DNA of 64,000 nt. Origin: Agathobacter sp. (GTDB taxonomy: Bacteria; Bacillota; Clostridia; Lachnospirales; Lachnospiraceae). Numbering within the stretch: position 1 is the first letter of the stretch; the number at the start of each line of letters is the position of its first letter. Where the stretch lies: the NCBI GenBank assembly GCA_017409825.1, contig JAFQRZ010000013.1, positions 1,503 to 65,502 on the forward strand, given 5' to 3'. Both the position numbers and the translations under genes were made by a program. Positions 1 through 64,000 of this stretch are shown here, piece by piece. Under the pieces are notes generated by a model. The model worked only from the letters and a program-made list of their open reading frames with translations. It searched no databases and had not been told where the DNA came from.

Positions 1-118
1 TGGAAGCCAAAGTCTTGGTAGAAACCAGCACATCCGAAGTTTTTACTCTTCCTGAGCTGAGCATCCCCCACATCATAGCCTGTCCCATATTTCCACAACC
101 AATAAATCCGATTTTCAT
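1..118 (-). CDS. proC: pyrroline-5-carboxylate reductase, N-terminal fragment (gene continues past the left edge)
   Basis: Hand translation of minus strand from ATG at 118-116: MKIGFIGCGNMGQAMMWGMLSSGRVKTSDVLVSTKTLAS. The GFIGCGNMG start is typical of ProC. GAAAGGAAG RBS lies about 6 nt upstream. Not in ORF track because it is truncated. Confidence 0.5.
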   Translation of the reverse strand, partial: MKIGFIGCGNMGQAMMWGMLSSGRVKTSDVLVSTKTLAS

Positions 119-170
119 ACCTATCTTCCTTTCGAAATCCTATTCTTTTCGACAAAATTCGACAAATCGT

Positions 171-1421
171 TTATGAACGGTAATCTCCGTTAATCTTTAC
201 ATAATCATAGGTCAAATCACATCCCCAAGCTTTTGCTTCTGCATCCCCCTGGTTTAAATTAACCTGAATATAGATTTCGTCTGCACCTAATACAACCTTT
301 GCTTCCTCTTCCGAAAAAGCTACGCCTGCACCATTTCTACAAACAGCAACACATCCCTTTTCAGATGCCAAATCTACATCTACTTTATCAATATCAAATT
401 CTGCATCCGCATATCCAATCGCACAAAGCACACGTCCCCAGTTCGCATCTTCACCAAACATCGCACACTTAAACAATGGAGAACAAATAACACTCTTTGC
501 TACAATAATACCTGTATCCAAATCTGGCGCACCTGCACAGGTACACTCCAAAAGCTTCGTCGCACCTTCACCATCCTTTGCCAGCATCTTAGTTAAGTTC
601 ATAAGCACTTCATATAAGGCCGCTTTGAATACTTCGTACTCTTCATTTTCACTGGTAATCTTTTCATTCCCAGCCAAGCCGTTCGCCATTACGGTAAGCA
701 TATCGTTGGTCGAGGTATCTCCATCAACGCTCAGGCAATTATAGGTAATCTTTACGATTTCCGACAATGCTTTCTGTAAAAGCTCTGCATCAATGGCAAG
801 GTCTGTTGTCACAAAATTCAGTGTGGTCGCCATATTTGGGTGAATCATTCCACTTCCCTTTGCCATTCCTCCAACCACACAGGTCTTTCCACCTAACACA
901 AAAGATACCGCATATTCCTTCATCACCGTATCCGTTGTCATAATCGCATTAGCAGCTCTTTGGTTGCCATCATAGCTAAGACCTTCCACCAAAGCCTGCA
1001 TACTGTCTGCAATTGGCTCCATCGGAAGTATCTGACCGATGACACCAGTCGAAGCCACGATGACCTCTTCTGCTTTGATTTCCACGCCTTTTGCCAGCAA
1101 CGCATCTGCCGTTAGCTGACACATCTTCTGAGCCTTTTCCACGCCATCTGCATTGCAGGTATTGGCATTCTTGCTATTTACAATCACTGCTTTAGATTTC
1201 TTGCCAGACTTCTCCAAATTCGTCTTGGTCACGGTAATCGGAGCACCTTTCACCTTATTACTCGTGTATACAGCCGCCGTATCGCACAAAACATCCGATA
1301 CCACTAAGCCTAAGTCATTTTTATTCTTATCTGGATTAAGACCGCAATTTAAGCCATTTGCCTGAAATCCTTTTGCGGCACAAACTCCACCATCTATTTT
1401 CATCATCTTGCTTTCTAACAT
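171..1421 (-). CDS. argJ: bifunctional ornithine acetyltransferase / N-acetylglutamate synthase
   Basis: 416 aa. GGVCAAKGFQANG N-terminus, GMIHPNMATTLNFVTTD self-cleavage region, C-terminal INGDYRS. AAGGGAAG RBS upstream of ATG at 1421. Confidence 0.9.
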   Translation of the reverse strand: MLESKMMKIDGGVCAAKGFQANGLNCGLNPDKNKNDLGLVVSDVLCDTAAVYTSNKVKGAPITVTKTNLEKSGKKSKAVIVNSKNANTCNADGVEKAQKMCQLTADALLAKGVEIKAEEVIVASTGVIGQILPMEPIADSMQALVEGLSYDGNQRAANAIMTTDTVMKEYAVSFVLGGKTCVVGGMAKGSGMIHPNMATTLNFVTTDLAIDAELLQKALSEIVKITYNCLSVDGDTSTNDMLTVMANGLAGNEKITSENEEYEVFKAALYEVLMNLTKMLAKDGEGATKLLECTCAGAPDLDTGIIVAKSVICSPLFKCAMFGEDANWGRVLCAIGYADAEFDIDKVDVDLASEKGCVAVCRNGAGVAFSEEEAKVVLGADEIYIQVNLNQGDAEAKAWGCDLTYDYVKINGDYRS

Positions 1422-1477
1422 ATTTACTTCCCTTTCGTTTCTAAAAAGATACTCTTATTTTAAGCCTTTCTTCCCTA

Positions 1478-1517
1478 TAAATCAAGAAGACCCCGTATTC
1501 CATTTTAGAATACGGGG
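1478..1517 (-). terminator. rho-independent terminator after the MCP gene
   Basis: 10-bp perfect stem ccccgtattc (1491-1500) / gaatacgggg (1508-1517), followed on the minus strand by UCUUCUUGAU. Confidence 0.6.
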
Positions 1518-1536
1518 CATTCTTACATCTTATAGC

Positions 1537-3036
1537 TTACATATATTTATCCAACTGATGCGAAACATCCAATACATTGGAAAGTTCTGTCTTCGCATTT
1601 TCGGCATTGTCTAAGTTTTCTACTGTCATTTCTGTTGCCTGCATAGAAGAAGCTGTTACCTCTTCTGTGGTAGCAGAAAGATTTGAGATATTATCAACGA
1701 TTAAGTTGTTTGCCTCAGAAAGGCTTGTAAGCAGATTATCGATATTTTCGATTTCATCGATAAGACCATTTACATTATTGCTCATTTCTTCAAAGCTCTG
1801 CGATACCTGTTCAATCATCTGATCCTGAACACCTGCTGCCTCTACCGAACGACCAACCGCATCGGTTGCCTGCTGAGCATTCTGTGAAAGCTCTTCCAAG
1901 ATACGTGCGATATTTTCTGTTTCTACACGAGTCTTTTCTGCCAACTGCCTGATTTCGTCTGCTACTACTGCAAAACCACGACCAGCTTCCCCCGCACGTG
2001 CACTTTCGATAGATGCGTTCAAAGCAAGTAAGTTTGTCTGACTGGAAATTGAGAAAATCGTATCAGCGATACCTTTTACCGCCTGTGTACGTTCCTGTAA
2101 TGCCTTCATGGCTTCTGCTACATCACCATTAGTTTCTGCAATCACCTGCGACTGCTGTTTCAAATCGCCCATAAGCACTAAGTTCTGCTGGTTCAATTCG
2201 TTCGACTGCTGTGCTACGCGAACCATGTTTTCAGAACTTTCAATCGTAACCTGAATGGACTCCTGAATATTCTGTGTCATTGTAGTCTGTGTCTGAATGC
2301 TTTCCGATGTGCTATATGTACTATTTGAAATATCTTTCATCGCATTATTAACGACTTCAGAAGATTCATTCAGCTGATTGATAATCTGCATTGCATTTTC
2401 TGTACCTTTACGAACTTCATCTGCTACGTTAAGTACGTCATCCATAATTTCCTTCTGACGTGCCTGCTCTGCTACTGCAGCTCCAACTGAATGGTCATTA
2501 TATAATTTTGCTACACTACCAGTTAAGATAATGATTGCAACCATAAGAAGTACTGCACTATATACAAATGCAAAGTCAATTACATCTTTGCCACCTAAGT
2601 TTTCGCCACTTGCCAGCTTATAACCAATCGCAAGTGTCATAGATGCAATATATGCAATACCCGAAATGATACTATATTTCTTGTCAAAATATAAAATACC
2701 ACCAATTAATACAAACCCACCAATCAAAACAGCAAAGTCCTGCGAATAAGCAAACGCGATAATCCAGCCAATCATACACTGTCCAACTAACTGGATATAT
2801 CTAAGCTTGGTGCTCTTTTTGTTTCTCAGATATGCTACCCAGGAAACTACCAAAGTAATCGCTACCATCGCAATAATCAAACCACAAAAACCAGGAGAAC
2901 GCTCTCCTCTTAATGCTGAAATCGCCAGCAACGCCATAATGTACACAAAGTACGCGGTAACTGCTAATACCATGAATTGATTGGTACGAATCAGCTGCTC
3001 TGTTTTGTCCGCAAAGCGGAATTCCTTATTTTCCAT
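1537..3036 (-). CDS. methyl-accepting chemotaxis protein
   Basis: 499 aa. Multi-TM N-terminus. Conserved signalling hairpin [37 protein letters not shown]. Confidence 0.9.
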
Positions 3037-3146
3037 TCTTATTTTCCTCCTAAGTATAACCCCATATTCGTTTTGTGGTTAAAACTTATATATATTATAT
3101 CATGAACACAATATATTGTATATCATTTTATAATTTCTTTACCAAA

Positions 3147-4481
3147 CTACTCCACTTCTTCCATGATGCTCTTGTAAGCAGGACGGATAATCTTGTTCAT
3201 ACCGATCATTTCTTCGATACGGTGCGCACTCCATCCTACGATACGTGCAATCGCAAAAAGTGGTGTATAAAGCTCCTGTGGAATATCCAGCATCTCATAA
3301 ACAAATCCACTGTAAAAGTCGACGTTTGGACTAACGCCCTTGAAAATATGGCGTTTTTCTGCAATAAGCTCTGGTGCCAGTTCTTCGATTAAATTGTAAA
3401 GATGCATCTGTTTATCCTGGCCCTTTGCTACTGCAAGCTCTTCTACATAGCCCTTGAAAATACGTTCACGAGGGTCAGATAAAGAATATACCGCATGACC
3501 CATACCATAGATAAGTCCCTTTTTATCGAAAACTTCTCCATTTAACATACGAGCCAGATATGCTTTTACTTCTTCACGGTCTTCCCAATCATTTACATTG
3601 GTACGGATATCGTCCATCATTTCCATAACCTTGATATTAGCACCACCATGTTTTGGTCCTTTGAGAGAAGACATCGCTGCTGCAATTGCTGAATATGTAT
3701 CTGTACCAGCTGAGGTAACCACACGAGTCGTAAATGTCGAGTTATTACCACCACCATGCTCCATGTGAAGCATAAGTGCTACGTCTAATACCTTTGCTTC
3801 CAACTCGGTATACTTCTGGTCAGGACGAAGCATCTTGAGGAAGTTCTCCGCAGTGGAAAGCTTTGGATCTGGTCTATGAATATACATACTATCCCCATTA
3901 TCGTAGTGGTTGTATGCATGATAAGCATATACCGCCAAAAGTGGGAAATTCGCAATCAACTGAATACACTGACGCAAGCTGTTTTCCACACTTGCATCAG
4001 ATGTCTGTCCATCATAAGAAGCCAATGTAAGAATACTTCTTGTCATGGAATTCATGATATCCTTGGAAGGTGCTTTCATGATAACGTCTCTGGTAAAGTT
4101 CGTAGGCACTCTACGACAATCCCCCAACACTGTTGAAAATTCTGCTAATTCTTCTGCTGTAGGCAATTCTCCAAACAAAAGCAAATACGCTGTTTTTTCA
4201 AAGCCAAATTCCGTCTCACCCAAATCATCAATTAAGTTGTTTACCTGATATCCACGATACCAGAGTTCACCTTCACAAGGTGTCTTCACTCCATCGATAT
4301 TTTTAAAAGAGATTACCTTCGAAATGGTCGTAAGACCGGTCAAAACACCCTTACCATTTTCATCACGAAGACCTCTATTCACCCCAAATTTACGAAATAA
4401 ATCTTCTGGAATTGTGTCTACTTTCACGCACAAATCCTTTTTACCTTCTGCATAAGCCTTTACTTGATCTTTGTATGACAT
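3147..4481 (-). CDS. citrate synthase
   Basis: 444 aa. MLHMEHGGGNNSTF and GMGHAVYSLSDPR active-site motifs, and VDFYSG. Confidence 0.9.
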   Translation of the reverse strand: MSYKDQVKAYAEGKKDLCVKVDTIPEDLFRKFGVNRGLRDENGKGVLTGLTTISKVISFKNIDGVKTPCEGELWYRGYQVNNLIDDLGETEFGFEKTAYLLLFGELPTAEELAEFSTVLGDCRRVPTNFTRDVIMKAPSKDIMNSMTRSILTLASYDGQTSDASVENSLRQCIQLIANFPLLAVYAYHAYNHYDNGDSMYIHRPDPKLSTAENFLKMLRPDQKYTELEAKVLDVALMLHMEHGGGNNSTFTTRVVTSAGTDTYSAIAAAMSSLKGPKHGGANIKVMEMMDDIRTNVNDWEDREEVKAYLARMLNGEVFDKKGLIYGMGHAVYSLSDPRERIFKGYVEELAVAKGQDKQMHLYNLIEELAPELIAEKRHIFKGVSPNVDFYSGFVYEMLDIPQELYTPLFAIARIVGWSAHRIEEMIGMNKIIRPAYKSIMEEVE

Positions 4482-4535
4482 ATTTTATCACTCCTATTCC
4501 TCATTACTCACCTATATGTCATAGGCTGCAAAATT

Positions 4536-6896
4536 TTACATTTGAATACCGTAATAGTTCAAGTGTACCTCCAATTCCGGAGTAATCGCACCACCTGCTG
4601 CTACATAACGGTCAAATAATACTTTTTCTTTCTCGCGCTTACGCGCCGCAATAATATTGCTCTTTGTGAAGAGCTCCTTGTACATCGGATTCTCTTCCAA
4701 TTTCCTTCGTACCTCAGCCTTAAATGGCACATATTCCGAAATGATACGACGCGAAACCTTATTCAAGCGGAAATTCCCCTGAGATTCGTACTTCATCCAT
4801 CCCATATAATCCGCCACGAAAACTTCACGGTAATTGTTTTTCGCATGTACCAAATCCGCTTTCACTTTCTCTTTTGCCTGCTGAGACAAATCTCTATTCT
4901 TACGATAGAACTGAATGTAATCATAAAACTCGGAAGTCAATGATTTCTCACGAATGTCATTCCACCGCACACCAAGAATCTTACGACAAATTTCCCAACG
5001 ATATCTACCGATTGTTTCTAACATCATATCTGGAAGCTCGTTACTTGTCATAACAGGGAAAATAAATCGAGCTGGTGTATCTCGTTTTACACCTGCTGTT
5101 TCCTGCCACATCATCGCTCTGCTACCGATATTCGGCATAAGAATAACATCAGGAAGCACTTCCTTCATGATTTCTGTACGTTCAATTCCATATTTCGGAG
5201 AAGCAAAGAATACTTCTCGGTAGAAGCAGGAATAATCCAGCTCTCGAATATTATCAATCGCCGCATTAATCGTAATAGAAGATACGATAAGCTGGTCGAT
5301 GGAACGCATAAAGTCCTTATTGTGAAGCACTGGACAAAATGTAGTAATACGACCATAGGTAATACGGTTGTTAGTCATAAACATGTTGTGGATTTCGAAT
5401 TGCACCTTTTTGAGCTGGTCGCGTTTCAATACATTTTCTTCTTCACGCGTAATCTCATGATTCTTACGCATTTCCAGCAAATGTCCCATATAATCCACAT
5501 CAAACTCATTCTTAGAAGGTTCCTTTTCCCCGCGGTATACTAAGCACAACCACTGGTACGCAGAATACACATGACTGAAGTTTTCTCCTTCTGCGTCACG
5601 TTCCTTCTGCTCCTTCCACTGATTATCCAAAAGCTCACTAATCGCCATAAGCTCATCCAAATGATGCTCGCCTGCCATCTGCAAATCCAGAACACCAAAA
5701 TTGAAAAACAGCTTCATAACCGTCGAAATCGTTCTCGCATGTACTGCACGCAAGAATGCTTTCTCATAAATCTCATAGAACACCTTCGTCAATGCTCTAC
5801 GAGTCTTTTGCATCTCTGGTGTATAATCCTGTACTTCCGCAATCTCTGCATATTCCGCAATCAGCTTCTTGCAGGCATTGATTTCATCCTGCTCATAGCC
5901 CGCATACTTCATAATATACGTCGCAAAATCCGTCTTAAGCACCTGCTCACGTGTCAAAATCTCAGCGACTTCACCATCTTGATTTTCTTCAACTTCCACA
6001 TGACTCTGATGATTCTGTACGAAATCATGAAAATCCATCGACTTATAATAGCCTAGACGATTCTCAATTTCTTCTTCCTTATAGAAACCAGTTCTTCTTA
6101 AGAAGCCTTCCAGCTCCGCTACACGTTTGTCTACATTATCTGTGCCATCGCCTCTTAATGCATATTTCATCGCCAAATCATACCAAAGCTCCAATAAGTC
6201 CTCGTCTTCACGAAGAAGCTCTTCTTTGGCACGCTGCATATATTCCTTCAACGCATCCATATTTGCAATCATACGACTCATAATTTCTGCCAGCTGCAAA
6301 AGGACACCGATGGTCAAATCTTCTTTTTCATTATAGAAATAGCGCAAATTCTTCTCTGGCATTTCCATCAAATCGCGGAAATATCCAGTTTCCCAGGAAC
6401 GGATTGGTTCTGGCTCAAAAATTTCAGAAAGCTCGCCGATTTCTACTTCCTTCATATCAAAATCAGCCTGAGCGCAGTGAATCTCATAATCACTATACTG
6501 CTTGGCAACAAAGTCGGAAATCTCATTCGCAGCATCCTTCAACGCTCTATAGCTATCGTAAATGGTTCTGTACTGTTTGATCGCCGCATACAGAAACGCA
6601 TAGCAATACTTCGGCTGTTCTTTAAAAATCGCCTTGTAATCCTCTGGCGACTCATATTTGTAGGAAGCAATCAAGGAATCCTCTGCTGCCACATAATCAC
6701 AAATATATTCATCCGAAAGGCCCAGCATAAATCCAACTACACTACCAGTCCCCAGTGTAATCTGATTATACTCCGTCTGTAAGTTTACAGACCCGCGCAA
6801 AACGATATAAATCGCCTTTGTCGTCTCGCCCTTACGAACCAAATGTTCATTTTTCTTTAGTTGAATTGCTACCAAACGAATCCCTTCTTTCCCCAA
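4536..6896 (-). CDS. hypothetical 786-aa protein with N-terminal cyclic-nucleotide-binding-like (cupin barrel) domain
   Basis: N-terminus LVRKGETTKAIYIVLRGSVNL...GSVVGF resembles cNMP-binding/Crp-type barrels. I do not recognise the remainder. The only in-frame start after the upstream TGA is TTG at 6896, with GGTGGA 13 nt upstream. Confidence 0.6.
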   Translation of the reverse strand: MGKEGIRLVAIQLKKNEHLVRKGETTKAIYIVLRGSVNLQTEYNQITLGTGSVVGFMLGLSDEYICDYVAAEDSLIASYKYESPEDYKAIFKEQPKYCYAFLYAAIKQYRTIYDSYRALKDAANEISDFVAKQYSDYEIHCAQADFDMKEVEIGELSEIFEPEPIRSWETGYFRDLMEMPEKNLRYFYNEKEDLTIGVLLQLAEIMSRMIANMDALKEYMQRAKEELLREDEDLLELWYDLAMKYALRGDGTDNVDKRVAELEGFLRRTGFYKEEEIENRLGYYKSMDFHDFVQNHQSHVEVEENQDGEVAEILTREQVLKTDFATYIMKYAGYEQDEINACKKLIAEYAEIAEVQDYTPEMQKTRRALTKVFYEIYEKAFLRAVHARTISTVMKLFFNFGVLDLQMAGEHHLDELMAISELLDNQWKEQKERDAEGENFSHVYSAYQWLCLVYRGEKEPSKNEFDVDYMGHLLEMRKNHEITREEENVLKRDQLKKVQFEIHNMFMTNNRITYGRITTFCPVLHNKDFMRSIDQLIVSSITINAAIDNIRELDYSCFYREVFFASPKYGIERTEIMKEVLPDVILMPNIGSRAMMWQETAGVKRDTPARFIFPVMTSNELPDMMLETIGRYRWEICRKILGVRWNDIREKSLTSEFYDYIQFYRKNRDLSQQAKEKVKADLVHAKNNYREVFVADYMGWMKYESQGNFRLNKVSRRIISEYVPFKAEVRRKLEENPMYKELFTKSNIIAARKREKEKVLFDRYVAAGGAITPELEVHLNYYGIQM

Positions 6897-6940
6897 TAGA
6901 AATTCTTGTCCACCATAACAAGCATTATATCACAAAAATT

Positions 6941-8680
6941 TTATTCCCTCAACACCTGAAATGCACGATATACATTCAACTTTCCATAGCCCCATTCGGT
7001 ATTCGGATAGGTTCGATTTGACTCTCGTTCACAGCCGCGTATCAGCAGATTCTTCACCTCTACCGAATTCATCGTAGGGGCATTGCCTCGGAGTATCCCC
7101 CATTCTAGCGCAAGAGCTGCCGCCCCTGCACTAATCGCTGCAGCAGCACTCGTTCCCGTCTGCTCTACATAATTTCCACGCAAATCTGCACCAGACACAT
7201 TTACCGAAGGCGCACAAAATTCTGGTTTCACCTGTCCAGTACCAGAAAAACCCCGTCCCGACTGCAAGAATCTTGCACCCGTCAAACCATCGTATCCACC
7301 TGCAGTAATTGCCAGCTCTGTCATCCCCGGTGTCGTAACAGTGGTATCCGGATTCGGCTCAATAAAGCGGATATCATTTCCTACCAAAGGCTGAATCGGC
7401 AGCCAGATATGAAAGGCTCCCGTGATCGCATTTACTGGATAAACATACACCGTCCATATTCCGGCTGCTGGTCGGGAAAATCGAAAAAACACAACCAAAT
7501 CCCCACTCTCCTTTCCAGCAATCCGATAATCCAACGTCAGCACCGTATTCTCAAATACGAAATTGGTCGTCTGTGTTTCTTCCGACACTGGAAATCCCCC
7601 TTGACTCCGCTGTCCCGTCGGTGACTGCACTACAACGCGCACCAGCTCCGGTGCATACGCCCAAAGCTCCATACAAAATCCCGCAAAGCCTTCTTCCACA
7701 TTAATCTCCACGGGGACTGGATTTAAGACTGAGGTTGCCTCCCCGTAGAAATGATGCTGTGCTGATGCCTGATTCCCTGCTGGCACCACAACCACTCTCC
7801 CAATCTGTGCCGCAATATCATCCAAAAGCCTTGACAATGGTCCCGCCCCTGTATGACTTCCCTGATTGCTTCCTACCCCCAAAAGAATTACAAGTGGCTT
7901 TTGCTCTCTTCTGGCAACCGCATCCAAATATGCTACCCCAGCCATAATATCATTCTCCTGATACAGAGGTTCCACATCTGAATAATAGAAAAAATCTTTT
8001 AAATTCTGTTTCGCTTCCTTAAGCTTCACGATTACCAATTCGCTCATGGGTGCAGCCCCGATAAAATCATTGATGGGATCTGCACTTCCCGCCGCAATAC
8101 TGGCAAGATAGGTTCCGTGTCCATTCGTATCATTTTCTGGTACGATTACTTGTGGAGCCTCAGAATTTAAAGCTTCATTGATTTGCTCACGAGTATATTC
8201 GACACCGTATTCCATTTGAAACATCTGCGTGGCATCCAATCGTTCCGTCGCTAATGCTCGGTTGCCAACTTCTTCCACGTTCTCGCTCTGCGCAACTGCA
8301 GTTTGATCCCATATCGACACGATCCTCGTCTGCCCAGCGCCAGCCTGAAACAGCGGATTCGTATAATCAATCCCTGTATCAATAATTCCCACCAATATCC
8401 CTTCACCTTTTAAGGACAAAGCAGGCTGGTTCTGAATGGCAAGAATCCCACTCACATCTAAACTTGTACTATCCATAAGAGAAAATAACTTCGGAATCGA
8501 AGTATAAGAATAACGACTAATCGAAAGCGGTGGCACCGTACTCCTGTCGTAATATAAAATATCATAATTTCGATTAATCGACTGAACGCATATCGGTGCA
8601 ATCAAAGGTGTATTTCTTTCGTCACTTGATACGATAAAATCGTAAACATCATTGGACTGAATCATTTCGGAACAAGGCAT
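6941..8680 (-). CDS. S8 family serine peptidase, Csp-like (clostridial germination protease family architecture)
   Basis: 579 aa. Triad motifs GIIDTGIDYTNPLF (D), DTNGHGTYLASIAAG (H), GTSAAAAISAGAAALA (S). About 90-aa N-terminal prodomain, no signal peptide, size matches CspB/CspC. Confidence 0.8.
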   Translation of the reverse strand: MPCSEMIQSNDVYDFIVSSDERNTPLIAPICVQSINRNYDILYYDRSTVPPLSISRYSYTSIPKLFSLMDSTSLDVSGILAIQNQPALSLKGEGILVGIIDTGIDYTNPLFQAGAGQTRIVSIWDQTAVAQSENVEEVGNRALATERLDATQMFQMEYGVEYTREQINEALNSEAPQVIVPENDTNGHGTYLASIAAGSADPINDFIGAAPMSELVIVKLKEAKQNLKDFFYYSDVEPLYQENDIMAGVAYLDAVARREQKPLVILLGVGSNQGSHTGAGPLSRLLDDIAAQIGRVVVVPAGNQASAQHHFYGEATSVLNPVPVEINVEEGFAGFCMELWAYAPELVRVVVQSPTGQRSQGGFPVSEETQTTNFVFENTVLTLDYRIAGKESGDLVVFFRFSRPAAGIWTVYVYPVNAITGAFHIWLPIQPLVGNDIRFIEPNPDTTVTTPGMTELAITAGGYDGLTGARFLQSGRGFSGTGQVKPEFCAPSVNVSGADLRGNYVEQTGTSAAAAISAGAAALALEWGILRGNAPTMNSVEVKNLLIRGCERESNRTYPNTEWGYGKLNVYRAFQVLRE

Positions 8681-8731
8681 AAAATGCTCCTAGAATCCAT
8701 ATTGCTATATTCTATGCGTGAGAAATAGCTT

Positions 8732-9187
8732 CTATGCTGTCATCGCATTTAATTTTTTCGCATGCTCTCTAACAACACTTTGTACTACTTCCATATTCAT
8801 TTCAAGAGCCTCTATTTTTGCAGTTCCGTCTTGGTATCTCTCACTTGTAGAAATATAACACGCTTCTATATGATCAAGACGAGGCTCTATAATATTCTCC
8901 ATTCGAAGTAATATATTATGTACCTCTTTCGATAAACGCTGGTCCACCTCATCTATCTTTGCTGATAAGCGCTGGTCCACCTCGTCTATCTTCGCTGATA
9001 AACGCTGGTCCACCTCGTCTATCTTCGCTGATAAACGCTGGTCCACCTCATCTATCTTCGCTTCAACTCTGTCGATTCGTTTATTTAAGGAGTCTTCCAC
9101 CCTGTCAATTCGATGTTCTAACGTTTTTGTATTTTTGCCAACAATATCGGAAATAGCCAATAATAATTCATTATCTGTCATGTTCAA
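8732..9187 (-). CDS. hypothetical coiled-coil protein with 11-aa tandem repeats
   Basis: 151 aa. RLSAKIDEVDQ x4 preceded by related RIDRVE(D/A) units. No TM segment or signal peptide. Confidence 0.6.
   Translation of the reverse strand: MNMTDNELLLAISDIVGKNTKTLEHRIDRVEDSLNKRIDRVEAKIDEVDQRLSAKIDEVDQRLSAKIDEVDQRLSAKIDEVDQRLSKEVHNILLRMENIIEPRLDHIEACYISTSERYQDGTAKIEALEMNMEVVQSVVREHAKKLNAMTA
8931..9062. repeat. 4 x 33-bp near-perfect tandem repeat (in-frame, inside the 151-aa ORF)
   Basis: Units 8931-8963, 8964-8996, 8997-9029, 9030-9062 (gataaacgctggtccacctcrtctatcttygct), differing by 1-3 nt. Confidence 0.95.
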
Positions 9188-9227
9188 TCACCTCTCATTT
9201 TTTGATCTAAGATAACAGTCTTTCAAA

Positions 9228-9287
9228 GAAAAAAGATAAAAAGAAAAAAGACACGATATGATTCGTATATACAAATCATATCATGTC
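9228..9287 (-). terminator. rho-independent terminator ending the type IV pilus operon
   Basis: Stem 9250-9263 / 9274-9287 (core gatatgatt/aatcatatc, one mismatch), followed on the minus strand by a long U-tract (plus-strand A-run 9222-9249). Confidence 0.8.
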
Positions 9288-9326
9288 CTAACTTTAACAT
9301 ATCACGAGCAACTATGCAATAGCTTT

Positions 9327-9854
9327 TTATTTATATTCAAAATACGTAAGCTCTACAGTCACGTGACAAGAATCTTCGCCCATCGATATATGTACATCCT
9401 TAATCAGGGAGCGGTATTCACTATCATAAATCTGCTGCAAAATGGACTTGGAAGCCTCGTAGCTACCACAATCATACGACAAATTAATATGACGTCTTAC
9501 AGTGCTTTCTTCTTCCTCTACACTAGCAAAGCTTACACTGTACTGCTGTGCATTCTTTAGGATGAATGACAAACTGCTCATCACATTCTGGCTGTTATCA
9601 AATGCTGGAAGTTCCTTCACATTCCCCATTTCACCAGCAGCAATGGCATCCAATTCACTCTTCATCTGGTTCATTTTCTCAACCTGGGCATCCAAAAGCA
9701 CATTCTGCTCTTCCAAGAAAATCATTTCGTTCTTGTAATCTGCTATCTTTTGCAGTACTGGTGTATAGAATGCATAGTAATATCCACAGATGACGAGCAA
9801 TACGACCAAAATACACATTAACACCTTTTCTCTAACGGTAAGTTGCTTTTTCAT
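9327..9854 (-). CDS. pilO: type IV pilus assembly protein PilO
   Basis: 175 aa. Single N-terminal TM then coiled coil. Last gene of the pilMNO set. ATG shares 1 nt with the pilN stop (TAATG). Confidence 0.7.
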   Translation of the reverse strand: MKKQLTVREKVLMCILVVLLVICGYYYAFYTPVLQKIADYKNEMIFLEEQNVLLDAQVEKMNQMKSELDAIAAGEMGNVKELPAFDNSQNVMSSLSFILKNAQQYSVSFASVEEEESTVRRHINLSYDCGSYEASKSILQQIYDSEYRSLIKDVHISMGEDSCHVTVELTYFEYK

Positions 9855-10441
9855 TACTGCTCACCTCCATCTTCTGCACCTGCAAGAGTAATCACCATGC
9901 GAGTCGCATATTCTTCGTTTAAAGTGGCTGTGTTCACTTCCACGCGAGCAACAATATCATAACTCTCAACAAGCTGAACCAATTTCGCAGTTTCCTCCAA
10001 ATCTGTACCAGTAAAATTGATAGAAACAGCATCTTCTGTCACCGAAACAGAACCTACATCACTATAGGCAAATACTGTCTTCTCCAACATATCCAGCACA
10101 TCCATTCTGTCGCAGAGGATTTCATCCTCTCTCAGATAACTGAACGAATAACGGCTATATTGCGAACTAATATCCTTGTATTCCTTCAGCTTTGCCATCT
10201 GTTCATCATAATGCGCCTGCATTTCCTTCGCCTGGCTCTCTACCTTTGCCAGTTCATCCAAGCGGTCAAATACCACTACCTTAGACACTGCCAAAAGTAC
10301 GACTGCGATAAACAATGCGTACAAAGCAATCGTAGAAGGACGGGTCGTTTTGTCTTCTTTGTAATAAAGATTAATTGTCTTTTTGGAAGGGTATACATCC
10401 TTCTTTTTTCCGGTAATCGGAGCATTTAAATCGATTTTCAT
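9854..10441 (-). CDS. pilN: type IV pilus assembly protein PilN
   Basis: Bitopic protein (TM ALYALFIAVVLLAV) then coiled coil. Start moved to MKIDLN (ATG 10441) because AGGAAGGAAGG RBS precedes it and it lies 13 nt past the pilM stop. Confidence 0.7.
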   Translation of the reverse strand: MKIDLNAPITGKKKDVYPSKKTINLYYKEDKTTRPSTIALYALFIAVVLLAVSKVVVFDRLDELAKVESQAKEMQAHYDEQMAKLKEYKDISSQYSRYSFSYLREDEILCDRMDVLDMLEKTVFAYSDVGSVSVTEDAVSINFTGTDLEETAKLVQLVESYDIVARVEVNTATLNEEYATRMVITLAGAEDGGEQ

Positions 10442-10454
10442 GATGCCTTCCTTC

Positions 10455-11450
10455 CTACTGTAATAATACACCCAATGCGAATACACCAATCATGTCTGCA
10501 TCCTCGCCAACATTGGCTGGTAGCAATTCTCGCATGGACTTCTTCTGTAAATCATTGATTTCTGCTATGCTGTCACACAGTGCTGGAATATTGCTTCCAC
10601 CACCCATGAAATAAATATTTTCTAAGGTAGACTCTCGATTATTGAAACGATAGAAATTGATAACCTTCATCACTTCTACCGCGATACGTCCATATGCTTC
10701 CTGTGCAAAATCTGACCCCAGCACACCATTGTAATTTTTATTTTTGTGGGTTCTAGCAACGTATACATCCACATTTCTATTTTCTGAAATTGCTTCATCC
10801 AACATCTTTCCACCCATGTGAAGATTTCGGAATACGATCATTTCTGCACCTTTGTAAATATAAACCTGTGTGCCTCTATGTCCGAGGTTTACGATACAAT
10901 ATTCTTCCTCAGCAGCCACTTTTCCAGCTTCTACAGCAGCCTTCATGATATTCGTCAACGCAATTTCCTGTGGAATCAAGGTACGCAGTTTAAAGCCTGC
11001 ATTCTTGAAAATATTGACATAGTTTGTAACCGATTCCTTGCTCATAACAGCCCCCGTCAGACGCATTTCCACAGGCTCTCCCTCGTCATTGCAAATCATT
11101 TCCTGCATGGCGTAATCATATACATATTTCTGTGGCTCCCCACTGATATAATCGCTAAATTCAAATGGCAGATTCACTTCCAACTGTTTCTCCGTCATCG
11201 CTGGCAGTGTCAGGCTTCGGCAAACCACCAATTCCTCTGGAACTACGATACCACACTGTCCACCTGGCAGACTATATTCTTTTTTGATGCCTTTCAAGAA
11301 ATCCGACATCATGTGTGGCATTTGAATCATCCCATCCTGCATCAAATTGTCTGGCATCTGAATAGAATGGATTTGCACACCATGACTTCCCTGATGCACA
11401 ATCTTCAAATTGCTTTCGCCGATATCAAAGCCCAATACTGTTTTACTCAT
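10455..11450 (-). CDS. pilM: type IV pilus assembly protein PilM (actin-like ATPase fold)
   Basis: 331 aa. N-terminal VLGFDIGESNLKIV phosphate-1 motif, FMGGGSNIP near the C-terminus. Position is upstream of pilN/pilO. Confidence 0.8.
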   Translation of the reverse strand: MSKTVLGFDIGESNLKIVHQGSHGVQIHSIQMPDNLMQDGMIQMPHMMSDFLKGIKKEYSLPGGQCGIVVPEELVVCRSLTLPAMTEKQLEVNLPFEFSDYISGEPQKYVYDYAMQEMICNDEGEPVEMRLTGAVMSKESVTNYVNIFKNAGFKLRTLIPQEIALTNIMKAAVEAGKVAAEEEYCIVNLGHRGTQVYIYKGAEMIVFRNLHMGGKMLDEAISENRNVDVYVARTHKNKNYNGVLGSDFAQEAYGRIAVEVMKVINFYRFNNRESTLENIYFMGGGSNIPALCDSIAEINDLQKKSMRELLPANVGEDADMIGVFALGVLLQ

Positions 11451-11514
11451 AACTTCCTCCCACTACAAGGTTTTATCTATCTCAAGTAATACTTACTTAT
11501 TTTCTTCATCCATA

Positions 11515-12318
11515 TTAAAACAAAGACAAATATGCCCCAATCATCTGCTCGCCAAATAGCATTGAAACTACTGCCCCCATTGCAATCGCTGGTCCAAATG
11601 GAAAATAAACACTTTCCTCACTTACCTCTGTCTGCTTTTTCATCTGCACCATTCCAATGACAATACCGATGATGCATGCAAAGAAAATCGCCAGAAGATT
11701 CTGTGCCCAGCCCAAATACATACCTGTCACAAACAATAATTTAATATCGCCACCACCCATGGCTTCTTTTTGGAGGATTTTTTCCATGATAAGAACCAAA
11801 ATAAGAAGCGGCACACTGATGGCAAAGCCATCCAGCAAAAGTCCTAGCGCTCCGTTCCACGAAGCACCTTCTACGCATACCCAATAGGCAATGCGAAATC
11901 CGACAGCCACAAACAATGCACCGTCGGGAATGATCTGTTCGTAAATATCCGTCACAGATACCAAATACAAAATACATACAAAAAACAGCATCAACACCAG
12001 CTTCCACGTAATATCGAAACGCAGTGTCGTAAGCACAAACACCACCGCCAATATCACCTCTCCGTAGAAATTCATCGGAGAAATCTGCGTGTTGCAGTAG
12101 GCACAACGGCCTTTCGTCTTCACATAACTTATAATGGGAATCAGGTCATGTGCTGATAAAACATGACCACAAGAGTCGCAGTGCGAGCGGCCTTTTAAAA
12201 CCGACTCCCCATTGCATATACGCCAACCCATACAGCCCAAAAAGCTTGCAAATACGGCACCTAACACAAATGCCAATATCAAACAATATGCAGTTATACC
12301 TGGGGATAAAAACAACAT
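11515..12318 (-). CDS. pilD: prepilin peptidase (A24 family)
   Basis: 267 aa polytopic. Cys box CDSCGH...CAYC. Catalytic Asp motifs VTDIYEQIIPD and GGGDIKLL. Confidence 0.9.
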   Translation of the reverse strand: MLFLSPGITAYCLILAFVLGAVFASFLGCMGWRICNGESVLKGRSHCDSCGHVLSAHDLIPIISYVKTKGRCAYCNTQISPMNFYGEVILAVVFVLTTLRFDITWKLVLMLFFVCILYLVSVTDIYEQIIPDGALFVAVGFRIAYWVCVEGASWNGALGLLLDGFAISVPLLILVLIMEKILQKEAMGGGDIKLLFVTGMYLGWAQNLLAIFFACIIGIVIGMVQMKKQTEVSEESVYFPFGPAIAMGAVVSMLFGEQMIGAYLSLF

Positions 12319-12353
12319 AACCGGACTCCCTTTATCTAAGTTATATTAACAGT

Positions 12354-12437
12354 TTCGAACTGCTAAAAAATTAGTTGTGCAACAACTGGATTCTACGAAG
12401 TAGAATCCTATTTTGCGAATATATGTAGCAGTTCGAA
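12354..12437 (-). other. nested inverted repeats (predicted three-way-junction RNA) between pilA and pilD
   Basis: 12-bp outer stem ttcgaactgcta (12354-12365) / tagcagttcgaa (12426-12437) encloses two hairpins: 12373-12387 (6 bp) and 12388-12408 (9 bp, ggattctac/gtagaatcc). Confidence 0.5.
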
Positions 12438-12477
12438 AAAATTTATGTGGAACACCCCACAACCCAGGGGGTGTTCC
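12436..12477 (-). terminator. rho-independent (probably leaky) terminator directly after pilA
   Basis: 10-bp GC-rich stem ggaacacccc (12449-12458) / ggggtgttcc (12468-12477), followed on the minus strand by ACAUAAAUUUUUU. Confidence 0.75.
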
Positions 12478-12495
12478 GTTATGTGCATAATTATA

Positions 12496-12897
12496 TTAGT
12501 TTGCTGCCCATTCTGGTCCTGATTTTAAATCTCCATCTTTGGTTACAACAATTTTAATAAAGTTATTAGTATTAGCAGAAGACTGTCCTTTATCAGCAGA
12601 TAATGTTGTACCATCGCTATCTTTTGCATCAACAGCAACAAATTCTCCAGCATCTACATCATAATACAAAGTAGTGTCAGCATTTTCACTTAATAAAGTT
12701 CCCCAATCATCCATCATAGATTTATTCAATGCCACAGCTTTAGCTGCTCTTAAATTTGCATCATCAGTTGCTTTTTTAGCATCGTCTAAACTAGCTGTAA
12801 ATGTTGGAATTGATACTGCTACTAAGATAACGATAATAGCAACTACGATTAACATTTCCATCAATGTAAAGCCTTTTTTGTTCATTAATTTTTTCAT
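12496..12897 (-). CDS. pilA: major type IV pilin
   Basis: Class III signal MKKLMNKKG/FTLMEMLIVVAIIVILVAVSIP with Glu at +5. ORF track starts at 12906, but AAAGGA RBS spacing favours ATG 12897. Confidence 0.85.
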   Translation of the reverse strand: MKKLMNKKGFTLMEMLIVVAIIVILVAVSIPTFTASLDDAKKATDDANLRAAKAVALNKSMMDDWGTLLSENADTTLYYDVDAGEFVAVDAKDSDGTTLSADKGQSSANTNNFIKIVVTKDGDLKSGPEWAAN

Positions 12898-12984
12898 AAT
12901 TCTCATTTCCTTTCTGTTAAAACTTTTTTCATTAGAATTTATCTATCGCAAGCAGAGTGGGTTGGAGCTCTGCAATTTGCCTTT

Positions 12985-14187
12985 TTATACGCTTCCGTAC
13001 ATACTAAACATTGGTAGGTATACGGAGAATAACACTACGACTACGAATACCGCCAGCACACCGATAATCGCTGGTTCTAATACCGATACCGCACGCGAGG
13101 TATTGATATCCACCTCATTGTCATAGAAGCCTGCTACTGCGGTCAATGTCGTTTCCAACGTACCAGTCGTTTCGCCCATGGCTACCATAGCGACCAGCAT
13201 GGATGGCAGATACTTGCTCTTTTCCATACAGGATGCGAGGCTCTTTCCTTCTTCTACCCCGCCTGCCGCTGCCAATATATCACGGCGCATCACGTAGTTC
13301 CCGATGCTCTTTCCCGCCGTTTCGATACAGCCGAGAATCGGCATACCCGAGGTTAGCATCATCGCCATCGTGTGTGCGAACTGACTCGCCGCATTGAGCT
13401 GAATGATATTGCCGACAATCGGAAGCATCAATGCGAGGGAGGAAAATAATTCTGCCCCCTTTTCCGTTTGCTGATATACCTTGCATGCCAGTACGATAGC
13501 CGCAATCACAAACAGCATCAAAATACCGTAATTCGTAAAGAAGTTTGACATCCCGATGACAAAAATGGTAATACCCGGCATCTCGGTTCCCATTCGTTCG
13601 AACGTCTTGGTAAAGGATGGCACTGCCACTACCATAATGATAATCATTACGATGATACCAACCACCATCGTAAGTGCTGGATATGTCAGCGAACTAATTA
13701 CCTTCTGCTTCGTTTTATTGGTCTTGTCGTAGTACGCATACATACGACGGAAGGTTTCTGCTAAGTTACCACTTTCTTCTCCCGAGCGAACACTTTCGAT
13801 AAAGGTTACTGGGAAATAGCCCTTCTGTGCTGCAAAGCTGGAGGAAAGGGTGCGTCCCATTGCAACGTCCTGCGATACTTTTTTCAGGATGTCTTTGAGT
13901 GCTTTGTCCTCCATCTGTCCTGCCAGCAAATCTACTGCTTTTACAATCGGAAGACCTACGCCTAGAATGATTGCGAAACGGTCACACATCAAGCTTAACA
14001 GCTTCGCATCGATTTTCTTTCCTCTTGGCTTGTATTCTATTTCAGGCCCCTGCACCTCTTGGATTTCCAAGATGATGGAGCAGGTCTGTTTTATCTTCGC
14101 CACTGCGGCCATCTGGTCAGTTGCTTCTACAACACCATTGACGTTTTCTCCGCTGGTGGATATTGCCTTGTACTTAAAGTTTGCCAT
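12985..14187 (-). CDS. pilC: type IV pilus platform protein (GspF/PilC family)
   Basis: 400 aa. Duplicated T2SSF domains, three TM regions. Located between pilT and pilA. Confidence 0.9.
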   Translation of the reverse strand: MANFKYKAISTSGENVNGVVEATDQMAAVAKIKQTCSIILEIQEVQGPEIEYKPRGKKIDAKLLSLMCDRFAIILGVGLPIVKAVDLLAGQMEDKALKDILKKVSQDVAMGRTLSSSFAAQKGYFPVTFIESVRSGEESGNLAETFRRMYAYYDKTNKTKQKVISSLTYPALTMVVGIIVMIIIMVVAVPSFTKTFERMGTEMPGITIFVIGMSNFFTNYGILMLFVIAAIVLACKVYQQTEKGAELFSSLALMLPIVGNIIQLNAASQFAHTMAMMLTSGMPILGCIETAGKSIGNYVMRRDILAAAGGVEEGKSLASCMEKSKYLPSMLVAMVAMGETTGTLETTLTAVAGFYDNEVDINTSRAVSVLEPAIIGVLAVFVVVVLFSVYLPMFSMYGSV

Positions 14188-14207
14188 ACAATTTCTCCTT
14201 TTGGCTC

Positions 14208-15317
14208 CTAGATTCTAGGTCGTACGGGACGTTCCTCAAAGCTCATGCTTCCCATGCTCATATTTGTGCCCATGCCCACAGATGCTGGCATATCGCTTAC
14301 ACTTGGGGAACCAACCGCTTTGTCGGCAACCTCCTGTGTTATCATACCTTCACGCAAGAGCTTCGCAACCGCATTTTCCATCGTAATACTGCCCAATGCT
14401 GCTGAGGTTGCCAAAGAGTTACGAATCTGTGGCGTCTTAGCTTCACGGATTAAGTTAGAAATCGCGTGGTCTACAATCATGATTTCGCAGGCTGCCACTC
14501 TGCCGCCACCTTTTTTCTTAAGGAGCTGCTGCGACAATACTGCCTTAAGGCTCATCGAAAGCTGGAGACGAATCTGTCTCTGTCTTTCTTCTGGAAATAC
14601 GTCTACGATACGGTCCACTGCATCCGATGCGGAATTAGTATGGATGGTTCCGAATACCAAATGTCCGGTTTCTGCTGCTGTAAGTGCCGTTTCGATGGTT
14701 TCAAAGTCACGCATTTCACCAACAAGTACTACGTTTGGATCCTCACGAAGTGCGGCACGAAGACCTGACGCAAAGCTCTTCGTATCTCTGCCAACTTCAC
14801 GCTGATTGATGACACATTTGTCTGGTGTATACACATATTCAATCGGGTCTTCCAACGTAATAATATGTTTATGCGAAGATGTATTAATCTTATTCAGCAA
14901 TGCAGCAAGTGTGGTTGACTTACCAGAACCTGTTTCTCCTGTTACCAGAATGAGTCCGTTCTTGTATTCTGGGAAGGTCGCAACTACCGCTGGCAGATTC
15001 AAATCCTCGAGATTTGGAATCTTGTCGTTTAACATACGAATTGCCAGAGAAAATTTCTCCTGCTGCATGAAAATATTTACACGAAGTCGTCTGTCACATA
15101 CCGTAGCTGCTAAGTCTGCCTCTCCTACGGTTTTCGTCGTGTTGACTGCTTCTGCCCCGAAATCTGCTGCATACATCGCACATTCTTCTGCACTTACCAC
15201 GTGGCTATCCATATCCGTTAATTCACCGTCCACGCGGAATCGCACTGGAATCCCGCATACGATATGAATATCCGATGCTCTCATTTCAGATGCTTTTGCA
15301 ATTACCTGTTCTATCAT
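14208..15317 (-). CDS. pilT: twitching-motility retraction ATPase PilT
   Basis: 369 aa. ASDIHI, Walker A GETGSGKST, REDPNVVLVGEMRD, GHLVFGTIHT. Short form lacking the PilB N-domain. Confidence 0.85.
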   Translation of the reverse strand: MIEQVIAKASEMRASDIHIVCGIPVRFRVDGELTDMDSHVVSAEECAMYAADFGAEAVNTTKTVGEADLAATVCDRRLRVNIFMQQEKFSLAIRMLNDKIPNLEDLNLPAVVATFPEYKNGLILVTGETGSGKSTTLAALLNKINTSSHKHIITLEDPIEYVYTPDKCVINQREVGRDTKSFASGLRAALREDPNVVLVGEMRDFETIETALTAAETGHLVFGTIHTNSASDAVDRIVDVFPEERQRQIRLQLSMSLKAVLSQQLLKKKGGGRVAACEIMIVDHAISNLIREAKTPQIRNSLATSAALGSITMENAVAKLLREGMITQEVADKAVGSPSVSDMPASVGMGTNMSMGSMSFEERPVRPRI

Positions 15318-15329
15318 AAAAATCCCCCA

Positions 15330-17030
15330 TTAATAATCTGTTCTGCTTACGGCACGCGATACTTCTTTTGCCGATGTCACACCCTCTAATACCAGCTCAC
15401 GGCAATTTTCCAAAATAGGTGTAAAGCCGGAAGCCTCAATCGCTTTTTCCAAAGCCACTGGGTCATTGGTGGAAATCGCACGCTTGATATCGCTGTTAAA
15501 TACTAAGATTTCAAACACCGCCATACGTCCACGGTAGCCTGTATAGAAGCATTCTGGACAACCCTGTCCACGGTAGAACGTGTAGTTTCGGTTGGATGGC
15601 AGTTTCAAAGCCTTGGTCTCGGTTTCATCTGGTGTATACGCTGTCTTACAACGTGGACATATACGTCTTACCAATCGCTGGCTGATGATACCTTTTACGG
15701 AACCTGCAATCAAATATGGTTCTACACCGATACCGAGAAGTCTGTCGATAGAAGACTTCGCATCATTGGTATGGATGGTCGAAAGCACCAAGTGACCTGT
15801 CATCGCCGCACGAAGTGCAATTTCTGCAGTTTCCCCATCACGGATTTCTCCGACACCGATGATATCCGGGTCCTGTCGCAATACAGCACGCAGAGCATTT
15901 GCAAAGGTAAGTCCTGCTTTTTCGTTAATCTGTACCTGGTTAACACCGTTGATGTTGTATTCGACTGGGTCTTCTAAGGTAATGAGGTTTACTTCTTCGT
16001 TATTCAAATCCTTTACCATGGTATACATCGTAGAGGATTTACCAGAACCCGTAGGTCCTACGATAAGGATAACCCCTTCGCTATTGTTATGTATGAGTTT
16101 TTGGAACAATTCCATGTTTTCGCCACGCAAGCCGATGCCTTCCATGGTAAGCATGCCTTCTGCCTTCTTCAAAAGACGAAGTACTGTTTTTTCTCCATAA
16201 ATCGTTGGCAAGGTAGAGATACGAAGGTCAATATCCTGCTGACGAATACGCACATTACAACGGCCGTCGAGTGGAATACGATGCTGTGAAATATCCATAT
16301 TTCCCATGATTTTCAAACGGCTGATAACCGAACTCTGCAATTCCTTAGGAACTGTAAATACATTTCGCATCATACCGTCGATACGCATACGCACCATAAC
16401 CTCTTCTTCTCTTGGCTCGATATGCACGTCACTGGCCTGCTCGGTTACGGCACGCTCAATGATAGAGTTTACCAGACGAATCGTAGGTGCCGAATTCGCA
16501 TCATCTTCAATATGTGCAACCGAATCCTTCTGTGGTTCGAAGGAAACCTCACCCACATTGTCTTTTTTCATTTCTTCAATCGCACGCGCTGCACCTTCGT
16601 TGCTGTATAAGTTGAGTACTGCACGTTCCATCGCTGCTGTTGTCGCGATAACCGGAATAACCTTTTTACGGGTAGCCGACTGAACTTCCTCGATGGTGAT
16701 AAAGTTAAGTGGGTCAACCATCGCAAGGTAGAGCTCGTTTCGAACCACCTTTACTGGAATAACCATGTGCTTTTTCGCAATATTCTTTGGAAGCACCTGT
16801 GCCATTTCTGGTGGAATCGCGGTATTGTTCAAGTCAATAAACTCTACGCCCAGCTGCATCTGCAGGGTTTCAATTAACTGATTTTCGGTAATGATACCAC
16901 TTTCAATCAAAACTGTTCCCAGTCGTTTGCCCTGCATCTCTTCTTTCTGCATTTTCAGTGCCAGCTCAAGCTGTGCTTCTGTAATTACCCCACTGGATAC
17001 CAAAAGGTCACCCAAACGCCAATATTTCAT
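15330..17030 (-). CDS. pilB: type IV pilus assembly ATPase PilB (GspE family) with N-terminal MshEN-type domain
   Basis: 566 aa. Walker A GPTGSGKSS, tetracysteine CPRC...CPEC, two RLGxxLxxxG...LxxxLxxQ motifs at the N-terminus. Confidence 0.9.
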   Translation of the reverse strand: MKYWRLGDLLVSSGVITEAQLELALKMQKEEMQGKRLGTVLIESGIITENQLIETLQMQLGVEFIDLNNTAIPPEMAQVLPKNIAKKHMVIPVKVVRNELYLAMVDPLNFITIEEVQSATRKKVIPVIATTAAMERAVLNLYSNEGAARAIEEMKKDNVGEVSFEPQKDSVAHIEDDANSAPTIRLVNSIIERAVTEQASDVHIEPREEEVMVRMRIDGMMRNVFTVPKELQSSVISRLKIMGNMDISQHRIPLDGRCNVRIRQQDIDLRISTLPTIYGEKTVLRLLKKAEGMLTMEGIGLRGENMELFQKLIHNNSEGVILIVGPTGSGKSSTMYTMVKDLNNEEVNLITLEDPVEYNINGVNQVQINEKAGLTFANALRAVLRQDPDIIGVGEIRDGETAEIALRAAMTGHLVLSTIHTNDAKSSIDRLLGIGVEPYLIAGSVKGIISQRLVRRICPRCKTAYTPDETETKALKLPSNRNYTFYRGQGCPECFYTGYRGRMAVFEILVFNSDIKRAISTNDPVALEKAIEASGFTPILENCRELVLEGVTSAKEVSRAVSRTDY

Positions 17031-17055
17031 AATTTTCTCCTATCCAAACAAAGCT

Positions 17056-17592
17056 TTAGTATTCTGCAATCGTTCTACAGGTAAATTCACATTTCTTTTC
17101 CAAACCTTCTACTACTTCGCTTTGAATCGTATAATACCCAGTAAAATAGTTTTTTTCTGGATTATATTTTAACACAAAATCTGATATGTAAAGAGTCCCT
17201 GCGTATACGTTTTCTCCTACAATCATGGCTCCCTGTCCATTACTGCTTTCGTATACTAGAAATGTTCCGCCAGAGCCCTCCGTTCTCTCCGACACTTCAA
17301 TATGTCCATCATATATCTGATATGCTACATTTGTAAAGCTTATCACATTTTTTTCTGCAACTGCTTCATCTCCCTCTGTCTGAACAGAAGTAGCATGTCG
17401 AAGAATATCACAAAGATAAAGATTCAAGGTATCTTCTAGCATCTGGCTATCGGATTCATATATTGATTCATTATAGCTACGGGTCGCAAGACTCATACCT
17501 GCAGAGCAAATTCCTCCGATCAAAAGCAGTACTACCACACATGCCAGCATTTCTATCAGGGTAAATCCATTTCTGCTTTTTAGTTTTTTCAT
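17056..17592 (-). CDS. minor pilin (prepilin-type N-terminal cleavage/methylation domain)
   Basis: 178 aa. MKKLKSRNG/FTLIEMLACVVVLLLIG with Glu+5. 4-nt overlap with the upstream gene. Confidence 0.8.
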   Translation of the reverse strand: MKKLKSRNGFTLIEMLACVVVLLLIGGICSAGMSLATRSYNESIYESDSQMLEDTLNLYLCDILRHATSVQTEGDEAVAEKNVISFTNVAYQIYDGHIEVSERTEGSGGTFLVYESSNGQGAMIVGENVYAGTLYISDFVLKYNPEKNYFTGYYTIQSEVVEGLEKKCEFTCRTIAEY

Positions 17593-17918
17593 GGTACACT
17601 TACCTCCATTTTTTCATAGGAAATAAGTCGACTATCTTTTCCACCATAAACATCTACATCTACACGCACATCATCTAGGGTTTGAAAATCAATGAGTAAT
17701 TCCTTTTGTTCTGACTCTCTGTCTTCCCCTTCCATGCGCCCTTCTGCATATTTTAACTCTTCTTCGAACGCCTCATCTGCCTCTCTCGTGGCCTTGTTGA
17801 TATGAGCTGCTGCCATAACTGAAGTAGTCAAAAACATCATTGCTAGCATTGCAATTAGCAAAGACACCATTGCTTCGATTAAGGTTTCCCCATTTTGTGC
17901 CTTTATTTTTTTTCGCAT
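17589..17918 (-). CDS. minor pilin (prepilin-type N-terminal domain)
   Basis: 109 aa. KAQNG/ETLIEAMVSLLIAML, with Gly-1 and Glu+5 present. Confidence 0.7.
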   Translation of the reverse strand: MRKKIKAQNGETLIEAMVSLLIAMLAMMFLTTSVMAAAHINKATREADEAFEEELKYAEGRMEGEDRESEQKELLIDFQTLDDVRVDVDVYGGKDSRLISYEKMEVSVP

Positions 17919-17919
17919 C

Positions 17920-18744
17920 CTACTCCACCCCTTTCACAATTACTGGTTTGGACCAAGTAACCGTTGTCACTGGGGCTGACACCTCATGAGAAAATTCCAT
18001 CATTTCTTCATGTATCACCCATGCACCATTTTCTAGCACCTTATAGCATACTGGATGACTACAACCTATGACATCCCTGTGTCCACTGCTATCTACCACC
18101 GGTGGAAGTGCATTCATCGTTATTACGATAGCATACTCACTATTTCCACTTTCTGATGTGACCTGTATCTTCACATTATAATTTAGATTCATGGTAAACA
18201 CGCACTTTACCTTTGGTAAACGTTCTTCCTCTTCTGGAATTGATATATAGAAAATCTCTTCATAAGATATATTTTTCAAATACACTTCCGATGCTGCTGC
18301 TTTCATCAAATCTGCAAAATATCCTTGAAAAGCGGTCGCATCATCTACCTTTGGGACAACTGTACTACTACACAATTCTCCCAAAATATAAAAATCTGTA
18401 GTATCTGGCAATGGGCTAATTGGAACCCAGTATCCCGACACAAAATCACCGCTAGTCGTTTCTACGCTACCAGCATTATTTCGATAGGCATAACATGGCT
18501 TGGTATTTACTTCTGTAGTGCCGATAAAAGTACCTATCTCCTGTAAATTCTCTGCAATTATTTCTGCACCAGAACTTACTGCCAAATAATCTCTCTGTTG
18601 CTCTACTCTTCGAGTATTTCGACTGCCTCCACTTGCGGCCGTCGAAACAATTACAGAGGAAACCATTACGCAAACTAACAAAAGAGCCAACACCAACATC
18701 ATAGATGCACCTGCATTGTTCTTTAACTTTTTGAAAGCTGCCAT
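17920..18744 (-). CDS. pilus-associated protein with N-terminal anchor lacking Glu+5 (PilX/ComGG-like), hypothetical
   Basis: 274 aa. NNAGASMMLVLALLLVCVMVSS hydrophobic N-terminus without the conserved Glu. Call rests on position among the minor pilins. Confidence 0.5.
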   Translation of the reverse strand: MAAFKKLKNNAGASMMLVLALLLVCVMVSSVIVSTAASGGSRNTRRVEQQRDYLAVSSGAEIIAENLQEIGTFIGTTEVNTKPCYAYRNNAGSVETTSGDFVSGYWVPISPLPDTTDFYILGELCSSTVVPKVDDATAFQGYFADLMKAAASEVYLKNISYEEIFYISIPEEEERLPKVKCVFTMNLNYNVKIQVTSESGNSEYAIVITMNALPPVVDSSGHRDVIGCSHPVCYKVLENGAWVIHEEMMEFSHEVSAPVTTVTWSKPVIVKGVE

Positions 18745-18765
18745 AATGATTTCCTCCCTTCTTTT

Positions 18766-21700
18766 TTATTCTGGTCTATCAAAATTGTTTGGATTGATAA
18801 CCATTGTTTTTTCCTGATTACTATAGGTGAATGTACATCTAAAATAATCCTGCACTTCTCTTTGTGTGATATAGCGGAAATGATAAGCATCCTCTACACC
18901 ATCCACCTCGAAGTCTTCCAGCACATTTCCTTCAAAATTGGTAATTGGCTGTGCCTGTAACCAATCTCCCCAAACATCGATTTCCCATCTGGTATCCTGA
19001 TAAAATACACCGTAACCGCTTGCTAAAACTGGCTCATCTGCAGCAGCTAACGTATTTACTAATACTTCCGCATTATCCTGATTAAATCTGGTTGCACCAA
19101 TGAGATACACTCCATAAGAACCATCCAAGTATCTTTCATAATAGAAAATACCTGCCTCTTTCCATCGGTCATTTAGTGTCTGTACATCCACCACTTCATT
19201 TTGTTTCTCTACAGAAGGTGGCTGCCAATCACCAATGTGTACTAGGCCAACGGATGGATATGGATACTTCGCTCCCAGCTTTTCGGAGAATGGGAGGTCT
19301 GGATTTACATCACCGTCATAATCCGCTCCAGCATCGCCTCGCATCAAGCGACATAATTCAATTGGTAATCCATTTCCAATTTCGCTATCTACTGTAGTAT
19401 TATAGTCGGCTTTTTCATCATAGCCCCAATAACACGCATCGGTTTCTGCATCCTCGCCTGCAAAACCATACATTTGAGCACCATTTAGCTGGCAAATCGT
19501 ATAGCACCAGGATGCCTTACCAAATTCCATAAATCCATAGGCTGTATATCCAGATACCGAACCTGATGCGTAACAGTATTTCAAGCTATCAGCAAAACTT
19601 GAATTTCTTAATACAAAGCCTGACGCCTGTACCATTGCTGCTATACCACTCACCCTCGTATTTGCATAAGCATGGTGAATATATCCACCGTTTTGTGCCG
19701 CAAATCCTGCTGCTTCTGATACACCAGTTATCGTTCCTACTACCAGCGATTTTGAAATCACACCTGTATTTTCTACTACAAAACCAAATGCTCGATATCC
19801 GCTAATCTGCGTATCCTCGTATGTATCCTTAGAAACCACAGATGCGTTCTGAATATTACCACTATTGGTATATACAAAGCCTGCACCTGTCGCAGTAGTC
19901 TTAAGCTGTGCATGTTCTACCGTAGCCCCTGCAATTGTGCCCGTATTTGTATTGACAAAAACAGCTGCGTTGTTCTGCGTATCTATCACGCTGTCGACTA
20001 CCGTAGTGTTAAGAATTGTACCAGTATTAGTATCAAAAATTGTGTTTATTGCATTACGAATCACAAAACCATCATCCGCTCTTCCATCATATACATGACT
20101 GTAATTTACAGTAATCGGTGTGTGACCGGCTGCCAAATCCAAGCTATGGGTTTGTGCCATGCAAATATCAGAACCTACTATCATACCCACACTTGCAAAC
20201 TGTTCTGGCGTACGAACCTGTAAAGGCTGTCCCTCCGTTCCTAATACGCCATTTTCCAGACTGATTGCTGCTGCAAAGTTCGGATTGATATATAATTCTT
20301 TCTGAACGGAAGATTCTACACTTAATACTTCTCCATTTGCTACTAATACTGTTTCATACGTATATGGAAGCATCACAAATCTTGTATTTCCACTAATTGC
20401 ACTTGTTGTTCCAGCCGCTGCATACAAATCATCTCTACTAAATTCCACCACATAATAGGTGTGTGATACATTTGTTTCTCGATCTACAATCTGCTGTGTA
20501 AATAATGCATCATACTTCTGACTTGCGTCAACGGTCATATTTCCATATCCCGTTTGAATAATTTCTTTAGAATCGTCTTTCACCAACGTATCTACTACCG
20601 TACCGTCTTCATTCAGATAATAAATACCAAAGTCATCTGTACCATATTTTTCAAAGTATACTGGATAGCTTCCAACAACACGCTGTTCTTCGACTGGCCA
20701 ATCACCATAATGTACGTATGCACCTTCCCCATTCTTCACAAAAGCTGGGAATGGATATGCTACATTTGTAGCTCTGCCAAAGACTGTAATTCCATTTGCT
20801 AAGCCTTCTATATTTGCCAACGTATTATAATCCGTTTCTCGACAGGTGTTTGGATGATCACTACTTTGACTTCCAAAATAATAGGCTTGTATCGTATCTC
20901 TATCTCCCGAACTAACCAAAGTATTCAACTGGTCAAAATGATGTTGTTGCTGTTCTGTCAAGTAATACGAAAATCCTGGAACAGAAACATTTGTTGAGCT
21001 ATCACGGCGGTCAGTCGTCCAGCCACCACCAGTAATGCCAAAAATACCACTATATGGGTCACCACTATAAGTACACACCATACGGCTGACTACTGGAATA
21101 TACCATTGAAAATCATCATAGTTGCCATCTGTATATTGCGTACCGTTTTCATCCACATAAGTACCACGTCCAATATGCCATATATCAGCATCTATCTTGG
21201 TATAGGTATAGATATTTTTATACTGAACCGTACCAGAACCAATGCTTAAATTCGTGGCAGGTGTATCCATTGCACCTGGACAAAAACCACCGATACGCAG
21301 ACGCATCACAGCATGGTTATTCCAATCCACATCAATACTTCCACCTGCATAACAGTTTGAAATGGTATTGTAAAAATAACTTCCTGCAAATCCGCCCAAT
21401 AAAACGGCACCGTCCAAACCATCCTTGTAGCTTCGATTGTATTCTTCATTAAAGATTGCTCTTACATCATTTACCGCAGAGCAACTATCAATATCGCTCA
21501 TACCGAATCCAATCAAACCACCGACTGCAATACCGACTGGCTGGCGGTAGACATTCGTATCTGCAAGCGGATTATACGTATATTGTACGGTATAGCCTGC
21601 TGCCGCACAATTTTCAATTACATTGTTACCATTATAATCCAGACCAATCAAGGCACCTACACCAGTACGTTTTCGATTTCCGGAACCATACGACTTCAAA

Positions 21701-24700
21701 TCATGATATGTTCCGTTAATCACGCCGGCATTTCCTGTCGGTGCATCTGATATCGTCATGACGATATTTTTAATTTCCGCATCAATAATTTCGCCAAACA
21801 ATCCCACAAACTGTCTGCTGCTATCCAAACAATAATCTATAATCTTGTGGCATTGCCCATCATAGCTATTGCTAAACTGTGCGTAGTTGATATTATCCGT
21901 AGAATCAATATCTGGCTGTCCGATCGGCTCATTTGCATAAGATGTACCAAATTTCGTCAAATCAAATTCATGACCGCCATACTTCTTACTTCCGTCTGGC
22001 TGAATTCCATAAGTACTGAAATTGATATCCGTTTCCTGAATAAAGTACATTTCTGTATCATTACCACCTCGAGCATTCCAATAATACGGATATCTTCCTA
22101 ATGCGTTCAGATGTCTCGCCGAACGAACTGCTACATACTGTGGATCCCAAATACTATTCGGTACTTCTTCTGAACTGTTAATATTTGGATTTACCGCAGT
22201 CTTCGCAAAGTGTGGGCAGTAGAAAAACGACATCTCATCAATTACATTTTGACTGCTGCCCTTTGCTTTTACATCTCTAATCACGAATCTGTCATAAAAA
22301 TTTGTGATACCATAACGCTCTGTACATTGCAAATCATAGGGCAACTGATACAAATACATACCATTTACTAGAAAACTTTCCCCTGTTTCTCCTGTAATCT
22401 CACCTGTTACTGTATCGTGAGAAGTATAAGCTGTAAATTCGATATTGCCTTGTTGTACCAATCGAATTGCTTTTCCTTCCGCATCTTCTCCAGCTAAAAC
22501 ATTGTCCACCTGAACGATCTGCATGGTAGCATCACCGATATTCACCGACTCACCAGAACCTACATATAAATCATAGATAAAGGAATCTAGATTATATTTG
22601 GTTAAAAGGGCATATCCGTCCTCGATACAACTTTCTTCCTTCAAGGTATTTAATAACCATACATGCGTATCATCTGTAATATAGGTTACACCATAGTATC
22701 CATAAGAACCATCTGCATACTTCTCATAATATACCAAAGAGGTATCAATGACATACTGTGCTGGCCAGTTTCCATAATGCTGCGTCTGGTTTGGCAACTT
22801 CGCAAATGGAAATGCCATTTGGAACAAAGTATTCTTATATGGGAATGAGCTACCTACAGACAAGGTATTCTCTCTAGCATCTTCTAAAAAGGTCTTATAG
22901 CTACCAGTTCCAATCACATCTGGGTCCGACAATCCCATTTTATTGAAACCACTTTGATTCATGTATTTACAATTCGAATATGTATTATTATTACTGCTTC
23001 CAGCATAAACGAAACCGCCGGCTGCTGCACCATCTAAAAGGGTCATTCCCTTTTTCAACACTTCGCCATAGGAAGTACAGTTTTGATAAAACGAACGTGT
23101 GGAATTTCCTACAAAACCACCAAACGCATTCTCTCCATACACATTTCCTGTGGAGTATGCTTCCACAATCGTTGCATTTGTGCCTCTTCCTGCAAAGCCA
23201 CCGGCCGCACCGGCAGCCGTTACATCTCCAGATGCATAGGCATTTTCTATCCTACCTGCTGTGGTCTCTCCCACAAAACCACCCGCAACATTCCCCGCAG
23301 CTTCTACTTGAATTGCAGCAAAACAATTTTCTATCGTTGTTCCATTACAAACACCAATCAAACCTCCGACATTCTCCTGTCCGGTTATTTTTCGGGTATT
23401 ATAACGGTATTCCATTTCATTTTTATAGTTTCCTGTCTCATCTGCCTTCTGGCTATAATAAGTGATTGTCCCATCCTCATCCAGAGATGTAGTGAGGTAA
23501 ACACCACAACCACTTAGACTACCACCTGTCATATTACCTACGAAAGCCCCTACATTACTGTAACCATCACCTTTAACAGTAATATCCTCAATCAAGACCT
23601 GTTCAAAATCAACATTATTCGTCTCAGCAAAAAGACCGACATTATTTGACTTTCCATTGACAACGAAATTCTTTAAAACATGAACTTCGTCATTTACAAA
23701 GCCTGTCACTGTTGCATTGGATAAAATTGTTTCATTGTAAATCGGAGCAATCTGTGAAATATATCCATTGTCTGCAAAATCAATACTTTCCGTGATTTCT
23801 ACAATCAACTCTTCGCCATTGCCTCTACGATAAAGACTTGCATCCATATAATCTTCATCTAAGTTCCTAAAATGTCTTAAATTCGAAATCTTAATGGTAT
23901 CTCCAGTTGTATGATTTCCAAAAAGACTGTTTCCTACAACAGGCTCCATCTCATTGGATTCCACACAAAAATCCGAACCATGCTCATAGGTGCTTTTTAC
24001 AACAATGGATATATTTTCTCCTGGCTTTATTCCAGAACCTGCTGTAATCTTTTTAAACTCACTACCAGCATTCAAACTATCCAGCAAGAGAGAAAATTCT
24101 AGGCGTTCTCCTGTATCTACCACACTGTTCAAATCGATTTGTCCGCTATATGTAGCCGTTCCTGCTTCATTAGAGATTAAATACTCAATTTTCAAAGAAG
24201 AGGAATAATATCTACGCAATCTTGCGGATGCATCATAGGATACTTTTAATATCAGCTCCTCCGCATTTACTAGTTCAACCCTCTGATCCAGCTCTACCCC
24301 AGATGACATGGTATTGTTTATGGCCCCACCATAATAACCAATTTTCATCTCTGTTCTCTCTTCTTTGCTTCTATCTACTAAATTTTCGATATCAGTATAA
24401 GAAATGGATTCTTCTTTCTCCCAATAAAACACCCCATAGATATCTCCAGTCTGTGGATTTAGCTCAATTACATAATCCCCTGCTGTCTGATAAATATTTG
24501 TCGTAGTAGCGATCAAAGTTTCTGAAATCGCATCTCTCTTAGAAACATAACACAAGTGTTTCCATGCATCTTTATTTTTTTCTTCATCATAATCCTGTGG
24601 CATTACCTGAAGAAAACGGGTTTCGTACTCTTCCACATAACGTTGATAATATCGTTCCATACCGCCTTCCACTTCTTTGGCGGTCAACTGATTTTGTGCT

Positions 24701-24879
24701 TCCAGATAAATCGTTTTTGCATAACGGTCTAGTTCCGTCATTTTCAAGTCAGAAACAAGATGAGATATTCCTATAACTGAAATTCCTAGCAGCACTACTA
24801 ATACAGCTACTGTAATCAGCATTTCCATCATGGTAAAAGCACTATTCTGTTTTATCTTTTGAAGCGCTCTCCCTCTCAT
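18766..24879 (-). CDS. giant modular prepilin with GLUG-repeat passenger (about 2037 aa)
   Basis: N-terminus MRGRALQKIKQNSA/FTMMEMLITVAVLVVLLGISVIG (Ala-1, Glu+5). Several GLUG-type blocks (NVGGLIGVCNGTTIENCFA, AGGFVGETTAGRIENAYASGDV, FGGFVGN). ATG 24879 is preferred over the track TTG 24885 (AAAGGA RBS 7 nt upstream). Confidence 0.85.
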   Translation of the reverse strand: MRGRALQKIKQNSAFTMMEMLITVAVLVVLLGISVIGISHLVSDLKMTELDRYAKTIYLEAQNQLTAKEVEGGMERYYQRYVEEYETRFLQVMPQDYDEEKNKDAWKHLCYVSKRDAISETLIATTTNIYQTAGDYVIELNPQTGDIYGVFYWEKEESISYTDIENLVDRSKEERTEMKIGYYGGAINNTMSSGVELDQRVELVNAEELILKVSYDASARLRRYYSSSLKIEYLISNEAGTATYSGQIDLNSVVDTGERLEFSLLLDSLNAGSEFKKITAGSGIKPGENISIVVKSTYEHGSDFCVESNEMEPVVGNSLFGNHTTGDTIKISNLRHFRNLDEDYMDASLYRRGNGEELIVEITESIDFADNGYISQIAPIYNETILSNATVTGFVNDEVHVLKNFVVNGKSNNVGLFAETNNVDFEQVLIEDITVKGDGYSNVGAFVGNMTGGSLSGCGVYLTTSLDEDGTITYYSQKADETGNYKNEMEYRYNTRKITGQENVGGLIGVCNGTTIENCFAAIQVEAAGNVAGGFVGETTAGRIENAYASGDVTAAGAAGGFAGRGTNATIVEAYSTGNVYGENAFGGFVGNSTRSFYQNCTSYGEVLKKGMTLLDGAAAGGFVYAGSSNNNTYSNCKYMNQSGFNKMGLSDPDVIGTGSYKTFLEDARENTLSVGSSFPYKNTLFQMAFPFAKLPNQTQHYGNWPAQYVIDTSLVYYEKYADGSYGYYGVTYITDDTHVWLLNTLKEESCIEDGYALLTKYNLDSFIYDLYVGSGESVNIGDATMQIVQVDNVLAGEDAEGKAIRLVQQGNIEFTAYTSHDTVTGEITGETGESFLVNGMYLYQLPYDLQCTERYGITNFYDRFVIRDVKAKGSSQNVIDEMSFFYCPHFAKTAVNPNINSSEEVPNSIWDPQYVAVRSARHLNALGRYPYYWNARGGNDTEMYFIQETDINFSTYGIQPDGSKKYGGHEFDLTKFGTSYANEPIGQPDIDSTDNINYAQFSNSYDGQCHKIIDYCLDSSRQFVGLFGEIIDAEIKNIVMTISDAPTGNAGVINGTYHDLKSYGSGNRKRTGVGALIGLDYNGNNVIENCAAAGYTVQYTYNPLADTNVYRQPVGIAVGGLIGFGMSDIDSCSAVNDVRAIFNEEYNRSYKDGLDGAVLLGGFAGSYFYNTISNCYAGGSIDVDWNNHAVMRLRIGGFCPGAMDTPATNLSIGSGTVQYKNIYTYTKIDADIWHIGRGTYVDENGTQYTDGNYDDFQWYIPVVSRMVCTYSGDPYSGIFGITGGGWTTDRRDSSTNVSVPGFSYYLTEQQQHHFDQLNTLVSSGDRDTIQAYYFGSQSSDHPNTCRETDYNTLANIEGLANGITVFGRATNVAYPFPAFVKNGEGAYVHYGDWPVEEQRVVGSYPVYFEKYGTDDFGIYYLNEDGTVVDTLVKDDSKEIIQTGYGNMTVDASQKYDALFTQQIVDRETNVSHTYYVVEFSRDDLYAAAGTTSAISGNTRFVMLPYTYETVLVANGEVLSVESSVQKELYINPNFAAAISLENGVLGTEGQPLQVRTPEQFASVGMIVGSDICMAQTHSLDLAAGHTPITVNYSHVYDGRADDGFVIRNAINTIFDTNTGTILNTTVVDSVIDTQNNAAVFVNTNTGTIAGATVEHAQLKTTATGAGFVYTNSGNIQNASVVSKDTYEDTQISGYRAFGFVVENTGVISKSLVVGTITGVSEAAGFAAQNGGYIHHAYANTRVSGIAAMVQASGFVLRNSSFADSLKYCYASGSVSGYTAYGFMEFGKASWCYTICQLNGAQMYGFAGEDAETDACYWGYDEKADYNTTVDSEIGNGLPIELCRLMRGDAGADYDGDVNPDLPFSEKLGAKYPYPSVGLVHIGDWQPPSVEKQNEVVDVQTLNDRWKEAGIFYYERYLDGSYGVYLIGATRFNQDNAEVLVNTLAAADEPVLASGYGVFYQDTRWEIDVWGDWLQAQPITNFEGNVLEDFEVDGVEDAYHFRYITQREVQDYFRCTFTYSNQEKTMVINPNNFDRPE

Positions 24880-24929
24880 CCGCAATCCTTTCTAGACTAT
24901 TCCAAAAACATACCCATTATTAATTAATC

Positions 24930-24958
24930 ATTTTATCAAACTCTTTTGATTATTACAA
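24930..24958 (-). promoter_or_regulatory. candidate sigma-A promoter for the pilus operon
   Basis: On the minus strand: TTGTAA (24958-24953), 17-nt spacer, TAAAAT (24935-24930). About 45 nt upstream of ATG 24879. Overlaps the stop of the upstream gene. Sequence match only. Confidence 0.3.
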
Positions 24959-27355
24959 CTTTGGGCTTCTACTATCATGGCAGGTAAAGTAGATAATTTG
25001 GTATTCTTTCCCCACGGTCAAGAGCAGCTCATTCCCTGCCTTTACCTTTTCCTGATCCAGATTTACAAACGGATCATCCAAGATTAGGAATGGCTTTTCT
25101 TCCTGATACATGGCATCTACCAACGCCAGTCGCATACATACACCAATCAAATCCTGGTAACCCGCAGATAACCAGTGCGTTTCGCGAAGCTCGCCCTGTT
25201 CTTTTATCTTGATATTGATATTCGCATCAATCATCCAGTTTTTCTTATCATCTCCGGTAAGCAATCCATAATACTTCCCAAACGCCTGCGCAATTGGTTC
25301 CATATATCTGGCCGTGAACTGTTCTTTCGCCTGCTGCATAAATTCCTGTGTCAGCTTAAGCAGATGATACTTGCGCATATCCTTTTCCTGTGCTAGCTGC
25401 ATTTCTTTTAATTCGGTTTCTTTTTCATCCCTCAAATCCAGCTGCTCCTGCAAATCTTCCATCTGCTTGGTATACTGACTCTTTGCAGCCTTAAGTTCTT
25501 CTAATTTTTCATCTGCCTCTGCAATCCATGCATGCAGCTCATCCAGTGTATATGGACAAAATGCCTGCTTGGTCCAAAATGCTTTATCCTGTTTCGCTTC
25601 AAAATCTGCACGTTTCTTATAAGCCTCTTGATACGCAGCTTCTGCCATCTGATATTCTGTCACCTTGGTCAAAAGCTGATTTAGACTATAATTCACATCT
25701 TCATCCAAATCTAACTGATACAATCTCACAAAATTCACCAGCTTACTTCGAAGCTCCTTATATACGGCATTCTGCTTTTCGTAATGCTGCTTTTTATCCG
25801 TCAAACGAAGGTATTCCTGTACCTGTCCCTTCAACCCATAAATTTTAGACTGGTACTCTGCTACATCACAATAAACATGGTAGGTAGCAAGGAATTTCCC
25901 AATGGTACTATACACCTTGCGTACATCTGTCTTCATACTATTAATCGTATCTGTCAATGTGCGTGCCTTGCCTTCGATGGTTTCCTGCTCTGCATCCATC
26001 ATCGCCTGCCAGGTTTCCTTATCCTTGCCGACACGCATACCCAAAACGCCACCGATGATACCAAAGGCAGCTCCACATGCACCCAAAATCACAGCCGCCA
26101 AAAATACCCAGTGGGAATCTATCATTGGAAACCATTTGTAATACCATGCTAAGGTAGCGCACAAGCCTAAAAATGCAGTGCCAATACCAACAAAAAGGAA
26201 TACCATATAGGCAATGGAGCCTGAAAACTTAGGTTCCATAGGAACCTGTGCCAAATCCGTATGATAAACAGAAAGCTTGGATTCCTGACGTGCGATTTCT
26301 TCTTTTTGCTTGTCAATTTCAACGAACATCTGAAGAGCTGCATCAATTTCAGCATCACTTGGAATCTTCTGCTCAAACATTTCCTGTAATTTACTATATA
26401 CTTCCATCTCTTCGATAGAAAACTCATATCCACGGGCAGCCGCCTGTGCTTCACCCATTTTATTGATGTTCTGCACCTGTGTCTGGAACTCTGCTTCTGC
26501 TGGTACGCCTACAGGAAACAAGGCTTTATATGCATCTCTTTTCTGCTCTTTTTCCACCACTTCCTGGCACAATGCATCATACTGTGCATACAGTGCTTTT
26601 CTACGACTGTCCTCGCTGGCAGCCACCAAAGCATCTGCATGATTTTTACGCACTCTATGCAGCTCCTGAATCTGCTCGGAAACCTGCTGTTCCTTCTGTG
26701 CAATTCCCTCAAGCCCTGTGCTTGCTGCTTCAAAGCTACGCAATTCCTGCGTCAACTGTGTGATATAATTCTTACGCTTTTTGATACTTCCTGTGACACG
26801 ATCTGGTGTCAACTGATTCAACATATCCTTCAACTGCTGATTCGCGCTTTCGAAATTGTTGATATCATCGGTATTTTCTGCCAGATTCCCCAGCTTCGCA
26901 TTGATACCATCAGACGCTTCACTTGCACAATCATTCTGCGCTATGTAAATGCTTCGTTTAAAGGAAGCACTATCTAATCCGAATATTTCCGTTCCAACAT
27001 CTTCCGTAAAATCAAAACATTCGATATTGGTTCGCAAATCATACACATGAAACTCATCTGCTTTATCCGTTTTACCAAAGCTACGGCTGATGCGGTACTT
27101 TTTCCCATCGATTTCAAAGTCTACCTCGCCGCCAAAGGCACCACCCTGCCAAGGGCGATACATCACTCGTTCCTTATCAAAGGCACCTGCTGACTTCTTG
27201 GAATCCAGTCCATAAAACATCGCTTTCAAAAAAGCCGCCAAGGTGCTTTTGCCCCATGCATTTGCTTCGTTTATGACATTTAACCCATCGGAAAACTGGA
27301 GAGTCACGTTATTTAACTTGCCGAAATTGTCAATATGACATGCTAATAATTTCAT
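24953..27355 (-). CDS. SbcC/Rad50-like AAA ATPase (YhaN-type) with central membrane hairpin
   Basis: 800 aa. N-terminal Walker A NEANAWGKST, long coiled coils, C-terminal LSAGYQDL signature and FLILDDPF Walker B. Two hydrophobic helices at about 26036-26218. Confidence 0.8.
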   Translation of the reverse strand: MKLLACHIDNFGKLNNVTLQFSDGLNVINEANAWGKSTLAAFLKAMFYGLDSKKSAGAFDKERVMYRPWQGGAFGGEVDFEIDGKKYRISRSFGKTDKADEFHVYDLRTNIECFDFTEDVGTEIFGLDSASFKRSIYIAQNDCASEASDGINAKLGNLAENTDDINNFESANQQLKDMLNQLTPDRVTGSIKKRKNYITQLTQELRSFEAASTGLEGIAQKEQQVSEQIQELHRVRKNHADALVAASEDSRRKALYAQYDALCQEVVEKEQKRDAYKALFPVGVPAEAEFQTQVQNINKMGEAQAAARGYEFSIEEMEVYSKLQEMFEQKIPSDAEIDAALQMFVEIDKQKEEIARQESKLSVYHTDLAQVPMEPKFSGSIAYMVFLFVGIGTAFLGLCATLAWYYKWFPMIDSHWVFLAAVILGACGAAFGIIGGVLGMRVGKDKETWQAMMDAEQETIEGKARTLTDTINSMKTDVRKVYSTIGKFLATYHVYCDVAEYQSKIYGLKGQVQEYLRLTDKKQHYEKQNAVYKELRSKLVNFVRLYQLDLDEDVNYSLNQLLTKVTEYQMAEAAYQEAYKKRADFEAKQDKAFWTKQAFCPYTLDELHAWIAEADEKLEELKAAKSQYTKQMEDLQEQLDLRDEKETELKEMQLAQEKDMRKYHLLKLTQEFMQQAKEQFTARYMEPIAQAFGKYYGLLTGDDKKNWMIDANINIKIKEQGELRETHWLSAGYQDLIGVCMRLALVDAMYQEEKPFLILDDPFVNLDQEKVKAGNELLLTVGKEYQIIYFTCHDSRSPKL

Positions 27356-28446
27356 ACGTTAATCTCCTCTCCCTGCAAGGCTAAAATACCTGCACGAATC
27401 ACCAATGATTTTTCCTCTTCTGGCAAATCAGATTGCGATACCAAGCGAACGAATTCGCCCTTTAACGAAACATCCCCTTCGTAATCCTTGTAATTTACCA
27501 TAATTTTCGTTTCATTGGTTACTTTAATATAATAAAAATAATCTGCAAACTGTTCCTCTAAAAAGCTGGTATCCAGCTCACATTCAACATTTACCTCTCC
27601 ATACAATACGACCTTTACCAAGCTTGAAGATGCATACTTGTTTTCCTGTAAGGCCTTATCAATGCGCATTGCGGCTTCCTGAGTCGTCGATACCCCAGTA
27701 ACATCTACCAGCATCGTATAAAGTGTACGATAGCCCATCTGCACGAAATTCACATTCGCCTTCAAGGTTTCCATATTGATATCCAGCACGACGAAGCCTT
27801 TCTGCTCACATTCGTCGAAGCCTCTTCCTTCCAAACAACCCGGATAACAATAAATTCCTCTGCTATCCATCTTGTCCATGTGGAATCCATGAATATGTCC
27901 CAATGCAAGATAATCAATATTTTTATTTCGCAAATCATCCAAGCTAATGATTTCCGCCTTGTCCTTGTTGCGATAGCCAGATAATTGCCCATGCATCGTT
28001 ACAATATTAAATGTATCATGATCTAAAACCAAGGAATTGTACGCCGTCAAGCTGTTTTCTGCATTGAGCTCAAGCCCTGTAATTCGTACATTCCCATAGG
28101 AATATGTGGTCCAAGTTTCTCCAAATAAATAGAGATTCTCTGGCATTTCTTCCAGTTTGGATAAGAAATTGTCGTTATCGTGGTTTCCCTTCAAATAGAG
28201 AAAATCAATCTCTGGATTCTGCATAATCACATCGCGAACGGTATTTCTGACCATTGCAGACACATTTCTAGTATCAAACAAATCGCCTGCAATCAAAATC
28301 GCTTTTACATTATTCTTTTTTGCATACTCTACCATACGGGTGAAGGTACGCAGAATCTCGTTCTTACGTTCCTTCGCCTGCTCCTTGGTTAGGTTGGCTG
28401 TCATTTTTGAGTCCAGATGTAAATCTGCACAGTGAATAATTTTCAT
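27352..28446 (-). CDS. SbcD/Mre11-like metallophosphoesterase (YhaO-type DNA repair exonuclease)
   Basis: MKIIHCADLHLD, GDLFD, GNHD, GHIH motifs. ATGA overlap with the downstream ATPase gene. Start set at ATG 28446 (AAAGGG RBS) rather than the track start 28491. Confidence 0.8.
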   Translation of the reverse strand: MKIIHCADLHLDSKMTANLTKEQAKERKNEILRTFTRMVEYAKKNNVKAILIAGDLFDTRNVSAMVRNTVRDVIMQNPEIDFLYLKGNHDNDNFLSKLEEMPENLYLFGETWTTYSYGNVRITGLELNAENSLTAYNSLVLDHDTFNIVTMHGQLSGYRNKDKAEIISLDDLRNKNIDYLALGHIHGFHMDKMDSRGIYCYPGCLEGRGFDECEQKGFVVLDINMETLKANVNFVQMGYRTLYTMLVDVTGVSTTQEAAMRIDKALQENKYASSSLVKVVLYGEVNVECELDTSFLEEQFADYFYYIKVTNETKIMVNYKDYEGDVSLKGEFVRLVSQSDLPEEEKSLVIRAGILALQGEEINV

Positions 28447-28499
28447 AATTTTTCCCTTTTCATTGTTCGACAAAGTGCACTTCTTCGACAAAAAACGCT

Positions 28500-30104
28500 T
28501 TATGACTGGCTGTCTTCAATCGCCAGCACACCACGCATTTCAATCCGTGGTCCACCCTTTTTCTCAATATAATCTTCTGTAATCGTCACCTTGCCAATAT
28601 TGTCATCCTTTGGAATTTCGTACATAATATCCAGCATAAATTCCTCGATAATGGCACGCAGAGCTCTCGCTCCTACCTTTTTCTCTTTTGCTCGCTTTGC
28701 AATGTTGCGAAGAGCAGCTTCTTCAAATTCCAGCTTAACCTCATCCATCGCAAGCAGTTTCTGGTACTGTTTGATAATAGCATTTTTAGGGGTCGTTAAA
28801 ATGGACACCAACATATCTTCTGTCAACGCATCTAATGAGAATAAAATTGGCAAACGACCGATAAATTCTGGAATCATACCGAATTTACGTACATCATCTA
28901 CTGTCACCTGACGAAGAAGATTTTCCTCGTTGTCGTATTTATCCTTCAAATCTGCTTTAAAGCCAATTGATGCTGCCTTATTCAAACGTTCCTTGATAAT
29001 ATCCTCTAACCCAGGGAAGGCACCACCACAGATAAACAAAATGTTCTTGGTATTTACCATCGTCATTGGCACCATAGCATTTTTACTGCTTGCACCTACT
29101 GGCACTTCGATTTCTGCTCCTTCTAAAAGCTTTAACATTCCCTGCTGAACAGACTCGCCGCTTACATCACGCTGGTTCGTATTTTTCTTTTTCGCAATCT
29201 TATCAATTTCATCGATAAAAATGATACCATGCTCTGCACGTTCCACATCATTATCTGCTGCAGCAAGAAGCTTACTTACAACGCTTTCGATATCGTCACC
29301 TATGTAGCCTGCTTCTGTAAGTGTCGTAGCATCTGTAATTGCCAAAGGCACATCCAGTAATTTCGCCAAGGTCTTAACTAAATAGGTTTTACCACATCCA
29401 GTTGGTCCAATCATCAGCATATTGGATTTTTCGATTTCGATACCATCATCCTCTGGCTTCGCCATAACACGTTTATAATGGTTGTATACTGCGACAGACA
29501 TTACCTTTTTCGCATGTTCCTGGCCTACCACATACTCATCCAAGCTCGCTTTAATCTTGTGTGGTGCAGGAATCGAATGAATGTCTAATACTGGTTTTAC
29601 TTTCTTTTCCTGTTTCTTTTTCTTCTTAAGTCTCTGGCTCTGTGGAATACCTCCAAACATACCATCCATGTCTCCGCCACCTGGGAAGCCGCCAAACATA
29701 TTGTTAAAATCTGATAAGTTAATCATCTGGATATGTGGCATTTTCTGCTGATTCTTGGAAGCTTCACTCGCATCATTTCCCTCTGTTGGTGCTGCCCCAT
29801 TTGGCATACCAAACATATCATTCATTCCAAATGACATTCCTGGTGGCATACCAAATCCTGAGCTATTCATGGCATCCATCGTTCTCTGCATACAATCCGT
29901 ACAAATCTTCACACCACCATAGATACTAATCATTTTACCGGCAGTACTCTCTGGTCTACGGCAAATGTAGCAGATATCTTCGTAATCGTCGTGGGAGTCG
30001 TGATTTTCCCCTTCTGTAGCTTCAGATGCATCCGCTTGACTCACCGCATCCACTTCTATTATATCTTCATTTTCAGTTACTTCTCTGAAATCCATATTAC
30101 TCAA
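28500..30104 (-). CDS. clpX: ClpX-family AAA+ unfoldase paralogue with extended N-terminus and Gly/Met/Phe-rich linker
   Basis: 534 aa. CYIC...CTDC zinc-ribbon, Walker A GPTGCGKT, IIFIDEIDK, IPEFIGRLP. No clpP adjacent. Confidence 0.8.
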   Translation of the reverse strand: MSNMDFREVTENEDIIEVDAVSQADASEATEGENHDSHDDYEDICYICRRPESTAGKMISIYGGVKICTDCMQRTMDAMNSSGFGMPPGMSFGMNDMFGMPNGAAPTEGNDASEASKNQQKMPHIQMINLSDFNNMFGGFPGGGDMDGMFGGIPQSQRLKKKKKQEKKVKPVLDIHSIPAPHKIKASLDEYVVGQEHAKKVMSVAVYNHYKRVMAKPEDDGIEIEKSNMLMIGPTGCGKTYLVKTLAKLLDVPLAITDATTLTEAGYIGDDIESVVSKLLAAADNDVERAEHGIIFIDEIDKIAKKKNTNQRDVSGESVQQGMLKLLEGAEIEVPVGASSKNAMVPMTMVNTKNILFICGGAFPGLEDIIKERLNKAASIGFKADLKDKYDNEENLLRQVTVDDVRKFGMIPEFIGRLPILFSLDALTEDMLVSILTTPKNAIIKQYQKLLAMDEVKLEFEEAALRNIAKRAKEKKVGARALRAIIEEFMLDIMYEIPKDDNIGKVTITEDYIEKKGGPRIEMRGVLAIEDSQS

Positions 30105-30222
30105 TTCTTTTTCCTACTTTCTAATTTCTTATCTTTTATTTCGTTATATATTTCTAAGCCTTTGCTAAAAAACATACATAGTTATTATACTTCATTCCAC
30201 GCCTTATCTCAATAAATTTTCT

Positions 30223-30260
30223 ATAAAAAAACCACCACACTTCACAGAAGTATGGTGGTT
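30223..30260 (-). terminator. rho-independent terminator after the 81-aa gene / opp operon
   Basis: Stem 30230-30243 / 30247-30260 (one mismatch), followed on the minus strand by UUUUUUUAUAG. Confidence 0.8.
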
Positions 30261-30272
30261 TATCCTTTTTCA

Positions 30273-30518
30273 TTACATAAACACGAATGCTACATACGAC
30301 AGCAAAAATAATGCACATAAAAATCCAATGACTACCAGCATTGGTTTAAACATGAATTTCACGGCTGACCAGTAAGTGTTCCAAATATCCTTTGGGCAGG
30401 AAGTCGTTCCAGTCTTGGAAAATTTGAAGTCACTGCCCATACCATGTACATTCGACATATCCGCAAAAGATCTGCCATCATCGATGTATGTAATCTTTTC
30501 TTTTTTCTTTTTTGCCAT
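30273..30518 (-). CDS. small membrane protein, hypothetical
   Basis: 81 aa. Lys-rich N-terminus, single C-terminal TM (MLVVIGFLCALFLLSYVAFVF). GGAGGAA RBS upstream. Confidence 0.55.
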   Translation of the reverse strand: MAKKKKEKITYIDDGRSFADMSNVHGMGSDFKFSKTGTTSCPKDIWNTYWSAVKFMFKPMLVVIGFLCALFLLSYVAFVFM

Positions 30519-30535
30519 AGGTTATTCCTCCAAAT

Positions 30536-30660
30536 GAGATTTTGCTTTGCAAAATCTCCGCCTGCGTCAGGTCGCTTTCAGCGACATCTTCCGCTCTGAC
30601 GCAGTGCGATGGATGTCATATGTCATCTGTTGGAAGATTTACTCTTCCAACAGATGACAT
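30536..30660 (-). other. three consecutive strong stem-loops spanning the oppF stop and downstream spacer
   Basis: Hairpins 30620-30660 (18 bp, TAA stop 30639-30641 in the loop), 30562-30604 (9-bp outer stem plus inner gtcgc/gcgac), 30536-30558 (10 bp gagattttgc/gcaaaatctc). None is followed by a U-tract. Confidence 0.6.
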
Positions 30661-31649
30661 GCTGCGCAATGTCCATTGCCATAATCCTTGTATTCTGGAG
30701 TTACTTCTTTACAGATATCCTTTGCATAAGGACAACGTGTATGGAAGCGACAGCCCTTTGGTGGGTTCGCTGGTGAAGGAATATCTCCATTTAATACGAT
30801 ACGGTTCATCTTTACATCTGGATCTGGATATGGAATCGCAGAGAATAAAGCCTTAGTATATGGATGAAGTGGATTGCTAAAGATTTCATCTTTGCTACCG
30901 AATTCTACCATATTTCCTAAGTACATAACCCCGATTTTATCTGAGATAAATTTAACTACAGATAAGTCGTGTGAAATAAATACATAGGTAAGGTTTAAAT
31001 CTTTCTGTAATCTCTTCAAAAGATTGATAATCTGTGCCTGAATCGATACATCAAGTGCAGATACAGGTTCGTCACAGATAACAAGCTTTGGCTGTACAGA
31101 AAGTGCTCTTGCGATACAGATACGCTGTCTCTGTCCACCAGAGAATTCATGTGGATATCGTTCGAAGTAGTAATCACGAAGACCACATTTATCCATCAAG
31201 TCTAATACATAATTCTTTACTTCTTTCTTAGGTACGATATTGTGCACTTCTACTGGTTCCGAAAGAATACCGCCTACGGTATCTCTTGGAGGAAGTGAAG
31301 AATATGGATCCTGGAAAATAATCTGCATCTGTTTGCGGATTTCACGCATATCTTTAGACTGGAGGTTTGTAATATCCTGTCCATCAAAGATAATCTGTCC
31401 GCCAGTAGGCTCATGTAATTTCAAAATAGTACGACCAAGTGTCGTCTTACCACAGCCAGATTCCCCTACGATACCGAGGGTTTCACCTGCTTTTAATTTG
31501 AACGAAACATTGTCTACTGCTACAAGTTCAGAGGTCACTTTACCAGTAATGGTTTTCTTCAGTGGGAAACACTTACGAATATTGCGTACCTCAAGAATTG
31601 CTTCTGGGTCAAATGGTGTGTCTTGTGCAATTATCTGTTCATTAGCCAT
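30639..31649 (-). CDS. oppF: oligopeptide ABC transporter ATP-binding protein
   Basis: 336 aa. Walker A GESGCGKTT, signature FSGGQRQR, C-terminal oligopeptide-transporter Cys-rich tail. Confidence 0.85.
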   Translation of the reverse strand: MANEQIIAQDTPFDPEAILEVRNIRKCFPLKKTITGKVTSELVAVDNVSFKLKAGETLGIVGESGCGKTTLGRTILKLHEPTGGQIIFDGQDITNLQSKDMREIRKQMQIIFQDPYSSLPPRDTVGGILSEPVEVHNIVPKKEVKNYVLDLMDKCGLRDYYFERYPHEFSGGQRQRICIARALSVQPKLVICDEPVSALDVSIQAQIINLLKRLQKDLNLTYVFISHDLSVVKFISDKIGVMYLGNMVEFGSKDEIFSNPLHPYTKALFSAIPYPDPDVKMNRIVLNGDIPSPANPPKGCRFHTRCPYAKDICKEVTPEYKDYGNGHCAACHLLEE

Positions 31650-32799
31650 TGTTCTGACCCTCTTCGTACAAGTGGCAGGATACGAAATGTGTTGGGCTAA
31701 CCTGAATCATATCAGGATAGTCACCCGCGCATTTTTCCTTACACATTGCACATCTTTCTTTAAAATAACAGTGATTTGGCATATTTACAGGGTTTGGAAC
31801 GTTACCAGGAATGTTGTAAAGTTCCTCGTTGCTGGAATCTACGGTTGGTTTTGATTTCTGTAAGCCAATGGTGTATGGATGAAGTGGGTTGTGGAAGATT
31901 TCTTCTACCGTACCCTTTTCAATTACACGACCAGCATACATAACTACCACGTAGTCTGCCATTTCAGCGATGATTCCTAAATCATGTGTAATCAACATGA
32001 TAGAACCATCAATCTTATCTTTTAAGTCACGGAGCAAGTCCAAAATCTGTGCCTGAATCGTAACGTCAAGCGCTGTCGTAGGCTCATCCGCAATGATAAG
32101 TCTTGGGTCGCTGGCAAGTGCCATAGCGATCATAACACGCTGACGCATACCACCCGATAATTCATGTGGATAAGCTCCATATACACGTTCTGGCATCGCA
32201 ATACCTACGAGATTTAACATTTCGATGGATTTTGCTTTTGCCTCATCTTTTCTTGCACCTTTTTTGTTGATGAAGGTTACTTCATCTAACTGCTCTCCGA
32301 TGGTAAAAATAGGATTCAATGAAGTCATTGGTTCCTGGAAAATCATAGCGATTTCACTACCACGGATTTTGTGAATATCACGCATTGGCATCTTTGCGAT
32401 ATCAAAGATTTTCTCTTTTGCATGGAAACGGATTTCACCAGACACAATCTGTCCTGTTGGTCCCTGTAACAGTCGCATAACAGACATACTTGTTACAGAT
32501 TTTCCACAACCGGATTCCCCTACGATACCAACCGTCTTATTCTTAGGAATATCAAAGGAAACACCATTTACCGCCTTTACAACGCCCTGTTCTGTGAAGA
32601 AGTAGCTATGTAAGTTGTCGATTTCCAAAATATTATCCTCTCCCTGCATTTCAGTGAGATATTCGGATTCGTCACACTTGCGGTTCTTATAGGCTTCAAG
32701 TTCTTTCATTACCTTGGCATTTTCCTTGGCAATCGCACGAACTTCTTTTCCTGAGAGATAATTCCCGCCTGATTTTTTATTTTTCTTAAATATACTCAT
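31642..32799 (-). CDS. oppD: oligopeptide ABC transporter ATP-binding protein
   Basis: 385 aa. GESGCGKSV, LSGGMRQR, IIADEPTTALD. 8-nt overlap with oppF. Confidence 0.85.
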   Translation of the reverse strand: MSIFKKNKKSGGNYLSGKEVRAIAKENAKVMKELEAYKNRKCDESEYLTEMQGEDNILEIDNLHSYFFTEQGVVKAVNGVSFDIPKNKTVGIVGESGCGKSVTSMSVMRLLQGPTGQIVSGEIRFHAKEKIFDIAKMPMRDIHKIRGSEIAMIFQEPMTSLNPIFTIGEQLDEVTFINKKGARKDEAKAKSIEMLNLVGIAMPERVYGAYPHELSGGMRQRVMIAMALASDPRLIIADEPTTALDVTIQAQILDLLRDLKDKIDGSIMLITHDLGIIAEMADYVVVMYAGRVIEKGTVEEIFHNPLHPYTIGLQKSKPTVDSSNEELYNIPGNVPNPVNMPNHCYFKERCAMCKEKCAGDYPDMIQVSPTHFVSCHLYEEGQNNG

Positions 32800-32802
32800 C
32801 GC

Positions 32803-33843
32803 TTATCTCCTTGCTTTTGGATCAAGGGCATCACGCAGACCGTCACCAACGAAGTTGAAGCCGAGTACCGCGATAACGATACATACACCGGCTGGAACCC
32901 ATACGTTTAAGTGGTTCTGCAAAATGTCTTGGTTGGTAGAAATGATGTTAATCATGGTTCCCCATGCTGCATACGGTGCCTTTACACCGAGATTCAAGTA
33001 AGACAAAGTTGCCTCATACAGAATCATACTACCAAGGCTCAAACTCATCTGCACGATTAACTGTGGCATAACGTTTGGAACCAAGTGTTTAAAAATCTTT
33101 CTGCCTGTTGAATAACCCATCGCTTCTGCTGCTACCATGTATTCCTGCTCACGAAGAGAAAGAATCTGTCCACGTACAAGACGTGCAGTACCAGGCCAAG
33201 AAATGAATGTTAAATAAGTCATCAACAAGTAAATACGATATTTCGCGTCAATATCAGAAGCATCCAGAATCGTACTGATAATCAGTAAGATTGGAATACC
33301 TGGCAGACACATGAGCACATCACAAAGTCTCATCAGCACGTTATCAATCCAGCCTCCGAAGAAACCAGCGATACCACCAAGAATAACTCCAAGGAGTGTA
33401 ATCAAAAATACTGCCAAGAAACTAACTGTAAGGGAAATTCTTCCACCATACATCAGTCTTACGAAAATATCATAGCCTTCATTGTCCGTTCCTAAGATAT
33501 GTTCCTCAGAAGGTGGAGCAAGGAAGTTATCTTTTAAGTTCTTTTCTGTTGTTTGACGAAGGGTGTATTCTACACCATTCACTGTATATGTTGTTTCACC
33601 AACCGCGTACTCAGTCTTACCACTTTCATCTAATTCAATTTCGCCCCACTGATCATACATAACAGGACCTGCAAAGCTGAAAATAAAGAGTCCGATTACC
33701 ATAATCAAACCGATAATACTCAGTTTGGAACGGAAAAATCTACGAACTACCATCATAGTAGGAGACATCAGACGTACGTTTTTATCAAGTGGCTCTTCGG
33801 TATCTACTACGTCTGCACCAAGCTTGCTTGTGTTTTCTTCCAT
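32803..33843 (-). CDS. oppC: oligopeptide ABC transporter permease
   Basis: 346 aa polytopic, BPD-transport type permease. Position after oppB. Confidence 0.85.
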   Translation of the reverse strand: MEENTSKLGADVVDTEEPLDKNVRLMSPTMMVVRRFFRSKLSIIGLIMVIGLFIFSFAGPVMYDQWGEIELDESGKTEYAVGETTYTVNGVEYTLRQTTEKNLKDNFLAPPSEEHILGTDNEGYDIFVRLMYGGRISLTVSFLAVFLITLLGVILGGIAGFFGGWIDNVLMRLCDVLMCLPGIPILLIISTILDASDIDAKYRIYLLMTYLTFISWPGTARLVRGQILSLREQEYMVAAEAMGYSTGRKIFKHLVPNVMPQLIVQMSLSLGSMILYEATLSYLNLGVKAPYAAWGTMINIISTNQDILQNHLNVWVPAGVCIVIAVLGFNFVGDGLRDALDPKARR

Positions 33844-33856
33844 TGTACGCGCCTCC

Positions 33857-34849
33857 TTACTCTAATTTTACTCTAGGGTCTACGATACCGTACATAAGGT
33901 CGGCAAGCAGAACACCTAAAACACTAAGAACTGCTAAGAACATATTGTATCCCATGATAAATGGAATATCACCACGATTCATAGCGTCTAATGCAACGTT
34001 ACCAATACCTGGTAAGTCGAATACCTGCTCGGTGATGATGGCACCTGAGAACAGGGATGGAATCAAACCAGCCATTGAAGTTACAAGTGGGATAAGTGTG
34101 TTACGGAAAGCGTGTTTGTTGATAACTACGTTTTCTTCACATCCCTTTGCACGTGCAGTACGAATATAATCGGAGTTCATAACTTCGAGCATATTGGTAC
34201 GAGTCATTCTCATTCGAGCACCGATACTTAAGATAACGATGGTAAGAATAGGAATAAATACGTGTCTTGCATAGTCGATAAAGAGCTCTACCCCTGTATA
34301 AGAAGTAGTCGCATCGATTAAGCCTGAGGCTGGGAACCATCCCAGCTTCAGCGCTAATACGTCTTTTAACATGTTTCCGAAGAAGAATGATGGTAAGGAA
34401 ATACCAATCATTACGAGGATGGTTACCACGTAATCTCGGATACTATACTGATGTGTTGCAGCTGTAATACCAAGTGGAATTGCAATCATAAATTCGAAAA
34501 TAGTTGCAATGAGGGAAATAGCAAAGGAAATTCCCATGTGCTGCACGATTACATCAGCTACAGGAATACCGTATACAAAGCTGGTTCCAAGGTCAAACTG
34601 GAACAAAGCGGTAAGCCAGCTGAAGTATCCACCGAGAATACCCATAAAGCTGTCATCACCCAAGCCGTACATCTGGTACATAGCATCTACGGTTTCCTGA
34701 CTAACAGTTGCCCCACCCTGGTTGATGGCGTTGATTTTATCCTGGATAAAGTCAACTGGCATCAAACGGATTAGGAAATAAATAATCATGGATACACCGA
34801 TAAGGATGAACACTGATTGTACTAATCGTTTTAAAATATACTTAAACAT
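33857..34849 (-). CDS. oppB: oligopeptide ABC transporter permease
   Basis: 330 aa. MFKYILKRLVQS start typical of OppB/DppB, and EAA-type loop DYIRTARAKG. Confidence 0.85.
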   Translation of the reverse strand: MFKYILKRLVQSVFILIGVSMIIYFLIRLMPVDFIQDKINAINQGGATVSQETVDAMYQMYGLGDDSFMGILGGYFSWLTALFQFDLGTSFVYGIPVADVIVQHMGISFAISLIATIFEFMIAIPLGITAATHQYSIRDYVVTILVMIGISLPSFFFGNMLKDVLALKLGWFPASGLIDATTSYTGVELFIDYARHVFIPILTIVILSIGARMRMTRTNMLEVMNSDYIRTARAKGCEENVVINKHAFRNTLIPLVTSMAGLIPSLFSGAIITEQVFDLPGIGNVALDAMNRGDIPFIMGYNMFLAVLSVLGVLLADLMYGIVDPRVKLE

Positions 34850-34864
34850 AAATTCACTCCCAAA

Positions 34865-37441
34865 TTATTTCGCGAATTCAACTTCCCAGATTCTATCAAG
34901 TGGTGATGAATATGGGTTTACTTCCTTAGGAAGGCTGTCTTCGCTAATAACATTTGAATTGTAAGCGTATAATACACTTCTCTGGTAAACTGGAAGTTCG
35001 ATTGCAAGGTCAAGGATGTATTCCATTGCTTCTTCATAAAGTTCGGTACGTTCTTCCTGATCGTTTGTTTCACGAGCTTCGTCAATTAAGTCACTCAGTT
35101 CATCTAAGATATCTAATTCTTCTGATGAACCATTTGTTTTTAAGTAGTTGTAGCCCCAAGCAAGTGTACTTGTTGCTGTAGAATCTTTGTGGTAAACCTG
35201 GTAAAGGTCTGGGTCAAGTGCAGAAGACCAAGCAGCTGCCCATACCTCAAGAGAACCAGTATTAATCTTTGTAAGAGCCTGTGTATCACAAACTACTTCT
35301 ACTTCCCAGCCAAGGTCGTTTAAGAGTGCTGCAGCATCTCTAAATACTTTGTAGGTTGGGTGATCCTGTAAAGAAGAACCAGCGATTGTAAATGTTACTT
35401 TCAGTTCGCTGTCGCCTGCGCTAACGCCTGCTTCTTCCATGTATTTTTCTACGTTTGCAATTGCTACTTCTTTGTCAAACATTCCGCCATACTGTGGATA
35501 ATCATAACCATTGTCCATTGCAGAATCACCAGTTGGATATGCCCAAGACACCTTTGACATTGGCCAGTAAATCTGTGATGCAGTACCTGGACGGTAGTAG
35601 TCAAGTGCTAAAGTTGTGTTCATTGCACACATGATTGCTTTACGAAGGTTCTGGTCATTAATCTTTGCAGAGTTAATACCGATGTAACCATAACCAAGCT
35701 GATCGGTTGTAAGAGTAATCATACCCTTTTTCTTTAATGCTTCTAATTTGTCATAGTTATCATTTGTAAGCGCTGGTGAGATGTAGTGTACACTGCCATC
35801 TTCTAATGCTGCAATAGCATTCTGTGAGCTTACAACCTGGTAACGAATCTTTTCAATCTTCGCATTTTCAAGACCTTCGCCTACTGTTTCAAAGTTTTCA
35901 TTTGCTTTGAAGTAAACTACGTTATCTACGTAGAATTCTTCTCCTGATGGGTTATCTGCATTCTTTGCATTTGTAACCTTATAAGCACCAGCACCCATTG
36001 GAAGCTTGATGTTTCTTGTTGACTGAATCTTTTCTGTCATAAATTCGAAGCTAGCAAATTCTACACCGAATTTGTTGTTTTCGATATCTACTTCTACGTC
36101 AGAACCTTCACCATAGTAATGCTGTGGAGCAATGGTAAGCGAGAAGTTCCAGATTGCTTTAGGGTCGATACCATCAATCGTAATCTGAAGAACATCATAT
36201 TCGTCTTTATTTGATACTGTTCCGTCATCGTTATGGCCAGAAGCAATTTTGTATTCTGTGCCATTTACTTCGATGGTTTCACCAGCCATATCTGTATGAC
36301 CTAAAGAAACAATACCAGAAATGCTTTCTACTGCTAAGTCACCATCTTCAGAAGCATTTTCATGAAGGATAACTTCTTTTGCTTTTGCAGCATATTCTGT
36401 CTGTAATTCATTTGCTGTTGCCCAGTAAGAAAGGATGATATCTAATTCTGTAGCAATTTTGTCATTGTATACATATTCAATTGCATCTTTCTTTGATTTC
36501 ACTGAATTAGAGTACTGAGCTGTTAATTCTTTGATTTTGGTACGGTCAATTTTACCATCTTCGCCTTCTTCATACTCTACTTCTACATAACCTTCTGAGA
36601 ACATGAAGCAGAATACTTCGTCATCAAATTCTTTGAAATCTTTGTAAGGAGCATCTTTGTAAGATTCCTGTGCTGATGTATAGTCTGTTTCTAATTCTTC
36701 TTTGAAGAGTTTTAATGCATATTCATAGTCTTCCAAGAGATTCTTTTCATCTACTTCGTCAGCATCTGTAGAAATTGCAGAAGCATAACCAGAGCTTACT
36801 TTGTGGTTTTCAATTGCTTCTTTCATTGCTTCATAACCAACTTCTTTTGTAGAAGAAGCCTTTACTTCCTGCTGGAAGAGGCTGATAAGTTCCATGATAC
36901 GGTTAGAAGCTCTGTTGTTTGCTTCGTCTGTAATCATGTTGTCACCATCTTCTGCTCCTGATCCAACGGTCTGTGTTCTGTATTCCGCAAGACCAAGGAT
37001 ATCAGTTGAGTAAAGTGTGTTTGAACCTGTGTATACAGGGTCAAGGTATACATAATAGTTAAATAATACGTCTTCCATAGTTAATGGATGTCCGTCTGAG
37101 AATTTGATACCGTTCTTTAATACGAATGTATAGGTAACTGTATCATCATCATTTTCTGTGATGTCGTAGTCTTTTGTTACTACGGCTTCATTGTCGCCAT
37201 AAGCAACCTGTACTTTGCCATCTTCGTACTTCGCACCTAACATACTAATCTGTGTCATAGATACGATAGTTCCGTCTGGTGCTGCTGTGTAGAAGAATGG
37301 ATTGAACAATCCATCTAACTGTTCTGTCATGATAACGAAAGCATCTTTTTTGCCGATTCCGCCACCACCATTGCCACAGCCAGCTAACATTCCTACACAC
37401 ATTGCAATGCTAAGGACAAGGGCTAAAATTCTTCTTTTCAT
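34865..37441 (-). CDS. oppA: family-5 (OppA-like) peptide-binding lipoprotein, unusually long
   Basis: 858 aa. Lipobox MLAGCG. SBP_bac_5-like FVLKNGIKFSDGHPLTMEDVLFNY. About 250-aa acidic/helical insertion relative to typical 540-aa OppA. Confidence 0.75.
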   Translation of the reverse strand: MKRRILALVLSIAMCVGMLAGCGNGGGGIGKKDAFVIMTEQLDGLFNPFFYTAAPDGTIVSMTQISMLGAKYEDGKVQVAYGDNEAVVTKDYDITENDDDTVTYTFVLKNGIKFSDGHPLTMEDVLFNYYVYLDPVYTGSNTLYSTDILGLAEYRTQTVGSGAEDGDNMITDEANNRASNRIMELISLFQQEVKASSTKEVGYEAMKEAIENHKVSSGYASAISTDADEVDEKNLLEDYEYALKLFKEELETDYTSAQESYKDAPYKDFKEFDDEVFCFMFSEGYVEVEYEEGEDGKIDRTKIKELTAQYSNSVKSKKDAIEYVYNDKIATELDIILSYWATANELQTEYAAKAKEVILHENASEDGDLAVESISGIVSLGHTDMAGETIEVNGTEYKIASGHNDDGTVSNKDEYDVLQITIDGIDPKAIWNFSLTIAPQHYYGEGSDVEVDIENNKFGVEFASFEFMTEKIQSTRNIKLPMGAGAYKVTNAKNADNPSGEEFYVDNVVYFKANENFETVGEGLENAKIEKIRYQVVSSQNAIAALEDGSVHYISPALTNDNYDKLEALKKKGMITLTTDQLGYGYIGINSAKINDQNLRKAIMCAMNTTLALDYYRPGTASQIYWPMSKVSWAYPTGDSAMDNGYDYPQYGGMFDKEVAIANVEKYMEEAGVSAGDSELKVTFTIAGSSLQDHPTYKVFRDAAALLNDLGWEVEVVCDTQALTKINTGSLEVWAAAWSSALDPDLYQVYHKDSTATSTLAWGYNYLKTNGSSEELDILDELSDLIDEARETNDQEERTELYEEAMEYILDLAIELPVYQRSVLYAYNSNVISEDSLPKEVNPYSSPLDRIWEVEFAK

Positions 37442-37457
37442 TGTGTTCTACTCCTTT

Positions 37458-38789
37458 TTATTTTGAAATTTCTACGGTTACATTGTTTCCTTCTACGGTA
37501 ATCGCAACAATTTCTGGATTATCGCCAGCTGGAACGCAGGTAATCTGAGCCTCTGGAATTACTGCTGGGTTACCTGAACCACAAACTAAACCGATAGAAT
37601 AATCACTTACACCAAAGTAACAGTCTGAATCAATCGCAATCACACCATTTGAAATAGCTACATTTGAAATGGTCGCTTCATCCGCAATGGTTCCTGCAAA
37701 TAAACCAAAAGTTGCACCAGTCACACGAGTACCTTTTTCAATCGTAAAGGTTACATTTTCAAATGTAAGATCTGTAATGCTTGCTTTCTTCGTAATGTTA
37801 CCAAAGAGACCTGCGTTTGCTTTTGAGTTATTTGTCTGTTTAAATTCGATGTTTGTAAATTTATGTCCATTACCTTTGATAGTTCCGGAGAATTTTCCGT
37901 ACATCAAAGAACTTGGCCAAGCTTCACCTGAGAAATCTAAGTCAGCATGAATTTCGTAGTTGCCTTTAATGCTAGCATTTTCAAGGAACTGTTCTACCGT
38001 GTAAATGTGATACCATTCACCTTCCATCCAGTCCACATAAACCTTCATTACGGTATCTTCTGCTGTACCTGTCTTTCTATCTACGTCACCATAGTGCTCT
38101 ACAATCGATGTGATAGGTTCTGTTCCTTCTTCATCATAGTAAGCACCCTGATATGTATACCCATCTCTTTCTGGGAAATTATACATCTCCATCGCACCTG
38201 TTTTCTCATCTAAAGCAGGAGCTTTGATTTCCTTTACAAGAGTTGGATCATATACATAAGTATCTACCAACTTTCCATCTTCTAAAGAGTAAAATTCAAT
38301 TTCAAATAATGGAACCCACGCTGCATAAAGTGTAAGCACTGGTTCCTGTGAGGAGTATTCCTTATCGACTACTACCTCTAAATAATCATCTTCAAAATCC
38401 CACTTTTCTCCATAGGTATAAAGTGTATTTCCATCCTCATCCTTGCCATTTTCGCTGCACTCTGCGTACCAGCCAGCAAGGAAATGTCCACTCTTCGTTA
38501 CTTGGAACGCATCATTTCCTCTCGACTTATCGTCAGGAGTAATGAGAGGAATCTCTACATAGCCATCTTCGTCTGCCTTCATATCGGAGATATTATAGGA
38601 GTCTACGATAACGGATGTATTTGTGGTGAAAACTCCACCGTTAGCGTCGAACTTGACGCTAACCGTGTAATTTTCTTCATTATTCACTTCATAAGGTGTC
38701 TTTTCGCTGCTACATGCAGTGAGCAGACACATTGCACCTAATGTCAATACAGTGAGGAATAAAACTTTAATTTTCTGTTTCATTTTCAC
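37458..38789 (-). CDS. lipoprotein with Listeria-Bacteroides (Flg_new)-type repeats and GLUG-like C-terminal region
   Basis: 443 aa. Lipobox LLTACS. VKFDANGGVF and FLAGWY repeat signatures. NAGLFGNITKKASITDLTFENV and FGLFAGTIADEATISNV. Start overlaps the protease gene end by 23 nt. Confidence 0.65.
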   Translation of the reverse strand: MKMKQKIKVLFLTVLTLGAMCLLTACSSEKTPYEVNNEENYTVSVKFDANGGVFTTNTSVIVDSYNISDMKADEDGYVEIPLITPDDKSRGNDAFQVTKSGHFLAGWYAECSENGKDEDGNTLYTYGEKWDFEDDYLEVVVDKEYSSQEPVLTLYAAWVPLFEIEFYSLEDGKLVDTYVYDPTLVKEIKAPALDEKTGAMEMYNFPERDGYTYQGAYYDEEGTEPITSIVEHYGDVDRKTGTAEDTVMKVYVDWMEGEWYHIYTVEQFLENASIKGNYEIHADLDFSGEAWPSSLMYGKFSGTIKGNGHKFTNIEFKQTNNSKANAGLFGNITKKASITDLTFENVTFTIEKGTRVTGATFGLFAGTIADEATISNVAISNGVIAIDSDCYFGVSDYSIGLVCGSGNPAVIPEAQITCVPAGDNPEIVAITVEGNNVTVEISK

Positions 38790-41700
38790 TTACCTCTTCC
38801 GGTTTCATTGCCATCTCAGCTTTTGCAGATTCTTCTGCGAGAGCTTTTTCTACTGCAGCCTTCTGTGCTTCAAATTTCGCAGCAGCATGCTTTGTAATTA
38901 CTTCTACAAGCTGTTTTCTAAATACATAGCCGAGTACTGCAAGGATTGCTACTATCACTAAGAAGATAACAAATCCATTTGGACCTTCTGGTTCTGCTGG
39001 TTTCGCTGCAGCATCCTTATCTTCCTCTTCTTTTTCCTGATTTGCTGGATCCAGAAGTTTGATACGCTGTTCTGCAGATACTAAATCACTATAGTTACTT
39101 ACAAGGCCCTGCTGCAGTGTAGTAGCAACCTTGTTGTATGCCATACGTGCTGCATCAACCAAAGCCTTATCTTCCCATTTTACTCGTTCAGGAATCTGCT
39201 TGATTGCATGAATTGCAGCCGCAGCAGCTTCATCTGGAGCCTGTGGTCCATCGATTCTTACATCGAAGTACTGATTCATGATATAGCTATCATAATGTTC
39301 GCCATTTACTGGACGGATTAATATGAGTTTGTCTTCTACATAACCTACATAATCTACGAAGTTTGCACCGTAGAATACGTTCGTGTACAAGCCACCTGTT
39401 ACATTCCACATGAAATATGGAACTAATCCCATACCATTAATTGCAACTTCATTTCCGTTGTAATCTGTGTATGTACCATAGTCACCAGAACCCGGAACAT
39501 GTTCGAATGAATCATAGTAGGTTGGGTCGTATTCTTCTTCTAAGATTGGAGCATTGTAGCTTCCAAGGATTACCGTATGTAATGCGTTACAGTCGAAAAA
39601 TGCTTTGTGACCGATTGCTTCTACTGTAAATGGAGCCTGAACCATTCCTACGTTACTTCCAGCAAACGCCATTGAAGTAATACGAACGGTGTCTTCTGGA
39701 ATCTTAACATCTTCTGGATTCAATCCTGTGTAGATGATAAGCTCCCATCCCATAGGTACTTTTGAGTAAAGAGAACCATCTACTACTTTTACCGTATCGC
39801 TAAGTTCAAATGTATACACTGGAACTTCTACTTTTACGTCGTTGATTTCTTCTTCACCCTTTGTACTAAATGGTGCCACCTGACACATTGCAAATGGGTT
39901 ATCACCAAGACTTACAAGGTCTTTTCCTAATGTAACCGTAACTGGTGTCATGCTTTCTTTCAAGAATGCCTGTGTACCAACCGTTTCTGTTTCAGAAAGG
40001 TCAATGTTTACGATAGAGGTATATGCAAATGCATAATCACCGATATTCTTAGCTTTTCCAAGGTTTTCTACGTTCGCAAGTGCTGCCGCGTAAGCGAATG
40101 CACCTTCCGCCATATCAGTACCTTTTTCGTTTAATTTTACATTTGTAAGGTTCTTATTGTTTACGAATGCGTATTCACCGATGTTTTCTGCCTTTGATAA
40201 ATCAGCCGCTAATAAATCATCTTCCATGAATGCGTAATCGCCAATTGTTTCAACTTTTGCAAGATTGATGTTCTGTAATGCGATACATCCGGCAAATGTA
40301 TATTCTGGAATTTCCTTAATCTCTTCGCCTAAGTTTACATTTACTAATTCTCTACAATAAGCAAATGCATACGCACCTACAGATTCTGCCGCACTCAAAT
40401 CTACGGCTGTAAGATTTGGTGCATAGTAAGTATAAATGTATGTACCTTCTGCGCTTACTGCTGCATAAGCCATCGAATCATCAAGACATACGTTGTATAC
40501 GTCACCAGAGAATGCATAATCTGCAACGGATTTTACTTTGGAAAGGTCAATGTTTGCCAAAGAATCACAGTTGTAGAATGCCATGTATCCGATTTCTGCG
40601 TTTGCACCTAAAGTTACATCTACAAGGCTTGCAGCATTTACGAAAGCATTTTCGCCAATTACTACATTCTTGCCAATGGTCAATGAAGTAAGTGCAGTTG
40701 CAAATGTATAGTAGAAACGTTTAGAACCATTTTCTTCGTAGCTATTCAATGTAAATGATTCGTCTTTGTTTGTACCAAATGCATATTTACCAAGTGTTAC
40801 GTCATTTCCAATCACTACAGTTGTAAGCTTGTCACATTCACTGAATACACCTTCTGCGATTTCCATTCTGTTTGGAATGGTAACAGATGTAATATCTGTG
40901 TAAGCAAATGCGTATTTGCCAATGTCTGTGCCTTTGCTAAAGTTAGGAAGTTCTGTAATAGGAACCTCGAAGAATGCATATTCTCCAATGTATTCCAGCT
41001 TGCCTAACTGTACATTTACTAAGCTTTCGTTCTGAGCAAATGCGTTGTCGCCTACTTCGTAAACGTTTGGTAATACAACCGAATTAATCTGTGTATTGTG
41101 CGAGAATGCACCGTTTCCTACTACTTCAATCTTATCATTTCCACCCATGTTCGCTGCTGAAAATTCACCAGTAAGGGTTGGAACTACAGCAACTAACTCT
41201 TTGCCCTTATCTGCTACGATATATTCGCCAGTAGGAGAAGAAAGTTTTCTGTTGCCTTTTGCGATTTCAAACTTCGAAATCTTGGTATCTCTGAATGCGA
41301 ATGCTCCGATTTCATTTACATCTTTTCCGATGACAACTTTTTCTAAGTTATCACATTCGTAGAACATACCTTCTGGAAGTACAGGCGCATTTACCGTGAA
41401 TTCTTTGATAGATTCACAGCCTGTAAATGCGTAGCTGCCATATTTCACTCTATCTGCTGTAATTGTGATGTCAGAAAGTTTCTTACATCCAGCAAATGCG
41501 TAGCTGCCGATAGAAATTAATGTATCGCCAGTCTTAATACCTGTTAATTTCTGGTTTCCAGCAAATGCATAATCCGAAATCATGTGAATAGAAGATAAAT
41601 CAAGTGTACCTTCTAATGCACAGTTTTCAAATGCATTCTGGTTGATAACCTTTATGTTGTTTTCATCACTGAAAGAAATCTTCTTAAGTGATGTACAGTT

Positions 41701-44700
41701 GTAGAACGCACCGTATTCAATGAATTCCAATGTGGAAGGAAGTACTACTTCTTCTAATGCAGTCAGATTTGCAAATGCATACGCACCAATCTTTTCTACA
41801 CCTTCTGGAATAATAACCTTGGTAATGGTGCCATCACCAATGAACCACTGCTTTGTCGCTTCTGCATCATCAAATGCAAGTTCTTCTGGTGTCTTCGCTA
41901 CATAATCAAAGTTTGCAAACGCAAAGTTTCCGATTTCTGTGAGTCTAAGGTCATCTGGAATCGTTACCAAACCACCAAGACCATAGTAATGTGTCAGACT
42001 TGAACCAGTCTTTACATAAGGTTCTTTTACTTCTACGGAAACATTTTCTGAGTAGTAAGTACTCTTTCCGTCCATCAACACTTTGACAGAAATGGAAGCA
42101 AAGCCTTCTTTCTGTGCCGTGATATGTCCTGTTGCATCTACCTTAACGATATTTTCGTTACTTGACTCAAATACTACTTCTGTATCATTTGGGAAGTATG
42201 CATCTAAATCGTAAGTCAAATACAAGGATTCGGATGGATACATGGTCAGTGAGTAGTTGCCTTCAAAGAAGTTCGTGCTGCCTGTATCACCGATTTTCTT
42301 ATCGTTACTATCCAGCATGTAGTATGCCTTTGTGGTATAGAAACCAGTCAAACGGAACACATCTGCTACTGGCTTGTCGTAACGTCTGTAGCCGTCATCT
42401 CCTTTTTCAAGGACGGTTACAGGGAATGTAATACTCTTATCCGTTGTAGGATCCTGAACCTTGACGATTGCGCTACCGCTTCTTACCGCTACCAATTTGT
42501 TGTTTACAACGCGAACAACGTTTGGTCTAGAAGAGCTGTATTCTAATAATTCATCCCATTCTGTAAGTGGGCTTACAATTGGGTCTAAGGAGTATACTTC
42601 ATTTGGACTAAGGGTAAGTCCTTCTGCCAAGCCTTCAAAATAGAAGTCTGTATAGTCATCTGGTAAACCGATTTCGTATGTTGCATAGTTCAACGCGTAG
42701 TCATAAACAGACAATACGAAGGAGTTACCATTCATTGCATTTTCTTTGATTTCCTGAATGTAATCGGTCAATTCGTATTTTACATACGTTGTGCCGTTAC
42801 GTTCAGAATAAATAGGTGTCATAAACTGTTCGAAGAGTTTGATTTCTGGTGTTGCATTACCATTCTCATCTTCGCCCATCATTACATAACCGAGCTGACC
42901 GGACATTGCATAATGGTTGTCATACACACCAACTTCTGCGTAAAGACGATTTTTCTTTAATGACTTGTCATACTCATAGTAATATTTTACATCGGTTACG
43001 GTCGGAGCTTCAAAGTCCATCGTAAGTGGGAACTCATACACGTTCTTTTCGTTGGTTGCTTTTCCACCATCTTTGCCGTAATCCATATAACCCTCTAAGC
43101 GAACAATGTATTCACTATTATTTGGAAGGTTGTATTCCATGGCATCAAATTCGATTTCGATATTGGCTGGATAAATCGAACCACCATCACCATAGGATTT
43201 ACGTACATCAGTATCTGTTGTCTCGAAAACAACTTCACCTGTTGTTTTATTTATAATAGAAACATCAATTCTCTGTGCGTTACGAAGGAGGCCTGCCCAT
43301 ACGTATCTAAGCGAATGAATCGTGCCATCCTGATTTGAAAGAGAAATATGTTCCATCTGAGAAGGGATATCCATATCTGCTGGATCCTGAAGGAAGTAGT
43401 AAGAACCAAGGTAGCTTACATAGTCTTCGCTTACACCACCGATTGGGCGTGTTGCATAAGCATCCGCTTTTGTCTTATCTTCTTCATCAATACCTTCATC
43501 TAATTCATCCGGATTGGTTTCATAATAGGTTAAGTCGAATAATGGAGCTTTTGTCCAATCGCCATAGAATGCAAGATAAGGAACATTCATATCTACCTTA
43601 GTACCAGATACCGCTTCTAAGGTAATGAAACCTTCTACATACATACCATTTTCAAAGGATTCATTTAAATACTTCTTATCTTCTTTGCCAAGCTTAATCT
43701 TCACTGTAACCTCTGCTGATTCTCCAGCTTTTACAGTTACTTTATTTCCACTTAACTTACCATTTTCTACTTTTACTACTTCAAAGCTAGCACCCTCTAA
43801 GATGTAAGCTTCTTCTGTAACAGTCGTTTCACCGGCGTTTGTCTTTGTCTCACTTACGCCTTCTGTAAATATATGTGCACCAAGTTCATAAGAGAGTTTT
43901 TTCTTTCCAAAGTTATTGATGGTAAATGTCATTTCGTATTTACCAGTTTTGTCTGGGTCATCACCAAGCTCAATCTTGGTTTTGTCCATTTCGTTGCCAT
44001 CGGCATCCTTTGTAGAGATGTAAGCAGTAGTTGCAAGAGCACTTGCTAAGTTAGCAAGACCTGCACCCTGTTTACGAACTGCATAAGGAGAACCATTTGT
44101 GTTCAACGCGATATCAGCAGTAGACATAAGAAGCTGATATACCAAAGCGGTTACTTTTACTTCGTCCTTTGCAATTTCAGGGAAGTTTTCTACTACATAC
44201 TGTCTTAAAAGAACTACTACACCAGCAAGGTTTGGACAAGCCATGGAAGTACCAGAAAGTCTGTCATACGTACCACCTGTTACAGCAGAAAGAATATTTC
44301 CGCCGTGCGCTGTGATTTCTGGTTTGATTCCAAGGTCTGGAGTAGGACCCCAAGATGAGAAGTCGGAAATGAAAGGACCAGAAGTCTGCTTACGTGCGAT
44401 TTCTAATGTACCTTTTTCCTTTGCTGCTAATACTTCACCATCGTCCTGTGAAATGGAACATACTGCAAGTGTTGCATCACCAACGTTCATCTTAATATCA
44501 CCGGATACATTGTTGTAAATGATGATACCAGCAGCCCCCTGCTCCTGTGCGATGATTGCTTTTTCTTCGAATGTATTAGAACCACGACGTACTAATACGA
44601 TTTTGCCTTTTACATCCAAGCCCGTGTAGTCGGCACTACGACCAACACCAGGGATAGTTACGTACTCAATCTTGATTTTGTCTTCTTCACCAAGCAATGT

Positions 44701-46068
44701 ATCAAAGAAGCTATTTTCTTCTGTGCCACCATCGGTAGACTCTGTGAAGTAAATAATTTCTCCATTGTATAACATATATGGTGTCTTAGTACCACTGATA
44801 GAAGCAACTGACATCGTTCCTTCATAAGTACCTGGAGAACCAACAGTACCTGTATCAGGGTTTGATGTAAGACCTAAGTTACCATTTGCTTCTGAACCAT
44901 AAGCAGAGCTGTAGCTGTTTGAAGCAGCAACGATAACGCTGATACCGGCTTCACGAATCTTATCATAAACACCATTTAAGATTTCTTCGTCTGATTCACG
45001 GCTGAAACCACAAGCAGTACCAAGTGACATATTGATTACGTCAACGCCAAGTACTACACAGTCTTCTAACGCTGCAAGAATCCATTCCGAACGAGCAGTG
45101 TCCATAACGTCAGAGAAAATCTTCATCGCTACCAACTGTGCATTTGGTGCAACACCAGTGATAGTGTCATCCTTACCAACGATAACACCAGATACGTGAG
45201 TACCATGGTTGTTGTGTGTTGAGTATGGATCTGGATCTTCATCTGCATAGTCAAATCCGAATGGAACTTTTTCATTAATATATACATCATCCACAGAAAG
45301 ACCTTCCACCATCGTGCTGGCAACTGTATCTCTCAAAACCTTCTTTACGTCATTGTAAGTAAGGCCAAGTGTTTTCGATGTAAAATTATCCACAGAAAAT
45401 GCAGAGTGGTTAGAATCCAAACCAGTATCCAAAACAGCTACTACCATACCAGAACCATCATAGCCTGAATCGGAGCTGTCAAAAATACCTGTATCTTCGT
45501 AAATGCTTACGGAGTTTTCTACAAGCTCTGTTTTGCAGGATTTGTACTCTTCACCAACGATTGCACTTTCACCATCCTTTAATACGGAACAGGTAGAAGC
45601 GAAATCACCAGCTTTGATGGTTACTGCAAAACCACTCAGCAATGTGTTGTAATCTTCACCAACAGTATATTCTACTCCAAGCTCATCTAATCTTGAAAGA
45701 ATATCTGCTTTCTTTTCATTGATGTCTGCCGTAATCTTTGCAGCATCTTCACTCTCAAGAGCATAATCTTTGAAGCTCATACTCTTGTCTGTGTCTTCAT
45801 AAGCTTCCATGATGGTGGTGTTATCTACAGTAATAATAACTGAGATTTCATCCTCATTGGTCACACCATCTGGCAAACGAAGCACAACGGAATTATCCAA
45901 ATAGTCGGAATAATCCACTTTCAGATCCTCAAGCTTTTCAATGAAGGAAGCCGAGAATTCTGAATCTGCAGCAAGTGCTGTCACAGGCAGCATCTGTGCT
46001 ACAAGACCGAAGATTAAAAGATATGCAAATGCAGATCTCATAATCTTTGCAAATGTGTTTCTTTTCAT
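38767..46068 (-). CDS. giant cell-envelope S8 serine protease (PrtP/C5a-peptidase-like) with PA insert, Big_2 domains, BspA-type LRR array and C-terminal TM anchor
   Basis: 2433 aa. Signal peptide. VAVLDTGLDSNH (D), HNNHGTHVSG (H), SGTSMACPNLAG (S). PA-domain GKIVLVRRGSNTFEEKAIIAQEQGAAGIIIYNN. Many IGxYAFxxCxxL LRR units. C-terminal FVIFLVIVAILAVLGYVF plus charged tail. No LPXTG. Confidence 0.9.
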   Translation of the reverse strand: MKRNTFAKIMRSAFAYLLIFGLVAQMLPVTALAADSEFSASFIEKLEDLKVDYSDYLDNSVVLRLPDGVTNEDEISVIITVDNTTIMEAYEDTDKSMSFKDYALESEDAAKITADINEKKADILSRLDELGVEYTVGEDYNTLLSGFAVTIKAGDFASTCSVLKDGESAIVGEEYKSCKTELVENSVSIYEDTGIFDSSDSGYDGSGMVVAVLDTGLDSNHSAFSVDNFTSKTLGLTYNDVKKVLRDTVASTMVEGLSVDDVYINEKVPFGFDYADEDPDPYSTHNNHGTHVSGVIVGKDDTITGVAPNAQLVAMKIFSDVMDTARSEWILAALEDCVVLGVDVINMSLGTACGFSRESDEEILNGVYDKIREAGISVIVAASNSYSSAYGSEANGNLGLTSNPDTGTVGSPGTYEGTMSVASISGTKTPYMLYNGEIIYFTESTDGGTEENSFFDTLLGEEDKIKIEYVTIPGVGRSADYTGLDVKGKIVLVRRGSNTFEEKAIIAQEQGAAGIIIYNNVSGDIKMNVGDATLAVCSISQDDGEVLAAKEKGTLEIARKQTSGPFISDFSSWGPTPDLGIKPEITAHGGNILSAVTGGTYDRLSGTSMACPNLAGVVVLLRQYVVENFPEIAKDEVKVTALVYQLLMSTADIALNTNGSPYAVRKQGAGLANLASALATTAYISTKDADGNEMDKTKIELGDDPDKTGKYEMTFTINNFGKKKLSYELGAHIFTEGVSETKTNAGETTVTEEAYILEGASFEVVKVENGKLSGNKVTVKAGESAEVTVKIKLGKEDKKYLNESFENGMYVEGFITLEAVSGTKVDMNVPYLAFYGDWTKAPLFDLTYYETNPDELDEGIDEEDKTKADAYATRPIGGVSEDYVSYLGSYYFLQDPADMDIPSQMEHISLSNQDGTIHSLRYVWAGLLRNAQRIDVSIINKTTGEVVFETTDTDVRKSYGDGGSIYPANIEIEFDAMEYNLPNNSEYIVRLEGYMDYGKDGGKATNEKNVYEFPLTMDFEAPTVTDVKYYYEYDKSLKKNRLYAEVGVYDNHYAMSGQLGYVMMGEDENGNATPEIKLFEQFMTPIYSERNGTTYVKYELTDYIQEIKENAMNGNSFVLSVYDYALNYATYEIGLPDDYTDFYFEGLAEGLTLSPNEVYSLDPIVSPLTEWDELLEYSSSRPNVVRVVNNKLVAVRSGSAIVKVQDPTTDKSITFPVTVLEKGDDGYRRYDKPVADVFRLTGFYTTKAYYMLDSNDKKIGDTGSTNFFEGNYSLTMYPSESLYLTYDLDAYFPNDTEVVFESSNENIVKVDATGHITAQKEGFASISVKVLMDGKSTYYSENVSVEVKEPYVKTGSSLTHYYGLGGLVTIPDDLRLTEIGNFAFANFDYVAKTPEELAFDDAEATKQWFIGDGTITKVIIPEGVEKIGAYAFANLTALEEVVLPSTLEFIEYGAFYNCTSLKKISFSDENNIKVINQNAFENCALEGTLDLSSIHMISDYAFAGNQKLTGIKTGDTLISIGSYAFAGCKKLSDITITADRVKYGSYAFTGCESIKEFTVNAPVLPEGMFYECDNLEKVVIGKDVNEIGAFAFRDTKISKFEIAKGNRKLSSPTGEYIVADKGKELVAVVPTLTGEFSAANMGGNDKIEVVGNGAFSHNTQINSVVLPNVYEVGDNAFAQNESLVNVQLGKLEYIGEYAFFEVPITELPNFSKGTDIGKYAFAYTDITSVTIPNRMEIAEGVFSECDKLTTVVIGNDVTLGKYAFGTNKDESFTLNSYEENGSKRFYYTFATALTSLTIGKNVVIGENAFVNAASLVDVTLGANAEIGYMAFYNCDSLANIDLSKVKSVADYAFSGDVYNVCLDDSMAYAAVSAEGTYIYTYYAPNLTAVDLSAAESVGAYAFAYCRELVNVNLGEEIKEIPEYTFAGCIALQNINLAKVETIGDYAFMEDDLLAADLSKAENIGEYAFVNNKNLTNVKLNEKGTDMAEGAFAYAAALANVENLGKAKNIGDYAFAYTSIVNIDLSETETVGTQAFLKESMTPVTVTLGKDLVSLGDNPFAMCQVAPFSTKGEEEINDVKVEVPVYTFELSDTVKVVDGSLYSKVPMGWELIIYTGLNPEDVKIPEDTVRITSMAFAGSNVGMVQAPFTVEAIGHKAFFDCNALHTVILGSYNAPILEEEYDPTYYDSFEHVPGSGDYGTYTDYNGNEVAINGMGLVPYFMWNVTGGLYTNVFYGANFVDYVGYVEDKLILIRPVNGEHYDSYIMNQYFDVRIDGPQAPDEAAAAAIHAIKQIPERVKWEDKALVDAARMAYNKVATTLQQGLVSNYSDLVSAEQRIKLLDPANQEKEEEDKDAAAKPAEPEGPNGFVIFLVIVAILAVLGYVFRKQLVEVITKHAAAKFEAQKAAVEKALAEESAKAEMAMKPEEVSENETEN

Positions 46069-46133
46069 TTGAATGTACCTCTTTCTCTCCTATAATTGGT
46101 CTTTATTCGTCCAAAATGTGCATAATAACACAC

Positions 46134-46163
46134 AGTATATTTAATACTACCTTATTTTGACAA
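46134..46163 (-). promoter_or_regulatory. candidate sigma-A promoter for the protease-opp operon
   Basis: Minus strand: TTGTCA (46163-46158), 18-nt spacer, TATACT (46139-46134). About 60 nt upstream of ATG 46068. Sequence match only. Confidence 0.3.
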
Positions 46164-46294
46164 AATTTGCAAGTAATCCCATGCCGTTTTGTTATATTTT
46201 TCATAATTTAATTTTATACTAGGTTTTCCTATAATTTACTTTCTTTCACTCATGTGATATACTTACTAGACAAACTTCTACGGAGGAAACATAT

Positions 46295-47065
46295 ATGACG
46301 AAAGAGTCCACGATGCGATTCCATCGCATTTATAACATTCTATTCAGTATCGTTATTATCATCGCCGGCATCTGCCTAATCATCGGTGTGTTGACGATAT
46401 ACAACTCAGGCGACCAGCCTTTTTCAAGAGAAAGCGTAGCCGCTACCTTCTCTACCATTGCTTTCCCAGTGTATCTGACATTGGTGATGGCGGTAATCAG
46501 CTTTATCTGGGAAATCATTTCCCCTTCTGATAAGGAAAAAACGCCAAAGGCAAAGGACTATCCTGCACTGCTCGCTAACCTTTATGAAAAGAAAGACTTT
46601 TCGAGTGGCGAACCTGCTATCCAGGAAGAAATTCATACCCTTTGGAAGAACAGAAAAATGCACACTATCATTCGTACCATTGTATTAGTGGTATGCAGCG
46701 CAGTCTTCTTATTCTATGCATTGAATAGTGCCAACTTCCACCAAAGCGAAATCAACGGTTCTATGATTCAAGCCATGAAGGTATTAGTTCCATGCTTCCT
46801 GATTGCCTTTGCGTATGCACTGTTTGTTGCAATCCATAACGAAAAAAGCATGGAAAAAGAAATGGAGCTTGTGAAGAAACTTCCAAGTGTTTCTGATGCA
46901 ACAGAAAATGAAATCATAACAGAAGAAAAACGTCTCAGTCCTTATCGCAACGCAATCCTTGTTGTAGCGATTATCCTGGTCGTTTATGGATTTTTAAATG
47001 GCGGTACGATTGATGTATTGGCAAAAGCCATCAACATCTGTACCGAATGTATTGGATTGGGGTGA
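46295..47065 (+). CDS. polytopic membrane protein with C-terminal CXXC tail
   Basis: 256 aa. At least 5 hydrophobic segments. Ends ...GGTIDVLAKAINICTECIGLG. GGAGGA RBS. 5 nt upstream of the next gene. Confidence 0.7.
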   Translation: MTKESTMRFHRIYNILFSIVIIIAGICLIIGVLTIYNSGDQPFSRESVAATFSTIAFPVYLTLVMAVISFIWEIISPSDKEKTPKAKDYPALLANLYEKKDFSSGEPAIQEEIHTLWKNRKMHTIIRTIVLVVCSAVFLFYALNSANFHQSEINGSMIQAMKVLVPCFLIAFAYALFVAIHNEKSMEKEMELVKKLPSVSDATENEIITEEKRLSPYRNAILVVAIILVVYGFLNGGTIDVLAKAINICTECIGLG

Positions 47066-47070
47066 TATAA

Positions 47071-48546
47071 ATGGGAAAATTAGTTCAAAAGATAAAAGAC
47101 CTTATGCCTAGCAAGCGCAAATGGATTCAGTTATATACCGCATTGCTCTACAATGCAAATCTGAAAGGTTTCGTACAAGGCAGTATTTACAAAGGAAACT
47201 CCAAGATACTCTGTGCGCCAGGTATCAACTGCTACTCCTGTCCTGGTGCAGTAGCAGCCTGTCCGCTCGGTTCTTTACAAGGTGCTATCAGCTCTGACAA
47301 GAGCACACTTTGGTATGTTGGTGGCATTCTCCTACTGTATTCCATTTTATTCGGAAGAATGATTTGTGGATGGCTTTGTCCATTCGGTTTCATTCAGGAG
47401 CTTGTGTACAAAATCAAAACACCAAAGATGAAAAAGAACAAAGTGACACGATTGCTTTCATATCTAAAATACGTTATTCTCGTATTCTTCGTATTTATCG
47501 TACCGATTACTTACGCATTTCGTGACACTCCTCTTCCAGCCTTCTGCAAATACATTTGTCCAGCAGGCACATTAGAAGGTGGTATGATGCTTCTCTCAAA
47601 CAAAGTAAATGCCAGCTACTTCTCCATGTTGGGACCTATTTTTACTTGGAAATTCCTCCTCATGGTAAGTATCATGGTCGGATGTGTATTCATCTTCCGT
47701 TTATTCTGCCGTTTCCTTTGTCCGCTCGGTGCACTGTATGGATTGTTCAACAAGCTATCCTTCTTCGGTGTCAAAGTGGAAGAACATAAATGCGTCAACT
47801 GTAACCTTTGTGTCAACCATTGTAAGATGGATGTCAAAAAGGTCGGCGACCAGGAATGTATCAGTTGTGGCGAATGTATCAATGTCTGCCCAACCGATGC
47901 CATCCAATGGAAAGGCTCTGGGCTTCTTCGCAAGAATCATAGCATGGATGACCATCCAGAAGAAACCAAAAAAGCTCGCAATACCACGCGCGCGATTACT
48001 ACTATCGCAATGCTGGCATTACTTATCGGTGTCATCGCTTACTACTGGCAGACCACGCCAGACTATGTACAGCCGGCGGAAGGCAACCAGGTCGGCGATA
48101 CCTGCTACAGTTACGATTTGACCCGCGTTGACGGTACTGGCATTTTAGAAGGCACCACCATCAACCCTGTCGAAACTGGCAAAATCACCATCATCAACTT
48201 CTGGGGAACCTGGTGTACACCATGTGTCAACGAATTGCCATATTTCGACCAGATTGCAACCAACTACGCAGATGACGTAACTGTCATCGCTGTTCATACT
48301 GACATGATTGCAGACACTGCACCGGCCTATATCGCAGGACATTATCCAGATTCCAACATCCTTTTCGCAAAGGATGACCCTAGCGATGGTGGAACAGCAG
48401 AAGTTTACTACTCTGCTCTTGGTGGTCGCGACACCTACCCATACACCGTAGTTCTCGACGAACACGGCGTCATCGTAAAAATCTTCTTCGAAGCATTACA
48501 TTATGAAGATTTGGAAGCGGTAGTGGAACAGGAATTGGAAAAATAA
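47071..48546 (+). CDS. NapH/NosR-like membrane polyferredoxin fused to a C-terminal TlpA-type thioredoxin domain
   Basis: 491 aa. CYSCPGAVAACP. Three CX3CP motifs (CGWLCPFG, CKYICPAG, CRFLCPLG). CVNCNLCVNHC and CISCGECINVCP. Extra TM, then INFWGTWCTPC thioredoxin fold. Confidence 0.8.
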   Translation: MGKLVQKIKDLMPSKRKWIQLYTALLYNANLKGFVQGSIYKGNSKILCAPGINCYSCPGAVAACPLGSLQGAISSDKSTLWYVGGILLLYSILFGRMICGWLCPFGFIQELVYKIKTPKMKKNKVTRLLSYLKYVILVFFVFIVPITYAFRDTPLPAFCKYICPAGTLEGGMMLLSNKVNASYFSMLGPIFTWKFLLMVSIMVGCVFIFRLFCRFLCPLGALYGLFNKLSFFGVKVEEHKCVNCNLCVNHCKMDVKKVGDQECISCGECINVCPTDAIQWKGSGLLRKNHSMDDHPEETKKARNTTRAITTIAMLALLIGVIAYYWQTTPDYVQPAEGNQVGDTCYSYDLTRVDGTGILEGTTINPVETGKITIINFWGTWCTPCVNELPYFDQIATNYADDVTVIAVHTDMIADTAPAYIAGHYPDSNILFAKDDPSDGGTAEVYYSALGGRDTYPYTVVLDEHGVIVKIFFEALHYEDLEAVVEQELEK

Positions 48547-48556
48547 ATCGCATAAA

Positions 48557-48590
48557 AAATCCGCTGAGTTTTCTCAGCGGATTTCCTAAT
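48557..48590 (+). terminator. rho-independent terminator
   Basis: 12-bp stem aaatccgctgag (48557-48568) / ctcagcggattt (48573-48584), then a T-rich tail. Confidence 0.8.
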
Positions 48591-48624
48591 ATCTTAAAAT
48601 ATATTTTAATGGAGAATGAATCAC

Positions 48625-48951
48625 ATGAATAATGAACCAAAAGAAAGCTACGGAGCACGAATCAAGGACTTGAGAATTGAGATGGGAATGACCCAGAACC
48701 AGGTCGCAGAAGCCTTGAGTGTGACACCTGGATATATCTGTAATGTAGAGAACAATCGAACTGCTATGTCGCTCCGCATCCTCACCTACTTTGCGAAACT
48801 GACGGGCAAAACCATCGACGAACTCGTCGGGCAGCTCGAACCCGAATACCGCAATGATTCCCTCGACAACGCCCTTATGGAGCAAATTCGCCAGATGGAC
48901 GAAAAAACAAAGCAAAAGCTTTTGAATACCATTGAGTTGTGGAATGAGTAG
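48625..48951 (+). CDS. XRE-family helix-turn-helix transcriptional regulator
   Basis: IKDLRIEMGMTQNQVAEALSVTPGYICNVENNRT HTH. Start moved from 48616 to ATG 48625, because GGAGA abuts 48616 and sits 9 nt from 48625. Confidence 0.8.
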   Translation: MNNEPKESYGARIKDLRIEMGMTQNQVAEALSVTPGYICNVENNRTAMSLRILTYFAKLTGKTIDELVGQLEPEYRNDSLDNALMEQIRQMDEKTKQKLLNTIELWNE

Positions 48952-48957
48952 AAAACC

Positions 48958-48989
48958 AAATCCGTTAGGCTAAGCCTAGCGGATTTTTC
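48958..48989 (+). terminator. rho-independent terminator
   Basis: Stem aaatccgttaggc / gcctagcggattt (one G-U pair), followed by TTTT. Confidence 0.75.
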
Positions 48990-49094
48990 TGTTATAATAA
49001 GAAAAAAGTCGCGTATTGCATACTTCTATTTATTTAACAAATTCTATTGCTATACTTTTTGTACAATACAAATTATATTCAAAGGAGAAACTAT

Positions 49095-50276
49095 ATGACA
49101 AAAAGTAAAAAACTACAACGAGCCTTAAAAGAACCAATTTCTAGAAACGAAGCACTTCAAAGGATACAATCCGATCCAGAAGCATATTCCAAATTTATCG
49201 AGTTTCCAAATGAGCACCAAGAAAAAATCTTAGAATTTATTCAAGGCTCACGAGGTCTTCCCATCGTCTATGATCCATTCTTCAAAAAAATCTTCAATCC
49301 AATCGAAAAACCTGAACGATTGGAACGCTTTCTCTCCTGTCTTATGAATCAAAAGATTCAAATTATTAATGTCATTCCCCGTGAAGGAACGCAAATGATC
49401 GAGAAGGGCTCCTTTGTTGTAATGGACGTATTGGTCCAAACAGAGGATGGCAGTTACATCAATGTCGAAATGCAAAAATATGGATATAAATTCACTGGTG
49501 AGCGAAGCACTTGTTATATGTCCGACCTTGTCATGCGTCAGTATACAAAGATAAAAGCAGAAAAGGAAAAAGCCTTTTCTTTTAATGACATGAAACCAGT
49601 TTATCTTATCGTCCTAATGGAAGAAAGTAGCAAAAATTTCAAAAAAGTAGCACCTTCGTACATCCATCATGCCCAATACGTATGTGATACAGGAGCAGAA
49701 ATCAACTTCTTAGCAAACTATACCTATATCTCACTTGACATCTTTCATTCTGTAAGTCACAATATAAATAGTTACTTAGATGCATGGCTTACCTTCTTAA
49801 GTTCAGATTCGCCAGATGATATCATAAAACTCCTTGATGCTTATCCTGAATTCGAAGAATATTACCATGACATCGCCATTTTCCGCACAAAACCAAAGGA
49901 GTTGATGAACATGTATTCAGAAATTTTAGCACAAATGGATCGAAACACAGAACGTTTGATGATTGAAGAAAAACAACAGGAAATTGAAAAGCTATCCCTG
50001 GAAATCGAAGAAAAAAAACAAGAAATCAAAGAAAAAGCACAGGAAATTGAAGAAAAAACACAGGAAATCAAAGAAAAAGCACAGGAAATTGAAGAAAAAA
50101 CACAGGAAATTGAAGAAAAAACACAGGAAATTGAAGAAAAAACACAGGAAATTGAAGAAAAAACACAGGAAATTGAAAAACAGTCACTTGAAATCAAAAG
50201 TATTCACAAAGAGCTTTCTGAAAAAGATGCTTACATCAAGGAACTTGAAATGAAACTAGCACAAAAAAACGGATGA
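49095..50276 (+). CDS. PD-(D/E)XK nuclease family putative transposase (Rpn-like) with C-terminal heptad tandem repeats
   Basis: FVVMDVLVQTEDGSYINVEMQKYGY nuclease core. AAAGGAGA RBS before ATG 49095 (the track start 49047 is unsupported). C-terminal EEKTQEI repeats. Confidence 0.75.
   Translation: MTKSKKLQRALKEPISRNEALQRIQSDPEAYSKFIEFPNEHQEKILEFIQGSRGLPIVYDPFFKKIFNPIEKPERLERFLSCLMNQKIQIINVIPREGTQMIEKGSFVVMDVLVQTEDGSYINVEMQKYGYKFTGERSTCYMSDLVMRQYTKIKAEKEKAFSFNDMKPVYLIVLMEESSKNFKKVAPSYIHHAQYVCDTGAEINFLANYTYISLDIFHSVSHNINSYLDAWLTFLSSDSPDDIIKLLDAYPEFEEYYHDIAIFRTKPKELMNMYSEILAQMDRNTERLMIEEKQQEIEKLSLEIEEKKQEIKEKAQEIEEKTQEIKEKAQEIEEKTQEIEEKTQEIEEKTQEIEEKTQEIEKQSLEIKSIHKELSEKDAYIKELEMKLAQKNG
49965..50195. 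repeat. 11 x 21-bp in-frame tandem repeat (4 identical central units)
   Basis: Unit gaagaaaaaacacaggaaatt. Identical copies at 50091, 50112, 50133, 50154. Flanking units are degenerate and alternate with aaagaaaaagcacaggaaatt. Confidence 0.95.
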
Positions 50277-50298
50277 GACCTAAGTCTCATCCGTTTTA
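50266..50298. terminator. bidirectional rho-independent terminator between convergent genes
   Basis: 13-bp stem aaacggatgagac (50266-50278) / gtctcatccgttt (50283-50295). A-run upstream and T-run downstream. Overlaps the TGA stop at 50274-50276. Confidence 0.85.
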
Positions 50299-50326
50299 TT
50301 TTGTCATCTAATCTTCTATCCAAGAA

Positions 50327-53300
50327 TTAGAATTCTTTTTTTCTCATAACAACGCTACCAGCGATTGCAGCTGCACCAAGTGCAAGAACTGCGAACCAAA
50401 GAGCGAAGTTTGTTGAATCACCTGTCTGAGGAACATCAACGTCAACTTTTTCTGTTAAAAGAACGTAGTCTGAGCAGTGTTCCTGAGTAACACTTACTTT
50501 ACCATCAACTACTTTTGCATCACAGATGTATTTCAATGTACCATCTGCTAAAATCTGATGATAGTATAATGTTTCAATCTTCTTTTCAATGATTGATGCT
50601 GGAACTTCAATTGTAATAGCTGCTTTTCCAGGAAGCTTACCTTCATGTGAGAATTCTACTTTTAATACGAAGTTCTTGTCAGTAATCTTATCGTTCTTAG
50701 CTACTGTTTCGTCTTTTACATCTTCTACAACGTTTACAGTTAAGTTGAGTTCGATTTCATCGTTTTCTTTTAATTCGTTTGGATCGAATGTCATTGTAAC
50801 TTTATCACTTGTCGTAGGAAGTTCAAGTGGAGCTTCATCCTTGATAGCCTGTTCGATGTGTTCGTCTAAGTATTCTTTGTCAACTACTACATCTTTACCT
50901 TCTTCTGGAGTTGGAAGTGGAACAACAACTGTGTTGTCTGCTTCTTCATCTTCTGTTCCAGGAACATAGTAGCAAGCGAACATCCAAGCATCATCTTCTG
51001 TGAATCCAAGGAATCCATCTTCACCATACCAGCCAGCATAAGCACCAGCATTCTTTAAGATGGTTACTAAATCTGTTGTTAATGGATATAAACCATCTTT
51101 GTTTGCTGCTGCAACATATTCTAATACTGCATCATTGTAGTTAATCTTTGCAATGATTTCGCCATCTTCTGTGATGTATTCAACAATCTTTCCTAAACCA
51201 GCTGCATCTGCTAATGACATAATGCTATCATTTAAATCTACATAAAGGATAGGGCCATTTGCAGAATTTAAGTGGTAGAAACCATCTTTACCAAGAACAG
51301 CTGTATCAACTTCTGTATCTTCTACATCTACATATTCAAGACCTTCTAAAACAGTTTCGAATTTTTCTGGTGTTACAGTATTTTCATAAACTGTCCATTC
51401 TACTTCTTCTTTCACTTCTGCTGCTTTGTATGAAACAGTTACATCAACTTTTGTTGTTCCTTCAGCAGCAGTTAAACCTACTAAGAATGTCTGACCTACA
51501 GAAGTGCATTCAATACTTACTGTATTTGTAGCATTTTCTGTAATCTTGTTAGGGAATGATGGAGTATTCCAATTTTCTACCTTAACTCCTGTTGGAGCAG
51601 TAATTGTGTATGTACCTACTTTGTCAGGTGTTAATTCGAAAAGAGTTGTAACAACTGTAGTATCTAATGTAACTGAGCCTGTTACAATTGCTTCATATTT
51701 TCCAGCATCATTTGCATTTGTTGCTGGTTTTGTAGTTGGTTTTTCTTCTTCTTTTTCAGCACCTTCTTCAAATGTTGCTGTAAAATCAACGGTAGTGCTT
51801 GAGTAAGCCTTCACAACAATAACGTCACCTTTCTTAACTGCAGTAACATTTGTTGTTTTGTTTGTACCACGCTCTAATGGTTCACCATTCAATTCGTATG
51901 CATATACATTTTTGAAATTATCTGCATCTTCTTCACTAATTACAAGTGTTAACACACCATCAGCTGTAGCTGTGAATGTGTAGTAAATATTGTCATAATT
52001 ACATGTTGCTGTATATTTACCATTTGTAGTAATTTCAAATGGTTTTTCATAAGTTCCATCTGGAGCATTCGTTGAGCCACCTTCTCCACCTTCTGTTGTT
52101 GCTGGAGCTAATGAAACTCTATAATTCTGACTTGATTCTGTGTTATTTACAGCTACAAAATTAATTGTACTACTAGTTCTTGGAGAAACAACTTTTACCT
52201 TTGCTGTACCATTTGTATCTGCTGTTTCAATCATATTTGGATTCAAATCTTCATAAGTTCCAACTACAAAACCTGTAGCACCAACTACTGTCAAATCATA
52301 TTCGCCTGGAGTAGCTAAAACTGAGAAGTAATATGTTGCACCAGGAGCAACTGTAATAGTAGAAGCTGTACCATTAGTTGCAAGTGTAGTATTTGGTGCA
52401 TCCTCTGTACCAACTACTGGTGTTGGATCTGGATTAGGTGTTGTACCTGTACCAGTTCCTGATGTGAAAGCAAATGTCCAATTTACAGTACCTGCATACT
52501 GAGTATATGGATCCTCTGCATTATATGTGTTAATTTCAATATTAACAATTTCACCTGCTGCTACCGAAATACTTGTTGAAGCATTAATAGTTTCATCTCC
52601 AGAAGTATAACGTTCACCATAATTTCCAGCATCATAGTTGGCTACTAAATAATTCCAACCTGTTGTATTATTTTCTGTGTCCATTGTTACAGTCACAGTT
52701 CCGGCCTGAGTAGCTGTCCACTGATAATAATATCCTGTCTGTCCAGTAACAATTTCAGCTGTATTTTCACCAACTACTGGAGTTTCCTGAGAACCATAGG
52801 TTCCTGTTGCAACAGCATGAGCAAAATCAAGTTCAATTGCTGCATCCGAAGAGTTAATAATTGAATAACTATATTCAGGCTGACTAAAATATACCTTTAA
52901 AGCACCATTTACAGCAGAAAGATCAACGCCTGGATCCCACCACTGACCATTACCTGCAACATAGAATCTAAATGCATCAGTTGTCTCTCCAGTTACGTTA
53001 AGGATATATTCTCCTTCAAGTGCTGGTTTGCTTACGAAATACATTGTTGCACCTGCAGGAATCGTCTGCGTAACTTCTGATTCAACAACCACTGGATTTA
53101 ATTCTGTACCTACCGCCGGAGCGTCAATTGTTTCTGTTGTAATTTTATATGTAACAACTTCACCTTCTGGAGCATAAACCTGAACATAAACAGTCTGGTC
53201 TGGAGCAACATCTAAAGTCATTGATGAAGCATTTGCAGTCTCAGAAGAATAGTAATCCTGTCCTAAATACACTTCCCAATTTTCGCCCGTTTCAATTGTT

Positions 53301-54478
53301 ACTGTTACTCGAGTCCAATCTGTTGTGATAATTTCTGTATTATCTGGTGTATAAGAATTCTTAGCCTCAAATCCCTTAGAATCAGCAACACCATCTGCCG
53401 CAACAAAACCAAGCGTCCAGTTAACTGTACCTTCAACCATCGGTTGTGGCCAGCTCATTGAATTCTGATCAAAAGCTGTGCCAATCATAATATCCACAAC
53501 GTCTCCGGCACTTACAGTAAATGTTTCTGTTGCAACTATCTCATCATCATCACTCGTATGCTCATCACCATATTTAGATGCAGCAATATTATCTACTCTA
53601 TACAGCCAAGCATCTGTTTTTGTTGTATCAATAGCAACTGTAACCGTTCCTGCCTCTGGAGCAACCCATTGATAGTAATATCCTGAATATGCAGAATCAA
53701 TCTCTACTGTATTTTCACCAACATCTGGTGTATCAGGATAATTAGTGGTCGCACCAACAACACTATCAATAGTAAAGTTAAGCACAACATCGTTGGCTCC
53801 TGTATTAATTACTTGATACGAATAAGATGGATTATATTCGGTATCGATTGAAAAAATAGGACTCTTCAATGTTGCATCTACCGCATTAATTTCAGTAGCA
53901 GGATTCATCATTCCACTTCCTGGAATATAGAATTTGAAGCTATCTGACGCAGCACCACCTTCAATAGTTAATCTGTAGTCACCATTTGAATATGGCATAG
54001 TCTTAAAATACATTGTTGCACCAGCATCAATTGTAACTTCTTGATCCCAACTAACTTCCTTTGGGTTTAACTCAGACCCCTCTGCTGGAGCCTCAATTGT
54101 TTCTGTTGTAATACTGTATGTAACAGTTCCATTCTCAGCACCTACATACATCTGTACATATACTTCAGAATCTGGTGCTACATCATAAGTCTGTGTCGTT
54201 GCATCACTCGCAGAACTTGAATACTGAACACTACTCTGTCCTTGATTAATACAAAAATCCCAACCATCACTAGCACTTTCGATTGTAACTGTAATACGTG
54301 TCCAATCTGTTGTGGTAATTTCAGTATTATCTGGCGACCATGTATTCTCTGCTGTATATTCTTTTGAATCCACAACAGTTGTAACACCATCTTCAGCAAA
54401 TACTGTCATTGGTAAAAGTGATGCTACCATCATTACTACTAATGCTAAGCTCATCACTTTTTTCATGATTTTTTTCAT
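50327..54478 (-). CDS. sortase-anchored cell-wall surface protein with duplicated beta-sandwich modules
   Basis: 1383 aa. Signal peptide MKKIMKKVMSLALVVMMVASLLPMTVFA. C-terminal VPQTG (50420-50434) plus hydrophobic stretch plus RKKEF sorting signal. Confidence 0.85.
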   Translation of the reverse strand: MKKIMKKVMSLALVVMMVASLLPMTVFAEDGVTTVVDSKEYTAENTWSPDNTEITTTDWTRITVTIESASDGWDFCINQGQSSVQYSSSASDATTQTYDVAPDSEVYVQMYVGAENGTVTYSITTETIEAPAEGSELNPKEVSWDQEVTIDAGATMYFKTMPYSNGDYRLTIEGGAASDSFKFYIPGSGMMNPATEINAVDATLKSPIFSIDTEYNPSYSYQVINTGANDVVLNFTIDSVVGATTNYPDTPDVGENTVEIDSAYSGYYYQWVAPEAGTVTVAIDTTKTDAWLYRVDNIAASKYGDEHTSDDDEIVATETFTVSAGDVVDIMIGTAFDQNSMSWPQPMVEGTVNWTLGFVAADGVADSKGFEAKNSYTPDNTEIITTDWTRVTVTIETGENWEVYLGQDYYSSETANASSMTLDVAPDQTVYVQVYAPEGEVVTYKITTETIDAPAVGTELNPVVVESEVTQTIPAGATMYFVSKPALEGEYILNVTGETTDAFRFYVAGNGQWWDPGVDLSAVNGALKVYFSQPEYSYSIINSSDAAIELDFAHAVATGTYGSQETPVVGENTAEIVTGQTGYYYQWTATQAGTVTVTMDTENNTTGWNYLVANYDAGNYGERYTSGDETINASTSISVAAGEIVNIEINTYNAEDPYTQYAGTVNWTFAFTSGTGTGTTPNPDPTPVVGTEDAPNTTLATNGTASTITVAPGATYYFSVLATPGEYDLTVVGATGFVVGTYEDLNPNMIETADTNGTAKVKVVSPRTSSTINFVAVNNTESSQNYRVSLAPATTEGGEGGSTNAPDGTYEKPFEITTNGKYTATCNYDNIYYTFTATADGVLTLVISEEDADNFKNVYAYELNGEPLERGTNKTTNVTAVKKGDVIVVKAYSSTTVDFTATFEEGAEKEEEKPTTKPATNANDAGKYEAIVTGSVTLDTTVVTTLFELTPDKVGTYTITAPTGVKVENWNTPSFPNKITENATNTVSIECTSVGQTFLVGLTAAEGTTKVDVTVSYKAAEVKEEVEWTVYENTVTPEKFETVLEGLEYVDVEDTEVDTAVLGKDGFYHLNSANGPILYVDLNDSIMSLADAAGLGKIVEYITEDGEIIAKINYNDAVLEYVAAANKDGLYPLTTDLVTILKNAGAYAGWYGEDGFLGFTEDDAWMFACYYVPGTEDEEADNTVVVPLPTPEEGKDVVVDKEYLDEHIEQAIKDEAPLELPTTSDKVTMTFDPNELKENDEIELNLTVNVVEDVKDETVAKNDKITDKNFVLKVEFSHEGKLPGKAAITIEVPASIIEKKIETLYYHQILADGTLKYICDAKVVDGKVSVTQEHCSDYVLLTEKVDVDVPQTGDSTNFALWFAVLALGAAAIAGSVVMRKKEF
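52457..54370. repeat. tandem duplication of an approximately 310-330-aa coding module
   Basis: Residues 37-365 (53384-54370) and 366-674 (52457-53383) align end to end (e.g. PDNTEI(T/I)TTDWTR(I/V)TVTIE, GYYYQW, GTVNWT). Divergent at DNA level. Confidence 0.85.
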
Positions 54479-54715
54479 GATATTTTCCTCCTTTATCTTT
54501 TCATCACATAATCATTCGTATTTCTTATAAAACATCTTCGATTAGCAGGATTTCGTCAATGTTTTCATATAAACACTTTTCCATAATCACATGATAACAT
54601 TGACAATATAATAACACTTTTAAAAATTGTACGCAATAAAAAACATGAATTTTTTGTTAATTTTTTACCATATTATTCATAATTTGCACTTATACCATGC
54701 ATTTTCCACTAAAAT

Positions 54716-54743
54716 ACCCCATCCAACTTTCTTTGGATGGGGT
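54716..54743 (-). terminator. stem-loop / probable terminator after the decayed Rpn-like gene
   Basis: 11-bp stem accccatccaa / ttggatggggt, followed on the minus strand by AUUUUAGUGG. Confidence 0.5.
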
Positions 54744-54752
54744 AATGTCATT

Positions 54753-55395
54753 TTATCTATTCCCTCTACATTTCTTTACAACCTCTACCTCCGCTTCAAA
54801 CTTTTCTGTCATTGGTATATTAAATTCATTCTCTGTCTCTTTCTCATTTTTCCCAAGACAAACCATGATTACACTCACCAAGTCATAGTATTCTTCTATT
54901 TCTTTTACCTTACCGACATGATGTTTTTCTGTCAAGGAATATAGCTCGTTTGACAAGCGGATATCCTGGATGAAAGTCATTCTGAGCCTCTACATTAATA
55001 ATCATCTGTACCACTTCACTTGAATTTGGTACAATAGCACGAAACTTAATATCGTATGTAATACTACCTTCTGTCATCATAGCATCTTCCACGCCTGTAC
55101 CGGTAATTTTCGGTGAATTAGTTTCATCTGGCAATACTTTTGTCTCTGCCACCTCCGGCTTCCTCATCATACTTTTCTTTCTGCTGCACAATATCAATGC
55201 TCTGAATTCTACCAATTGGATAAACTCTTGAAACCGAGATATGATTCTTGATATCTGACAATACTCCTCTGTCAGACATGGACGCCTCCTGCATCTGACA
55301 CTATATGAGCTACACATAGCTTCTATAACAAAATCTAATTTTTGTTCAAAAATTTGTAGAGCCTCTACAAATTCTACTCCTCTGTTTTCGTGCAC
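54753..55395 (-). pseudogene. frameshifted/truncated PD-(D/E)XK (Rpn-like) nuclease gene
   Basis: ORF 54910-55395 contains ITYDIKFRAIVPNSSEVVQMIINVEAQNDFHPGYPLVKRAIF (nuclease core), then stops. The continuation (YDLVSVIMVCLG...) lies in another frame as ORF 54753-54980. The first 75 residues look non-genic. Confidence 0.65.
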
Positions 55396-55725
55396 CTCTT
55401 ACAAACTTTTGTTTCATTTTGGTTTTTCACTTGCAACTATATGGTATGCATGCTAGCATAGCCATACAAGCAGACAAAGCGATAAAACTGTACTGCACTT
55501 CGTTATACGAATCCGAAATTCATATATGATCCTAAAGTGCTGCAGTTTTAGAATCATATTCTTAATTAGAATCTACTCTATTTCCAGAGAAGCATTCCGA
55601 TTAAAACAATACAATTTATACACATCACATAAAAAGAGAATTTGCCCAAGCAGTGTCTGCTGATTCTTTTTGTATAATAGGTGTAACTAGTTCTATCGTG
55701 CTCCTTGGCAATAGAAAGGACTCAC

Positions 55726-56601
55726 ATGGATAACTCAACAACAACTCAAATACCACATCAAGCAGAGGATGCCGCGCTCAAAGTCATGCATGATTATTTT
55801 GCTGAGGTCTTACTTCCCTATTGGAATATCCCTGGGATAGTTGACCACGTCGCACCGACGGAAAGCATATATTTGGAACTCCGCAAGCAATACCAAGACA
55901 TCAATATTCACATGAAAGATGGCACCTTGATTCACTTCGAATTTCAAAGTTCTGACAATAGAGCTTTGGACGATCTAAGACGATTTCGCACGTATGAAGC
56001 ATTTCTCTGTATGAAGCACAAAACTGATGTGCACACTTATGTTCTTTTTTCTGGCGGAATTGAACATCCCATGACAGAATTCACCAGTGGTATTAATACC
56101 TATCGTATACATCCCATCATTATGAAAGGACAACTCGCTGAAGATATCTTTGAAAACATCAATAGCAAACTAGAACAAAACATTCCATTAACAGAACAGG
56201 ATTTGGTTCCTCTAACCATTTGTCCGCTTATGGGCGGCGACATCCCTCAAAAAGAACGTTTTCAAAAAGCCTTTAAAATTGTCCGTATGGCTGGTGAATC
56301 AATCCAAAGTCTCAGTGTTATCGAAGCAGTACTCTATACTATGGCAACCAAGTTTTTAAGTCAAGAAGAATTAAATAGTCTAAAGGAGGAAATCAAAATG
56401 ACAGAACTCGGAGCAATCATTTACAACGATGGCATCTCTGAAGGCATTTCACAAGGCATTTCACAAAATGCCATCGAAAATGCACGTAACTTATTTATAA
56501 ATGGAGTATCTTTTGAAATAGTCTGCAATTCCATCACCGGCATCTCAAAACAAGATTTGAAAGAAATCTATGAAGAAATAACAGCAAAGAAAATAGTCTA
56601 A
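55726..56601 (+). CDS. Rpn-family (YhgA-like) recombination-promoting nuclease / putative transposase
   Basis: QDINIHMKDGTLIHFEFQS core. ATG 55726 with an AAAGGA RBS is preferred over the track TTG 55705. Confidence 0.7.
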   Translation: MDNSTTTQIPHQAEDAALKVMHDYFAEVLLPYWNIPGIVDHVAPTESIYLELRKQYQDINIHMKDGTLIHFEFQSSDNRALDDLRRFRTYEAFLCMKHKTDVHTYVLFSGGIEHPMTEFTSGINTYRIHPIIMKGQLAEDIFENINSKLEQNIPLTEQDLVPLTICPLMGGDIPQKERFQKAFKIVRMAGESIQSLSVIEAVLYTMATKFLSQEELNSLKEEIKMTELGAIIYNDGISEGISQGISQNAIENARNLFINGVSFEIVCNSITGISKQDLKEIYEEITAKKIV

Positions 56602-56603
56602 AA

Positions 56604-56639
56604 AAATCCCCTACCCAACTTTAGTTGGATAGGGGATTT
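56604..56639. terminator. bidirectional terminator between convergent genes
   Basis: Stem aaatcccctacccaact / agttggataggggattt (one mismatch). A-run upstream, T/A-rich downstream. Confidence 0.75.
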
Positions 56640-56657
56640 AACATCAAACTTTTCTAT

Positions 56658-57710
56658 TTACTTATACACACTTTCCCAAGTGATATCCGTTGCTGGATAT
56701 TTTCCGCGTCGGTTTGGAATTGCAGAAACATGAATCATAATACTATCACCTTGTGACACTTCCAACTCAATGTACTGCCTTCCTTGCTCATCGGTCAGTC
56801 CGTCTGCTTCAAATGTTCTGGTCGCAGAATTACGATTGTTTGTTACAGTCATCTCAGAATCAACTGTTGCACTAAGATAAAAACGAAGCTTTCCTGTTTT
56901 CTCTGCAGTATATTTATAATAATATCCCGTTTCTTTTCCCTCTGCCAAACTCTTCTTATACTGTCCAATTTTGGCTATTACTTCAGGATTCTGGCGACTT
57001 CCATACGCATTGCTGAATTTCAAAGTAAATGCTTTTGCAGAACCACCTTTGTTTCCTATCTGCAGGGTCACATAATCGCTTGCCAATGCATTCTCCACTG
57101 TAATGGATACTTTTCCATTTTTGGCATCGTATCTCGTTCCATTAGAAGTAATAATATATGCATCTGCATCTTCGATTGTAAGAATCAACCCACCAATTCT
57201 CTGAATACTATAGTATAATGCTTTTCCAGATGGAATGCTTACTGTCTGTACTTTCATGTTGTTATCTGGAATTTCAACATAAGGCTGTTTCTTACTACCT
57301 TCACCGAGAATTTCTTCTTCGTTTTTGTTTCCGTCATTCCCGTTGCTATTGTTATTATCGTTGTTATTCGTTGAACCACCAGACACCTCTGTATCTTCTT
57401 CCGTCTCGGTTTCCACCTCAACTTCCGTTCCCATTTCGGTTTCTATCTCTGTTTCAAGCTCTGTACCGATTTCGGTTTCTATCTCAGAGTCTTCTTCTGT
57501 TCCTGGAACAAGTGATTCACTCTGTTCTACTGTGTCAGACTGGGAATCCATCTCTGTTCTCCCTTGCGAAGATCCCTCATCTTCTTTCTTATCACTGCTA
57601 CCACCAACGATTAATGCGATAACTAAGATAAGTACTACCGCACATACGATACCACCACCGATAAGAATCTTCTTATCAAGGTTTTTGATTTTCTCTAACA
57701 ATTCTTTCAT
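56658..57710 (-). CDS. membrane-anchored exported protein: acidic low-complexity linker plus double beta-sandwich (PPC-like) domain
   Basis: 350 aa. N-terminal TM ILIGGGIVCAVVLILVIALIVGG. ETEIGTELETEIETEMGTEVEVETETEE linker. The C-terminal 219 aa are paralogous to the next gene. Confidence 0.7.
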   Translation of the reverse strand: MKELLEKIKNLDKKILIGGGIVCAVVLILVIALIVGGSSDKKEDEGSSQGRTEMDSQSDTVEQSESLVPGTEEDSEIETEIGTELETEIETEMGTEVEVETETEEDTEVSGGSTNNNDNNNSNGNDGNKNEEEILGEGSKKQPYVEIPDNNMKVQTVSIPSGKALYYSIQRIGGLILTIEDADAYIITSNGTRYDAKNGKVSITVENALASDYVTLQIGNKGGSAKAFTLKFSNAYGSRQNPEVIAKIGQYKKSLAEGKETGYYYKYTAEKTGKLRFYLSATVDSEMTVTNNRNSATRTFEADGLTDEQGRQYIELEVSQGDSIMIHVSAIPNRRGKYPATDITWESVYK

Positions 57711-57721
57711 CCTATCTCACC

Positions 57722-58807
57722 TTAAAATTTCATTTCCCATGTAACATCTGTAGCAGGATATTTGAATCTCTTGGTTGGCATTGCATGTACCTGGATGATA
57801 ATTTCATCACCAGAGTTTACCTCCAACTCGATATAGCTCTTTCCTGCTCCATCTGTTTTTACATCTCCATCAAAATTTCTCTGAGCTGAATTTCTATTAT
57901 TCGTTACTGTAATTCCACTATCCACTGATGCAGAATTGATGTAGAAACGAAGTGTTCCTGTCTGCTGAGCATAGTATTTATAATAATGTCCTGCTGCGTT
58001 TCCTTCTTCTACATGCACACTGTATGAACCTGTAGCATTAAGTTTCGTTGGATTCATTTGAGAACCTTCTGCATTGGTAAATTTAAGTGTAAATGCCTTC
58101 GCACTCGAACCACTATTTCCAATCTGAATTACGATATCCTCACTTGCCATCGCAGCCTCTAACTGGAAGTACACCTTTCCACCACTCGCATTATGTCTAG
58201 TACCATCTGATTCAATAATATAAGCGTTTGCATCGTTAATTGTCACATACATACCACCAACACGCTGAATGGAATAATATAATGTTTTGCCTGCTGGAAC
58301 ACTTTCTGTAGTAAGTGTCATCGTATCAAGGTTTGGAATCTCTTTATATGGATCATTCTCGCTTCCTTTTCCAAGAATTTCCTGCTCTTCTGATTCTACT
58401 TCAGATGAACCTGGTGTTTCTGAAGAGCCTGGTTTCTGTGAAGAACTTGGCTGCTGTGAAGAGCTTGGCTGTTGTGAGGAACTTGGCTGCTGTGAAGAGC
58501 TTGGTTTCTGGCTTTCACTTTCTTTCTCAGATTCCTTTTCGCTTTCTTTTTCAGACTCCTTCTGGCTCTCAGACTCTGATTCTGTCACTTCTGTTTCTGT
58601 ATTTTTCTCTGTTTCAATCTCTGTATTAAACACTTCTGACGAACCTGCTTCGGTTCCAGACTGTGTATCATTCTGATTTTCAGACTGATTTTCGCTCTGT
58701 GAATTGTTTGTATTGCCACCAGATGGCTTATCGCCATTCTTGCCACATGCGCAAAGGCAAACTGCCAAACAAAGCACAAAAGCTGCTACTAAAAATTTCT
58801 TTTTCAT
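57722..58807 (-). CDS. lipoprotein paralogue of the previous gene with SSSQQP / KESE repeat linker
   Basis: 361 aa. Lipobox VCLCACG. C-terminal domain shares LYYSIQR(I/V)GG, SAKAFTLKF, TVTNNRNSA and KYPATD(I/V)TW with the 350-aa protein. Confidence 0.75.
   Translation of the reverse strand: MKKKFLVAAFVLCLAVCLCACGKNGDKPSGGNTNNSQSENQSENQNDTQSGTEAGSSEVFNTEIETEKNTETEVTESESESQKESEKESEKESEKESESQKPSSSQQPSSSQQPSSSQQPSSSQKPGSSETPGSSEVESEEQEILGKGSENDPYKEIPNLDTMTLTTESVPAGKTLYYSIQRVGGMYVTINDANAYIIESDGTRHNASGGKVYFQLEAAMASEDIVIQIGNSGSSAKAFTLKFTNAEGSQMNPTKLNATGSYSVHVEEGNAAGHYYKYYAQQTGTLRFYINSASVDSGITVTNNRNSAQRNFDGDVKTDGAGKSYIELEVNSGDEIIIQVHAMPTKRFKYPATDVTWEMKF
58397..58570. repeat. in-frame 18-bp (PSSSQQ-type, x6) and 12-bp (KESE) tandem repeats
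   Basis: 18-bp units from 58397 to 58504 (ctgctgtgaagagcttgg and variants), then KESE-coding 12-bp units to about 58570. Confidence 0.85.
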
Positions 58808-58839
58808 TTATAACACTTCCTTACTAAAAAACTACTTTC

Positions 58840-59253
58840 CTACTCTGCCATTGTAAGAGTAAGTTCTGTTGCACCTGCTTCGAAATATACGTATGCATCT
58901 TCACCTGCAGTTAATAATTTTGCTTTGTATTCATTAGATTCTTCCAAACGGAAGGTAGCTACACCATTCGCATCTGTTGCTACTGGAGCAAAACAGTTTT
59001 CTGCATTACAAACCTGAATCATCTGGCCTGCTACTGGGTTGCCATTTGCATCTAATAATGTTACTTTGTATTCGATTTTGCCATCGTCTACGTTTTCAGA
59101 TTCACTTTCTTTTTCTGTATCTTTGTTTGCTTCGCTGTTAGCTTCTGTGTTCTGCTTACCAGTATCTTCTGTGTTACCAGCATTTCCGCCACATGCACAA
59201 AGGCTAAGTGCCACGCAAAGCATAAGTACTACTGTTACGATTTTCTTTTTCAT
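58840..59253 (-). CDS. small lipoprotein with single Ig/prealbumin-like domain
   Basis: 137 aa. Lipobox LSLCACGG. YKVTLLDANGNPVAGQMIQVCNAENCFAPVATDANGVATF. Confidence 0.65.
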   Translation of the reverse strand: MKKKIVTVVLMLCVALSLCACGGNAGNTEDTGKQNTEANSEANKDTEKESESENVDDGKIEYKVTLLDANGNPVAGQMIQVCNAENCFAPVATDANGVATFRLEESNEYKAKLLTAGEDAYVYFEAGATELTLTMAE

Positions 59254-59283
59254 GAGTAATCTCCTTTCATTTCCTACTTTGTT

Positions 59284-59910
59284 TTATTCGATATCGCTAA
59301 TATTGCGGATTACCGTCTGTTCATAGTCCTCAGCAGTGAAGAAATGGAACAATTTATTAAACTCTTTTACATCCGTAATCATTCCAGTATGTTTAAAACT
59401 TACAATTCCGTAACGGTCGATCACGATTGTCGTTGGATATGCCTGAAGTTCCATGCGCTGTGCCCATTCTTCATCACATACTGCCATTGGGAAGGTCAGC
59501 TCGAACTTCTTCTGGAATTCTGCTACGGTTTCATCTGTACCATCATAAGGATTCACCGCGATAATTTCAATTGCATCTTTGTAATTCTCATACGCGTCCT
59601 GCATATATGGGAACTCCATCTGACATGGGCCGCAATTTATATACCAGAAATTAAGAACAACCGCCTTCTTTTCTTTCAAAATCTCAGAAATCTTGTAGGT
59701 CTTACCTTCTGGTGTAGTCACAGACATATCTGCAAATACATCTCCTCGTTTGAATGTCACACCTTCTAATTCATTTTCCGAAAGAAGCTGCAGTTCGGAT
59801 TCCTGTTCGGTATCATTTCCTGCATGATTTCCACACGCAACGAAGGTTCCCATTACGAGAACCATCGTTGCGAAACATATTATTAATTTTTTAACTGTTA
59901 ACTGTTTCAT
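59284..59910 (-). CDS. TlpA-family thiol-disulfide oxidoreductase lipoprotein
   Basis: 208 aa. Lipobox TFVACG. VVLNFWYINCGPCQMEFP thioredoxin active site (CGPC). Confidence 0.85.
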   Translation of the reverse strand: MKQLTVKKLIICFATMVLVMGTFVACGNHAGNDTEQESELQLLSENELEGVTFKRGDVFADMSVTTPEGKTYKISEILKEKKAVVLNFWYINCGPCQMEFPYMQDAYENYKDAIEIIAVNPYDGTDETVAEFQKKFELTFPMAVCDEEWAQRMELQAYPTTIVIDRYGIVSFKHTGMITDVKEFNKLFHFFTAEDYEQTVIRNISDIE

Positions 59911-59927
59911 AGAAATACCTTTCTATC

Positions 59928-61154
59928 TTACTGTACGTAAGCACACATAAATAACCAAGCGTTTTCTACATTAAGTCCCGGAATTGGATTGCCAGCTGTA
60001 TCTTTGAAGATAAAGCCTGGATTTGAGCTATCCCACCAGCCTACATATTCGCCTCTTTCCTGGATGATTGTTTTCAAATCTTCGGTAAGAGGATATACAC
60101 CTGTATTGTCATCTACGTATTCAATGTATTCTAAGAGACATTCGCTGTAGCTTACTTTTTCTACAAAGTTGCCATCTTCGTCAAATTCATATTTTGAAAT
60201 ACCAGAACGTTCCAAAATCGTTGCGAAACATGGTAAGTATGGCTCTGTTGGATCTTCTGCCAAGTAAACAACTACCAATGGACCATTTTCATTGTTTAAG
60301 TGATAGAATCCATCTTCTTTGTTTAATACAAGCTTGTATTCTGTCGTAGAGAAGATGTCGAAATCTACTAAATTCTTACCAGCTGGCATTGTGTATTTGG
60401 AAAGTTCAACTGTTTTTTCGTAGATTGTCCATTCTTCATCCGCCAACGTTTTCTGTGGATCACCAATACGGTTGATGCAAAGAACTGCGTTTGTTTTCTT
60501 ATCAGAATCCACACCAACAACTGCAACCGTTGTACCTGTATTGCCTGTGCCAATCATGCTTTCGCTGATGGACATTGTAAATTTGCCATCTTTAACTTCT
60601 GCTGCACTATTTTCCTGTACGAAATGTGGTGCACCATAGTAGCCGATTTCTGTTTTGCTTTCTGCAACAACAGAAAATTCATACGTACCAGCCTGTGTAG
60701 GAACGAAAAGGAAATAGCTTCTCTTTCCTTCTGCAAGCTCTACGTTTGTACAACCTGCATTTACATAGTAGGCATCTGTTTCTTCACCACTTACAAAAAG
60801 GATTTCTGGTTCTTCCCCTAATTTGTTAGAGACGATTACTTCTGCTGTTGTTTTACTTCCTGTTACCTGTGTTTCTTCGAAATAATAAGAAACCTCTTTG
60901 TCTATAGATGTTACCTTGAGTGTGTATGTGCCTTTTGCTAATTTCTTTGTAGCGACACCGTTTTCATCACAAATCTGTACACCTACTTTTTCGTCACCAT
61001 CGTAGAATTCTACCATAGTGTCTTTACCATACGTGTTGCCGAGTGCATCTTTTACCGTTACCTTATATTCTGCTTCTCCGCCACCACATGCAACGAGTAA
61101 CATTGCGCTGCACATAAGTGCAGCCACAATGATAAGTTTTTTCAAATTCTTCAT
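59928..61154 (-). CDS. lipoprotein: Ig-like N-domain, beta-sandwich, C-terminal DGFYH...AWLFMCAYV module
   Basis: 408 aa. Lipobox LLVACGG. YKVTVKDALGN...DENGVATKKL. The C-terminal 169 aa are shared with the 1383-aa and 921+-aa proteins. Confidence 0.7.
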   Translation of the reverse strand: MKNLKKLIIVAALMCSAMLLVACGGGEAEYKVTVKDALGNTYGKDTMVEFYDGDEKVGVQICDENGVATKKLAKGTYTLKVTSIDKEVSYYFEETQVTGSKTTAEVIVSNKLGEEPEILFVSGEETDAYYVNAGCTNVELAEGKRSYFLFVPTQAGTYEFSVVAESKTEIGYYGAPHFVQENSAAEVKDGKFTMSISESMIGTGNTGTTVAVVGVDSDKKTNAVLCINRIGDPQKTLADEEWTIYEKTVELSKYTMPAGKNLVDFDIFSTTEYKLVLNKEDGFYHLNNENGPLVVVYLAEDPTEPYLPCFATILERSGISKYEFDEDGNFVEKVSYSECLLEYIEYVDDNTGVYPLTEDLKTIIQERGEYVGWWDSSNPGFIFKDTAGNPIPGLNVENAWLFMCAYVQ

Positions 61155-61182
61155 GATATTACTCCTTTTCTAAGCAAACCAA

Positions 61183-64000
61183 TTAGTTCGCTGGTCCAAG
61201 ATAATCATAGTAATAGCAGAGTTTTGTCCATGCATGGTCTACATTTTCAAATGTATACTTATTCATTACTAACTGGAGGATTTCTGCTAATTCTTCTGTT
61301 ACAACTACACAGCCGTTACGTTCTGCACTGCCAGTTTCAACCTTGCTGCAGTAAGCACGAATTGCTTCTGTATAATCTTCTCCGTCACCATGGTATTTGC
61401 CAGCATAAACATCTTTTAACTGATATTCTTCTGCATAACCATCGTAATCTTCACCCCAAAGTTCTTTGAGGTACTTGTCAGCAGCTTCTACACTACCCTG
61501 TGCTTCAATCACAGAAAGCACATACATATCGTTTTCTGACTTACTGAAGTCGAAGCCGCCCATATCAATCATACCTTTCACGCCCTGGTTGGTCATAATC
61601 GGATTACTGAAAATACCTGTGATACCTGTAAAGTCACAGTAGAGCTTGCTGCCCTTCTTGCCATTGCCTAAATCTTCGTAGTAAATTCCGTCATCGCCAA
61701 GAACTACATCAATACCACCAGCGATTACATAGTACATAGCGTCGCCTGTTGCGTTGCTATCGTAAGTGAAGTAACCAGGTGATGCCAATCTAAAGTGGTT
61801 GTAGGTTGGAGCAATGTATTCGATCGTGTAGTTAATTGTACCTTCTTCGTAAACATCCCAGAATGCGATGTCAATGTAGTAAGGTGTACCAGCTTCCATG
61901 TAGAATACCATAGAAACTTCGCCTTCTTCCTGGAACATTCTTTCATCTGGCTCGTATACAAGAAGTTCTTTACGATCAGCACTGAAAATCCAAGCATCTA
62001 CGCCCTGTTCAGAGTCGTTCTGTGAAGTGATACGATATACACCAGACTGACTTGGAATAAATTCTGCCATCATACCTCTTGGAAGGATTGCTCTATTATA
62101 GTAGAAATAGTTCCCACTTCCGAGGTGTGCTTTGTATGCAGAGAATGTCGCAAGACCTTTAATTGGGTCTTCCACATGAACCTCTGAACCATAAGCATCG
62201 TAATATTTACAAATCTTTAACCATTCGTTTTCATCGTCTTCAAAACCATATTTTTCAGCAAATGCCTGTAAAAGCTCTGCTAATTCTTTTGTAACAGTAC
62301 ATACACCGGATATGGATGCATTTGAAGCATAGTTTGCATACTGTTCTAATTCTTCATAGCGATCTACACCATCTACTTCGAATTTACCATCCTCCTGAAT
62401 GAGTCCGTATACATGATTTTCTTCATTGAACTGTGTATAGTTTAATAATTCAGCTAAAAGAAGTGGACCATTTGCAGTGCCTACATGATAGTAGCCATCT
62501 GCTGGATTATATACGACATCTGCATAAGTATAAGAACCATCTTCCTGTTCTACTGCAGGATATCTAGGAATCTGTACCGTTGTATTTTTATCAATCGCAC
62601 TTGCGTCAACTACACGTAAGTTCTTGATAAATGCTGTATCATCACCTTCGTTTGTATCTTCATCCTTTAAGAAGCAAAGTGCAAGTTCATAAGTACCATC
62701 TTCTACAGCTACCCATGGGTAACATGTTGTCCATGAAGGATTTTCGCTTGCCCCTGAAATCTGGTAAATATCCTCATCATTTACGATTACAATAAGTGCA
62801 TCATTTAAATATTCACTAGATACGATGTAATCAAATGCAATTGCCTGACCTGCTTTCAATTCGATGTCTGCATAGATAATTGCATAAGAATCTTCGATTC
62901 CCTTGTTGGAAGCATAGATACATTTATCTCCATTCTTTTCACCAAGAACGAATGGCCATGTAAATTCTGCTGCATCGCCTTCTTCTGGACGGTAGGTGAT
63001 ACCTTCTGTACCATTGATAGCAGCTTCAATATCTTCTGATTTTGGCATTTCTACTGTAGGTTTAATCTGAGCTACCAAATCACCGATACCATTTACACAA
63101 AGCTTCTGTTCATAATCCTTTGCTGTAAAGTGATCAAATGCAGAAATAAATGGTCTAAGGCTGGTAATCGCACCAGATTCCACACAACAAATTACACCAT
63201 ACTGGTCGATGAGTACTGAGGTTGGATAACCCTGAATACTAAATACATTTGACCATGAGGTAGGACATTCAGCCATAATGAATGGTAAATTGTTATTTGT
63301 CTGGAATGCCTTCACTGCGTCAGCACCTTCGTTCATTGGGTCAAGAGCAAGGATTTCGACATCATCCTTATATTTGTTATAAGCTTCTGCCATAACAGGG
63401 AACTCTTTTACACACCATGAACAGTTGGTGTACCAGAAGTTCAACATAACCATTTTCTTTTCTTCTAAAAGCTTAGAAAGCTGAACCTTTTCACCGTCTG
63501 GAGTTGTGATTGTAAAGTCATACATTACATCACCTAAACCAAGCTGTGCTGTAGAGATGTCATCACCTGTAATAAGAGAAGATGTAAGTACGATTTTGGC
63601 TTTTTTGCCATCGAACTCATAGTAATCTTCTACTTCATATCCCTTTGGTGCACCATCGATTTCGATGTAGTAATTGTCACTTTCAGGAAGCTCGAGCTCT
63701 ACTGTACCATCTTCTTCTAATTCAGCAGCATCTGCCAAATCTGTTAATTTCTTGTCATTATATACACGAACGTCGATATCAGAGAGAATCATACCTCCCT
63801 TTGTCTTAACGCTTACGGTGTATGTAGTTTTCTTGCCGGAACCTGTACCTGTGTTTCCGCCACCACCTTGTGAACCACTACCGCTAAGTCCTACAACCAA
63901 TGCAACGATTAACGCTACAACAGCTACAGCACCAACGATAAGAGCCACGAGGAATTTTTTGTCTGTCTTAGCACGTTCTACAATTACATTAAATTTTTCT
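61183..64000 (-). CDS. large anchored exported protein: TM, Ig-like unit, TlpA-type thioredoxin (CSWC), beta-sandwiches, two DGxYx...AWxKxCYYYD modules (5' end outside window)
   Basis: The track starts at GTG 63948, but the frame stays open to 64000 (...EKFNVIVERAKTDKKFLVALIVGAV), so the N-terminus is off-window. FWYTNCSWCVKEFP at 63412-63423. Confidence 0.8.
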   Translation of the reverse strand, partial: EKFNVIVERAKTDKKFLVALIVGAVAVVALIVALVVGLSGSGSQGGGGNTGTGSGKKTTYTVSVKTKGGMILSDIDVRVYNDKKLTDLADAAELEEDGTVELELPESDNYYIEIDGAPKGYEVEDYYEFDGKKAKIVLTSSLITGDDISTAQLGLGDVMYDFTITTPDGEKVQLSKLLEEKKMVMLNFWYTNCSWCVKEFPVMAEAYNKYKDDVEILALDPMNEGADAVKAFQTNNNLPFIMAECPTSWSNVFSIQGYPTSVLIDQYGVICCVESGAITSLRPFISAFDHFTAKDYEQKLCVNGIGDLVAQIKPTVEMPKSEDIEAAINGTEGITYRPEEGDAAEFTWPFVLGEKNGDKCIYASNKGIEDSYAIIYADIELKAGQAIAFDYIVSSEYLNDALIVIVNDEDIYQISGASENPSWTTCYPWVAVEDGTYELALCFLKDEDTNEGDDTAFIKNLRVVDASAIDKNTTVQIPRYPAVEQEDGSYTYADVVYNPADGYYHVGTANGPLLLAELLNYTQFNEENHVYGLIQEDGKFEVDGVDRYEELEQYANYASNASISGVCTVTKELAELLQAFAEKYGFEDDENEWLKICKYYDAYGSEVHVEDPIKGLATFSAYKAHLGSGNYFYYNRAILPRGMMAEFIPSQSGVYRITSQNDSEQGVDAWIFSADRKELLVYEPDERMFQEEGEVSMVFYMEAGTPYYIDIAFWDVYEEGTINYTIEYIAPTYNHFRLASPGYFTYDSNATGDAMYYVIAGGIDVVLGDDGIYYEDLGNGKKGSKLYCDFTGITGIFSNPIMTNQGVKGMIDMGGFDFSKSENDMYVLSVIEAQGSVEAADKYLKELWGEDYDGYAEEYQLKDVYAGKYHGDGEDYTEAIRAYCSKVETGSAERNGCVVVTEELAEILQLVMNKYTFENVDHAWTKLCYYYDYLGPAN

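Follow-up and report, generated by a model that had tools for sequence, protein, structure and literature searches.

Exported thioredoxins depend, in the prevailing view, on thiol relays of the CcdA/DsbD type. A gene pair from Agathobacter sp., in which a membrane polyferredoxin is fused to a thioredoxin domain, raises the question whether reductant might reach the outside of the cell by other means. If this module feeds such thioredoxins from Fe–S carriers, it would be a second, chemically distinct route for reductant across the bacterial membrane, and it would explain how fermentative, quinone-poor anaerobes hold their surface thiols reduced.

Gene organization

The window—the whole stretch of DNA that was analyzed, 64,000 nt in length—carries two plus-strand genes with a gap of 5 nt, and both ORFs were re-found where the initial annotation had placed them. 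Gene 1 (46295-47065, +) encodes 256 aa with the C-terminus ...AINICTECIGLG; gene 2 (47071-48546, +) encodes 491 aa and is, by ORF call, Pfam, NCBIfam, and AlphaFold2, a polyferredoxin–helix–thioredoxin fusion. GGAGG precedes the ATG of gene 1 by 8 nt, and GGGGTGA sits 5' of the ATG of gene 2. The 226-nt divergent intergenic region 5' of gene 1 contains a promoter-like site (46235..46263, +; TTTACT-17-TATACT with TG), a weak candidate from a consensus scan alone. The divergent gene (38767..46068, −) encodes a 2433-aa surface protein with S8 subtilase, PA, Fn3, and BspA-type leucine-rich repeat domains in Pfam. It is mentioned as context only: synteny is kept in the closest relatives, and 15 of 80 loci have an S8-domain homologue beside the pair.

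The polyferredoxin core and its cysteines

Gene 2 bears three CX3CP motifs, two ferredoxin motifs, a helix, and a thioredoxin domain, all of them in the order first described. Three of its stretches match Pfam Fer4_5 (PF12801; 60.1 bits, cut-off 22), and it also matches the Fer4 dicluster family and, at residues 367-477, Redoxin/Thioredoxin. The predicted cytoplasmic 2x[4Fe-4S] domain (47791..47892, +; Pfam Fer4, Fer4_7, Fer4_16) comprises two CxxCxxCxxxC motifs, CVNCNLCVNHC at residues 241-251 and CISCGECINVCP at 263-274, and this segment matches polyferredoxins in the PDB. CX3CP motif 1 (CGWLCP, residues 99-104; 47365..47382, +) and motif 3 (CRFLCP, residues 213-218; 47707..47724, +) are found at the cytoplasmic ends of helices 77-96 and 188-209, respectively. 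The first predicted outer loop holds an N-terminal motif, C48-x5-C54-x2-C57-x6-C64-P (47212..47265, +), and the second holds CX3CP motif 2 (CKYICP, residues 159-164; 47545..47562, +). These four motifs are invariant.

More generally, the initial annotation had made its proposal dependent on the conservation of the CX3CP and CXXC cysteines, and all of those listed are invariant in homologues: 18 of 18 core cysteines as well as the thioredoxin CxxC, in alignments down to 34-36% identity. Hence, the motifs are not a product of chance. Ten cysteines of the core lie outside the ferredoxin motifs, and the two in the tail of gene 1 bring this number to twelve, which suffices for three further [4Fe-4S] clusters; judged from the motifs, both cluster ligands and redox-active dithiols are possible. 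The AlphaFold2 model of gene 2 has a mean pLDDT of 85, with low confidence for the four-cysteine N-terminal motif.

The thioredoxin domain

The C-terminal part of gene 2 (48088..48543, +; Pfam Redoxin, Thioredoxin, AhpC-TSA) is a ResA/TlpA-type thioredoxin domain, predicted to be extracytoplasmic. Its active site WCTPC (48214-48225, +) lies within WGTWCTPC at residues 378-385 and is followed by E388-L-P390. The assignment to the exported WCxxC thioredoxins of the TlpA/ResA type is upheld by alignment, where NFWGTWCTPCVNELPY pairs with NFWGTWCKPCEKEMPY of ResA—WCTPCVNELP standing opposite WCKPCEKEMP—and by Foldseek, which returns ResA, Etrx1/2, StoA, and CcmG, with target-normalised TM-scores of 0.75-0.85 to ResA and Etrx. 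WCTPCVNELP shows no change in an alignment of homologues, CxxCxxExP is invariant among them, and P457, the cis-Pro candidate, aligns with the cis-Pro of 3kcm. The pLDDT of the domain is mostly >90 (block means 80-98). Among the NCBIfam equivalogs, the domain stays below the cut-offs for ResA, StoA, TlpA, and DsbE (53.1 versus 170, 39.7 versus 210, 38.5 versus 230, and 29.7 versus 123).

The CXXC partner

Gene 1 has five hydrophobic segments, which form an N-terminal four-helix extension and a CD1871A-type module; K/R-rich loops at residues 72-124 and 182-220 predict an N-in, C-out orientation by hydropathy. The module occupies the C-terminus alone: the 37 last residues, 220-256 (46952..47062, +), comprise the last transmembrane helix and the tail GGTIDVLAKAINICTECIGLG with its CXXC (47039-47050, +). 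They match positions 2-38, including the CXXC, of the 38-position NCBIfam model NF040920, "CD1871A family CXXC motif-containing protein" (40.3 bits, cut-off 32). Together with a near-constant pairing with the polyferredoxin, the match bears out the small CXXC family neighbouring 4Fe-4S proteins that the initial annotation had named.

A similarity search gave 545 homologues of gene 1, and the tail DVLxKAINICTECIGLG shows no variation in alignment. At 256 aa, gene 1 exceeds the ~40-60 aa typical of stand-alone CD1871A proteins, whose 44-aa forms start with MKTKIR and continue with a transmembrane helix and the tail. The long, four-helix-extended form (upstream ORF of at least 240 aa) is present in 61 of 80 thioredoxin-fused loci.

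Conservation of a three-part module

Gene 2 matches 469 clusters at 50% identity (E <= 1e-30) and has at least 600 matches in species-representative genomes; dominant Clostridia of the human gut and the rumen are among the hosts, and the module of genes 1 and 2 is widespread in gut Clostridia. A search for the same fusion and gene pair in other genomes, as had been suggested, found all 80 fused-form loci to be paired, with a CD1871A-type ORF directly upstream of the core. Where the core stands alone, the same holds for 78 of 82 loci, and this ORF measures 44-60 aa. Of these 82 unfused loci, 62 have a separate gene for an exported thioredoxin in their flanks, and at 59 it lies on the same strand <=1.7 kb away. 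Of these 59 ORFs, 40 show a lipobox or Sec-type signal at the start by filter, and most others do so on inspection. Four loci have core and thioredoxin divided into two ORFs, and RefSeq annotation gives the same trio in Peptoclostridium. The polyferredoxin core, the CD1871A CXXC module, and an exported ResA/TlpA-type thioredoxin thus form a near-constant three-part set, separate or fused. The window form is a derived one, in which a fifth helix joins the thioredoxin to the core and a four-helix extension precedes the CXXC module.

Membrane topology

The proposal that the Fe–S domain lies inside the cell and the thioredoxin domain outside agrees with the loop charges. The loop after CX3CP motif 1 has a net charge of +2.9 and the ferredoxin segment one of +5.5, the loop of CX3CP motif 2 is charge-neutral, and the linker on the 5' side of the fifth helix is K/R-rich. 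This fifth transmembrane helix (residues ~305-327; 47983..48051, +), seen by hydropathy, links the Fe–S domain to the thioredoxin domain, and AlphaFold2 places a helix at 296-328 in this position next to core helices at 77-94, 124-149, and 188-207. The thioredoxin domain is acidic, with an average of 30 D+E versus 8.7 K+R. Its predicted location outside the cell is backed more decisively by the unfused loci, since these encode a separate exported thioredoxin with a lipobox or Sec signal. The first N-terminal helix (15-36) is weakly hydrophobic (mean Kyte–Doolittle +0.24) and appears as short broken helices in AlphaFold2; because its prediction is unclean, the outer location of the four-cysteine motif rests on homology to the NapH topology. 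The topology predicted for gene 2 is, hence, Fe–S in and thioredoxin out.

Comparison with known systems

The initial annotation had called gene 2 a NapH-like membrane polyferredoxin. It is a member of the Fer4_5 superfamily, though under the NapH family cut-offs: 77 bits for TIGR02163 (cut-off 213.05) and 59.8 for the NapH equivalog NF007013 (cut-off 234), with the NapH model aligning to residues 76-281 only. By alignment, Escherichia coli NapH shares C99/C103 and C213/C217 of CX3CP motifs 1 and 3—CSWVCP and CGHICP in NapH—and all eight ferredoxin cysteines, whereas it lacks the six extra cysteines of the N-terminal motif and CX3CP motif 2, which fall in the two loops on the periplasmic side of NapH. 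The four transmembrane domains of NapH go with Fe–S at the cytoplasmic side (PMC5449189). NapH-like systems (NapH, NosR, PceC) have been proposed to bring electrons across the membrane to a redox protein outside the cytosol, and flavinylation-associated ones serve extracytosolic flavinylated domains (PMC8238504). Unlike NapH, NosR, and PceC, the module described here has an obligatory CD1871A partner, a third CX3CP motif, and a thioredoxin as acceptor. Its hosts are mostly quinone-poor fermentative Clostridia, unlike those of NapH-type systems.

An architectural precedent is a NapH–NapG fusion, in which a NapH-type core is followed by a fifth transmembrane domain that depends on Tat (Tooke et al. 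2017, PMC5449189). As in gene 2, a four-helix core with cytoplasmic Fe–S is joined through one more helix to an exported redox domain. In gene 2, however, the exported domain is a cofactor-free thioredoxin, and the fifth helix, besides being strongly hydrophobic, lacks a twin-arginine motif (residues 296-327, read directly). Therefore, insertion should need only Sec/YidC.

The likeness to the CcdA, DsbD, and ScsB pathways lies at the end point, an extracytoplasmic anchored or lipoprotein ResA/TlpA-type thioredoxin with CxxCxxExP (TlpA, ResA, StoA, Etrx, CcmG) that must regain electrons across the membrane and that is joined to its membrane part by operon or fusion. The membrane part itself is different, as it combines a Fer4_5 polyferredoxin, in which ten more invariant cysteines accompany two ferredoxin-type clusters, with a separate CXXC transmembrane peptide, and gene 1 and gene 2 match no DsbD/CcdA transmembrane domain in Pfam or NCBIfam. 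Because of this, the donor is likely the Fe–S/ferredoxin pool rather than cytoplasmic thioredoxin.

With ferredoxin:thioredoxin reductase and the HdrB-type disulfide reductases, the module has only its proposed chemistry in common. In these soluble, cytoplasmic enzymes, one-electron Fe–S carriers reduce a disulfide beside a cluster. No such family was found in the Pfam, NCBIfam, and PDB searches.

An unfused operon of this kind is already on record. A 2025 bioRxiv preprint (PMC12637426) describes it from gut Clostridia, where a 4Fe-4S protein that spans the membrane with 3-4 segments is encoded together with a TlpA-family reductase and a small CxxC protein; its authors call the operon "previously uncharacterized" and speculate on the reduction of extracellular targets. 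It gives no mechanism, NapH link, topology, or cysteine analysis for the operon. The window pair differs from that operon in being fused and in being linked to giant surface proteins instead of a two-component system.

Proposed electron flow through the module

Taken as a whole, these features make it reasonably probable that genes 1 and 2 are one membrane redox unit that passes cytoplasmic reducing equivalents to extracytoplasmic protein thiols. Judged from its sequence, the module probably carries this reducing power outward without CcdA or DsbD; we infer the direction of flow, the cofactor content, the donor, and the independence from CcdA. A low-potential donor in the cytoplasm, which is probably reduced ferredoxin, would charge both [4Fe-4S] clusters in the ferredoxin domain, from which electrons would pass to a center that CX3CP motifs 1 and 3 would form at the inner face of the membrane. 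They would then reach an outer-face center, to which the six extra cysteines (N-terminal motif and CX3CP motif 2) and the two tail cysteines of gene 1 would contribute, and this center would reduce the disulfide at WCTPC in the thioredoxin domain. The clients of this domain might plausibly be the co-conserved surface proteins with thioredoxin domains at 59284-63948. The cysteines could act either as an Fe–S wire ending in a site similar to that of ferredoxin:thioredoxin reductase or as a DsbD-like dithiol cascade. We know of no assembly route for Fe–S clusters on the outer face of Sec-inserted membrane proteins, which counts against the wire version.

A bolder reading, to which we give only a minor chance, takes the core and its CXXC partner as a transmembrane ferredoxin:thioredoxin reductase that replaces CcdA/DsbD as the main reductant export of anaerobic Firmicutes and powers protein foraging. 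Here, a wire of five [4Fe-4S] clusters would span the membrane. One of them would be cross-subunit, with the C-x2-C of the partner and the outer-loop C-x3-C-P of the core making up a split ferredoxin motif. At its outer end, the wire would have an extracytoplasmic Fe–S/disulfide site reducing the exported thioredoxin, and extracellular disulfide reduction would, in this lineage, be tied to a giant S8 protease and an Opp transporter.

The flow might also run the other way, as sequence by itself does not fix its direction. The module would then be a disulfide-forming system for anaerobes, comparable to DsbA with DsbB or VKOR; the exported thioredoxin would oxidize the thiols of its clients, and electrons would travel inward through the polyferredoxin to a cytoplasmic acceptor. 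Oxidative membrane partners joined to thioredoxin domains are known from the VKOR–Trx fusions, and the giant secreted neighbours could require disulfides. We nevertheless regard this direction as improbable: the active site is of the form WC[TG]PC with the ResA-type Glu-x-Pro, and the top structural matches are the reductases ResA, Etrx, CcmG, and StoA, not DsbA. Moreover, electron transfer from a thiol/disulfide couple to ferredoxin-type clusters is normally uphill, and the hosts are strict anaerobes of a reducing habitat.

CcdA, DsbD, and neighbouring genes

Outward flow without CcdA or DsbD raises the question of whether such proteins are encoded nearby. The initial annotation had seen none, and the Pfam scan of 34 of the 40 listed window ORFs likewise gave no such domain; only two of the scanned ORFs, a prepilin peptidase and PilC, encode polytopic proteins of a size similar to CcdA. 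No CcdA-like polytopic gene recurs in ~160 module neighbourhoods (flanks <=10 kb). Pfam gave no match to an FMN-binding domain or ApbE in gene 2, the scanned window ORFs, or the locus representatives, and there are no napG/napA/mau, nos, or pce genes in the window and no nap or mau genes among the recurrent neighbours.

Still, our view of this genome spans 64 kb, and TlpA/ResA-type proteins are classic CcdA/DsbD clients (PMC8238504; Etrx structures). A CcdA or DsbD elsewhere could thus reduce the thioredoxin domain, while the polyferredoxin and its CXXC partner would sense or regulate it or accept electrons from a thioredoxin-dependent extracytoplasmic reaction; a two-component system, which adjoins stand-alone modules at 53 of 82 loci, also fits signalling. 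The fusion and the near-universal three-gene linkage over deep divergence, on the contrary, favour direct electron exchange. Together with the lack of a recurrent CcdA-like gene beside ~160 modules and with six outer-loop cysteines, missing from NapH, that would otherwise have no obvious purpose, this leaves the arrangement with little likelihood.

Handling of a metal such as Cu(II), which the outer cysteines and the thioredoxin would reduce or traffic as in the related polyferredoxin CcoG or in TlpA–ScoI, appears very unlikely. The cysteine motifs could bind metal, TlpA works in copper-site assembly, and NCBIfam reports weak similarity to CcoG (E = 1.3e-7), but its 30.9 bits are far under the cut-off of 316.7. 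Genes for copper or other metal transport or for oxidases are found neither in the window nor among the recurrent neighbours, and the hosts are anaerobes not known to have haem-copper oxidases. An inverted topology, with a membrane-tethered Fe–S/thioredoxin enzyme facing the cytoplasm, is hardly credible even though the poorly hydrophobic first helix leaves the helix count by itself ambiguous. Such a topology would turn the ferredoxin domain outward together with the K/R-rich loops, and the thioredoxin domain, besides having a strongly acidic composition, belongs to the exported ResA/TlpA type and is homologous to unfused thioredoxins with a lipoprotein or Sec signal.

For the preferred outward flow, the window offers possible clients. 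The two further thioredoxin domains noticed at the outset are real and lie within 59284-59910 and in residues 138-257 of the protein encoded at 61183-63948. The first belongs to a 208-aa thioredoxin lipoprotein (59284..59910, −; NCGPC, lipobox FVACG; Pfam AhpC-TSA and Redoxin, ResA-like) that could be a client of the module or act as its relay. The second is part of a 921-aa anchored protein (61183..63948, −) with an Ig-like domain, the ResA-like thioredoxin domain, in which C176, C179, and E182 are invariant, and a C-terminal ~650 aa without assigned family. A homologue of it lies <=10 kb from the pair in 24 of 80 loci, which makes it the most widely co-conserved neighbour; synteny, hence, supports the earlier suggestion that the fusion might service such distant TlpA-type proteins.

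Biological implications

The linkage to giant surface proteases, an Opp transporter, and thioredoxin-bearing surface proteins suggests—speculatively—that proteins of the host or the diet have their extracellular disulfides reduced. According to the 2025 preprint, immune-related adverse events of checkpoint therapy are predicted by how abundant the unfused operon is in stool (PMC12637426). A clinical link is thus possible, and a mechanism would have immediate users. The comparative data define twelve named cysteines open to mutation and a minimal system, which, for example in Clostridium lundense, consists of a thioredoxin lipoprotein, a 44-aa CXXC peptide, and a 277-aa core.

The gene pair and its conservation

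Gene 1 (46295-47065, + strand), an open reading frame (ORF) of 256 aa, and gene 2 (47071-48546, + strand), an ORF of 491 aa, are 5 nt apart and each is preceded by a Shine-Dalgarno sequence; coordinates, strand, and spacing agree with the initial annotation. In gene 2, Pfam detects Fer4_5 three times (60.1 bits against a cut-off of 22) together with a Fer4 dicluster and a Redoxin/Thioredoxin domain, and every motif read from its sequence at the outset was found in its place. The NCBIfam cut-offs of the NapH and ResA families lie far above the gene 2 scores. The last 37 residues of gene 1 match NF040920, the "CD1871A family CXXC motif-containing protein" (NCBIfam, 40.3 bits, cut-off 32)—which confirms the small CXXC family suggested for this tail. 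The closest homologues of the pair are named Agathobacter and Roseburia, which indicates that the host is a member of the Lachnospiraceae.

Fer4_5 is joined to a thioredoxin-type domain in each of the best 120 database matches to gene 2 (57–89% identity), some of which bear a second thioredoxin domain, and 469 clusters match at E ≤ 1e-30 among representatives clustered at 50% identity. The core—the NapH-like polyferredoxin part of gene 2—is made up of an N-terminal C-x5-C-x2-C-x6-CP motif, three CX3CP motifs, and two ferredoxin motifs. As a stand-alone protein it has 275–300 aa and is annotated just as "4Fe-4S binding protein", "polyferredoxin", or "ferredoxin-type protein NapH". In the alignments, 18 of 18 core cysteines are invariant down to 34–36% identity, as are W381-C-x-x-C-x-x-E-L-P among the fused forms and the gene 1 tail DVLxKAINICTECIGLG. 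The initial reading depended on conservation of the CX3CP and CXXC cysteines, and these are invariant in homologues.

A three-component module

The same fusion and gene pair had been proposed as a search target beyond the window, and the fusion proved common. In all 80 fused-type loci sampled from species-representative genomes, the ORF directly upstream is on the same strand and ends in C-x-x-C-[IV]-G-x-G. The hosts are Oscillospiraceae, Lachnospiraceae, Christensenellales, Borkfalkiaceae, Anaeroplasma, and Faecalibacillus. Directly upstream of the stand-alone cores, a CXXC ORF of 44–60 aa is found in 78 of 82 loci, with a K/R-rich N-terminus, one helix, and RGExxxVLxKAIxxCxECxGIG; in the other four, it lies ~2 kb off (two loci) or the upstream sequence is missing (two loci). 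The flanks of 62 of these 82 loci encode a thioredoxin-fold CxxC protein, on the same strand and within 1.7 kb in 59; a lipobox or Sec-type signal opens the majority of the 59 (40 by filter, most others by inspection). The minimal set of Clostridium lundense consists of a 44-aa peptide MKTKIRMFLFTIGISFIGFGMYRGEVNTVLTKAINICLECIGIG, a 277-aa core, and a 189-aa thioredoxin lipoprotein with an LTACG lipobox and WGTFCKPC; the same trio is annotated in RefSeq for Peptoclostridium acidaminophilum.

By this comparison, the pair in the window is a derived form of a three-component module: an added helix joins the thioredoxin to the core, and four further N-terminal helices precede the CXXC module. This long gene 1 form occurs in 61 of the 80 fused-type loci. 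In four fused-type loci (L057, L063, L073, and L076), core and thioredoxin are two ORFs, which reflects either gene fission or frameshifts in metagenome-assembled genomes; here, the core has ~300–340 aa and the thioredoxin 184–210 aa, and the ORFs overlap slightly. No natural fusion joining the CXXC tail to the N-terminus of the core, which would constrain the topology, turned up among the core homologues, despite the near-constant adjacency of the two genes. The core homologues P0257, P0269, P0075, and P0241 bear N-terminal extensions of their own, with 2–4 hydrophobic helices unrelated to the CD1871A tail.

A possible further variant is seen in Crassaminicella indica (CP078093; locus L081, 5328-5855), where a thioredoxin lipoprotein gene lies beside a CD1871A gene and a core. 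Precisely where the first active-site cysteine is expected, this gene has an in-frame TGA (NIWATG-U-GAC); a hairpin with a GGU apical loop (−14.9 kcal/mol, z = −2.1) begins 8 nt 3' of it. The gene is a candidate for a selenocysteine (UxxC) version of the thioredoxin of the module.

Topology and relation to NapH

The Fe-S domain had been placed inside the cell and the thioredoxin domain outside, and this predicted arrangement is supported by loop charges and by the unfused thioredoxins, whose export argues that the thioredoxin acts outside the cell. Across 117 sequences, charge statistics per segment place the loop following CX3CP motif 1 (net +2.9) and the segment with CX3CP motif 3 and the ferredoxin (net +5.5) inside, and the CX3CP motif 2 loop (net −0.1) and the thioredoxin part (mean of 30 D+E versus 8.7 K+R) outside. 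Gene 1, with K/R-rich loops at residues 72–124 and 182–220, is predicted to be N-in, C-out, likewise the 44-aa CXXC forms; hence, the CXXC tail would lie on the outer face in both. By analogy with NapH, we infer that the four-cysteine N-terminal motif of the core is also outside, which needs residues 15–36 as a membrane crossing like the first NapH helix. This helix is weakly hydrophobic and broken into short helices by AlphaFold2, whose gene 2 model reached pLDDT 85 with a deeper alignment (53–64 for residues 31–60); with just 43 close homologues, pLDDT was 62 and the membrane core unusable. A PDB sequence search and Foldseek returned no solved relatives of the CX3CP membrane core, the ferredoxin and thioredoxin parts alone being matched.

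NapH has four transmembrane domains with the Fe-S on the cytoplasmic side, and a NapH–NapG fusion with a fifth helix is an architectural precedent for gene 2 (PMC5449189). Directly aligned, E. coli NapH is 24% identical to the core and has its two ferredoxin motifs as well as CX3CP motifs 1 and 3. NapH has no counterpart to the four cysteines at the core N-terminus or to the cysteine pair in CX3CP motif 2. These residues, six in all, fall in two loops that are periplasmic in NapH. With the two cysteines of the partner, they would give the family its hallmark: eight cysteines on the outer face, opposite an exported thioredoxin. Core and partner together hold twelve non-ferredoxin cysteines, several followed by proline. 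Terminal cluster ligands in ferredoxins often precede proline, and the partner C-x2-C and the C-x3-C-P of the core would together amount to a split ferredoxin motif. Both features favour additional Fe-S clusters, though they are not proof of them.

Proposed mechanism and alternatives

We consider it fairly probable that the pair carries reducing power from the cytoplasm to an exported thioredoxin. Low-potential cytoplasmic electrons, probably from ferredoxin, would enter the two [4Fe-4S] clusters, pass to an inner-face centre built by CX3CP motifs 1 and 3, and arrive at an outer-face centre, which would then pass them to the thioredoxin domain and so reduce its WCTPC disulfide. The hosts are mainly quinone-poor fermenters. 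A DsbD-like dithiol cascade via these cysteines is just as plausible a sub-mechanism; it would sidestep the lack of any known route by which Fe-S clusters could be assembled on the outer face.

One main rival to this outward transfer is reverse flow, by which the module would oxidise instead of reducing. A ResA-type active site, NFWGTWCTPCVNELPY versus NFWGTWCKPCEKEMPY in ResA with the cis-Pro aligned, speaks for a reductase, as do the structural matches of the thioredoxin domain in Foldseek—ResA, Etrx1/2, StoA, and CcmG. The other main rival is that a CcdA encoded elsewhere is the true reductant. As first noticed, the window holds no ccdA/dsbD-like gene, which ORF scans bear out. In ~2 Mb of DNA around the 162 loci, just 43 polytopic ORFs of CcdA-like size were found, none recurrent save an Opp permease in three loci, and all 43 lack [ST]PC[VIL]xP, which we take to be the CcdA/DsbD signature. 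Judged by the window and the locus flanks, the module may be CcdA-independent. Within the reach of comparative genomics, the initial interpretation is supported.

Three other readings were rejected: a peroxiredoxin, as the AhpC-TSA matches reflect a TlpA-like fold and the active site is WCxxC, not the peroxidatic PxxxTxxC; Tat export of the Fe-S domain, as reading the sequence directly against the rule in PMC5449189 revealed no twin-arginine motif before helix 188–209 or helix 305–327; and a role in cytochrome c maturation, as ccs, res, and ccm genes are absent from the window.

Relation to described systems

On sequence grounds, the system is a NapH-like membrane electron carrier with a TlpA/ResA-type thioredoxin as extracytosolic partner and an obligatory CXXC peptide. 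In PMC8238504, the only literature found on PF12801/Fer4_5, NapH-like proteins are said to carry electrons across the membrane to flavinylated domains, and DsbD with thioredoxin-like proteins is also covered; a NapH-like protein paired with a thioredoxin is absent from it. The gene set itself has already been noticed: NCBI has a name for its small protein, and a November 2025 preprint (PMC12637426) describes in gut Clostridia a three-protein operon, called "previously uncharacterized", that encodes TlpA, a CxxC protein, and a 4Fe-4S protein having 3–4 transmembrane segments. In patients with melanoma, immune-related adverse events were predicted by the abundance of this operon, for which the preprint speculates on a role in reducing extracellular targets. 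In the literature searched, we found no published mechanism, topology, NapH link, or biochemistry for the module, none naming CD1871A, and nothing relevant joining CcdA with a polyferredoxin. The module is abundant and, by its proposed mechanism, distinctive, and its minimal system and target residues are now defined.

Genomic neighbours and likely clients

The pair is divergent from the gene of a 2433-aa protein with S8 subtilase, PA, Fn3, and BspA-type leucine-rich repeats, past which lies an Opp-type ABC transporter. These genes (30639-46068, − strand) appear to form one unit, which also encodes a 443-aa lipoprotein of no known family and an unusually long 858-aa family-5 binding protein of the transporter; the unit is syntenic with the pair in the closest relatives. 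An S8 protein is found near the pair in 15 of the 80 fused-type loci, and a second S8 peptidase lies at 6941-8680 of the window. Protease, Opp transporter, and reductase together hint, as a speculation, at reduction of extracellular disulfides for protein foraging.

Downstream of the pair follow an apparent insertion of ~10 kb and then a lipoprotein cluster. The genes at 48616-56601, encoding an HTH_3 regulator, a PD-(D/E)XK transposase-like protein, a 1383-aa surface protein, and an Rpn-family nuclease, look like an insertion parting the pair from this cluster; the cluster directly adjoins the pair in loci L006, L010, L012, and others. The transposase-like protein bears EIEEKTQ repeats, and the surface protein ends in a VPQTG-type sorting signal. 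The cluster includes a 208-aa thioredoxin and a 921-aa protein (61183-63948, − strand) with an anchor, an Ig-like domain, a ResA-like thioredoxin domain, and a ~650-aa C-terminal region, for which Pfam, NCBIfam, and PDB profile searches gave no relative. The "DGxYH..NGPxL" and "W..(L/F).CYY" motifs of the 921-aa family recur in the neighbouring 408-aa and 1383-aa proteins (59928-61154 and 50327-54478). Homologues of the 921-aa protein, down to 24% identity, lie within 10 kb of the pair in 24 of 80 fused-type loci. This synteny supports the early suggestion that the fusion serves the nearby TlpA-type domains.

Stand-alone modules adjoin a response regulator in 53 of 82 loci and a histidine kinase in 49 of 82, and an FtsX-type ABC transporter in two cultured Clostridia. 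The response regulator is OmpR-type and the two-component genes are mostly divergent (loci L083–L162, L081, and L082). In C. difficile, CD18710 has been reported within a conjugative transposon and CD1871 as an ABC permease, in papers that do not deal with the module itself. Together, these neighbours and reports suggest that the unfused module is an inducible, possibly mobile, stress or resistance cassette.

Other features of the window

No Rfam family reaches its gathering score across the 64 kb. GC skew is negative throughout, in line with the mostly minus-strand genes. A type IV pilus cluster (9327-24885, − strand) encodes PilM, a prepilin peptidase, PilC, two T2SSE ATPases, and several pilin-like genes, and includes a 2039-aa protein with a prepilin-type N-terminus (AFTMMEMLITVAV).

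Follow-up and report, generated by a model that had tools for sequence, protein, structure and literature searches.

A conserved operon of exported proteins

The window, which is the whole 64,000-nucleotide stretch of DNA that was analysed and comes from an uncultured Agathobacter of the gut, ends in six minus-strand genes that form a single operon according to the ORF map, the spacing, the ribosome-binding sites and the terminator (Table 1). From the gene for the 950-aa protein to that for the 350-aa protein the intergenic gaps are 28, 17, 30, 32 and 11 nt, a Shine-Dalgarno-like site precedes every start codon, and a promoter-like site lies upstream of the operon. All six products are predicted to be lipoproteins or membrane-anchored: reading the sequence, we found lipoboxes in the 408-aa (LVAC), 208-aa (FVAC), 137-aa and 361-aa proteins (both LCAC) and an N-terminal transmembrane (TM) anchor in the 350- and 950-aa proteins, which in most 950-aa orthologues is replaced by a lipobox. 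Both the six minus-strand ORFs with gaps of 11 to 32 nt and the lipobox or anchor on each protein, as given in a preliminary description of this DNA, are thus borne out. The mature parts of the 350- and 361-aa proteins contain no cysteine. To our knowledge, this operon has not been studied by anyone.

Table 1. Features of the operon and of its wider neighbourhood in the window
Feature	Position	Strand	Remarks
Opp-type ABC importer	30639-37441	-	858-aa SBP_bac_5 lipoprotein, two permeases, two ATPases
443-aa lipoprotein (p443)	37458-38789	-	no family match; always between the S8 protease and SBP genes
2433-aa S8 subtilase, cell-envelope-protease type	38767-46068	-	S8, PA, fn3_5, Big_2, LRR_5, C-terminal TM anchor
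256-aa CD1871A-family protein	46295-47065	+	five predicted TM helices, invariant C-terminal NICTECIGLG tail
491-aa NapH-like membrane polyferredoxin-thioredoxin	47071-48546	+	N-terminal Cys cluster, three CX3CP, two 4Fe-4S motifs
1383-aa wall protein	50327-54478	-	VPQTG sortase-type anchor, two 350-type bipartite modules, one DGFYH module
Intrinsic terminator closing the operon, 3′ of the 350-aa gene	56600-56639	-	16-bp hairpin and U-run, dG -28.6 kcal/mol, z -6.6
350-aa TM-anchored paralogue of the 361-aa protein	56658-57710	-	same bipartite module
361-aa lipoprotein	57722-58807	-	long acidic Ser/Glu/Gln linker, bipartite beta-rich module
137-aa lipoprotein	58840-59253	-	acidic linker, one Ig-like (Big_1/CarboxypepD_reg-like) unit
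208-aa lipoprotein	59284-59910	-	stand-alone ResA/TlpA-type thioredoxin, CGPC, cis-Pro YPT
408-aa lipoprotein	59928-61154	-	Ig-like unit, middle beta-rich region, C-terminal DGFYH module
950-aa protein, operon gene 1	61183->64000	-	incomplete at the window edge; longer contigs from this organism give 950 aa

Full-length relatives of the 950-aa protein number more than 1000, and it was found in 421 species-level genomes, all of them uncultured gut Clostridia. The gene order is conserved as 950-type, 408-type, thioredoxin, Ig-like and 350-type: at 68 of 76 loci the 950-type gene is immediately followed by a 408-type homologue, and further downstream are the thioredoxin gene (72/75), the Ig gene (53/59) and the 350-type gene (49/59). 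The gene set is therefore syntenic in many other Clostridia, and the cluster is a widely conserved operon and not an idiosyncratic mosaic. Furthermore, the idea that these proteins are built from shuffled modules does not hold for the 950-aa protein, the architecture of which is rigidly conserved, with 55-89% identity across families from end to end.

ResA/TlpA-type thioredoxins

The Pfam AhpC-TSA/Redoxin profiles match the 208-aa protein (5.8e-18) as well as the 950-aa protein (3.9e-12), in which the CSWC-containing domain lies at 63106-63534 of the window. The two domains share 40% identity over 168 aa (E 1e-43), up to a common FTA(E/K)DYEQ end, and a cis-Pro (YPT) is conserved beside the CGPC and CSWC motifs, in agreement with the two paralogous thioredoxins previously noted at this locus. 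Across 82 loci, all 96 of the 950-type thioredoxin ORFs and 62 of the 63 208-type ones retain the CxxC motif (158/159 together), and it is invariant in 20 diverse 950-aa orthologues; the proposal of a candidate redox system therefore stands on this point.

The top NCBIfam and PDB matches are ResA, StoA, DsbE, TlpA and pneumococcal surface thioredoxins. ResA is the best match in both (3e-26 and 3e-20, respectively), with the operon thioredoxins nevertheless missing the cutoffs of the ResA, StoA and TlpA families (92 vs 170 bits). This family resemblance suggests that the redox direction is reduction. ResA and StoA of Bacillus subtilis and TlpA of Bradyrhizobium are membrane-anchored extracytoplasmic thiol:disulfide reductases fed by CcdA/DsbD; ResA serves apocytochrome c, StoA spore-cortex proteins and TlpA Sco/CoxB. 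The operon thioredoxins belong to the same subfamily and share its CxxC, cis-Pro and outer-face anchor, whereas the operon lacks cytochrome c maturation, sporulation or Sco/Cox partners and a nearby CcdA. In addition, one of its thioredoxins is part of a 950-aa multidomain protein, and conservation links the operon to a protease, an importer and a polyferredoxin.

The PDB matches include the pneumococcal surface thioredoxins 4hqz, 2yp6 and 4hqs at about 1e-10. Like the thioredoxins of the Streptococcus pneumoniae Etrx1/Etrx2-CcdA-MsrAB2 system, those of the operon include Gram-positive surface lipoproteins, which would fit an oxidative-stress defence of the surface in which thioredoxin lipoproteins feed a repair enzyme. 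We regard this as the least probable of the readings considered here, since neither a methionine sulfoxide reductase nor a CcdA gene was found in the window or at any locus inspected, the fused modules and gene context differ from those of the pneumococcal system, and what is conserved with the thioredoxins is a protease, an importer and binding modules.

Modules fused to or encoded beside the thioredoxins

In the 950-aa protein, a TM anchor, an Ig-like unit, the ResA/TlpA-type thioredoxin and a jelly-roll beta-sandwich are followed by a first DGYYH module, a PPC/collagen-binding-like beta-sandwich and a second DGYYH module. For the second beta-sandwich, Pfam PPC gives no sequence-level match; a Foldseek search with the AF2 model (pLDDT 86) returned the ColG collagen-binding domains (5iku, 1.4e-7) and a collagenase PPC domain (5sv5, TM 0.71, rmsd 3.1 Å). 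The modelled sandwich thus superposes on the ColG s3a/s3b PPC/collagen-binding domains, with the difference that it is attached to a reductase and the clostridial collagenase domains to a protease.

The Ig-like unit reported for these proteins is present, with an E value of 4e-7 between the 137- and 408-aa copies, but it stays under Pfam thresholds (Big_1 on the 137-aa protein, 7.9e-7, 29.5 bits vs a cutoff of 34.9). The bipartite module was likewise only partly as described. Homology among the 350-, 361- and 1383-aa proteins is supported by 58% identity over 215 aa between the first two and by hhalign probabilities of 99.6% and 98.8% for the two halves against the 1383-aa repeat, whereas the label “PPC-like” is not borne out: Pfam gives no match, and the profile of the module does not resemble that of the PPC-like sandwich in the 950-aa protein.

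The recurrence of the DGFYH module, also noted before, reflects homology across the 408-, 1383- and 950-aa proteins, with two copies in the last (E 5e-23 and 4e-6; hhalign 98%). In this genome, PDDEXK_2 transposase-like genes lie between the 1383-aa wall protein gene and the operon; at most loci, 1383-like modules are found downstream of the operon. The structure of the DGFYH module is predicted with confidence (pLDDT 90) and has no PDB counterpart, and our searches yielded no Pfam family, no PDB fold match and nothing that resembles a known hydrolase in fold or family. The residues conserved without exception in all three module subtypes are Asp, Tyr, His, Gly-Pro, Trp, Cys and Tyr.

These invariant residues could be catalytic and not serve binding, in which case the module would be an enzyme, for example a thiol-dependent hydrolase with candidate Asp, His and Cys residues, the catalytic Cys being kept reduced by thioredoxins to which the module is tightly fused or adjacent. 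The operon would then supply another hydrolytic activity, in addition to that of the S8 protease, in place of a device for opening disulfides. The confident model of a fold without PDB counterpart leaves room for catalysis, but the absence of any resemblance to known hydrolases, together with the two copies in one protein and the copies in a wall protein, which look more like binding repeats, makes an enzyme improbable.

Profile and structure searches map none of the non-thioredoxin modules to a characterised family. With no family match, the CxxC kept and the synteny, the suggestion that this is an uncharacterised set of surface proteins co-evolving with dedicated extracytoplasmic thiol reductases is upheld, and it gains strength because an N-terminal TlpA domain is present in 42 of the 44 DGFYH-module proteins that are 850 aa or longer.

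The same fusion would be expected if the thioredoxin acts on the module. Each DGYYH module of the 950-aa protein contains one invariant Cys pair (C579/C609 and C909/C940), and one Cys, that of the W...C.YY motif, is universal in every module type. These pairs could be the real thioredoxin targets, which speaks against disulfide opening. Under this hypothesis, the thioredoxins would provide dedicated extracytoplasmic redox quality control for the machine's own cysteines, keeping or isomerising those of the DGYYH modules, the free Cys of the 408/1383-type modules or those of the S8 protease. It would accord with the characterised close relatives, ResA, StoA, TlpA and Etrx, all of which, as far as we know, have endogenous protein substrates. 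However, the second Cys of the pair is missing from the 408/1383-type modules, the Cys-free 350- and 361-aa proteins are nonetheless conserved operon members, and the Cys content of the protease is ordinary (0.74%). Two or three thioredoxins and binding-type sandwiches also seem too much for a few cysteines, and we consider such self-maintenance rather unlikely.

Protease, importer and polyferredoxin neighbours and a possible role

The operon is part of a larger conserved neighbourhood, whose protease, importer, polyferredoxin-thioredoxin and CD1871A-type members lie at 30.6-48.5 kb, outside the coordinates of the preliminary description. The S8 protease found there has BspA-type LRR_5 repeats, and the CD1871A-family gene precedes the polyferredoxin-thioredoxin gene by 5 nt. 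Within 10 kb and in fixed order and orientation, we found the polyferredoxin-thioredoxin at 25, the CD1871A protein at 18 and the S8 protease at 22 of 52 loci, counts that are lower bounds set by flank length. At two loci (L053 and L083), examined ORF by ORF, the 950-type, thioredoxin, Ig, S8 and p443 genes form one co-directional array with gaps of 10-150 nt, and tblastn maps place them in the same order at two others (L073 and L077). Starting reciprocally from three polyferredoxin-thioredoxin homologues, the S8-p443-SBP genes adjoin in all three and the reductase operon in two; at the remaining locus (L091) the block of protease, Opp and polyferredoxin has no adjoining reductase operon, so the operon and the protease block are separable.

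A giant S8-PA-fn3_5 protease encoded beside an Opp importer recalls lactococcal PrtP and Opp, with the same logic of cutting outside and importing peptides; in lactic-acid bacteria, the cell-envelope protease is coupled to Opp. The lactococcal system has no redox component, whereas here thioredoxin lipoproteins and the polyferredoxin-thioredoxin are conserved in the neighbourhood, and some genomes have redox genes as operon partners of the protease.

The 491-aa protein resembles the NapH/NosR/CcoG polyferredoxins, which hand electrons to extracytoplasmic redox enzymes, in its Fer4_5 membrane domain, CX3CP and two 4Fe-4S motifs; with 77 bits it does not reach the NapH cutoff of 213. It departs from NapH in a third CX3CP, in a Cys cluster at its N terminus and in an additional TM helix that joins its FeS part to a thioredoxin (WCTPC); its partner is a CD1871A-type CxxC protein, and no Nap or Nos genes accompany it. 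The TM pattern places the thioredoxin outside the membrane and the FeS motifs, by prediction, in the cytoplasm; all 20 of the 20 motif cysteines are invariant. The family of such fusions is very large among gut Clostridia, with at least 7987 clusters vs about 1000 for the 950-aa family, and is therefore a general device that is not dedicated to the operon.

Such a polyferredoxin, with all cluster ligands invariant and joined to an external thioredoxin, could place fermentation electrons onto external disulfides (cystine, oxidised thiols, mucin) for redox balance and not for nutrition, the adjacency to the protease then reflecting only a common surface location. We think this electron sink very improbable: the co-directional arrays that include the S8 protease and Opp genes, and the protein-binding-type domains, point to protein substrates, and no quinone- or energy-coupling component lies nearby.

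With a protease, an importer and an FeS membrane protein adjoining the operon, we tentatively favour the reading that proteins rich in disulfides are opened by its surface reductases and thereby made available for proteolysis and peptide uptake. The operon would then be the reductive arm of a larger surface machine feeding on proteins. Its non-catalytic modules would hold a disulfide-cross-linked protein, the thioredoxin domains would reduce the disulfides of this substrate, the roughly 2400-aa S8 cell-envelope protease would cleave the opened chain, and the Opp-type transporter would take in the resulting peptides. Reducing power may pass from the cytoplasm to the NapH-like polyferredoxin and on to its external thioredoxin. 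No CcdA/DsbD-type gene was seen in the window; the polyferredoxin would probably partner the CD1871A-type CxxC membrane protein, the pair replacing the CcdA/DsbD of known systems. Redox chemistry on a captured ligand, as first suggested for this locus, is what we infer as well. Against disulfide opening, the gut lumen is already reducing, and the need for enzymatic reduction there is not obvious. The separability of the operon from the protease block, the far larger size of the polyferredoxin-thioredoxin family and the predicted cytoplasmic position of the FeS motifs, from which electrons would still have to cross the membrane, also weigh against it.

The same concept is found in keratin degradation, where S8 keratinases act only after disulfide reduction, which exposes cross-linked proteins to subtilases (PMC7775373). 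Keratin degraders mostly rely on sulfite, cellular thiols or a soluble reductase for this step, whereas here surface thioredoxin fusions that are genetically linked to the protease would play this part.

A putative operon of exported thioredoxin and module proteins

Six minus-strand ORFs of 350, 361, 137, 208, 408 and >921 aa, named here by length, fill the end of the window, and the last of these, truncated by the window, has a full length of 950 aa in longer metagenome contigs that carry an identical 408-aa protein. The spacers between the six ORFs measure 28, 17, 30, 32 and 11 nt, and a Shine-Dalgarno-like site is found ahead of every one of them. A promoter-like sequence (TTGACT-17-TAGTAT, with TG) is located upstream of the 950-aa gene, 77 nt separating its -10 hexamer from the start codon, and a terminator-like 16-bp hairpin with a U-run (dG -28.6 kcal/mol, z -6.6) is located directly past the 350-aa gene. 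Because of the short gaps, the Shine-Dalgarno-like sites, the promoter-like site and the hairpin with its U-run, the six genes are best read as a single predicted transcription unit. In the longer contigs, a 700-nt intergenic region and then a chemotaxis receptor gene are found upstream of the 950-aa gene. This intergenic region is almost wholly one nested inverted repeat (positions 6423-6988 of L001, a locus that reaches past the window end), with outer arms of 40 nt that are 95% complementary and inner arms of 88, 63 and 28 nt; Rfam gave only sub-threshold long-hairpin matches for it, and no copy of the repeat was found inside the window.

Four of the six products carry lipoboxes (LVAC, FVAC and, twice, LCAC) and the other two have N-terminal TM anchors, with a lipobox replacing the anchor in most orthologues of the 950-aa protein. 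These predicted signals would place the products outside the cytoplasm, as for proteins of the TlpA/ResA/DsbE type.

We found a Pfam AhpC-TSA/Redoxin domain, over the gathering scores, in both the 208-aa protein (5.8e-18) and the 950-aa protein (3.9e-12, residues ~150-300), which, together with the NCBIfam and PDB matches, upholds the thioredoxin modules that the preliminary description had proposed for these two proteins. The two domains are 40% identical across 168 aa; their closest NCBIfam models are ResA, StoA, DsbE and TlpA, every one under its curated cutoff, and their closest PDB relatives are ResA (3e-20) and pneumococcal surface thioredoxins. With the Redoxin/AhpC-TSA fold, the CxxC and the cis-Pro loop all present, they belong to the TlpA/ResA/DsbE class. 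However, they score 92.3 and 74.7 bits against the ResA equivalog, for which the cutoff is 170, and unlike in the cytochrome c maturation context of ResA, no Res or Ccs genes are found near the operon; indeed the domains fail the cutoffs of all the named equivalogs and stand without the partner genes of those equivalogs. Roles in cytochrome c maturation, in sporulation, at a copper site or with Msr were rejected because zero of their partner genes are present.

The source of the window is an Agathobacter sp. MAG (Lachnospiraceae). Relatives of its 950-aa protein number 1026 at E <= 0.001 and are named solely "redoxin domain-containing protein" or "TlpA family protein disulfide reductase"; the best 120 of the 1026 are full length (>=92% query coverage). 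Across 20 diverse orthologues, whose identity to the query is 58-87%, the entire architecture is kept, with C205/C208 and the GYPT (cis-Pro) motif invariant, and 158 of 159 thioredoxin ORFs retain the CxxC (96/96 950-type, 62/63 208-type). When one genome per species was scanned, relatives were identified in 421 stretches, the best 80 of which all come from uncultured MAGs, with ruminant and deer hindguts as the sources wherever a title names the host; Agathobacter, Lachnobacterium, Roseburia, Faecalimonas, Oscillospiraceae, Acutalibacteraceae, Faecousia, Fimenecus and Ruminococcus are among the taxa. Where enough DNA flanks the 950-type gene, a 408-type gene is found downstream at 68 of 76 loci, a separate thioredoxin at 72 of 75, a 137-type Ig gene at 53 of 59 and a 350-type module at 49 of 59.

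The mosaic surface redox/binding system proposed in the preliminary description was to be given up if known families explained its modules, if the CxxC was lost in orthologues or if the genes did not co-occur elsewhere. Since the CxxC is retained and the downstream gene set is conserved, none of the three refutes the finding. Some genomes have two copies of the 950-aa family, either on one contig (loci L070 and L088, JAZSHO010000011.1) or in one MAG (L048 and L087), and the L070 and L087 copies are without the usual downstream partners.

Module composition and predicted folds

The Ig-like unit described from the sequence as common to the 137-, 408- and 950-aa proteins is present, though under Pfam thresholds. 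A 215-aa bipartite module is shared by the 350- and 361-aa proteins at 58% identity, and each of its halves matches a repeat unit in the 1383-aa wall protein (hhalign 99.6% and 98.8%), in agreement with the recurrence first noticed from the sequence. The "PPC-like" label initially given to this module finds no confirmation in Pfam or hhalign: a Pfam PPC match is absent at E <= 0.1, and hhalign gives a probability of <1% with the PPC-like sandwich of the 950-aa protein, leaving any kinship with the beta-sandwiches of that protein undetectable by this comparison.

The DGFYH module (DGFYH and DGYYH denote one family) occurs once in the 408-aa protein, twice in the 950-aa protein and also in the 1383-aa protein. 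AlphaFold2 modelled residues 312-950 of the 950-aa protein with a pLDDT of 86: two sandwiches, the first of them a jelly roll, alternate with the two DGYYH modules, a sandwich coming first, and module 2 contains a helical insert. For the multidomain model, Foldseek gave only generic beta-sandwich matches with low global TM; matches for the sandwiches were carbohydrate-binding-type jelly rolls, ColG collagen-binding domains and the collagenase PPC domain. In these models, similarity to the PPC/collagen-binding fold is found only for the second sandwich (TM 0.71 and rmsd 3.1 Å over 109 columns with PPC 5sv5; 1.4e-7 with 5iku). The isolated DGYYH module was modelled with a pLDDT of 90 and a pTM of 0.84, and Foldseek identified no PDB counterpart for it (best E 0.66). 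Furthermore, a Pfam scan of ten DGFYH modules at E <= 1 gave noise and no family, and PDB sequence searches, run with a profile of the 950-aa protein, with the 408- and 1383-aa proteins, with the 350-aa module and with the polyferredoxin, gave thioredoxin or ferredoxin matches only.

Exhaustive searching of 1.84 billion proteins with a profile of the 408-type DGFYH module matched 1093 cluster representatives; by a word-indexed search for homologues, the DGFYH profile gave only an uninformative set of 60 short unnamed fragments. Among the best 148 of the 1093, a TlpA-like thioredoxin (residues ~132-189) is present in 42 of the 44 proteins of >=850 aa and in none of the 61 proteins of <500 aa. 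The order Ig, Redoxin, Ig repeats, module was found by Pfam in seven of eight long matches. The 208-, 137- and 408-aa proteins, which are separate neighbours here, are therefore one polypeptide elsewhere, and such a split versus fused arrangement is a classical sign pointing to functional coupling.

The protease, importer and polyferredoxin neighbourhood

Going by gene order, the predicted reductase operon is part of a larger conserved neighbourhood. Distant relatives have three further genes after the reductase cluster, their order and orientation being fixed: a NapH-like Fer4_5 polyferredoxin with a thioredoxin fused to its C-terminus, a ~255-aa membrane protein and a ~2400-aa protease with the domains S8-PA-fn3_5-LRR_5. 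At two loci (L053 and L083) the genes for the 950-type protein, the thioredoxin, the Ig protein, the S8 protease and p443, a 443-aa lipoprotein, share a strand and are spaced 10-150 nt apart, and the same order is found at two others (L073 and L077) on a tblastn map. Starting from three polyferredoxin-thioredoxin homologues, the Opp binding protein, p443 and S8 genes are on one side in all three, with the reductase operon on the other side in two. Within 10-kb flanks of 52 loci, the polyferredoxin is found at at least 25, the 256-aa protein at at least 18 and the protease at at least 22. In the window, PDDEXK_2 transposase-like genes and the 1383-aa wall protein separate the operon from the protease/polyferredoxin half. 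The polyferredoxin, 1383-aa and six-gene blocks, split here by PDDEXK_2 and unclassified ORFs, are contiguous in many relatives; one interposed ORF encodes a 409-aa protein with tandem QEIEEKT repeats at its end.

Coordinates of the operon and of other features in the window
Feature	Position	Strand	Remark
Second S8 subtilase	6941-8680	-	579 aa
Type IV pilus / type II secretion-like set	9327-18744	-	
GLUG-motif protein	18766-24885	-	2039 aa
p443 lipoprotein and Opp-type importer	30639-38789		858-aa binding protein
Opp-type binding protein	34865-37441	-	858 aa, unusually long
p443 lipoprotein	37458-38789	-	no Pfam or NCBIfam match
S8 protease	38767-46068		
CD1871A-family membrane protein	46295-47065	+	256 aa
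Polyferredoxin-thioredoxin	47071-48546	+	491 aa
PDDEXK_2 transposase-like and unclassified ORFs	49047-50276	+	
Wall protein	50327-54478		1383 aa
PDDEXK_2 transposase-like and unclassified ORFs	54910-55395	-	
PDDEXK_2 transposase-like and unclassified ORFs	55705-56601	+	
Six-gene operon	56658-64000	-	

The p443 gene is found between the S8 protease and Opp binding-protein genes in all loci inspected. SBP_bac_5, matched in two stretches, has its main match at residues 445-752 of the binding protein, so the first ~440 residues are largely unmatched. The protease-plus-Opp logic is established in lactic-acid bacteria, and the S8, PA and fn3_5 protease encoded here with an oligopeptide importer, a pair jointly conserved elsewhere, fits, by its predicted domains, this cell-envelope-proteinase paradigm. 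The window has a second, smaller S8 subtilase, in a context unrelated to the large protease.

In the polyferredoxin-thioredoxin, a candidate electron supply, four TM helices are predicted; the protein carries a C-x5-C-x2-C-x6-C cluster at its N-terminus, three CX3CP and two 4Fe-4S motifs, and ends with the last TM helix and a WCTPC thioredoxin; all these cysteines are invariant in 26 homologues. From the positive-inside rule we infer a topology with the thioredoxin and one CX3CP outside and the ferredoxin motifs inside, and the N-terminal cysteine cluster is probably outside. The Fer4_5 membrane domain (2e-16, Pfam), the CX3CP motifs and the two 4Fe-4S motifs are as in NapH/NosR polyferredoxins, but the protein scores 77 bits against a NapH equivalog cutoff of 213 and has a different gene context, in a window that contains neither Nap nor Nos genes. 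This fusion family comprises at least 7987 clusters with "4Fe-4S binding protein" as the sole name, and some homologues of ~660 aa have two thioredoxin domains (P0130, P0143 and similar; L092:10001-11995).

Always immediately upstream of the polyferredoxin-thioredoxin gene is that of the 256-aa protein, which has five predicted TM helices and a C-terminal NICTECIGLG tail, predicted to face outward and invariant in 22 homologues, where the last 17 residues (DVLAKAINICTECIGLG) are nearly invariant. The protein passes the NCBIfam CD1871A CXXC model NF040920 (40.3 bits, cutoff 32), a family without known function for which a literature search found no paper. Neither the scanned window ORFs nor the genes called at the inspected loci gave a DsbD/CcdA-type Pfam match.

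A possible role in surface reductive proteolysis

On strong comparative evidence, these sequences encode a putative extracytoplasmic thiol-reductase system, which combines new partners with one domain without known fold and a probable new electron supply. Known extracytoplasmic thioredoxins act in the maturation or repair of the cell's own proteins. The best-supported reading here, which we hold tentatively, is a surface "reductive proteolysis", whose substrate, redox direction and electron path we infer: the binding-type modules would hold a disulfide-cross-linked protein, the ResA/TlpA-type domains would reduce its disulfides with electrons provided by the polyferredoxin-thioredoxin, the cell-envelope protease would cut the reduced protein and Opp would take up the peptides. 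In the case of keratin, disulfides must be reduced before subtilases can act (PMC7775373).

The main rival, self-maintenance, in which the thioredoxins would service the cysteines of the machine itself, appears unlikely to us but is kept alive by invariant Cys pairs in the 950-aa family, where the 20 orthologues retain those of each DGYYH module. Smaller rivals would have the DGFYH module be catalytic, or the system serve as an Etrx-like stress defence or as an extracellular electron sink; the mature 350- and 361-aa proteins are cysteine-free and Msr, Ccs and Sco partners are absent, both of which count against some of the rivals. A fuller version of reductive proteolysis, which we regard as rather doubtful, is an undescribed machine of gut Clostridia in which the FeS polyferredoxin-thioredoxin and the CD1871A-type protein would export electrons, replacing CcdA/DsbD, and charge the surface thioredoxin fusions, while the DGFYH modules, of a new fold, and the sandwiches would capture disulfide-rich dietary or host proteins, to be opened by reduction, cleaved by the giant S8 protease and taken up through Opp.

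Literature searches found nothing relevant on NapH-thioredoxin fusions, on TlpA with a cell-envelope protease, on polyferredoxin with CcdA or on TlpA/S8/Opp in Lachnospiraceae; a paper on clostridial Dsb leaves reducing pathways unmentioned, and no paper or curated family describing the whole combination was found. If reductive proteolysis is true, extracytoplasmic thioredoxins would be firmly coupled to a protease for nutrition and to a peptide importer, and fed by FeS proteins instead of CcdA/DsbD, in a conserved system that several hundred uncultured species of the hindgut carry. This would be a new step in the anaerobe digestion of recalcitrant disulfide-cross-linked proteins, with plant storage and defence proteins, protease inhibitors, mucins and immunoglobulins as candidate classes, and a new route for reducing power across the Gram-positive membrane. 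It would also give a first function to the 950-aa "redoxin domain-containing protein", to the polyferredoxin-thioredoxin "4Fe-4S binding protein" and to CD1871A, and would define a domain without solved fold (DGFYH).

Genes of the type IV pilus / type II secretion-like kind also form a set in the window, encoding PilM, an A24 prepilin peptidase, T2SSF, two T2SSE ATPases and an N_methyl pilin, and next to it the gene for the GLUG-motif protein.

Follow-up and report, generated by a model that had tools for sequence, protein, structure and literature searches.

A large, so far uncatalogued domain family in Clostridia and the conserved surface thioredoxin operon that it marks

The stretch of DNA analyzed here (64 kb, referred to as the window) contains four segments, distributed over three proteins, that align as homologous copies of one module. 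This module represents a large and so far uncatalogued domain family, found here in Clostridia only, and it marks a conserved operon in which four modules in three proteins go together with two surface thioredoxin domains. Judging from its predicted structure it is an autonomous extracytoplasmic alpha/beta domain, and considering the architecture of the proteins that carry it, ligand binding would be its most likely function.

Module copies and their genes in the window

The initial annotation had located the copies at 59931-60437, 61186-61692, 62188-62499 and 50957-51403, and translation of these ranges yields exactly the segments that were described. Refined boundaries were obtained by scanning the window with the family HMMs, which are matched by all four copies, as proposed for members of the family. 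All four are on the minus strand. Copy 1 (class A; 59931..60446; HMM envelope E=2.5e-67) spans approximately residues 237-408 of the 408-aa lipoprotein A. Copy 2 (class B-C-terminal; 61186..61782; A5 HMM E=5e-100) is divergent and has the His of the DGxYH motif replaced by Tyr. Copy 3 (class B-internal; 62188..62610; E=3.4e-22) is a minimal version, without strands one and two and without the GWWD...F.D loop. Copy 4 (fourth-protein class; 50957..51412; E=2e-44) covers approximately residues 1023-1174 of the 1383-aa protein C and is located around 200 residues before the sorting signal of this LPXTG protein. A fifth copy was not recovered from the 64-kb window in a six-frame HMM scan.

Pairwise blastp comparisons connected A to C (E=1.4e-27), A to B-internal (E=1.3e-7), B-internal to C (E=1.4e-7) and B-C-terminal to B-internal (E=1.2e-13), the weakest pair being A and B-C-terminal (E=0.02). 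The significance of the four-segment alignment had been set beforehand as the test of the proposal, and it was borne out in a profile-profile comparison, as hhalign aligned the B-C-terminal family with the canonical module over 136 columns that span the whole module (probability 95.6%, E=1.1e-8), with an insertion of around 50 residues in the window copy. On the strength of these alignments the four segments are shown to be homologous copies of one module. The landmarks listed earlier were also present in the translations: DG[FY]YH...NGP was seen in A, C and B-internal and is degenerate in B-C-terminal (DGIYYEDLGNGKKG), LEY or equivalents could be discerned, G[VL]YPLT.DL..I is found in A and C, the B copies having GVCTVTKELAELLQ / NGCVVVTEELAEILQ instead, and all four copies have W...C.Y near their end.

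Gene A (59928..61154, minus strand), as delineated by its ORF and AF2 model, encodes a lipoprotein (lipobox LVAC) composed of an Ig domain, a PPC-like domain and the module, and has 1513 homologues at E<=1e-3. The PPC or collagen-binding-domain-like beta-sandwich (60462..60806, minus; strands at 117-231 in the AF2 model) was matched by Foldseek to the ColG collagen-binding domain and the PPC of B. anthracis collagenase (TM(target) 0.54-0.60, E 9e-5 to 2e-3). The N-terminal Ig-like spacer (60825..61076, minus; strands at 27-110) is similar to Big_1 and CarboxypepD_reg, with a weak Big_1 match, and a Foldseek match to 3e8v (TM(target) 0.77 over 85 columns) was placed on it by size and not by alignment coordinates. 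Gene B (61183..64000, minus) was reported as encoding at least 921 aa, which is right: 950 aa are called on other contigs, the initial 12 codons being situated beyond the window end. Its product consists of a TM anchor, an Ig domain, a ResA-like thioredoxin (CSWC; Pfam AhpC-TSA/Redoxin at residues 139-260), a beta-sandwich X, a module, a PPC-like domain and a second module.

Further along the minus strand follow a ResA/TlpA-like thioredoxin lipoprotein with a CGPC active site (59284..59910; Pfam AhpC-TSA 5.8e-18, Redoxin 6e-16, and the NCBIfam ResA subfamily at 3e-26, which is below its cutoff), a small Ig-like lipoprotein of 137 aa (58840..59253; Big_1-like match of 8e-7, below cutoff), two ORFs for paralogous double-jellyroll surface proteins (56658..58807), a 361-aa lipoprotein and a 350-aa TM-anchored protein, and gene C (50327..54478), whose wall-anchored product has a PQTGD sorting signal (50336-50431) and Gram_pos_anchor/LPXTG matches near threshold (Pfam, NCBIfam). 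Two associated genes lie on the plus strand (46295..48546). The first (46295-47065) codes for a TM protein that ends in a CXXC tail of the CD1871A family, and the second (47071-48546) for a fusion of a NapH/MauN-type polyferredoxin and a ResA-like thioredoxin with a CTPC site (Pfam Fer4_5, Fer4, Redoxin); for this pair, NCBIfam NF040920 scored above its cutoff and a NapH subfamily was matched as well. On basis of Pfam, the region 30639..46068 (minus) encodes a cell-envelope-proteinase-like protease (S8+PA+fn3_5) with BspA LRRs, a 443-aa protein without assigned function and an Opp-type ABC importer.

Family, fold and conserved residues

Homology searches with the module recovered 1085, 688 and 143 clusters (50% identity) at E<=1e-3, 1e-10 and 1e-30, respectively. 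The genome matches listed (n=80) were all Clostridia MAGs, from animal gut wherever the source was stated. The earlier suggestion that this is not a named domain held up, as Pfam-A (2025 copy) and NCBIfam (release 20, 2026) contain no model that covers the module, be it in the three proteins of the window or in 20 diverse homologues, and no family matched more than two of 41 diverse modules scanned at E<=5. AlphaFold2 predicted a compact alpha/beta structure for the A copy alone (pLDDT 96.6, pTM 0.91), with nine short strands and four helices. Foldseek found no neighbour of this model in the PDB (best E=0.16, TM<=0.16) or in BFVD (best E=0.13). A profile search against the PDB, the check suggested at the outset, returned only one weak and structurally inconsistent match.

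Several candidate relatives were rejected. The PaREP1/HEPN-like helical protein (PDB 2jpu/2q00) had a profile E of only 0.012 to 4e-4 over 60 residues, and was discarded on the three beta-strands that the matched region holds in the AF2 model and the lack of a Foldseek match; 2jpu is all-helical. Solved CBMs, adhesin tip domains and cohesins in the PDB did not reach a Foldseek E<1e-3 or TM>0.5. A PPC or collagen-binding domain was rejected on basis of the alpha/beta model, to which Foldseek matched no such domain, and a ResA/TlpA/DsbE thioredoxin fold on the lack of CXXC and of a thioredoxin Foldseek match; matches to thioredoxin models are confined to the separate lipoprotein and, in B, to residues 139-260. 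The YG repeats of CW_binding_1, which are arranged in tandem, measure about 20 residues each and carry a GW..YYF..G signature, were dismissed, since the module has a single hairpin with a loosely similar motif (DGFYHLNNENGP), and CW_binding_1 gave no match at E<=5 in the 41 modules. Within the libraries searched (PDB and BFVD for the fold), the module has no detectable relative in sequence or structure.

The core of the module comprises around 105 residues, full forms around 170 and the insertion-bearing B-C-terminal copy around 195. As family signature we propose the DG[FY]YH-x5-GP hairpin, a Tyr in helix 2 (LEY), G-x-YPLT-x-DL, G-W and a terminal A-W-[LM]-F-x-C-[CY]-Y, preceded by a beta-sandwich. 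These motifs are 85-100% conserved among 191 non-redundant members, except for the terminal Cys (84%), and the B classes are recognisably degenerate with respect to the signature. In classes A and B-internal, D281, G282, Y284, H285, G291 and P292 are conserved for at least 90%; the fourth class largely keeps them (60-90% or more), and H285 is Tyr throughout the B-C-terminal class. D281, H285, D348 and D359 are conserved for at least 88% over the 191 modules, and ten aromatic positions for at least 85%. For many of the Gly, Asp and aromatic residues that are conserved, the role may be purely structural.

The cysteines were described less accurately in the initial annotation. Only the two copies of protein B were said to carry a Cys pair, the others keeping just the terminal Cys, yet the A copy has three (C309, C339 and C404), the B-C-terminal segment has four, and a single Cys is found in C. 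Frequencies among the 191 modules are 84% for the terminal C404, 72% for the vicinal C405, 64% for C339 and 30% for C309. The co-occurrence of C309 with C339 (p=7e-8) is suggestive of a subfamily disulfide. No Cys is invariant, CXXC and CXXCH motifs are absent, and a B-type Cys at the position of Y354 occurs in only 7 of the 191 modules; a variable Cys pair as defining feature of the family is not supported by this alignment.

A two-domain cassette in a conserved operon

The module had been characterized as a C-terminal cap or as located just before the stalk, which is general: it ends at most six residues from the C-terminus in 117 of 155 occurrences and directly precedes the stalk in two LPXTG proteins. 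In nearly all cases it follows a beta-sandwich domain, which is collagenase-PPC-like in protein A. The architectures of 149 representatives include Ig-PPC-module (54), (Ig)-thioredoxin-jellyroll-...-PPC-module (around 43) and PPC-module (17), with PPC-module as the commonest pairing. Beta-sandwich and module were also found with Dockerin_1 (in three of ten diverse homologues, and in six of ten proteins from loci outside the four-module operon) and in one LPXTG protein with Endonuclease_1, a wall-anchored nuclease. Thioredoxin and, in that one protein, the nuclease were the only enzyme domains seen fused to the module. Beta-sandwich and module constitute a two-domain cassette, which is found at the C-terminus of surface proteins with a lipid or TM anchor or directly precedes an anchor-side element (LPXTG stalk or dockerin), and as far as sequence tells the cassette is mobile and independent of thioredoxin. 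In the LPXTG proteins the module is wall-proximal and not distal, a position that fits a role in the cell wall or in assembly equally well as substrate capture.

The collagenase PPC/CBD domains (ColG s3a/s3b; B. anthracis) resemble the beta-sandwich before the module of protein A in structure, and beta-sandwich plus module likewise form a non-catalytic unit that is appended to the C-terminus of surface or secreted proteins. However, the module is alpha/beta and lacks a Foldseek match to these domains, the window protein sequences match no Pfam PPC model at threshold, and the module proteins have no peptidase domain in the same protein.

We surveyed 80 species-level loci and mapped the gene order in six. 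Exactly four modules were present in 48 of the 80, and the order in the mapped loci was B, A, a thioredoxin lipoprotein or fusion, a small Ig protein, a jellyroll protein or domain and the fourth-module protein, the gene for the latter directly following the jellyroll gene in four of the six. The association with thioredoxins was stronger than had been proposed, as a thioredoxin accompanies the module in 59-60 of the 80 loci (co-operonic in around 59) and shares a polypeptide with it in around 43 of the 149 representatives. Jellyroll domains homologous to those of the window occur in 55-56 loci, in large homologues fused between thioredoxin and module, and the small Ig-like lipoprotein in 57; in other species, parts of the operon are fused in one protein. 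Identity within a module class across species is 58-59% versus 23-30% between classes in one genome, which implies that the four classes are ancient. The flanks contain OppD/F-like ATPase ORFs in 23 of the 80 loci (immediately upstream of B in the two of these that were mapped), and a polyferredoxin, a CD1871A-like protein and an S8 protease adjoin the operon in 20, 18 and 15 loci, respectively. The protease/Opp link is neighbourhood-based and applies to only about half of the operon-type loci.

Possible functions of the module

As the best explanation of the whole we tentatively propose an autonomous domain family that would serve as non-catalytic recognition head for an extracellular polymer, its target being held near the surface thioredoxins. 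Possible ligands are substrate proteins or peptides, glycans of plant or host origin, and polymers of the cell wall, and the DG[FY]YH-x5-GP beta-hairpin with the aromatic residues around it is a candidate binding site; conservation of this motif across the paralogue classes is in favour of such a recognition head. Comparable non-catalytic surface binding is known for SusE/F-like SGBPs, CBMs and cellulosomal 'X' modules. Like these, the module proteins have a lipid anchor at the N-terminus, Ig-like spacers and a domain at the other end, and the module is also attached to dockerins, but it resembles none of the solved CBMs or SGBPs in sequence or fold, and its genomic partners are thioredoxins, a protease and Opp, not glycoside hydrolases.

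It seems unlikely that the paralogous modules (two in B, one in A and one in the fourth protein) would rather bind each other or the jellyroll and Ig proteins, and in this way hold the separately anchored operon products as one surface complex. The four ancient, class-specific paralogues and their constant number per operon (exactly four in 48 of 80 species) do point to a complex of fixed stoichiometry no less than to a ligand in common, and the fusion of components in single polypeptides elsewhere is a sign of physical interaction. Nevertheless, the cassette occurs by itself in dockerin proteins, where the dockerin already provides for assembly, and in the LPXTG nuclease, at a locus without another module, and the most conserved motif, DGxYH..GP, is common to the classes and not class-specific.

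Binding of the cell's own peptidoglycan or secondary wall polymer, by which the lipid-, TM- and sortase-anchored proteins would be positioned in the wall, is likewise improbable. The placement before the wall-spanning stalk in two LPXTG proteins is consistent with it, in the lipoproteins of around 410 aa the module would lie inside the wall thickness, and the aromatic-rich hairpin presumably resembles a single YG/choline-binding repeat. However, the module proteins are already anchored, covalently or by a lipid, versions with a dockerin are presented on scaffoldins at a distance from the wall, and CW_binding_1, SLH, LysM and SH3b gave no match at E<=5 in 41 modules.

Quite unlikely is a thiol-active domain or redox client, in which the thioredoxins encoded alongside would keep C404 (often a vicinal CC), C339 and C309 reduced or shuffle them, for thiol-disulfide exchange with substrates or covalent attachment of a cofactor. 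The co-occurrence or fusion with a ResA-like thioredoxin in most loci, the frequencies of the three cysteines and of C405, and the C309-C339 pairing are in line with this, and excerpts of PMC2665060 describe ResA and StoA as keeping client cysteines reduced. Yet the C copy has to do with one Cys, C404 is absent in 16% of modules, CXXC and CXXCH are lacking, and the dockerin and nuclease loci listed carry the module without a thioredoxin within 10 kb. A new extracellular enzyme, for instance a hydrolase that relies on Asp, His, Tyr or Cys residues of the conserved set, is very improbable: although the four Asp/His positions and C404 are well conserved in a domain without known relatives, the pattern is that of a non-enzyme because no catalytic-type residue set is invariant (H285 is lost in the entire B-C-terminal class and C404 is dispensable), the whole GWWD loop is deleted in B-internal, most of the conserved Asp/Gly are in turn-like D-G or N-G motifs, and placement as an appendage on other domains is typical of non-catalytic modules.

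As recognition head in the operon, the module would hold its target close to the ResA-like thioredoxin domains, for which the NapH-like membrane protein, a polyferredoxin-thioredoxin, or some other donor may supply the electrons. Lipoproteins of the cell surface that have a thioredoxin fold and an electron donor in the membrane are described, in excerpts of PMC3914529 and PMC2665060, for Etrx1/Etrx2-CcdA-MsrAB2 of S. pneumoniae and ResA/StoA-CcdA of B. subtilis. Similarly, the module shares its operon with ResA/TlpA-type thioredoxins (CGPC or CSWC) that have a lipid or TM anchor, and a membrane redox protein is encoded nearby. The module locus differs in that clients such as MsrAB, or for cytochrome-c maturation or cortex synthesis, are not encoded, and in that a NapH-type polyferredoxin-thioredoxin fusion takes the place of CcdA as candidate donor. 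Moreover, the thioredoxins are here fused to, or in one operon with, jellyroll, Ig and module domains, which are not known from those systems.

The neighbouring genes further recall PrtP/lactocepin and Opp of lactic acid bacteria, as an S8+PA+fn3_5 protease lies by the module operon in the window and 15 loci, and an Opp-type importer or its ATPases in the window and 23 other loci. The known system is not known to include thioredoxin or module proteins, and the association seen here is one of gene neighbourhood only. Reduction by thioredoxin raises the protease susceptibility of proteins, and a model of foraging by disulfide reduction draws on this general knowledge: disulfide-rich material that is bound by the module would first be reduced, after which the neighbouring S8 protease of the cell-envelope type could cut it and the Opp transporter import it.

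Module copies, their homology and conservation

The module is carried in the window by three open reading frames on the minus strand, and translation of the ranges proposed in the initial annotation returned the four segments with their landmarks where they had been placed. Protein A (59928-61154, minus strand) is a 408-aa lipoprotein with one copy, B (61183-64000, minus strand) has an internal and a C-terminal copy in a reading frame that continues past the end of the window, and C (50327-54478, minus strand) is a 1383-aa protein with one copy and a PQTGD sorting signal. A six-frame HMM scan of the window yielded exactly four copies and no fifth one. The length of '921+' aa given for B was correct, as the gene encodes 950 aa with the first 12 codons located beyond the window. 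Elsewhere (other contigs; positions 120-2972 of the related locus L081) the gene is called as 950 aa, beginning MEKLKGLGITIAEKFNV, and the GTG start assigned to B at 63948 merely reflects the truncation of the gene at the window edge (63949-64000). By eye, the N-terminal 1000 residues of C (50327-54478, minus strand) include repeated units, for example two occurrences of TTDWTR[IV]TVTIE around 350 residues apart, and several 'GYYYQW.A..AGT' sandwiches that are PPC-like (PPC denoting likeness to the beta-sandwich of protein A); no Pfam model matched these repeats or sandwiches.

Judged by sequence comparison, the four copies are homologous. Pairwise blastp connected A to C (E=1.4e-27, 34% identity over 170 residues), A to the internal copy of B (E=1.3e-7), the latter to C (E=1.4e-7) and the two copies of B to each other (E=1.2e-13); the only two weak pairs were those of the C-terminal copy of B with A (E=0.02) and with C (E=0.04). 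The significance of the four-copy alignment was borne out in a profile-profile comparison (hhalign), in which a profile of six aligned B-C-terminal orthologues (A5) was joined to that of 41 aligned diverse canonical modules (A4) with 95.6% probability and E=1.1e-8 over 136 columns, which extend from the first strand as far as the terminal C-Y-Y. There is a single insertion in the B-C-terminal class, and it measures about 50 residues in the copy from the window.

Conservation was analyzed over 191 non-redundant modules. Using the numbering of protein A, the residues present in at least 90% of them are V276, D281, G282, Y284, H285, G291, P292, Y336, Y343, D348, G352, Y354, P355, L356, L360, G368, W373, W400 and Y406. 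The DG[FY]YH-x5-GP hairpin is conserved to at least 90% in the A and B-internal classes, largely kept in the fourth class (that of C) and degenerate in the B-C-terminal class, where the His is replaced by Tyr. None of the cysteines is invariant in this set: C404 occurs in 84% of the modules, C405 in 72% (forming a vicinal CC), C339 in 64%, C346 in 36% and C309 in 30%, and Cys column statistics indicate co-occurrence of C309 and C339 (p=7e-8). The initial annotation had contrasted a Cys pair in the copies of B with a lone terminal Cys in the others; this was inaccurate, as there are three cysteines in the A copy and four in the B-C-terminal one, and the idea of a meaningful pair found no support, the B-type Cys at position 354 being present in 7 of the 191 modules. 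A Cys-His-Asp triad was also considered and rejected, since H285 and C404 are each missing from entire subfamilies.

Predicted fold and library searches

The AlphaFold2 model of full-length A, made with 70 orthologues (pLDDT 88.7), comprises three domains: an Ig-like domain (residues 27-110), a beta-sandwich (117-231) and the module (240-408). In Foldseek the beta-sandwich resembled the ColG collagen-binding and collagenase PPC domains, and the model also matched 3e8v, a small Ig-like structure. It is the domain before the module, and not the module, that resembles the collagenase PPC/CBD modules. Because all matches of the full-length model concerned the two domains at the N-terminus, Ig and PPC-like, and none informed on the module, the latter was modelled alone, on the basis of a 41-sequence diverse alignment (pLDDT 96.6, pTM 0.91). 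The predicted module starts with two short strands, followed by the DG[FY]YH hairpin and a strand after the GP, continues with a helix, a second hairpin (Y.FDEDG.F), the LEY helix and the YPLT strand, and ends with a long helix (DL..II), a variable GWWD...F.D loop and a final helix-strand (AWLF.C.Y). As neither the first two strands nor the GWWD loop is present in the B-internal copy, the core can be set at around 105 residues. No structural neighbour of this confidently predicted fold was found among solved structures.

Protein A has 1513 homologues (E<=1e-3) in a 90%-identity collection, and the sole name among them, for a protein of an Agathobacter MAG with 85% identity, is 'hypothetical protein'; this is also the only source name of 10 NCBI-held orthologues. 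When an eight-module profile was searched against 1.84 billion 50%-identity representatives, the module family comprised 1085 clusters at E<=1e-3, 688 at 1e-10 and 143 at 1e-30. The module had been taken for an unnamed domain, and this still stands: no Pfam-A or NCBIfam model lies over it in the window proteins or in 20 diverse homologues, 41 diverse modules gave no consistent match to these libraries even among the weak ones, and the module shows the defining feature of none of the existing families tested for membership. A likeness of DGFYH..NGP to the choline-binding YG repeat received no support from Pfam for the 41 modules. The sole match in all PDB sequences, 2jpu/2q00 (E=0.012 with profile A2 and 4e-4 with profile A4), was rejected, as the match is short, the matched region is predicted to be alpha/beta, whereas 2jpu/2q00 is presumably an all-helical bundle, and Foldseek did not recover it. 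Literature searches uncovered no article on either the domain or the operon, and the known Etrx and ResA/StoA systems were all that turned up. As a domain family the module falls outside everything contained in the libraries searched; uncharacterised domain families are, however, a common feature of metagenomes. The Pfam fusions seen in four metagenome predictions (P0189, P0192, P0193 and P0204) are chimeric assemblies rather than true architectures and would be misleading in a domain-architecture survey: reading of the sequences revealed abrupt, mid-domain junctions between a module protein and an unrelated cytoplasmic protein (a BlaI-like repressor, an aminotransferase, an AMP-binding enzyme and an oxidoreductase).

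Distribution, the four-module operon and other contexts

A scan of one genome per GTDB species, with an 8-sequence alignment as query, found 322 relatives, and 80 loci were kept. All are from Clostridia MAGs (Oscillospiraceae, Ruminococcus, Acutalibacteraceae, Lachnospiraceae, Agathobacter, Faecousia, Avispirillum, Faecalimonas and Lachnobacterium), and wherever a source was stated it was ruminant gut. The window sequence itself was present in gut metagenomes, sheep among them, all of these being DNA runs. In 117 of 155 occurrences, at most 6 residues separate the end of the module from the C-terminus. The architectures seen in 149 representatives (MOD, module; TRX, thioredoxin; JR, jellyroll) were Ig-PPC-MOD (54), Ig-TRX-JR-(Ig)-PPC-MOD and variants (around 43), PPC-MOD (17) and Ig-PPC-MOD-JR (12); a few representatives had two PPC-MOD units. 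Components that are separate in the window, namely the thioredoxin lipoprotein, both jellyroll proteins, the small Ig protein and A, constitute one polypeptide of 1000-1800 aa in other species. The module represents a conserved family of autonomous extracytoplasmic domains that has to date been found in Clostridia alone. It is paired with a beta-sandwich, and its carriers are anchored in four ways, through a lipid, a TM helix, a sortase signal or a dockerin. Jellyroll domains and surface thioredoxins, whose proximity the initial annotation had pointed out for the thioredoxins, are tied to the module both by genomic context and by fusion in one polypeptide.

Exactly four modules within 10 kb occurred in 48 of the 80 loci. 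Five of six mapped loci share the gene order of the window, namely B (Ig-Trx-X-MOD-PPC-MOD, X being another beta-sandwich), A (Ig-PPC-MOD), a thioredoxin lipoprotein, a small Ig protein, a jellyroll protein and the fourth-module protein, with the Trx, JR and fourth-module parts fused in some. The genes from B to jr350 are separated in the window by gaps of 11-32 nt. Considering that the modules of orthologues are 58-59% identical across species and those of paralogues 23-30% within one genome, the four module classes are ancient. Gene C is split from the rest of the operon in the window by two Rpn/PD-(D/E)XK transposase-like genes that flank it (49047-50276 and 55705-56601, plus strand), while the fourth-module gene directly follows the jellyroll gene in four of the six mapped related loci; the separation looks like a mobile-element insertion. 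The first transposase-like gene has an EEKTQEI-type tandem-repeat tail. A long low-complexity linker, with ESEKESEK... and SSQQPSSSQQP... repeats, connects the lipobox of the 361-aa jellyroll lipoprotein (57722-58807, minus strand) to its folded domains; in the 350-aa paralogue, the anchor is instead a TM segment and the linker is E/T-rich.

Several other genes recur around the operon. OppD/F-like ATPase ORFs were found in the flank of 23 of the 80 loci (directly upstream of B in both such loci mapped), a NapH/MauN-type polyferredoxin fused to a ResA-like thioredoxin in 20, a TM protein with a CD1871A-family CXXC tail in 18 and an S8 protease in 15. The window holds an S8+PA+fn3_5+BspA-LRR protease, an Opp importer and the polyferredoxin-thioredoxin pair. 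The protease (block 38767-46068, minus strand) is a 2433-aa surface protein that combines the S8+PA+fn3_5 composition of cell-envelope proteinases with six BspA-type LRR blocks and has a TM anchor at its C-terminus. After it come a 443-aa protein that matches no family and the Opp-type ABC importer; at 858 aa, the substrate-binding protein of this importer is of unusual length. The CD1871A-family TM protein and then the polyferredoxin-thioredoxin are encoded at 46295-48546 (plus strand), the latter with CX3CP motifs (by eye), Fer4 domains and a C-terminal ResA-like thioredoxin with CTPC. This pair, recurring beside the operon in 18-20 of the 80 species loci, is a candidate conduit that would carry electrons across the membrane to surface thioredoxins by a route other than CcdA/DsbD.

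At loci of Ruminococcus and other Oscillospiraceae that lie outside the four-module operon, Dockerin_1 accompanied the beta-sandwich and module in six of ten proteins scanned, and the same combination was found in P0238, P0270 and P0278. The dockerin loci (L025, L036, L039, L047, L050 and L051) belong to Ruminococcus, Acutalibacteraceae, Oscillospiraceae and unclassified Clostridia MAGs; some of these proteins carry two modules. The dockerins are of type I, and the cassette is therefore also a cellulosome-associated component. An Oscillospiraceae MAG (locus L054, 7640-10945, plus strand) encodes an LPXTG-anchored, module-bearing protein of 1102 aa with two N-terminal repeats, Endonuclease_1, a PPC-like sandwich, the module and a long DDTQ-repeat stalk; thioredoxin aside, Endonuclease_1 is the sole enzyme fusion seen for the module. 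Given these dockerin and LPXTG nuclease contexts, the cassette of beta-sandwich and module is mobile and can do without a thioredoxin at its locus.

Possible function and relation to known systems

We infer that the module is a non-catalytic recognition head, because it is appended to varied partners, because no plausible catalytic set is invariant and because one aromatic/His-bearing hairpin is conserved across the paralogue classes. Less likely rival readings are an assembly module, a wall-association module, a redox client or an enzyme. The dockerin and LPXTG contexts outside the four-module operon speak against assembly and redox-client functions as universal roles. That the module would be an enzyme fits poorly with the lack of an invariant catalytic set.

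Taking the module as a recognition head one step further, it might be a substrate-capture domain of new fold that marks an undescribed surface machine, widely conserved in Clostridia, foraging for disulfide-rich proteins, a proposal that we consider rather unlikely as it stands. An equally doubtful model for the operon, drawn from the gene neighbourhood and from the effect of thioredoxin on protease susceptibility, is that surface disulfide reduction assists proteolysis and peptide uptake. In the substrate-capture reading, electrons would cross the membrane via the NapH-type polyferredoxin-thioredoxin, helped by the CD1871A-family CXXC protein, as an alternative to CcdA/DsbD, and would pass on to the lipid- and TM-anchored thioredoxins; disulfide-rich dietary or host proteins would be held by the four module heads for reduction, cut by the cell-envelope S8 protease and taken up by Opp. 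Reduction by thioredoxin raises protease susceptibility, and the pairing of protease and Opp recalls the lactococcal PrtP-Opp system. The bacteria that host the NapH-thioredoxin fusion are not known to possess c-type cytochromes. The thioredoxins of the operon are like those of the known Etrx1/2 and ResA/StoA systems (PMC3914529 and PMC2665060), but the clients and the electron donor differ.

Whatever its function, with at least 1000 clusters at 50% identity and a confident predicted fold, the family is well suited both to a new domain-family entry and to structure determination, and it gives an annotation handle on thousands of 'hypothetical' surface proteins, cellulosomal dockerin proteins included. 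In the NapH-thioredoxin fusion there is a candidate, open to testing, for a new electron-export route to the cell surface. If the model is true, it would represent a new kind of Gram-positive surface system, in which extracellular thiol reduction is coupled to nutrient capture, and its hosts would be Clostridia that abound in gut and rumen, including Lachnospiraceae, Oscillospiraceae, Ruminococcus and Agathobacter.
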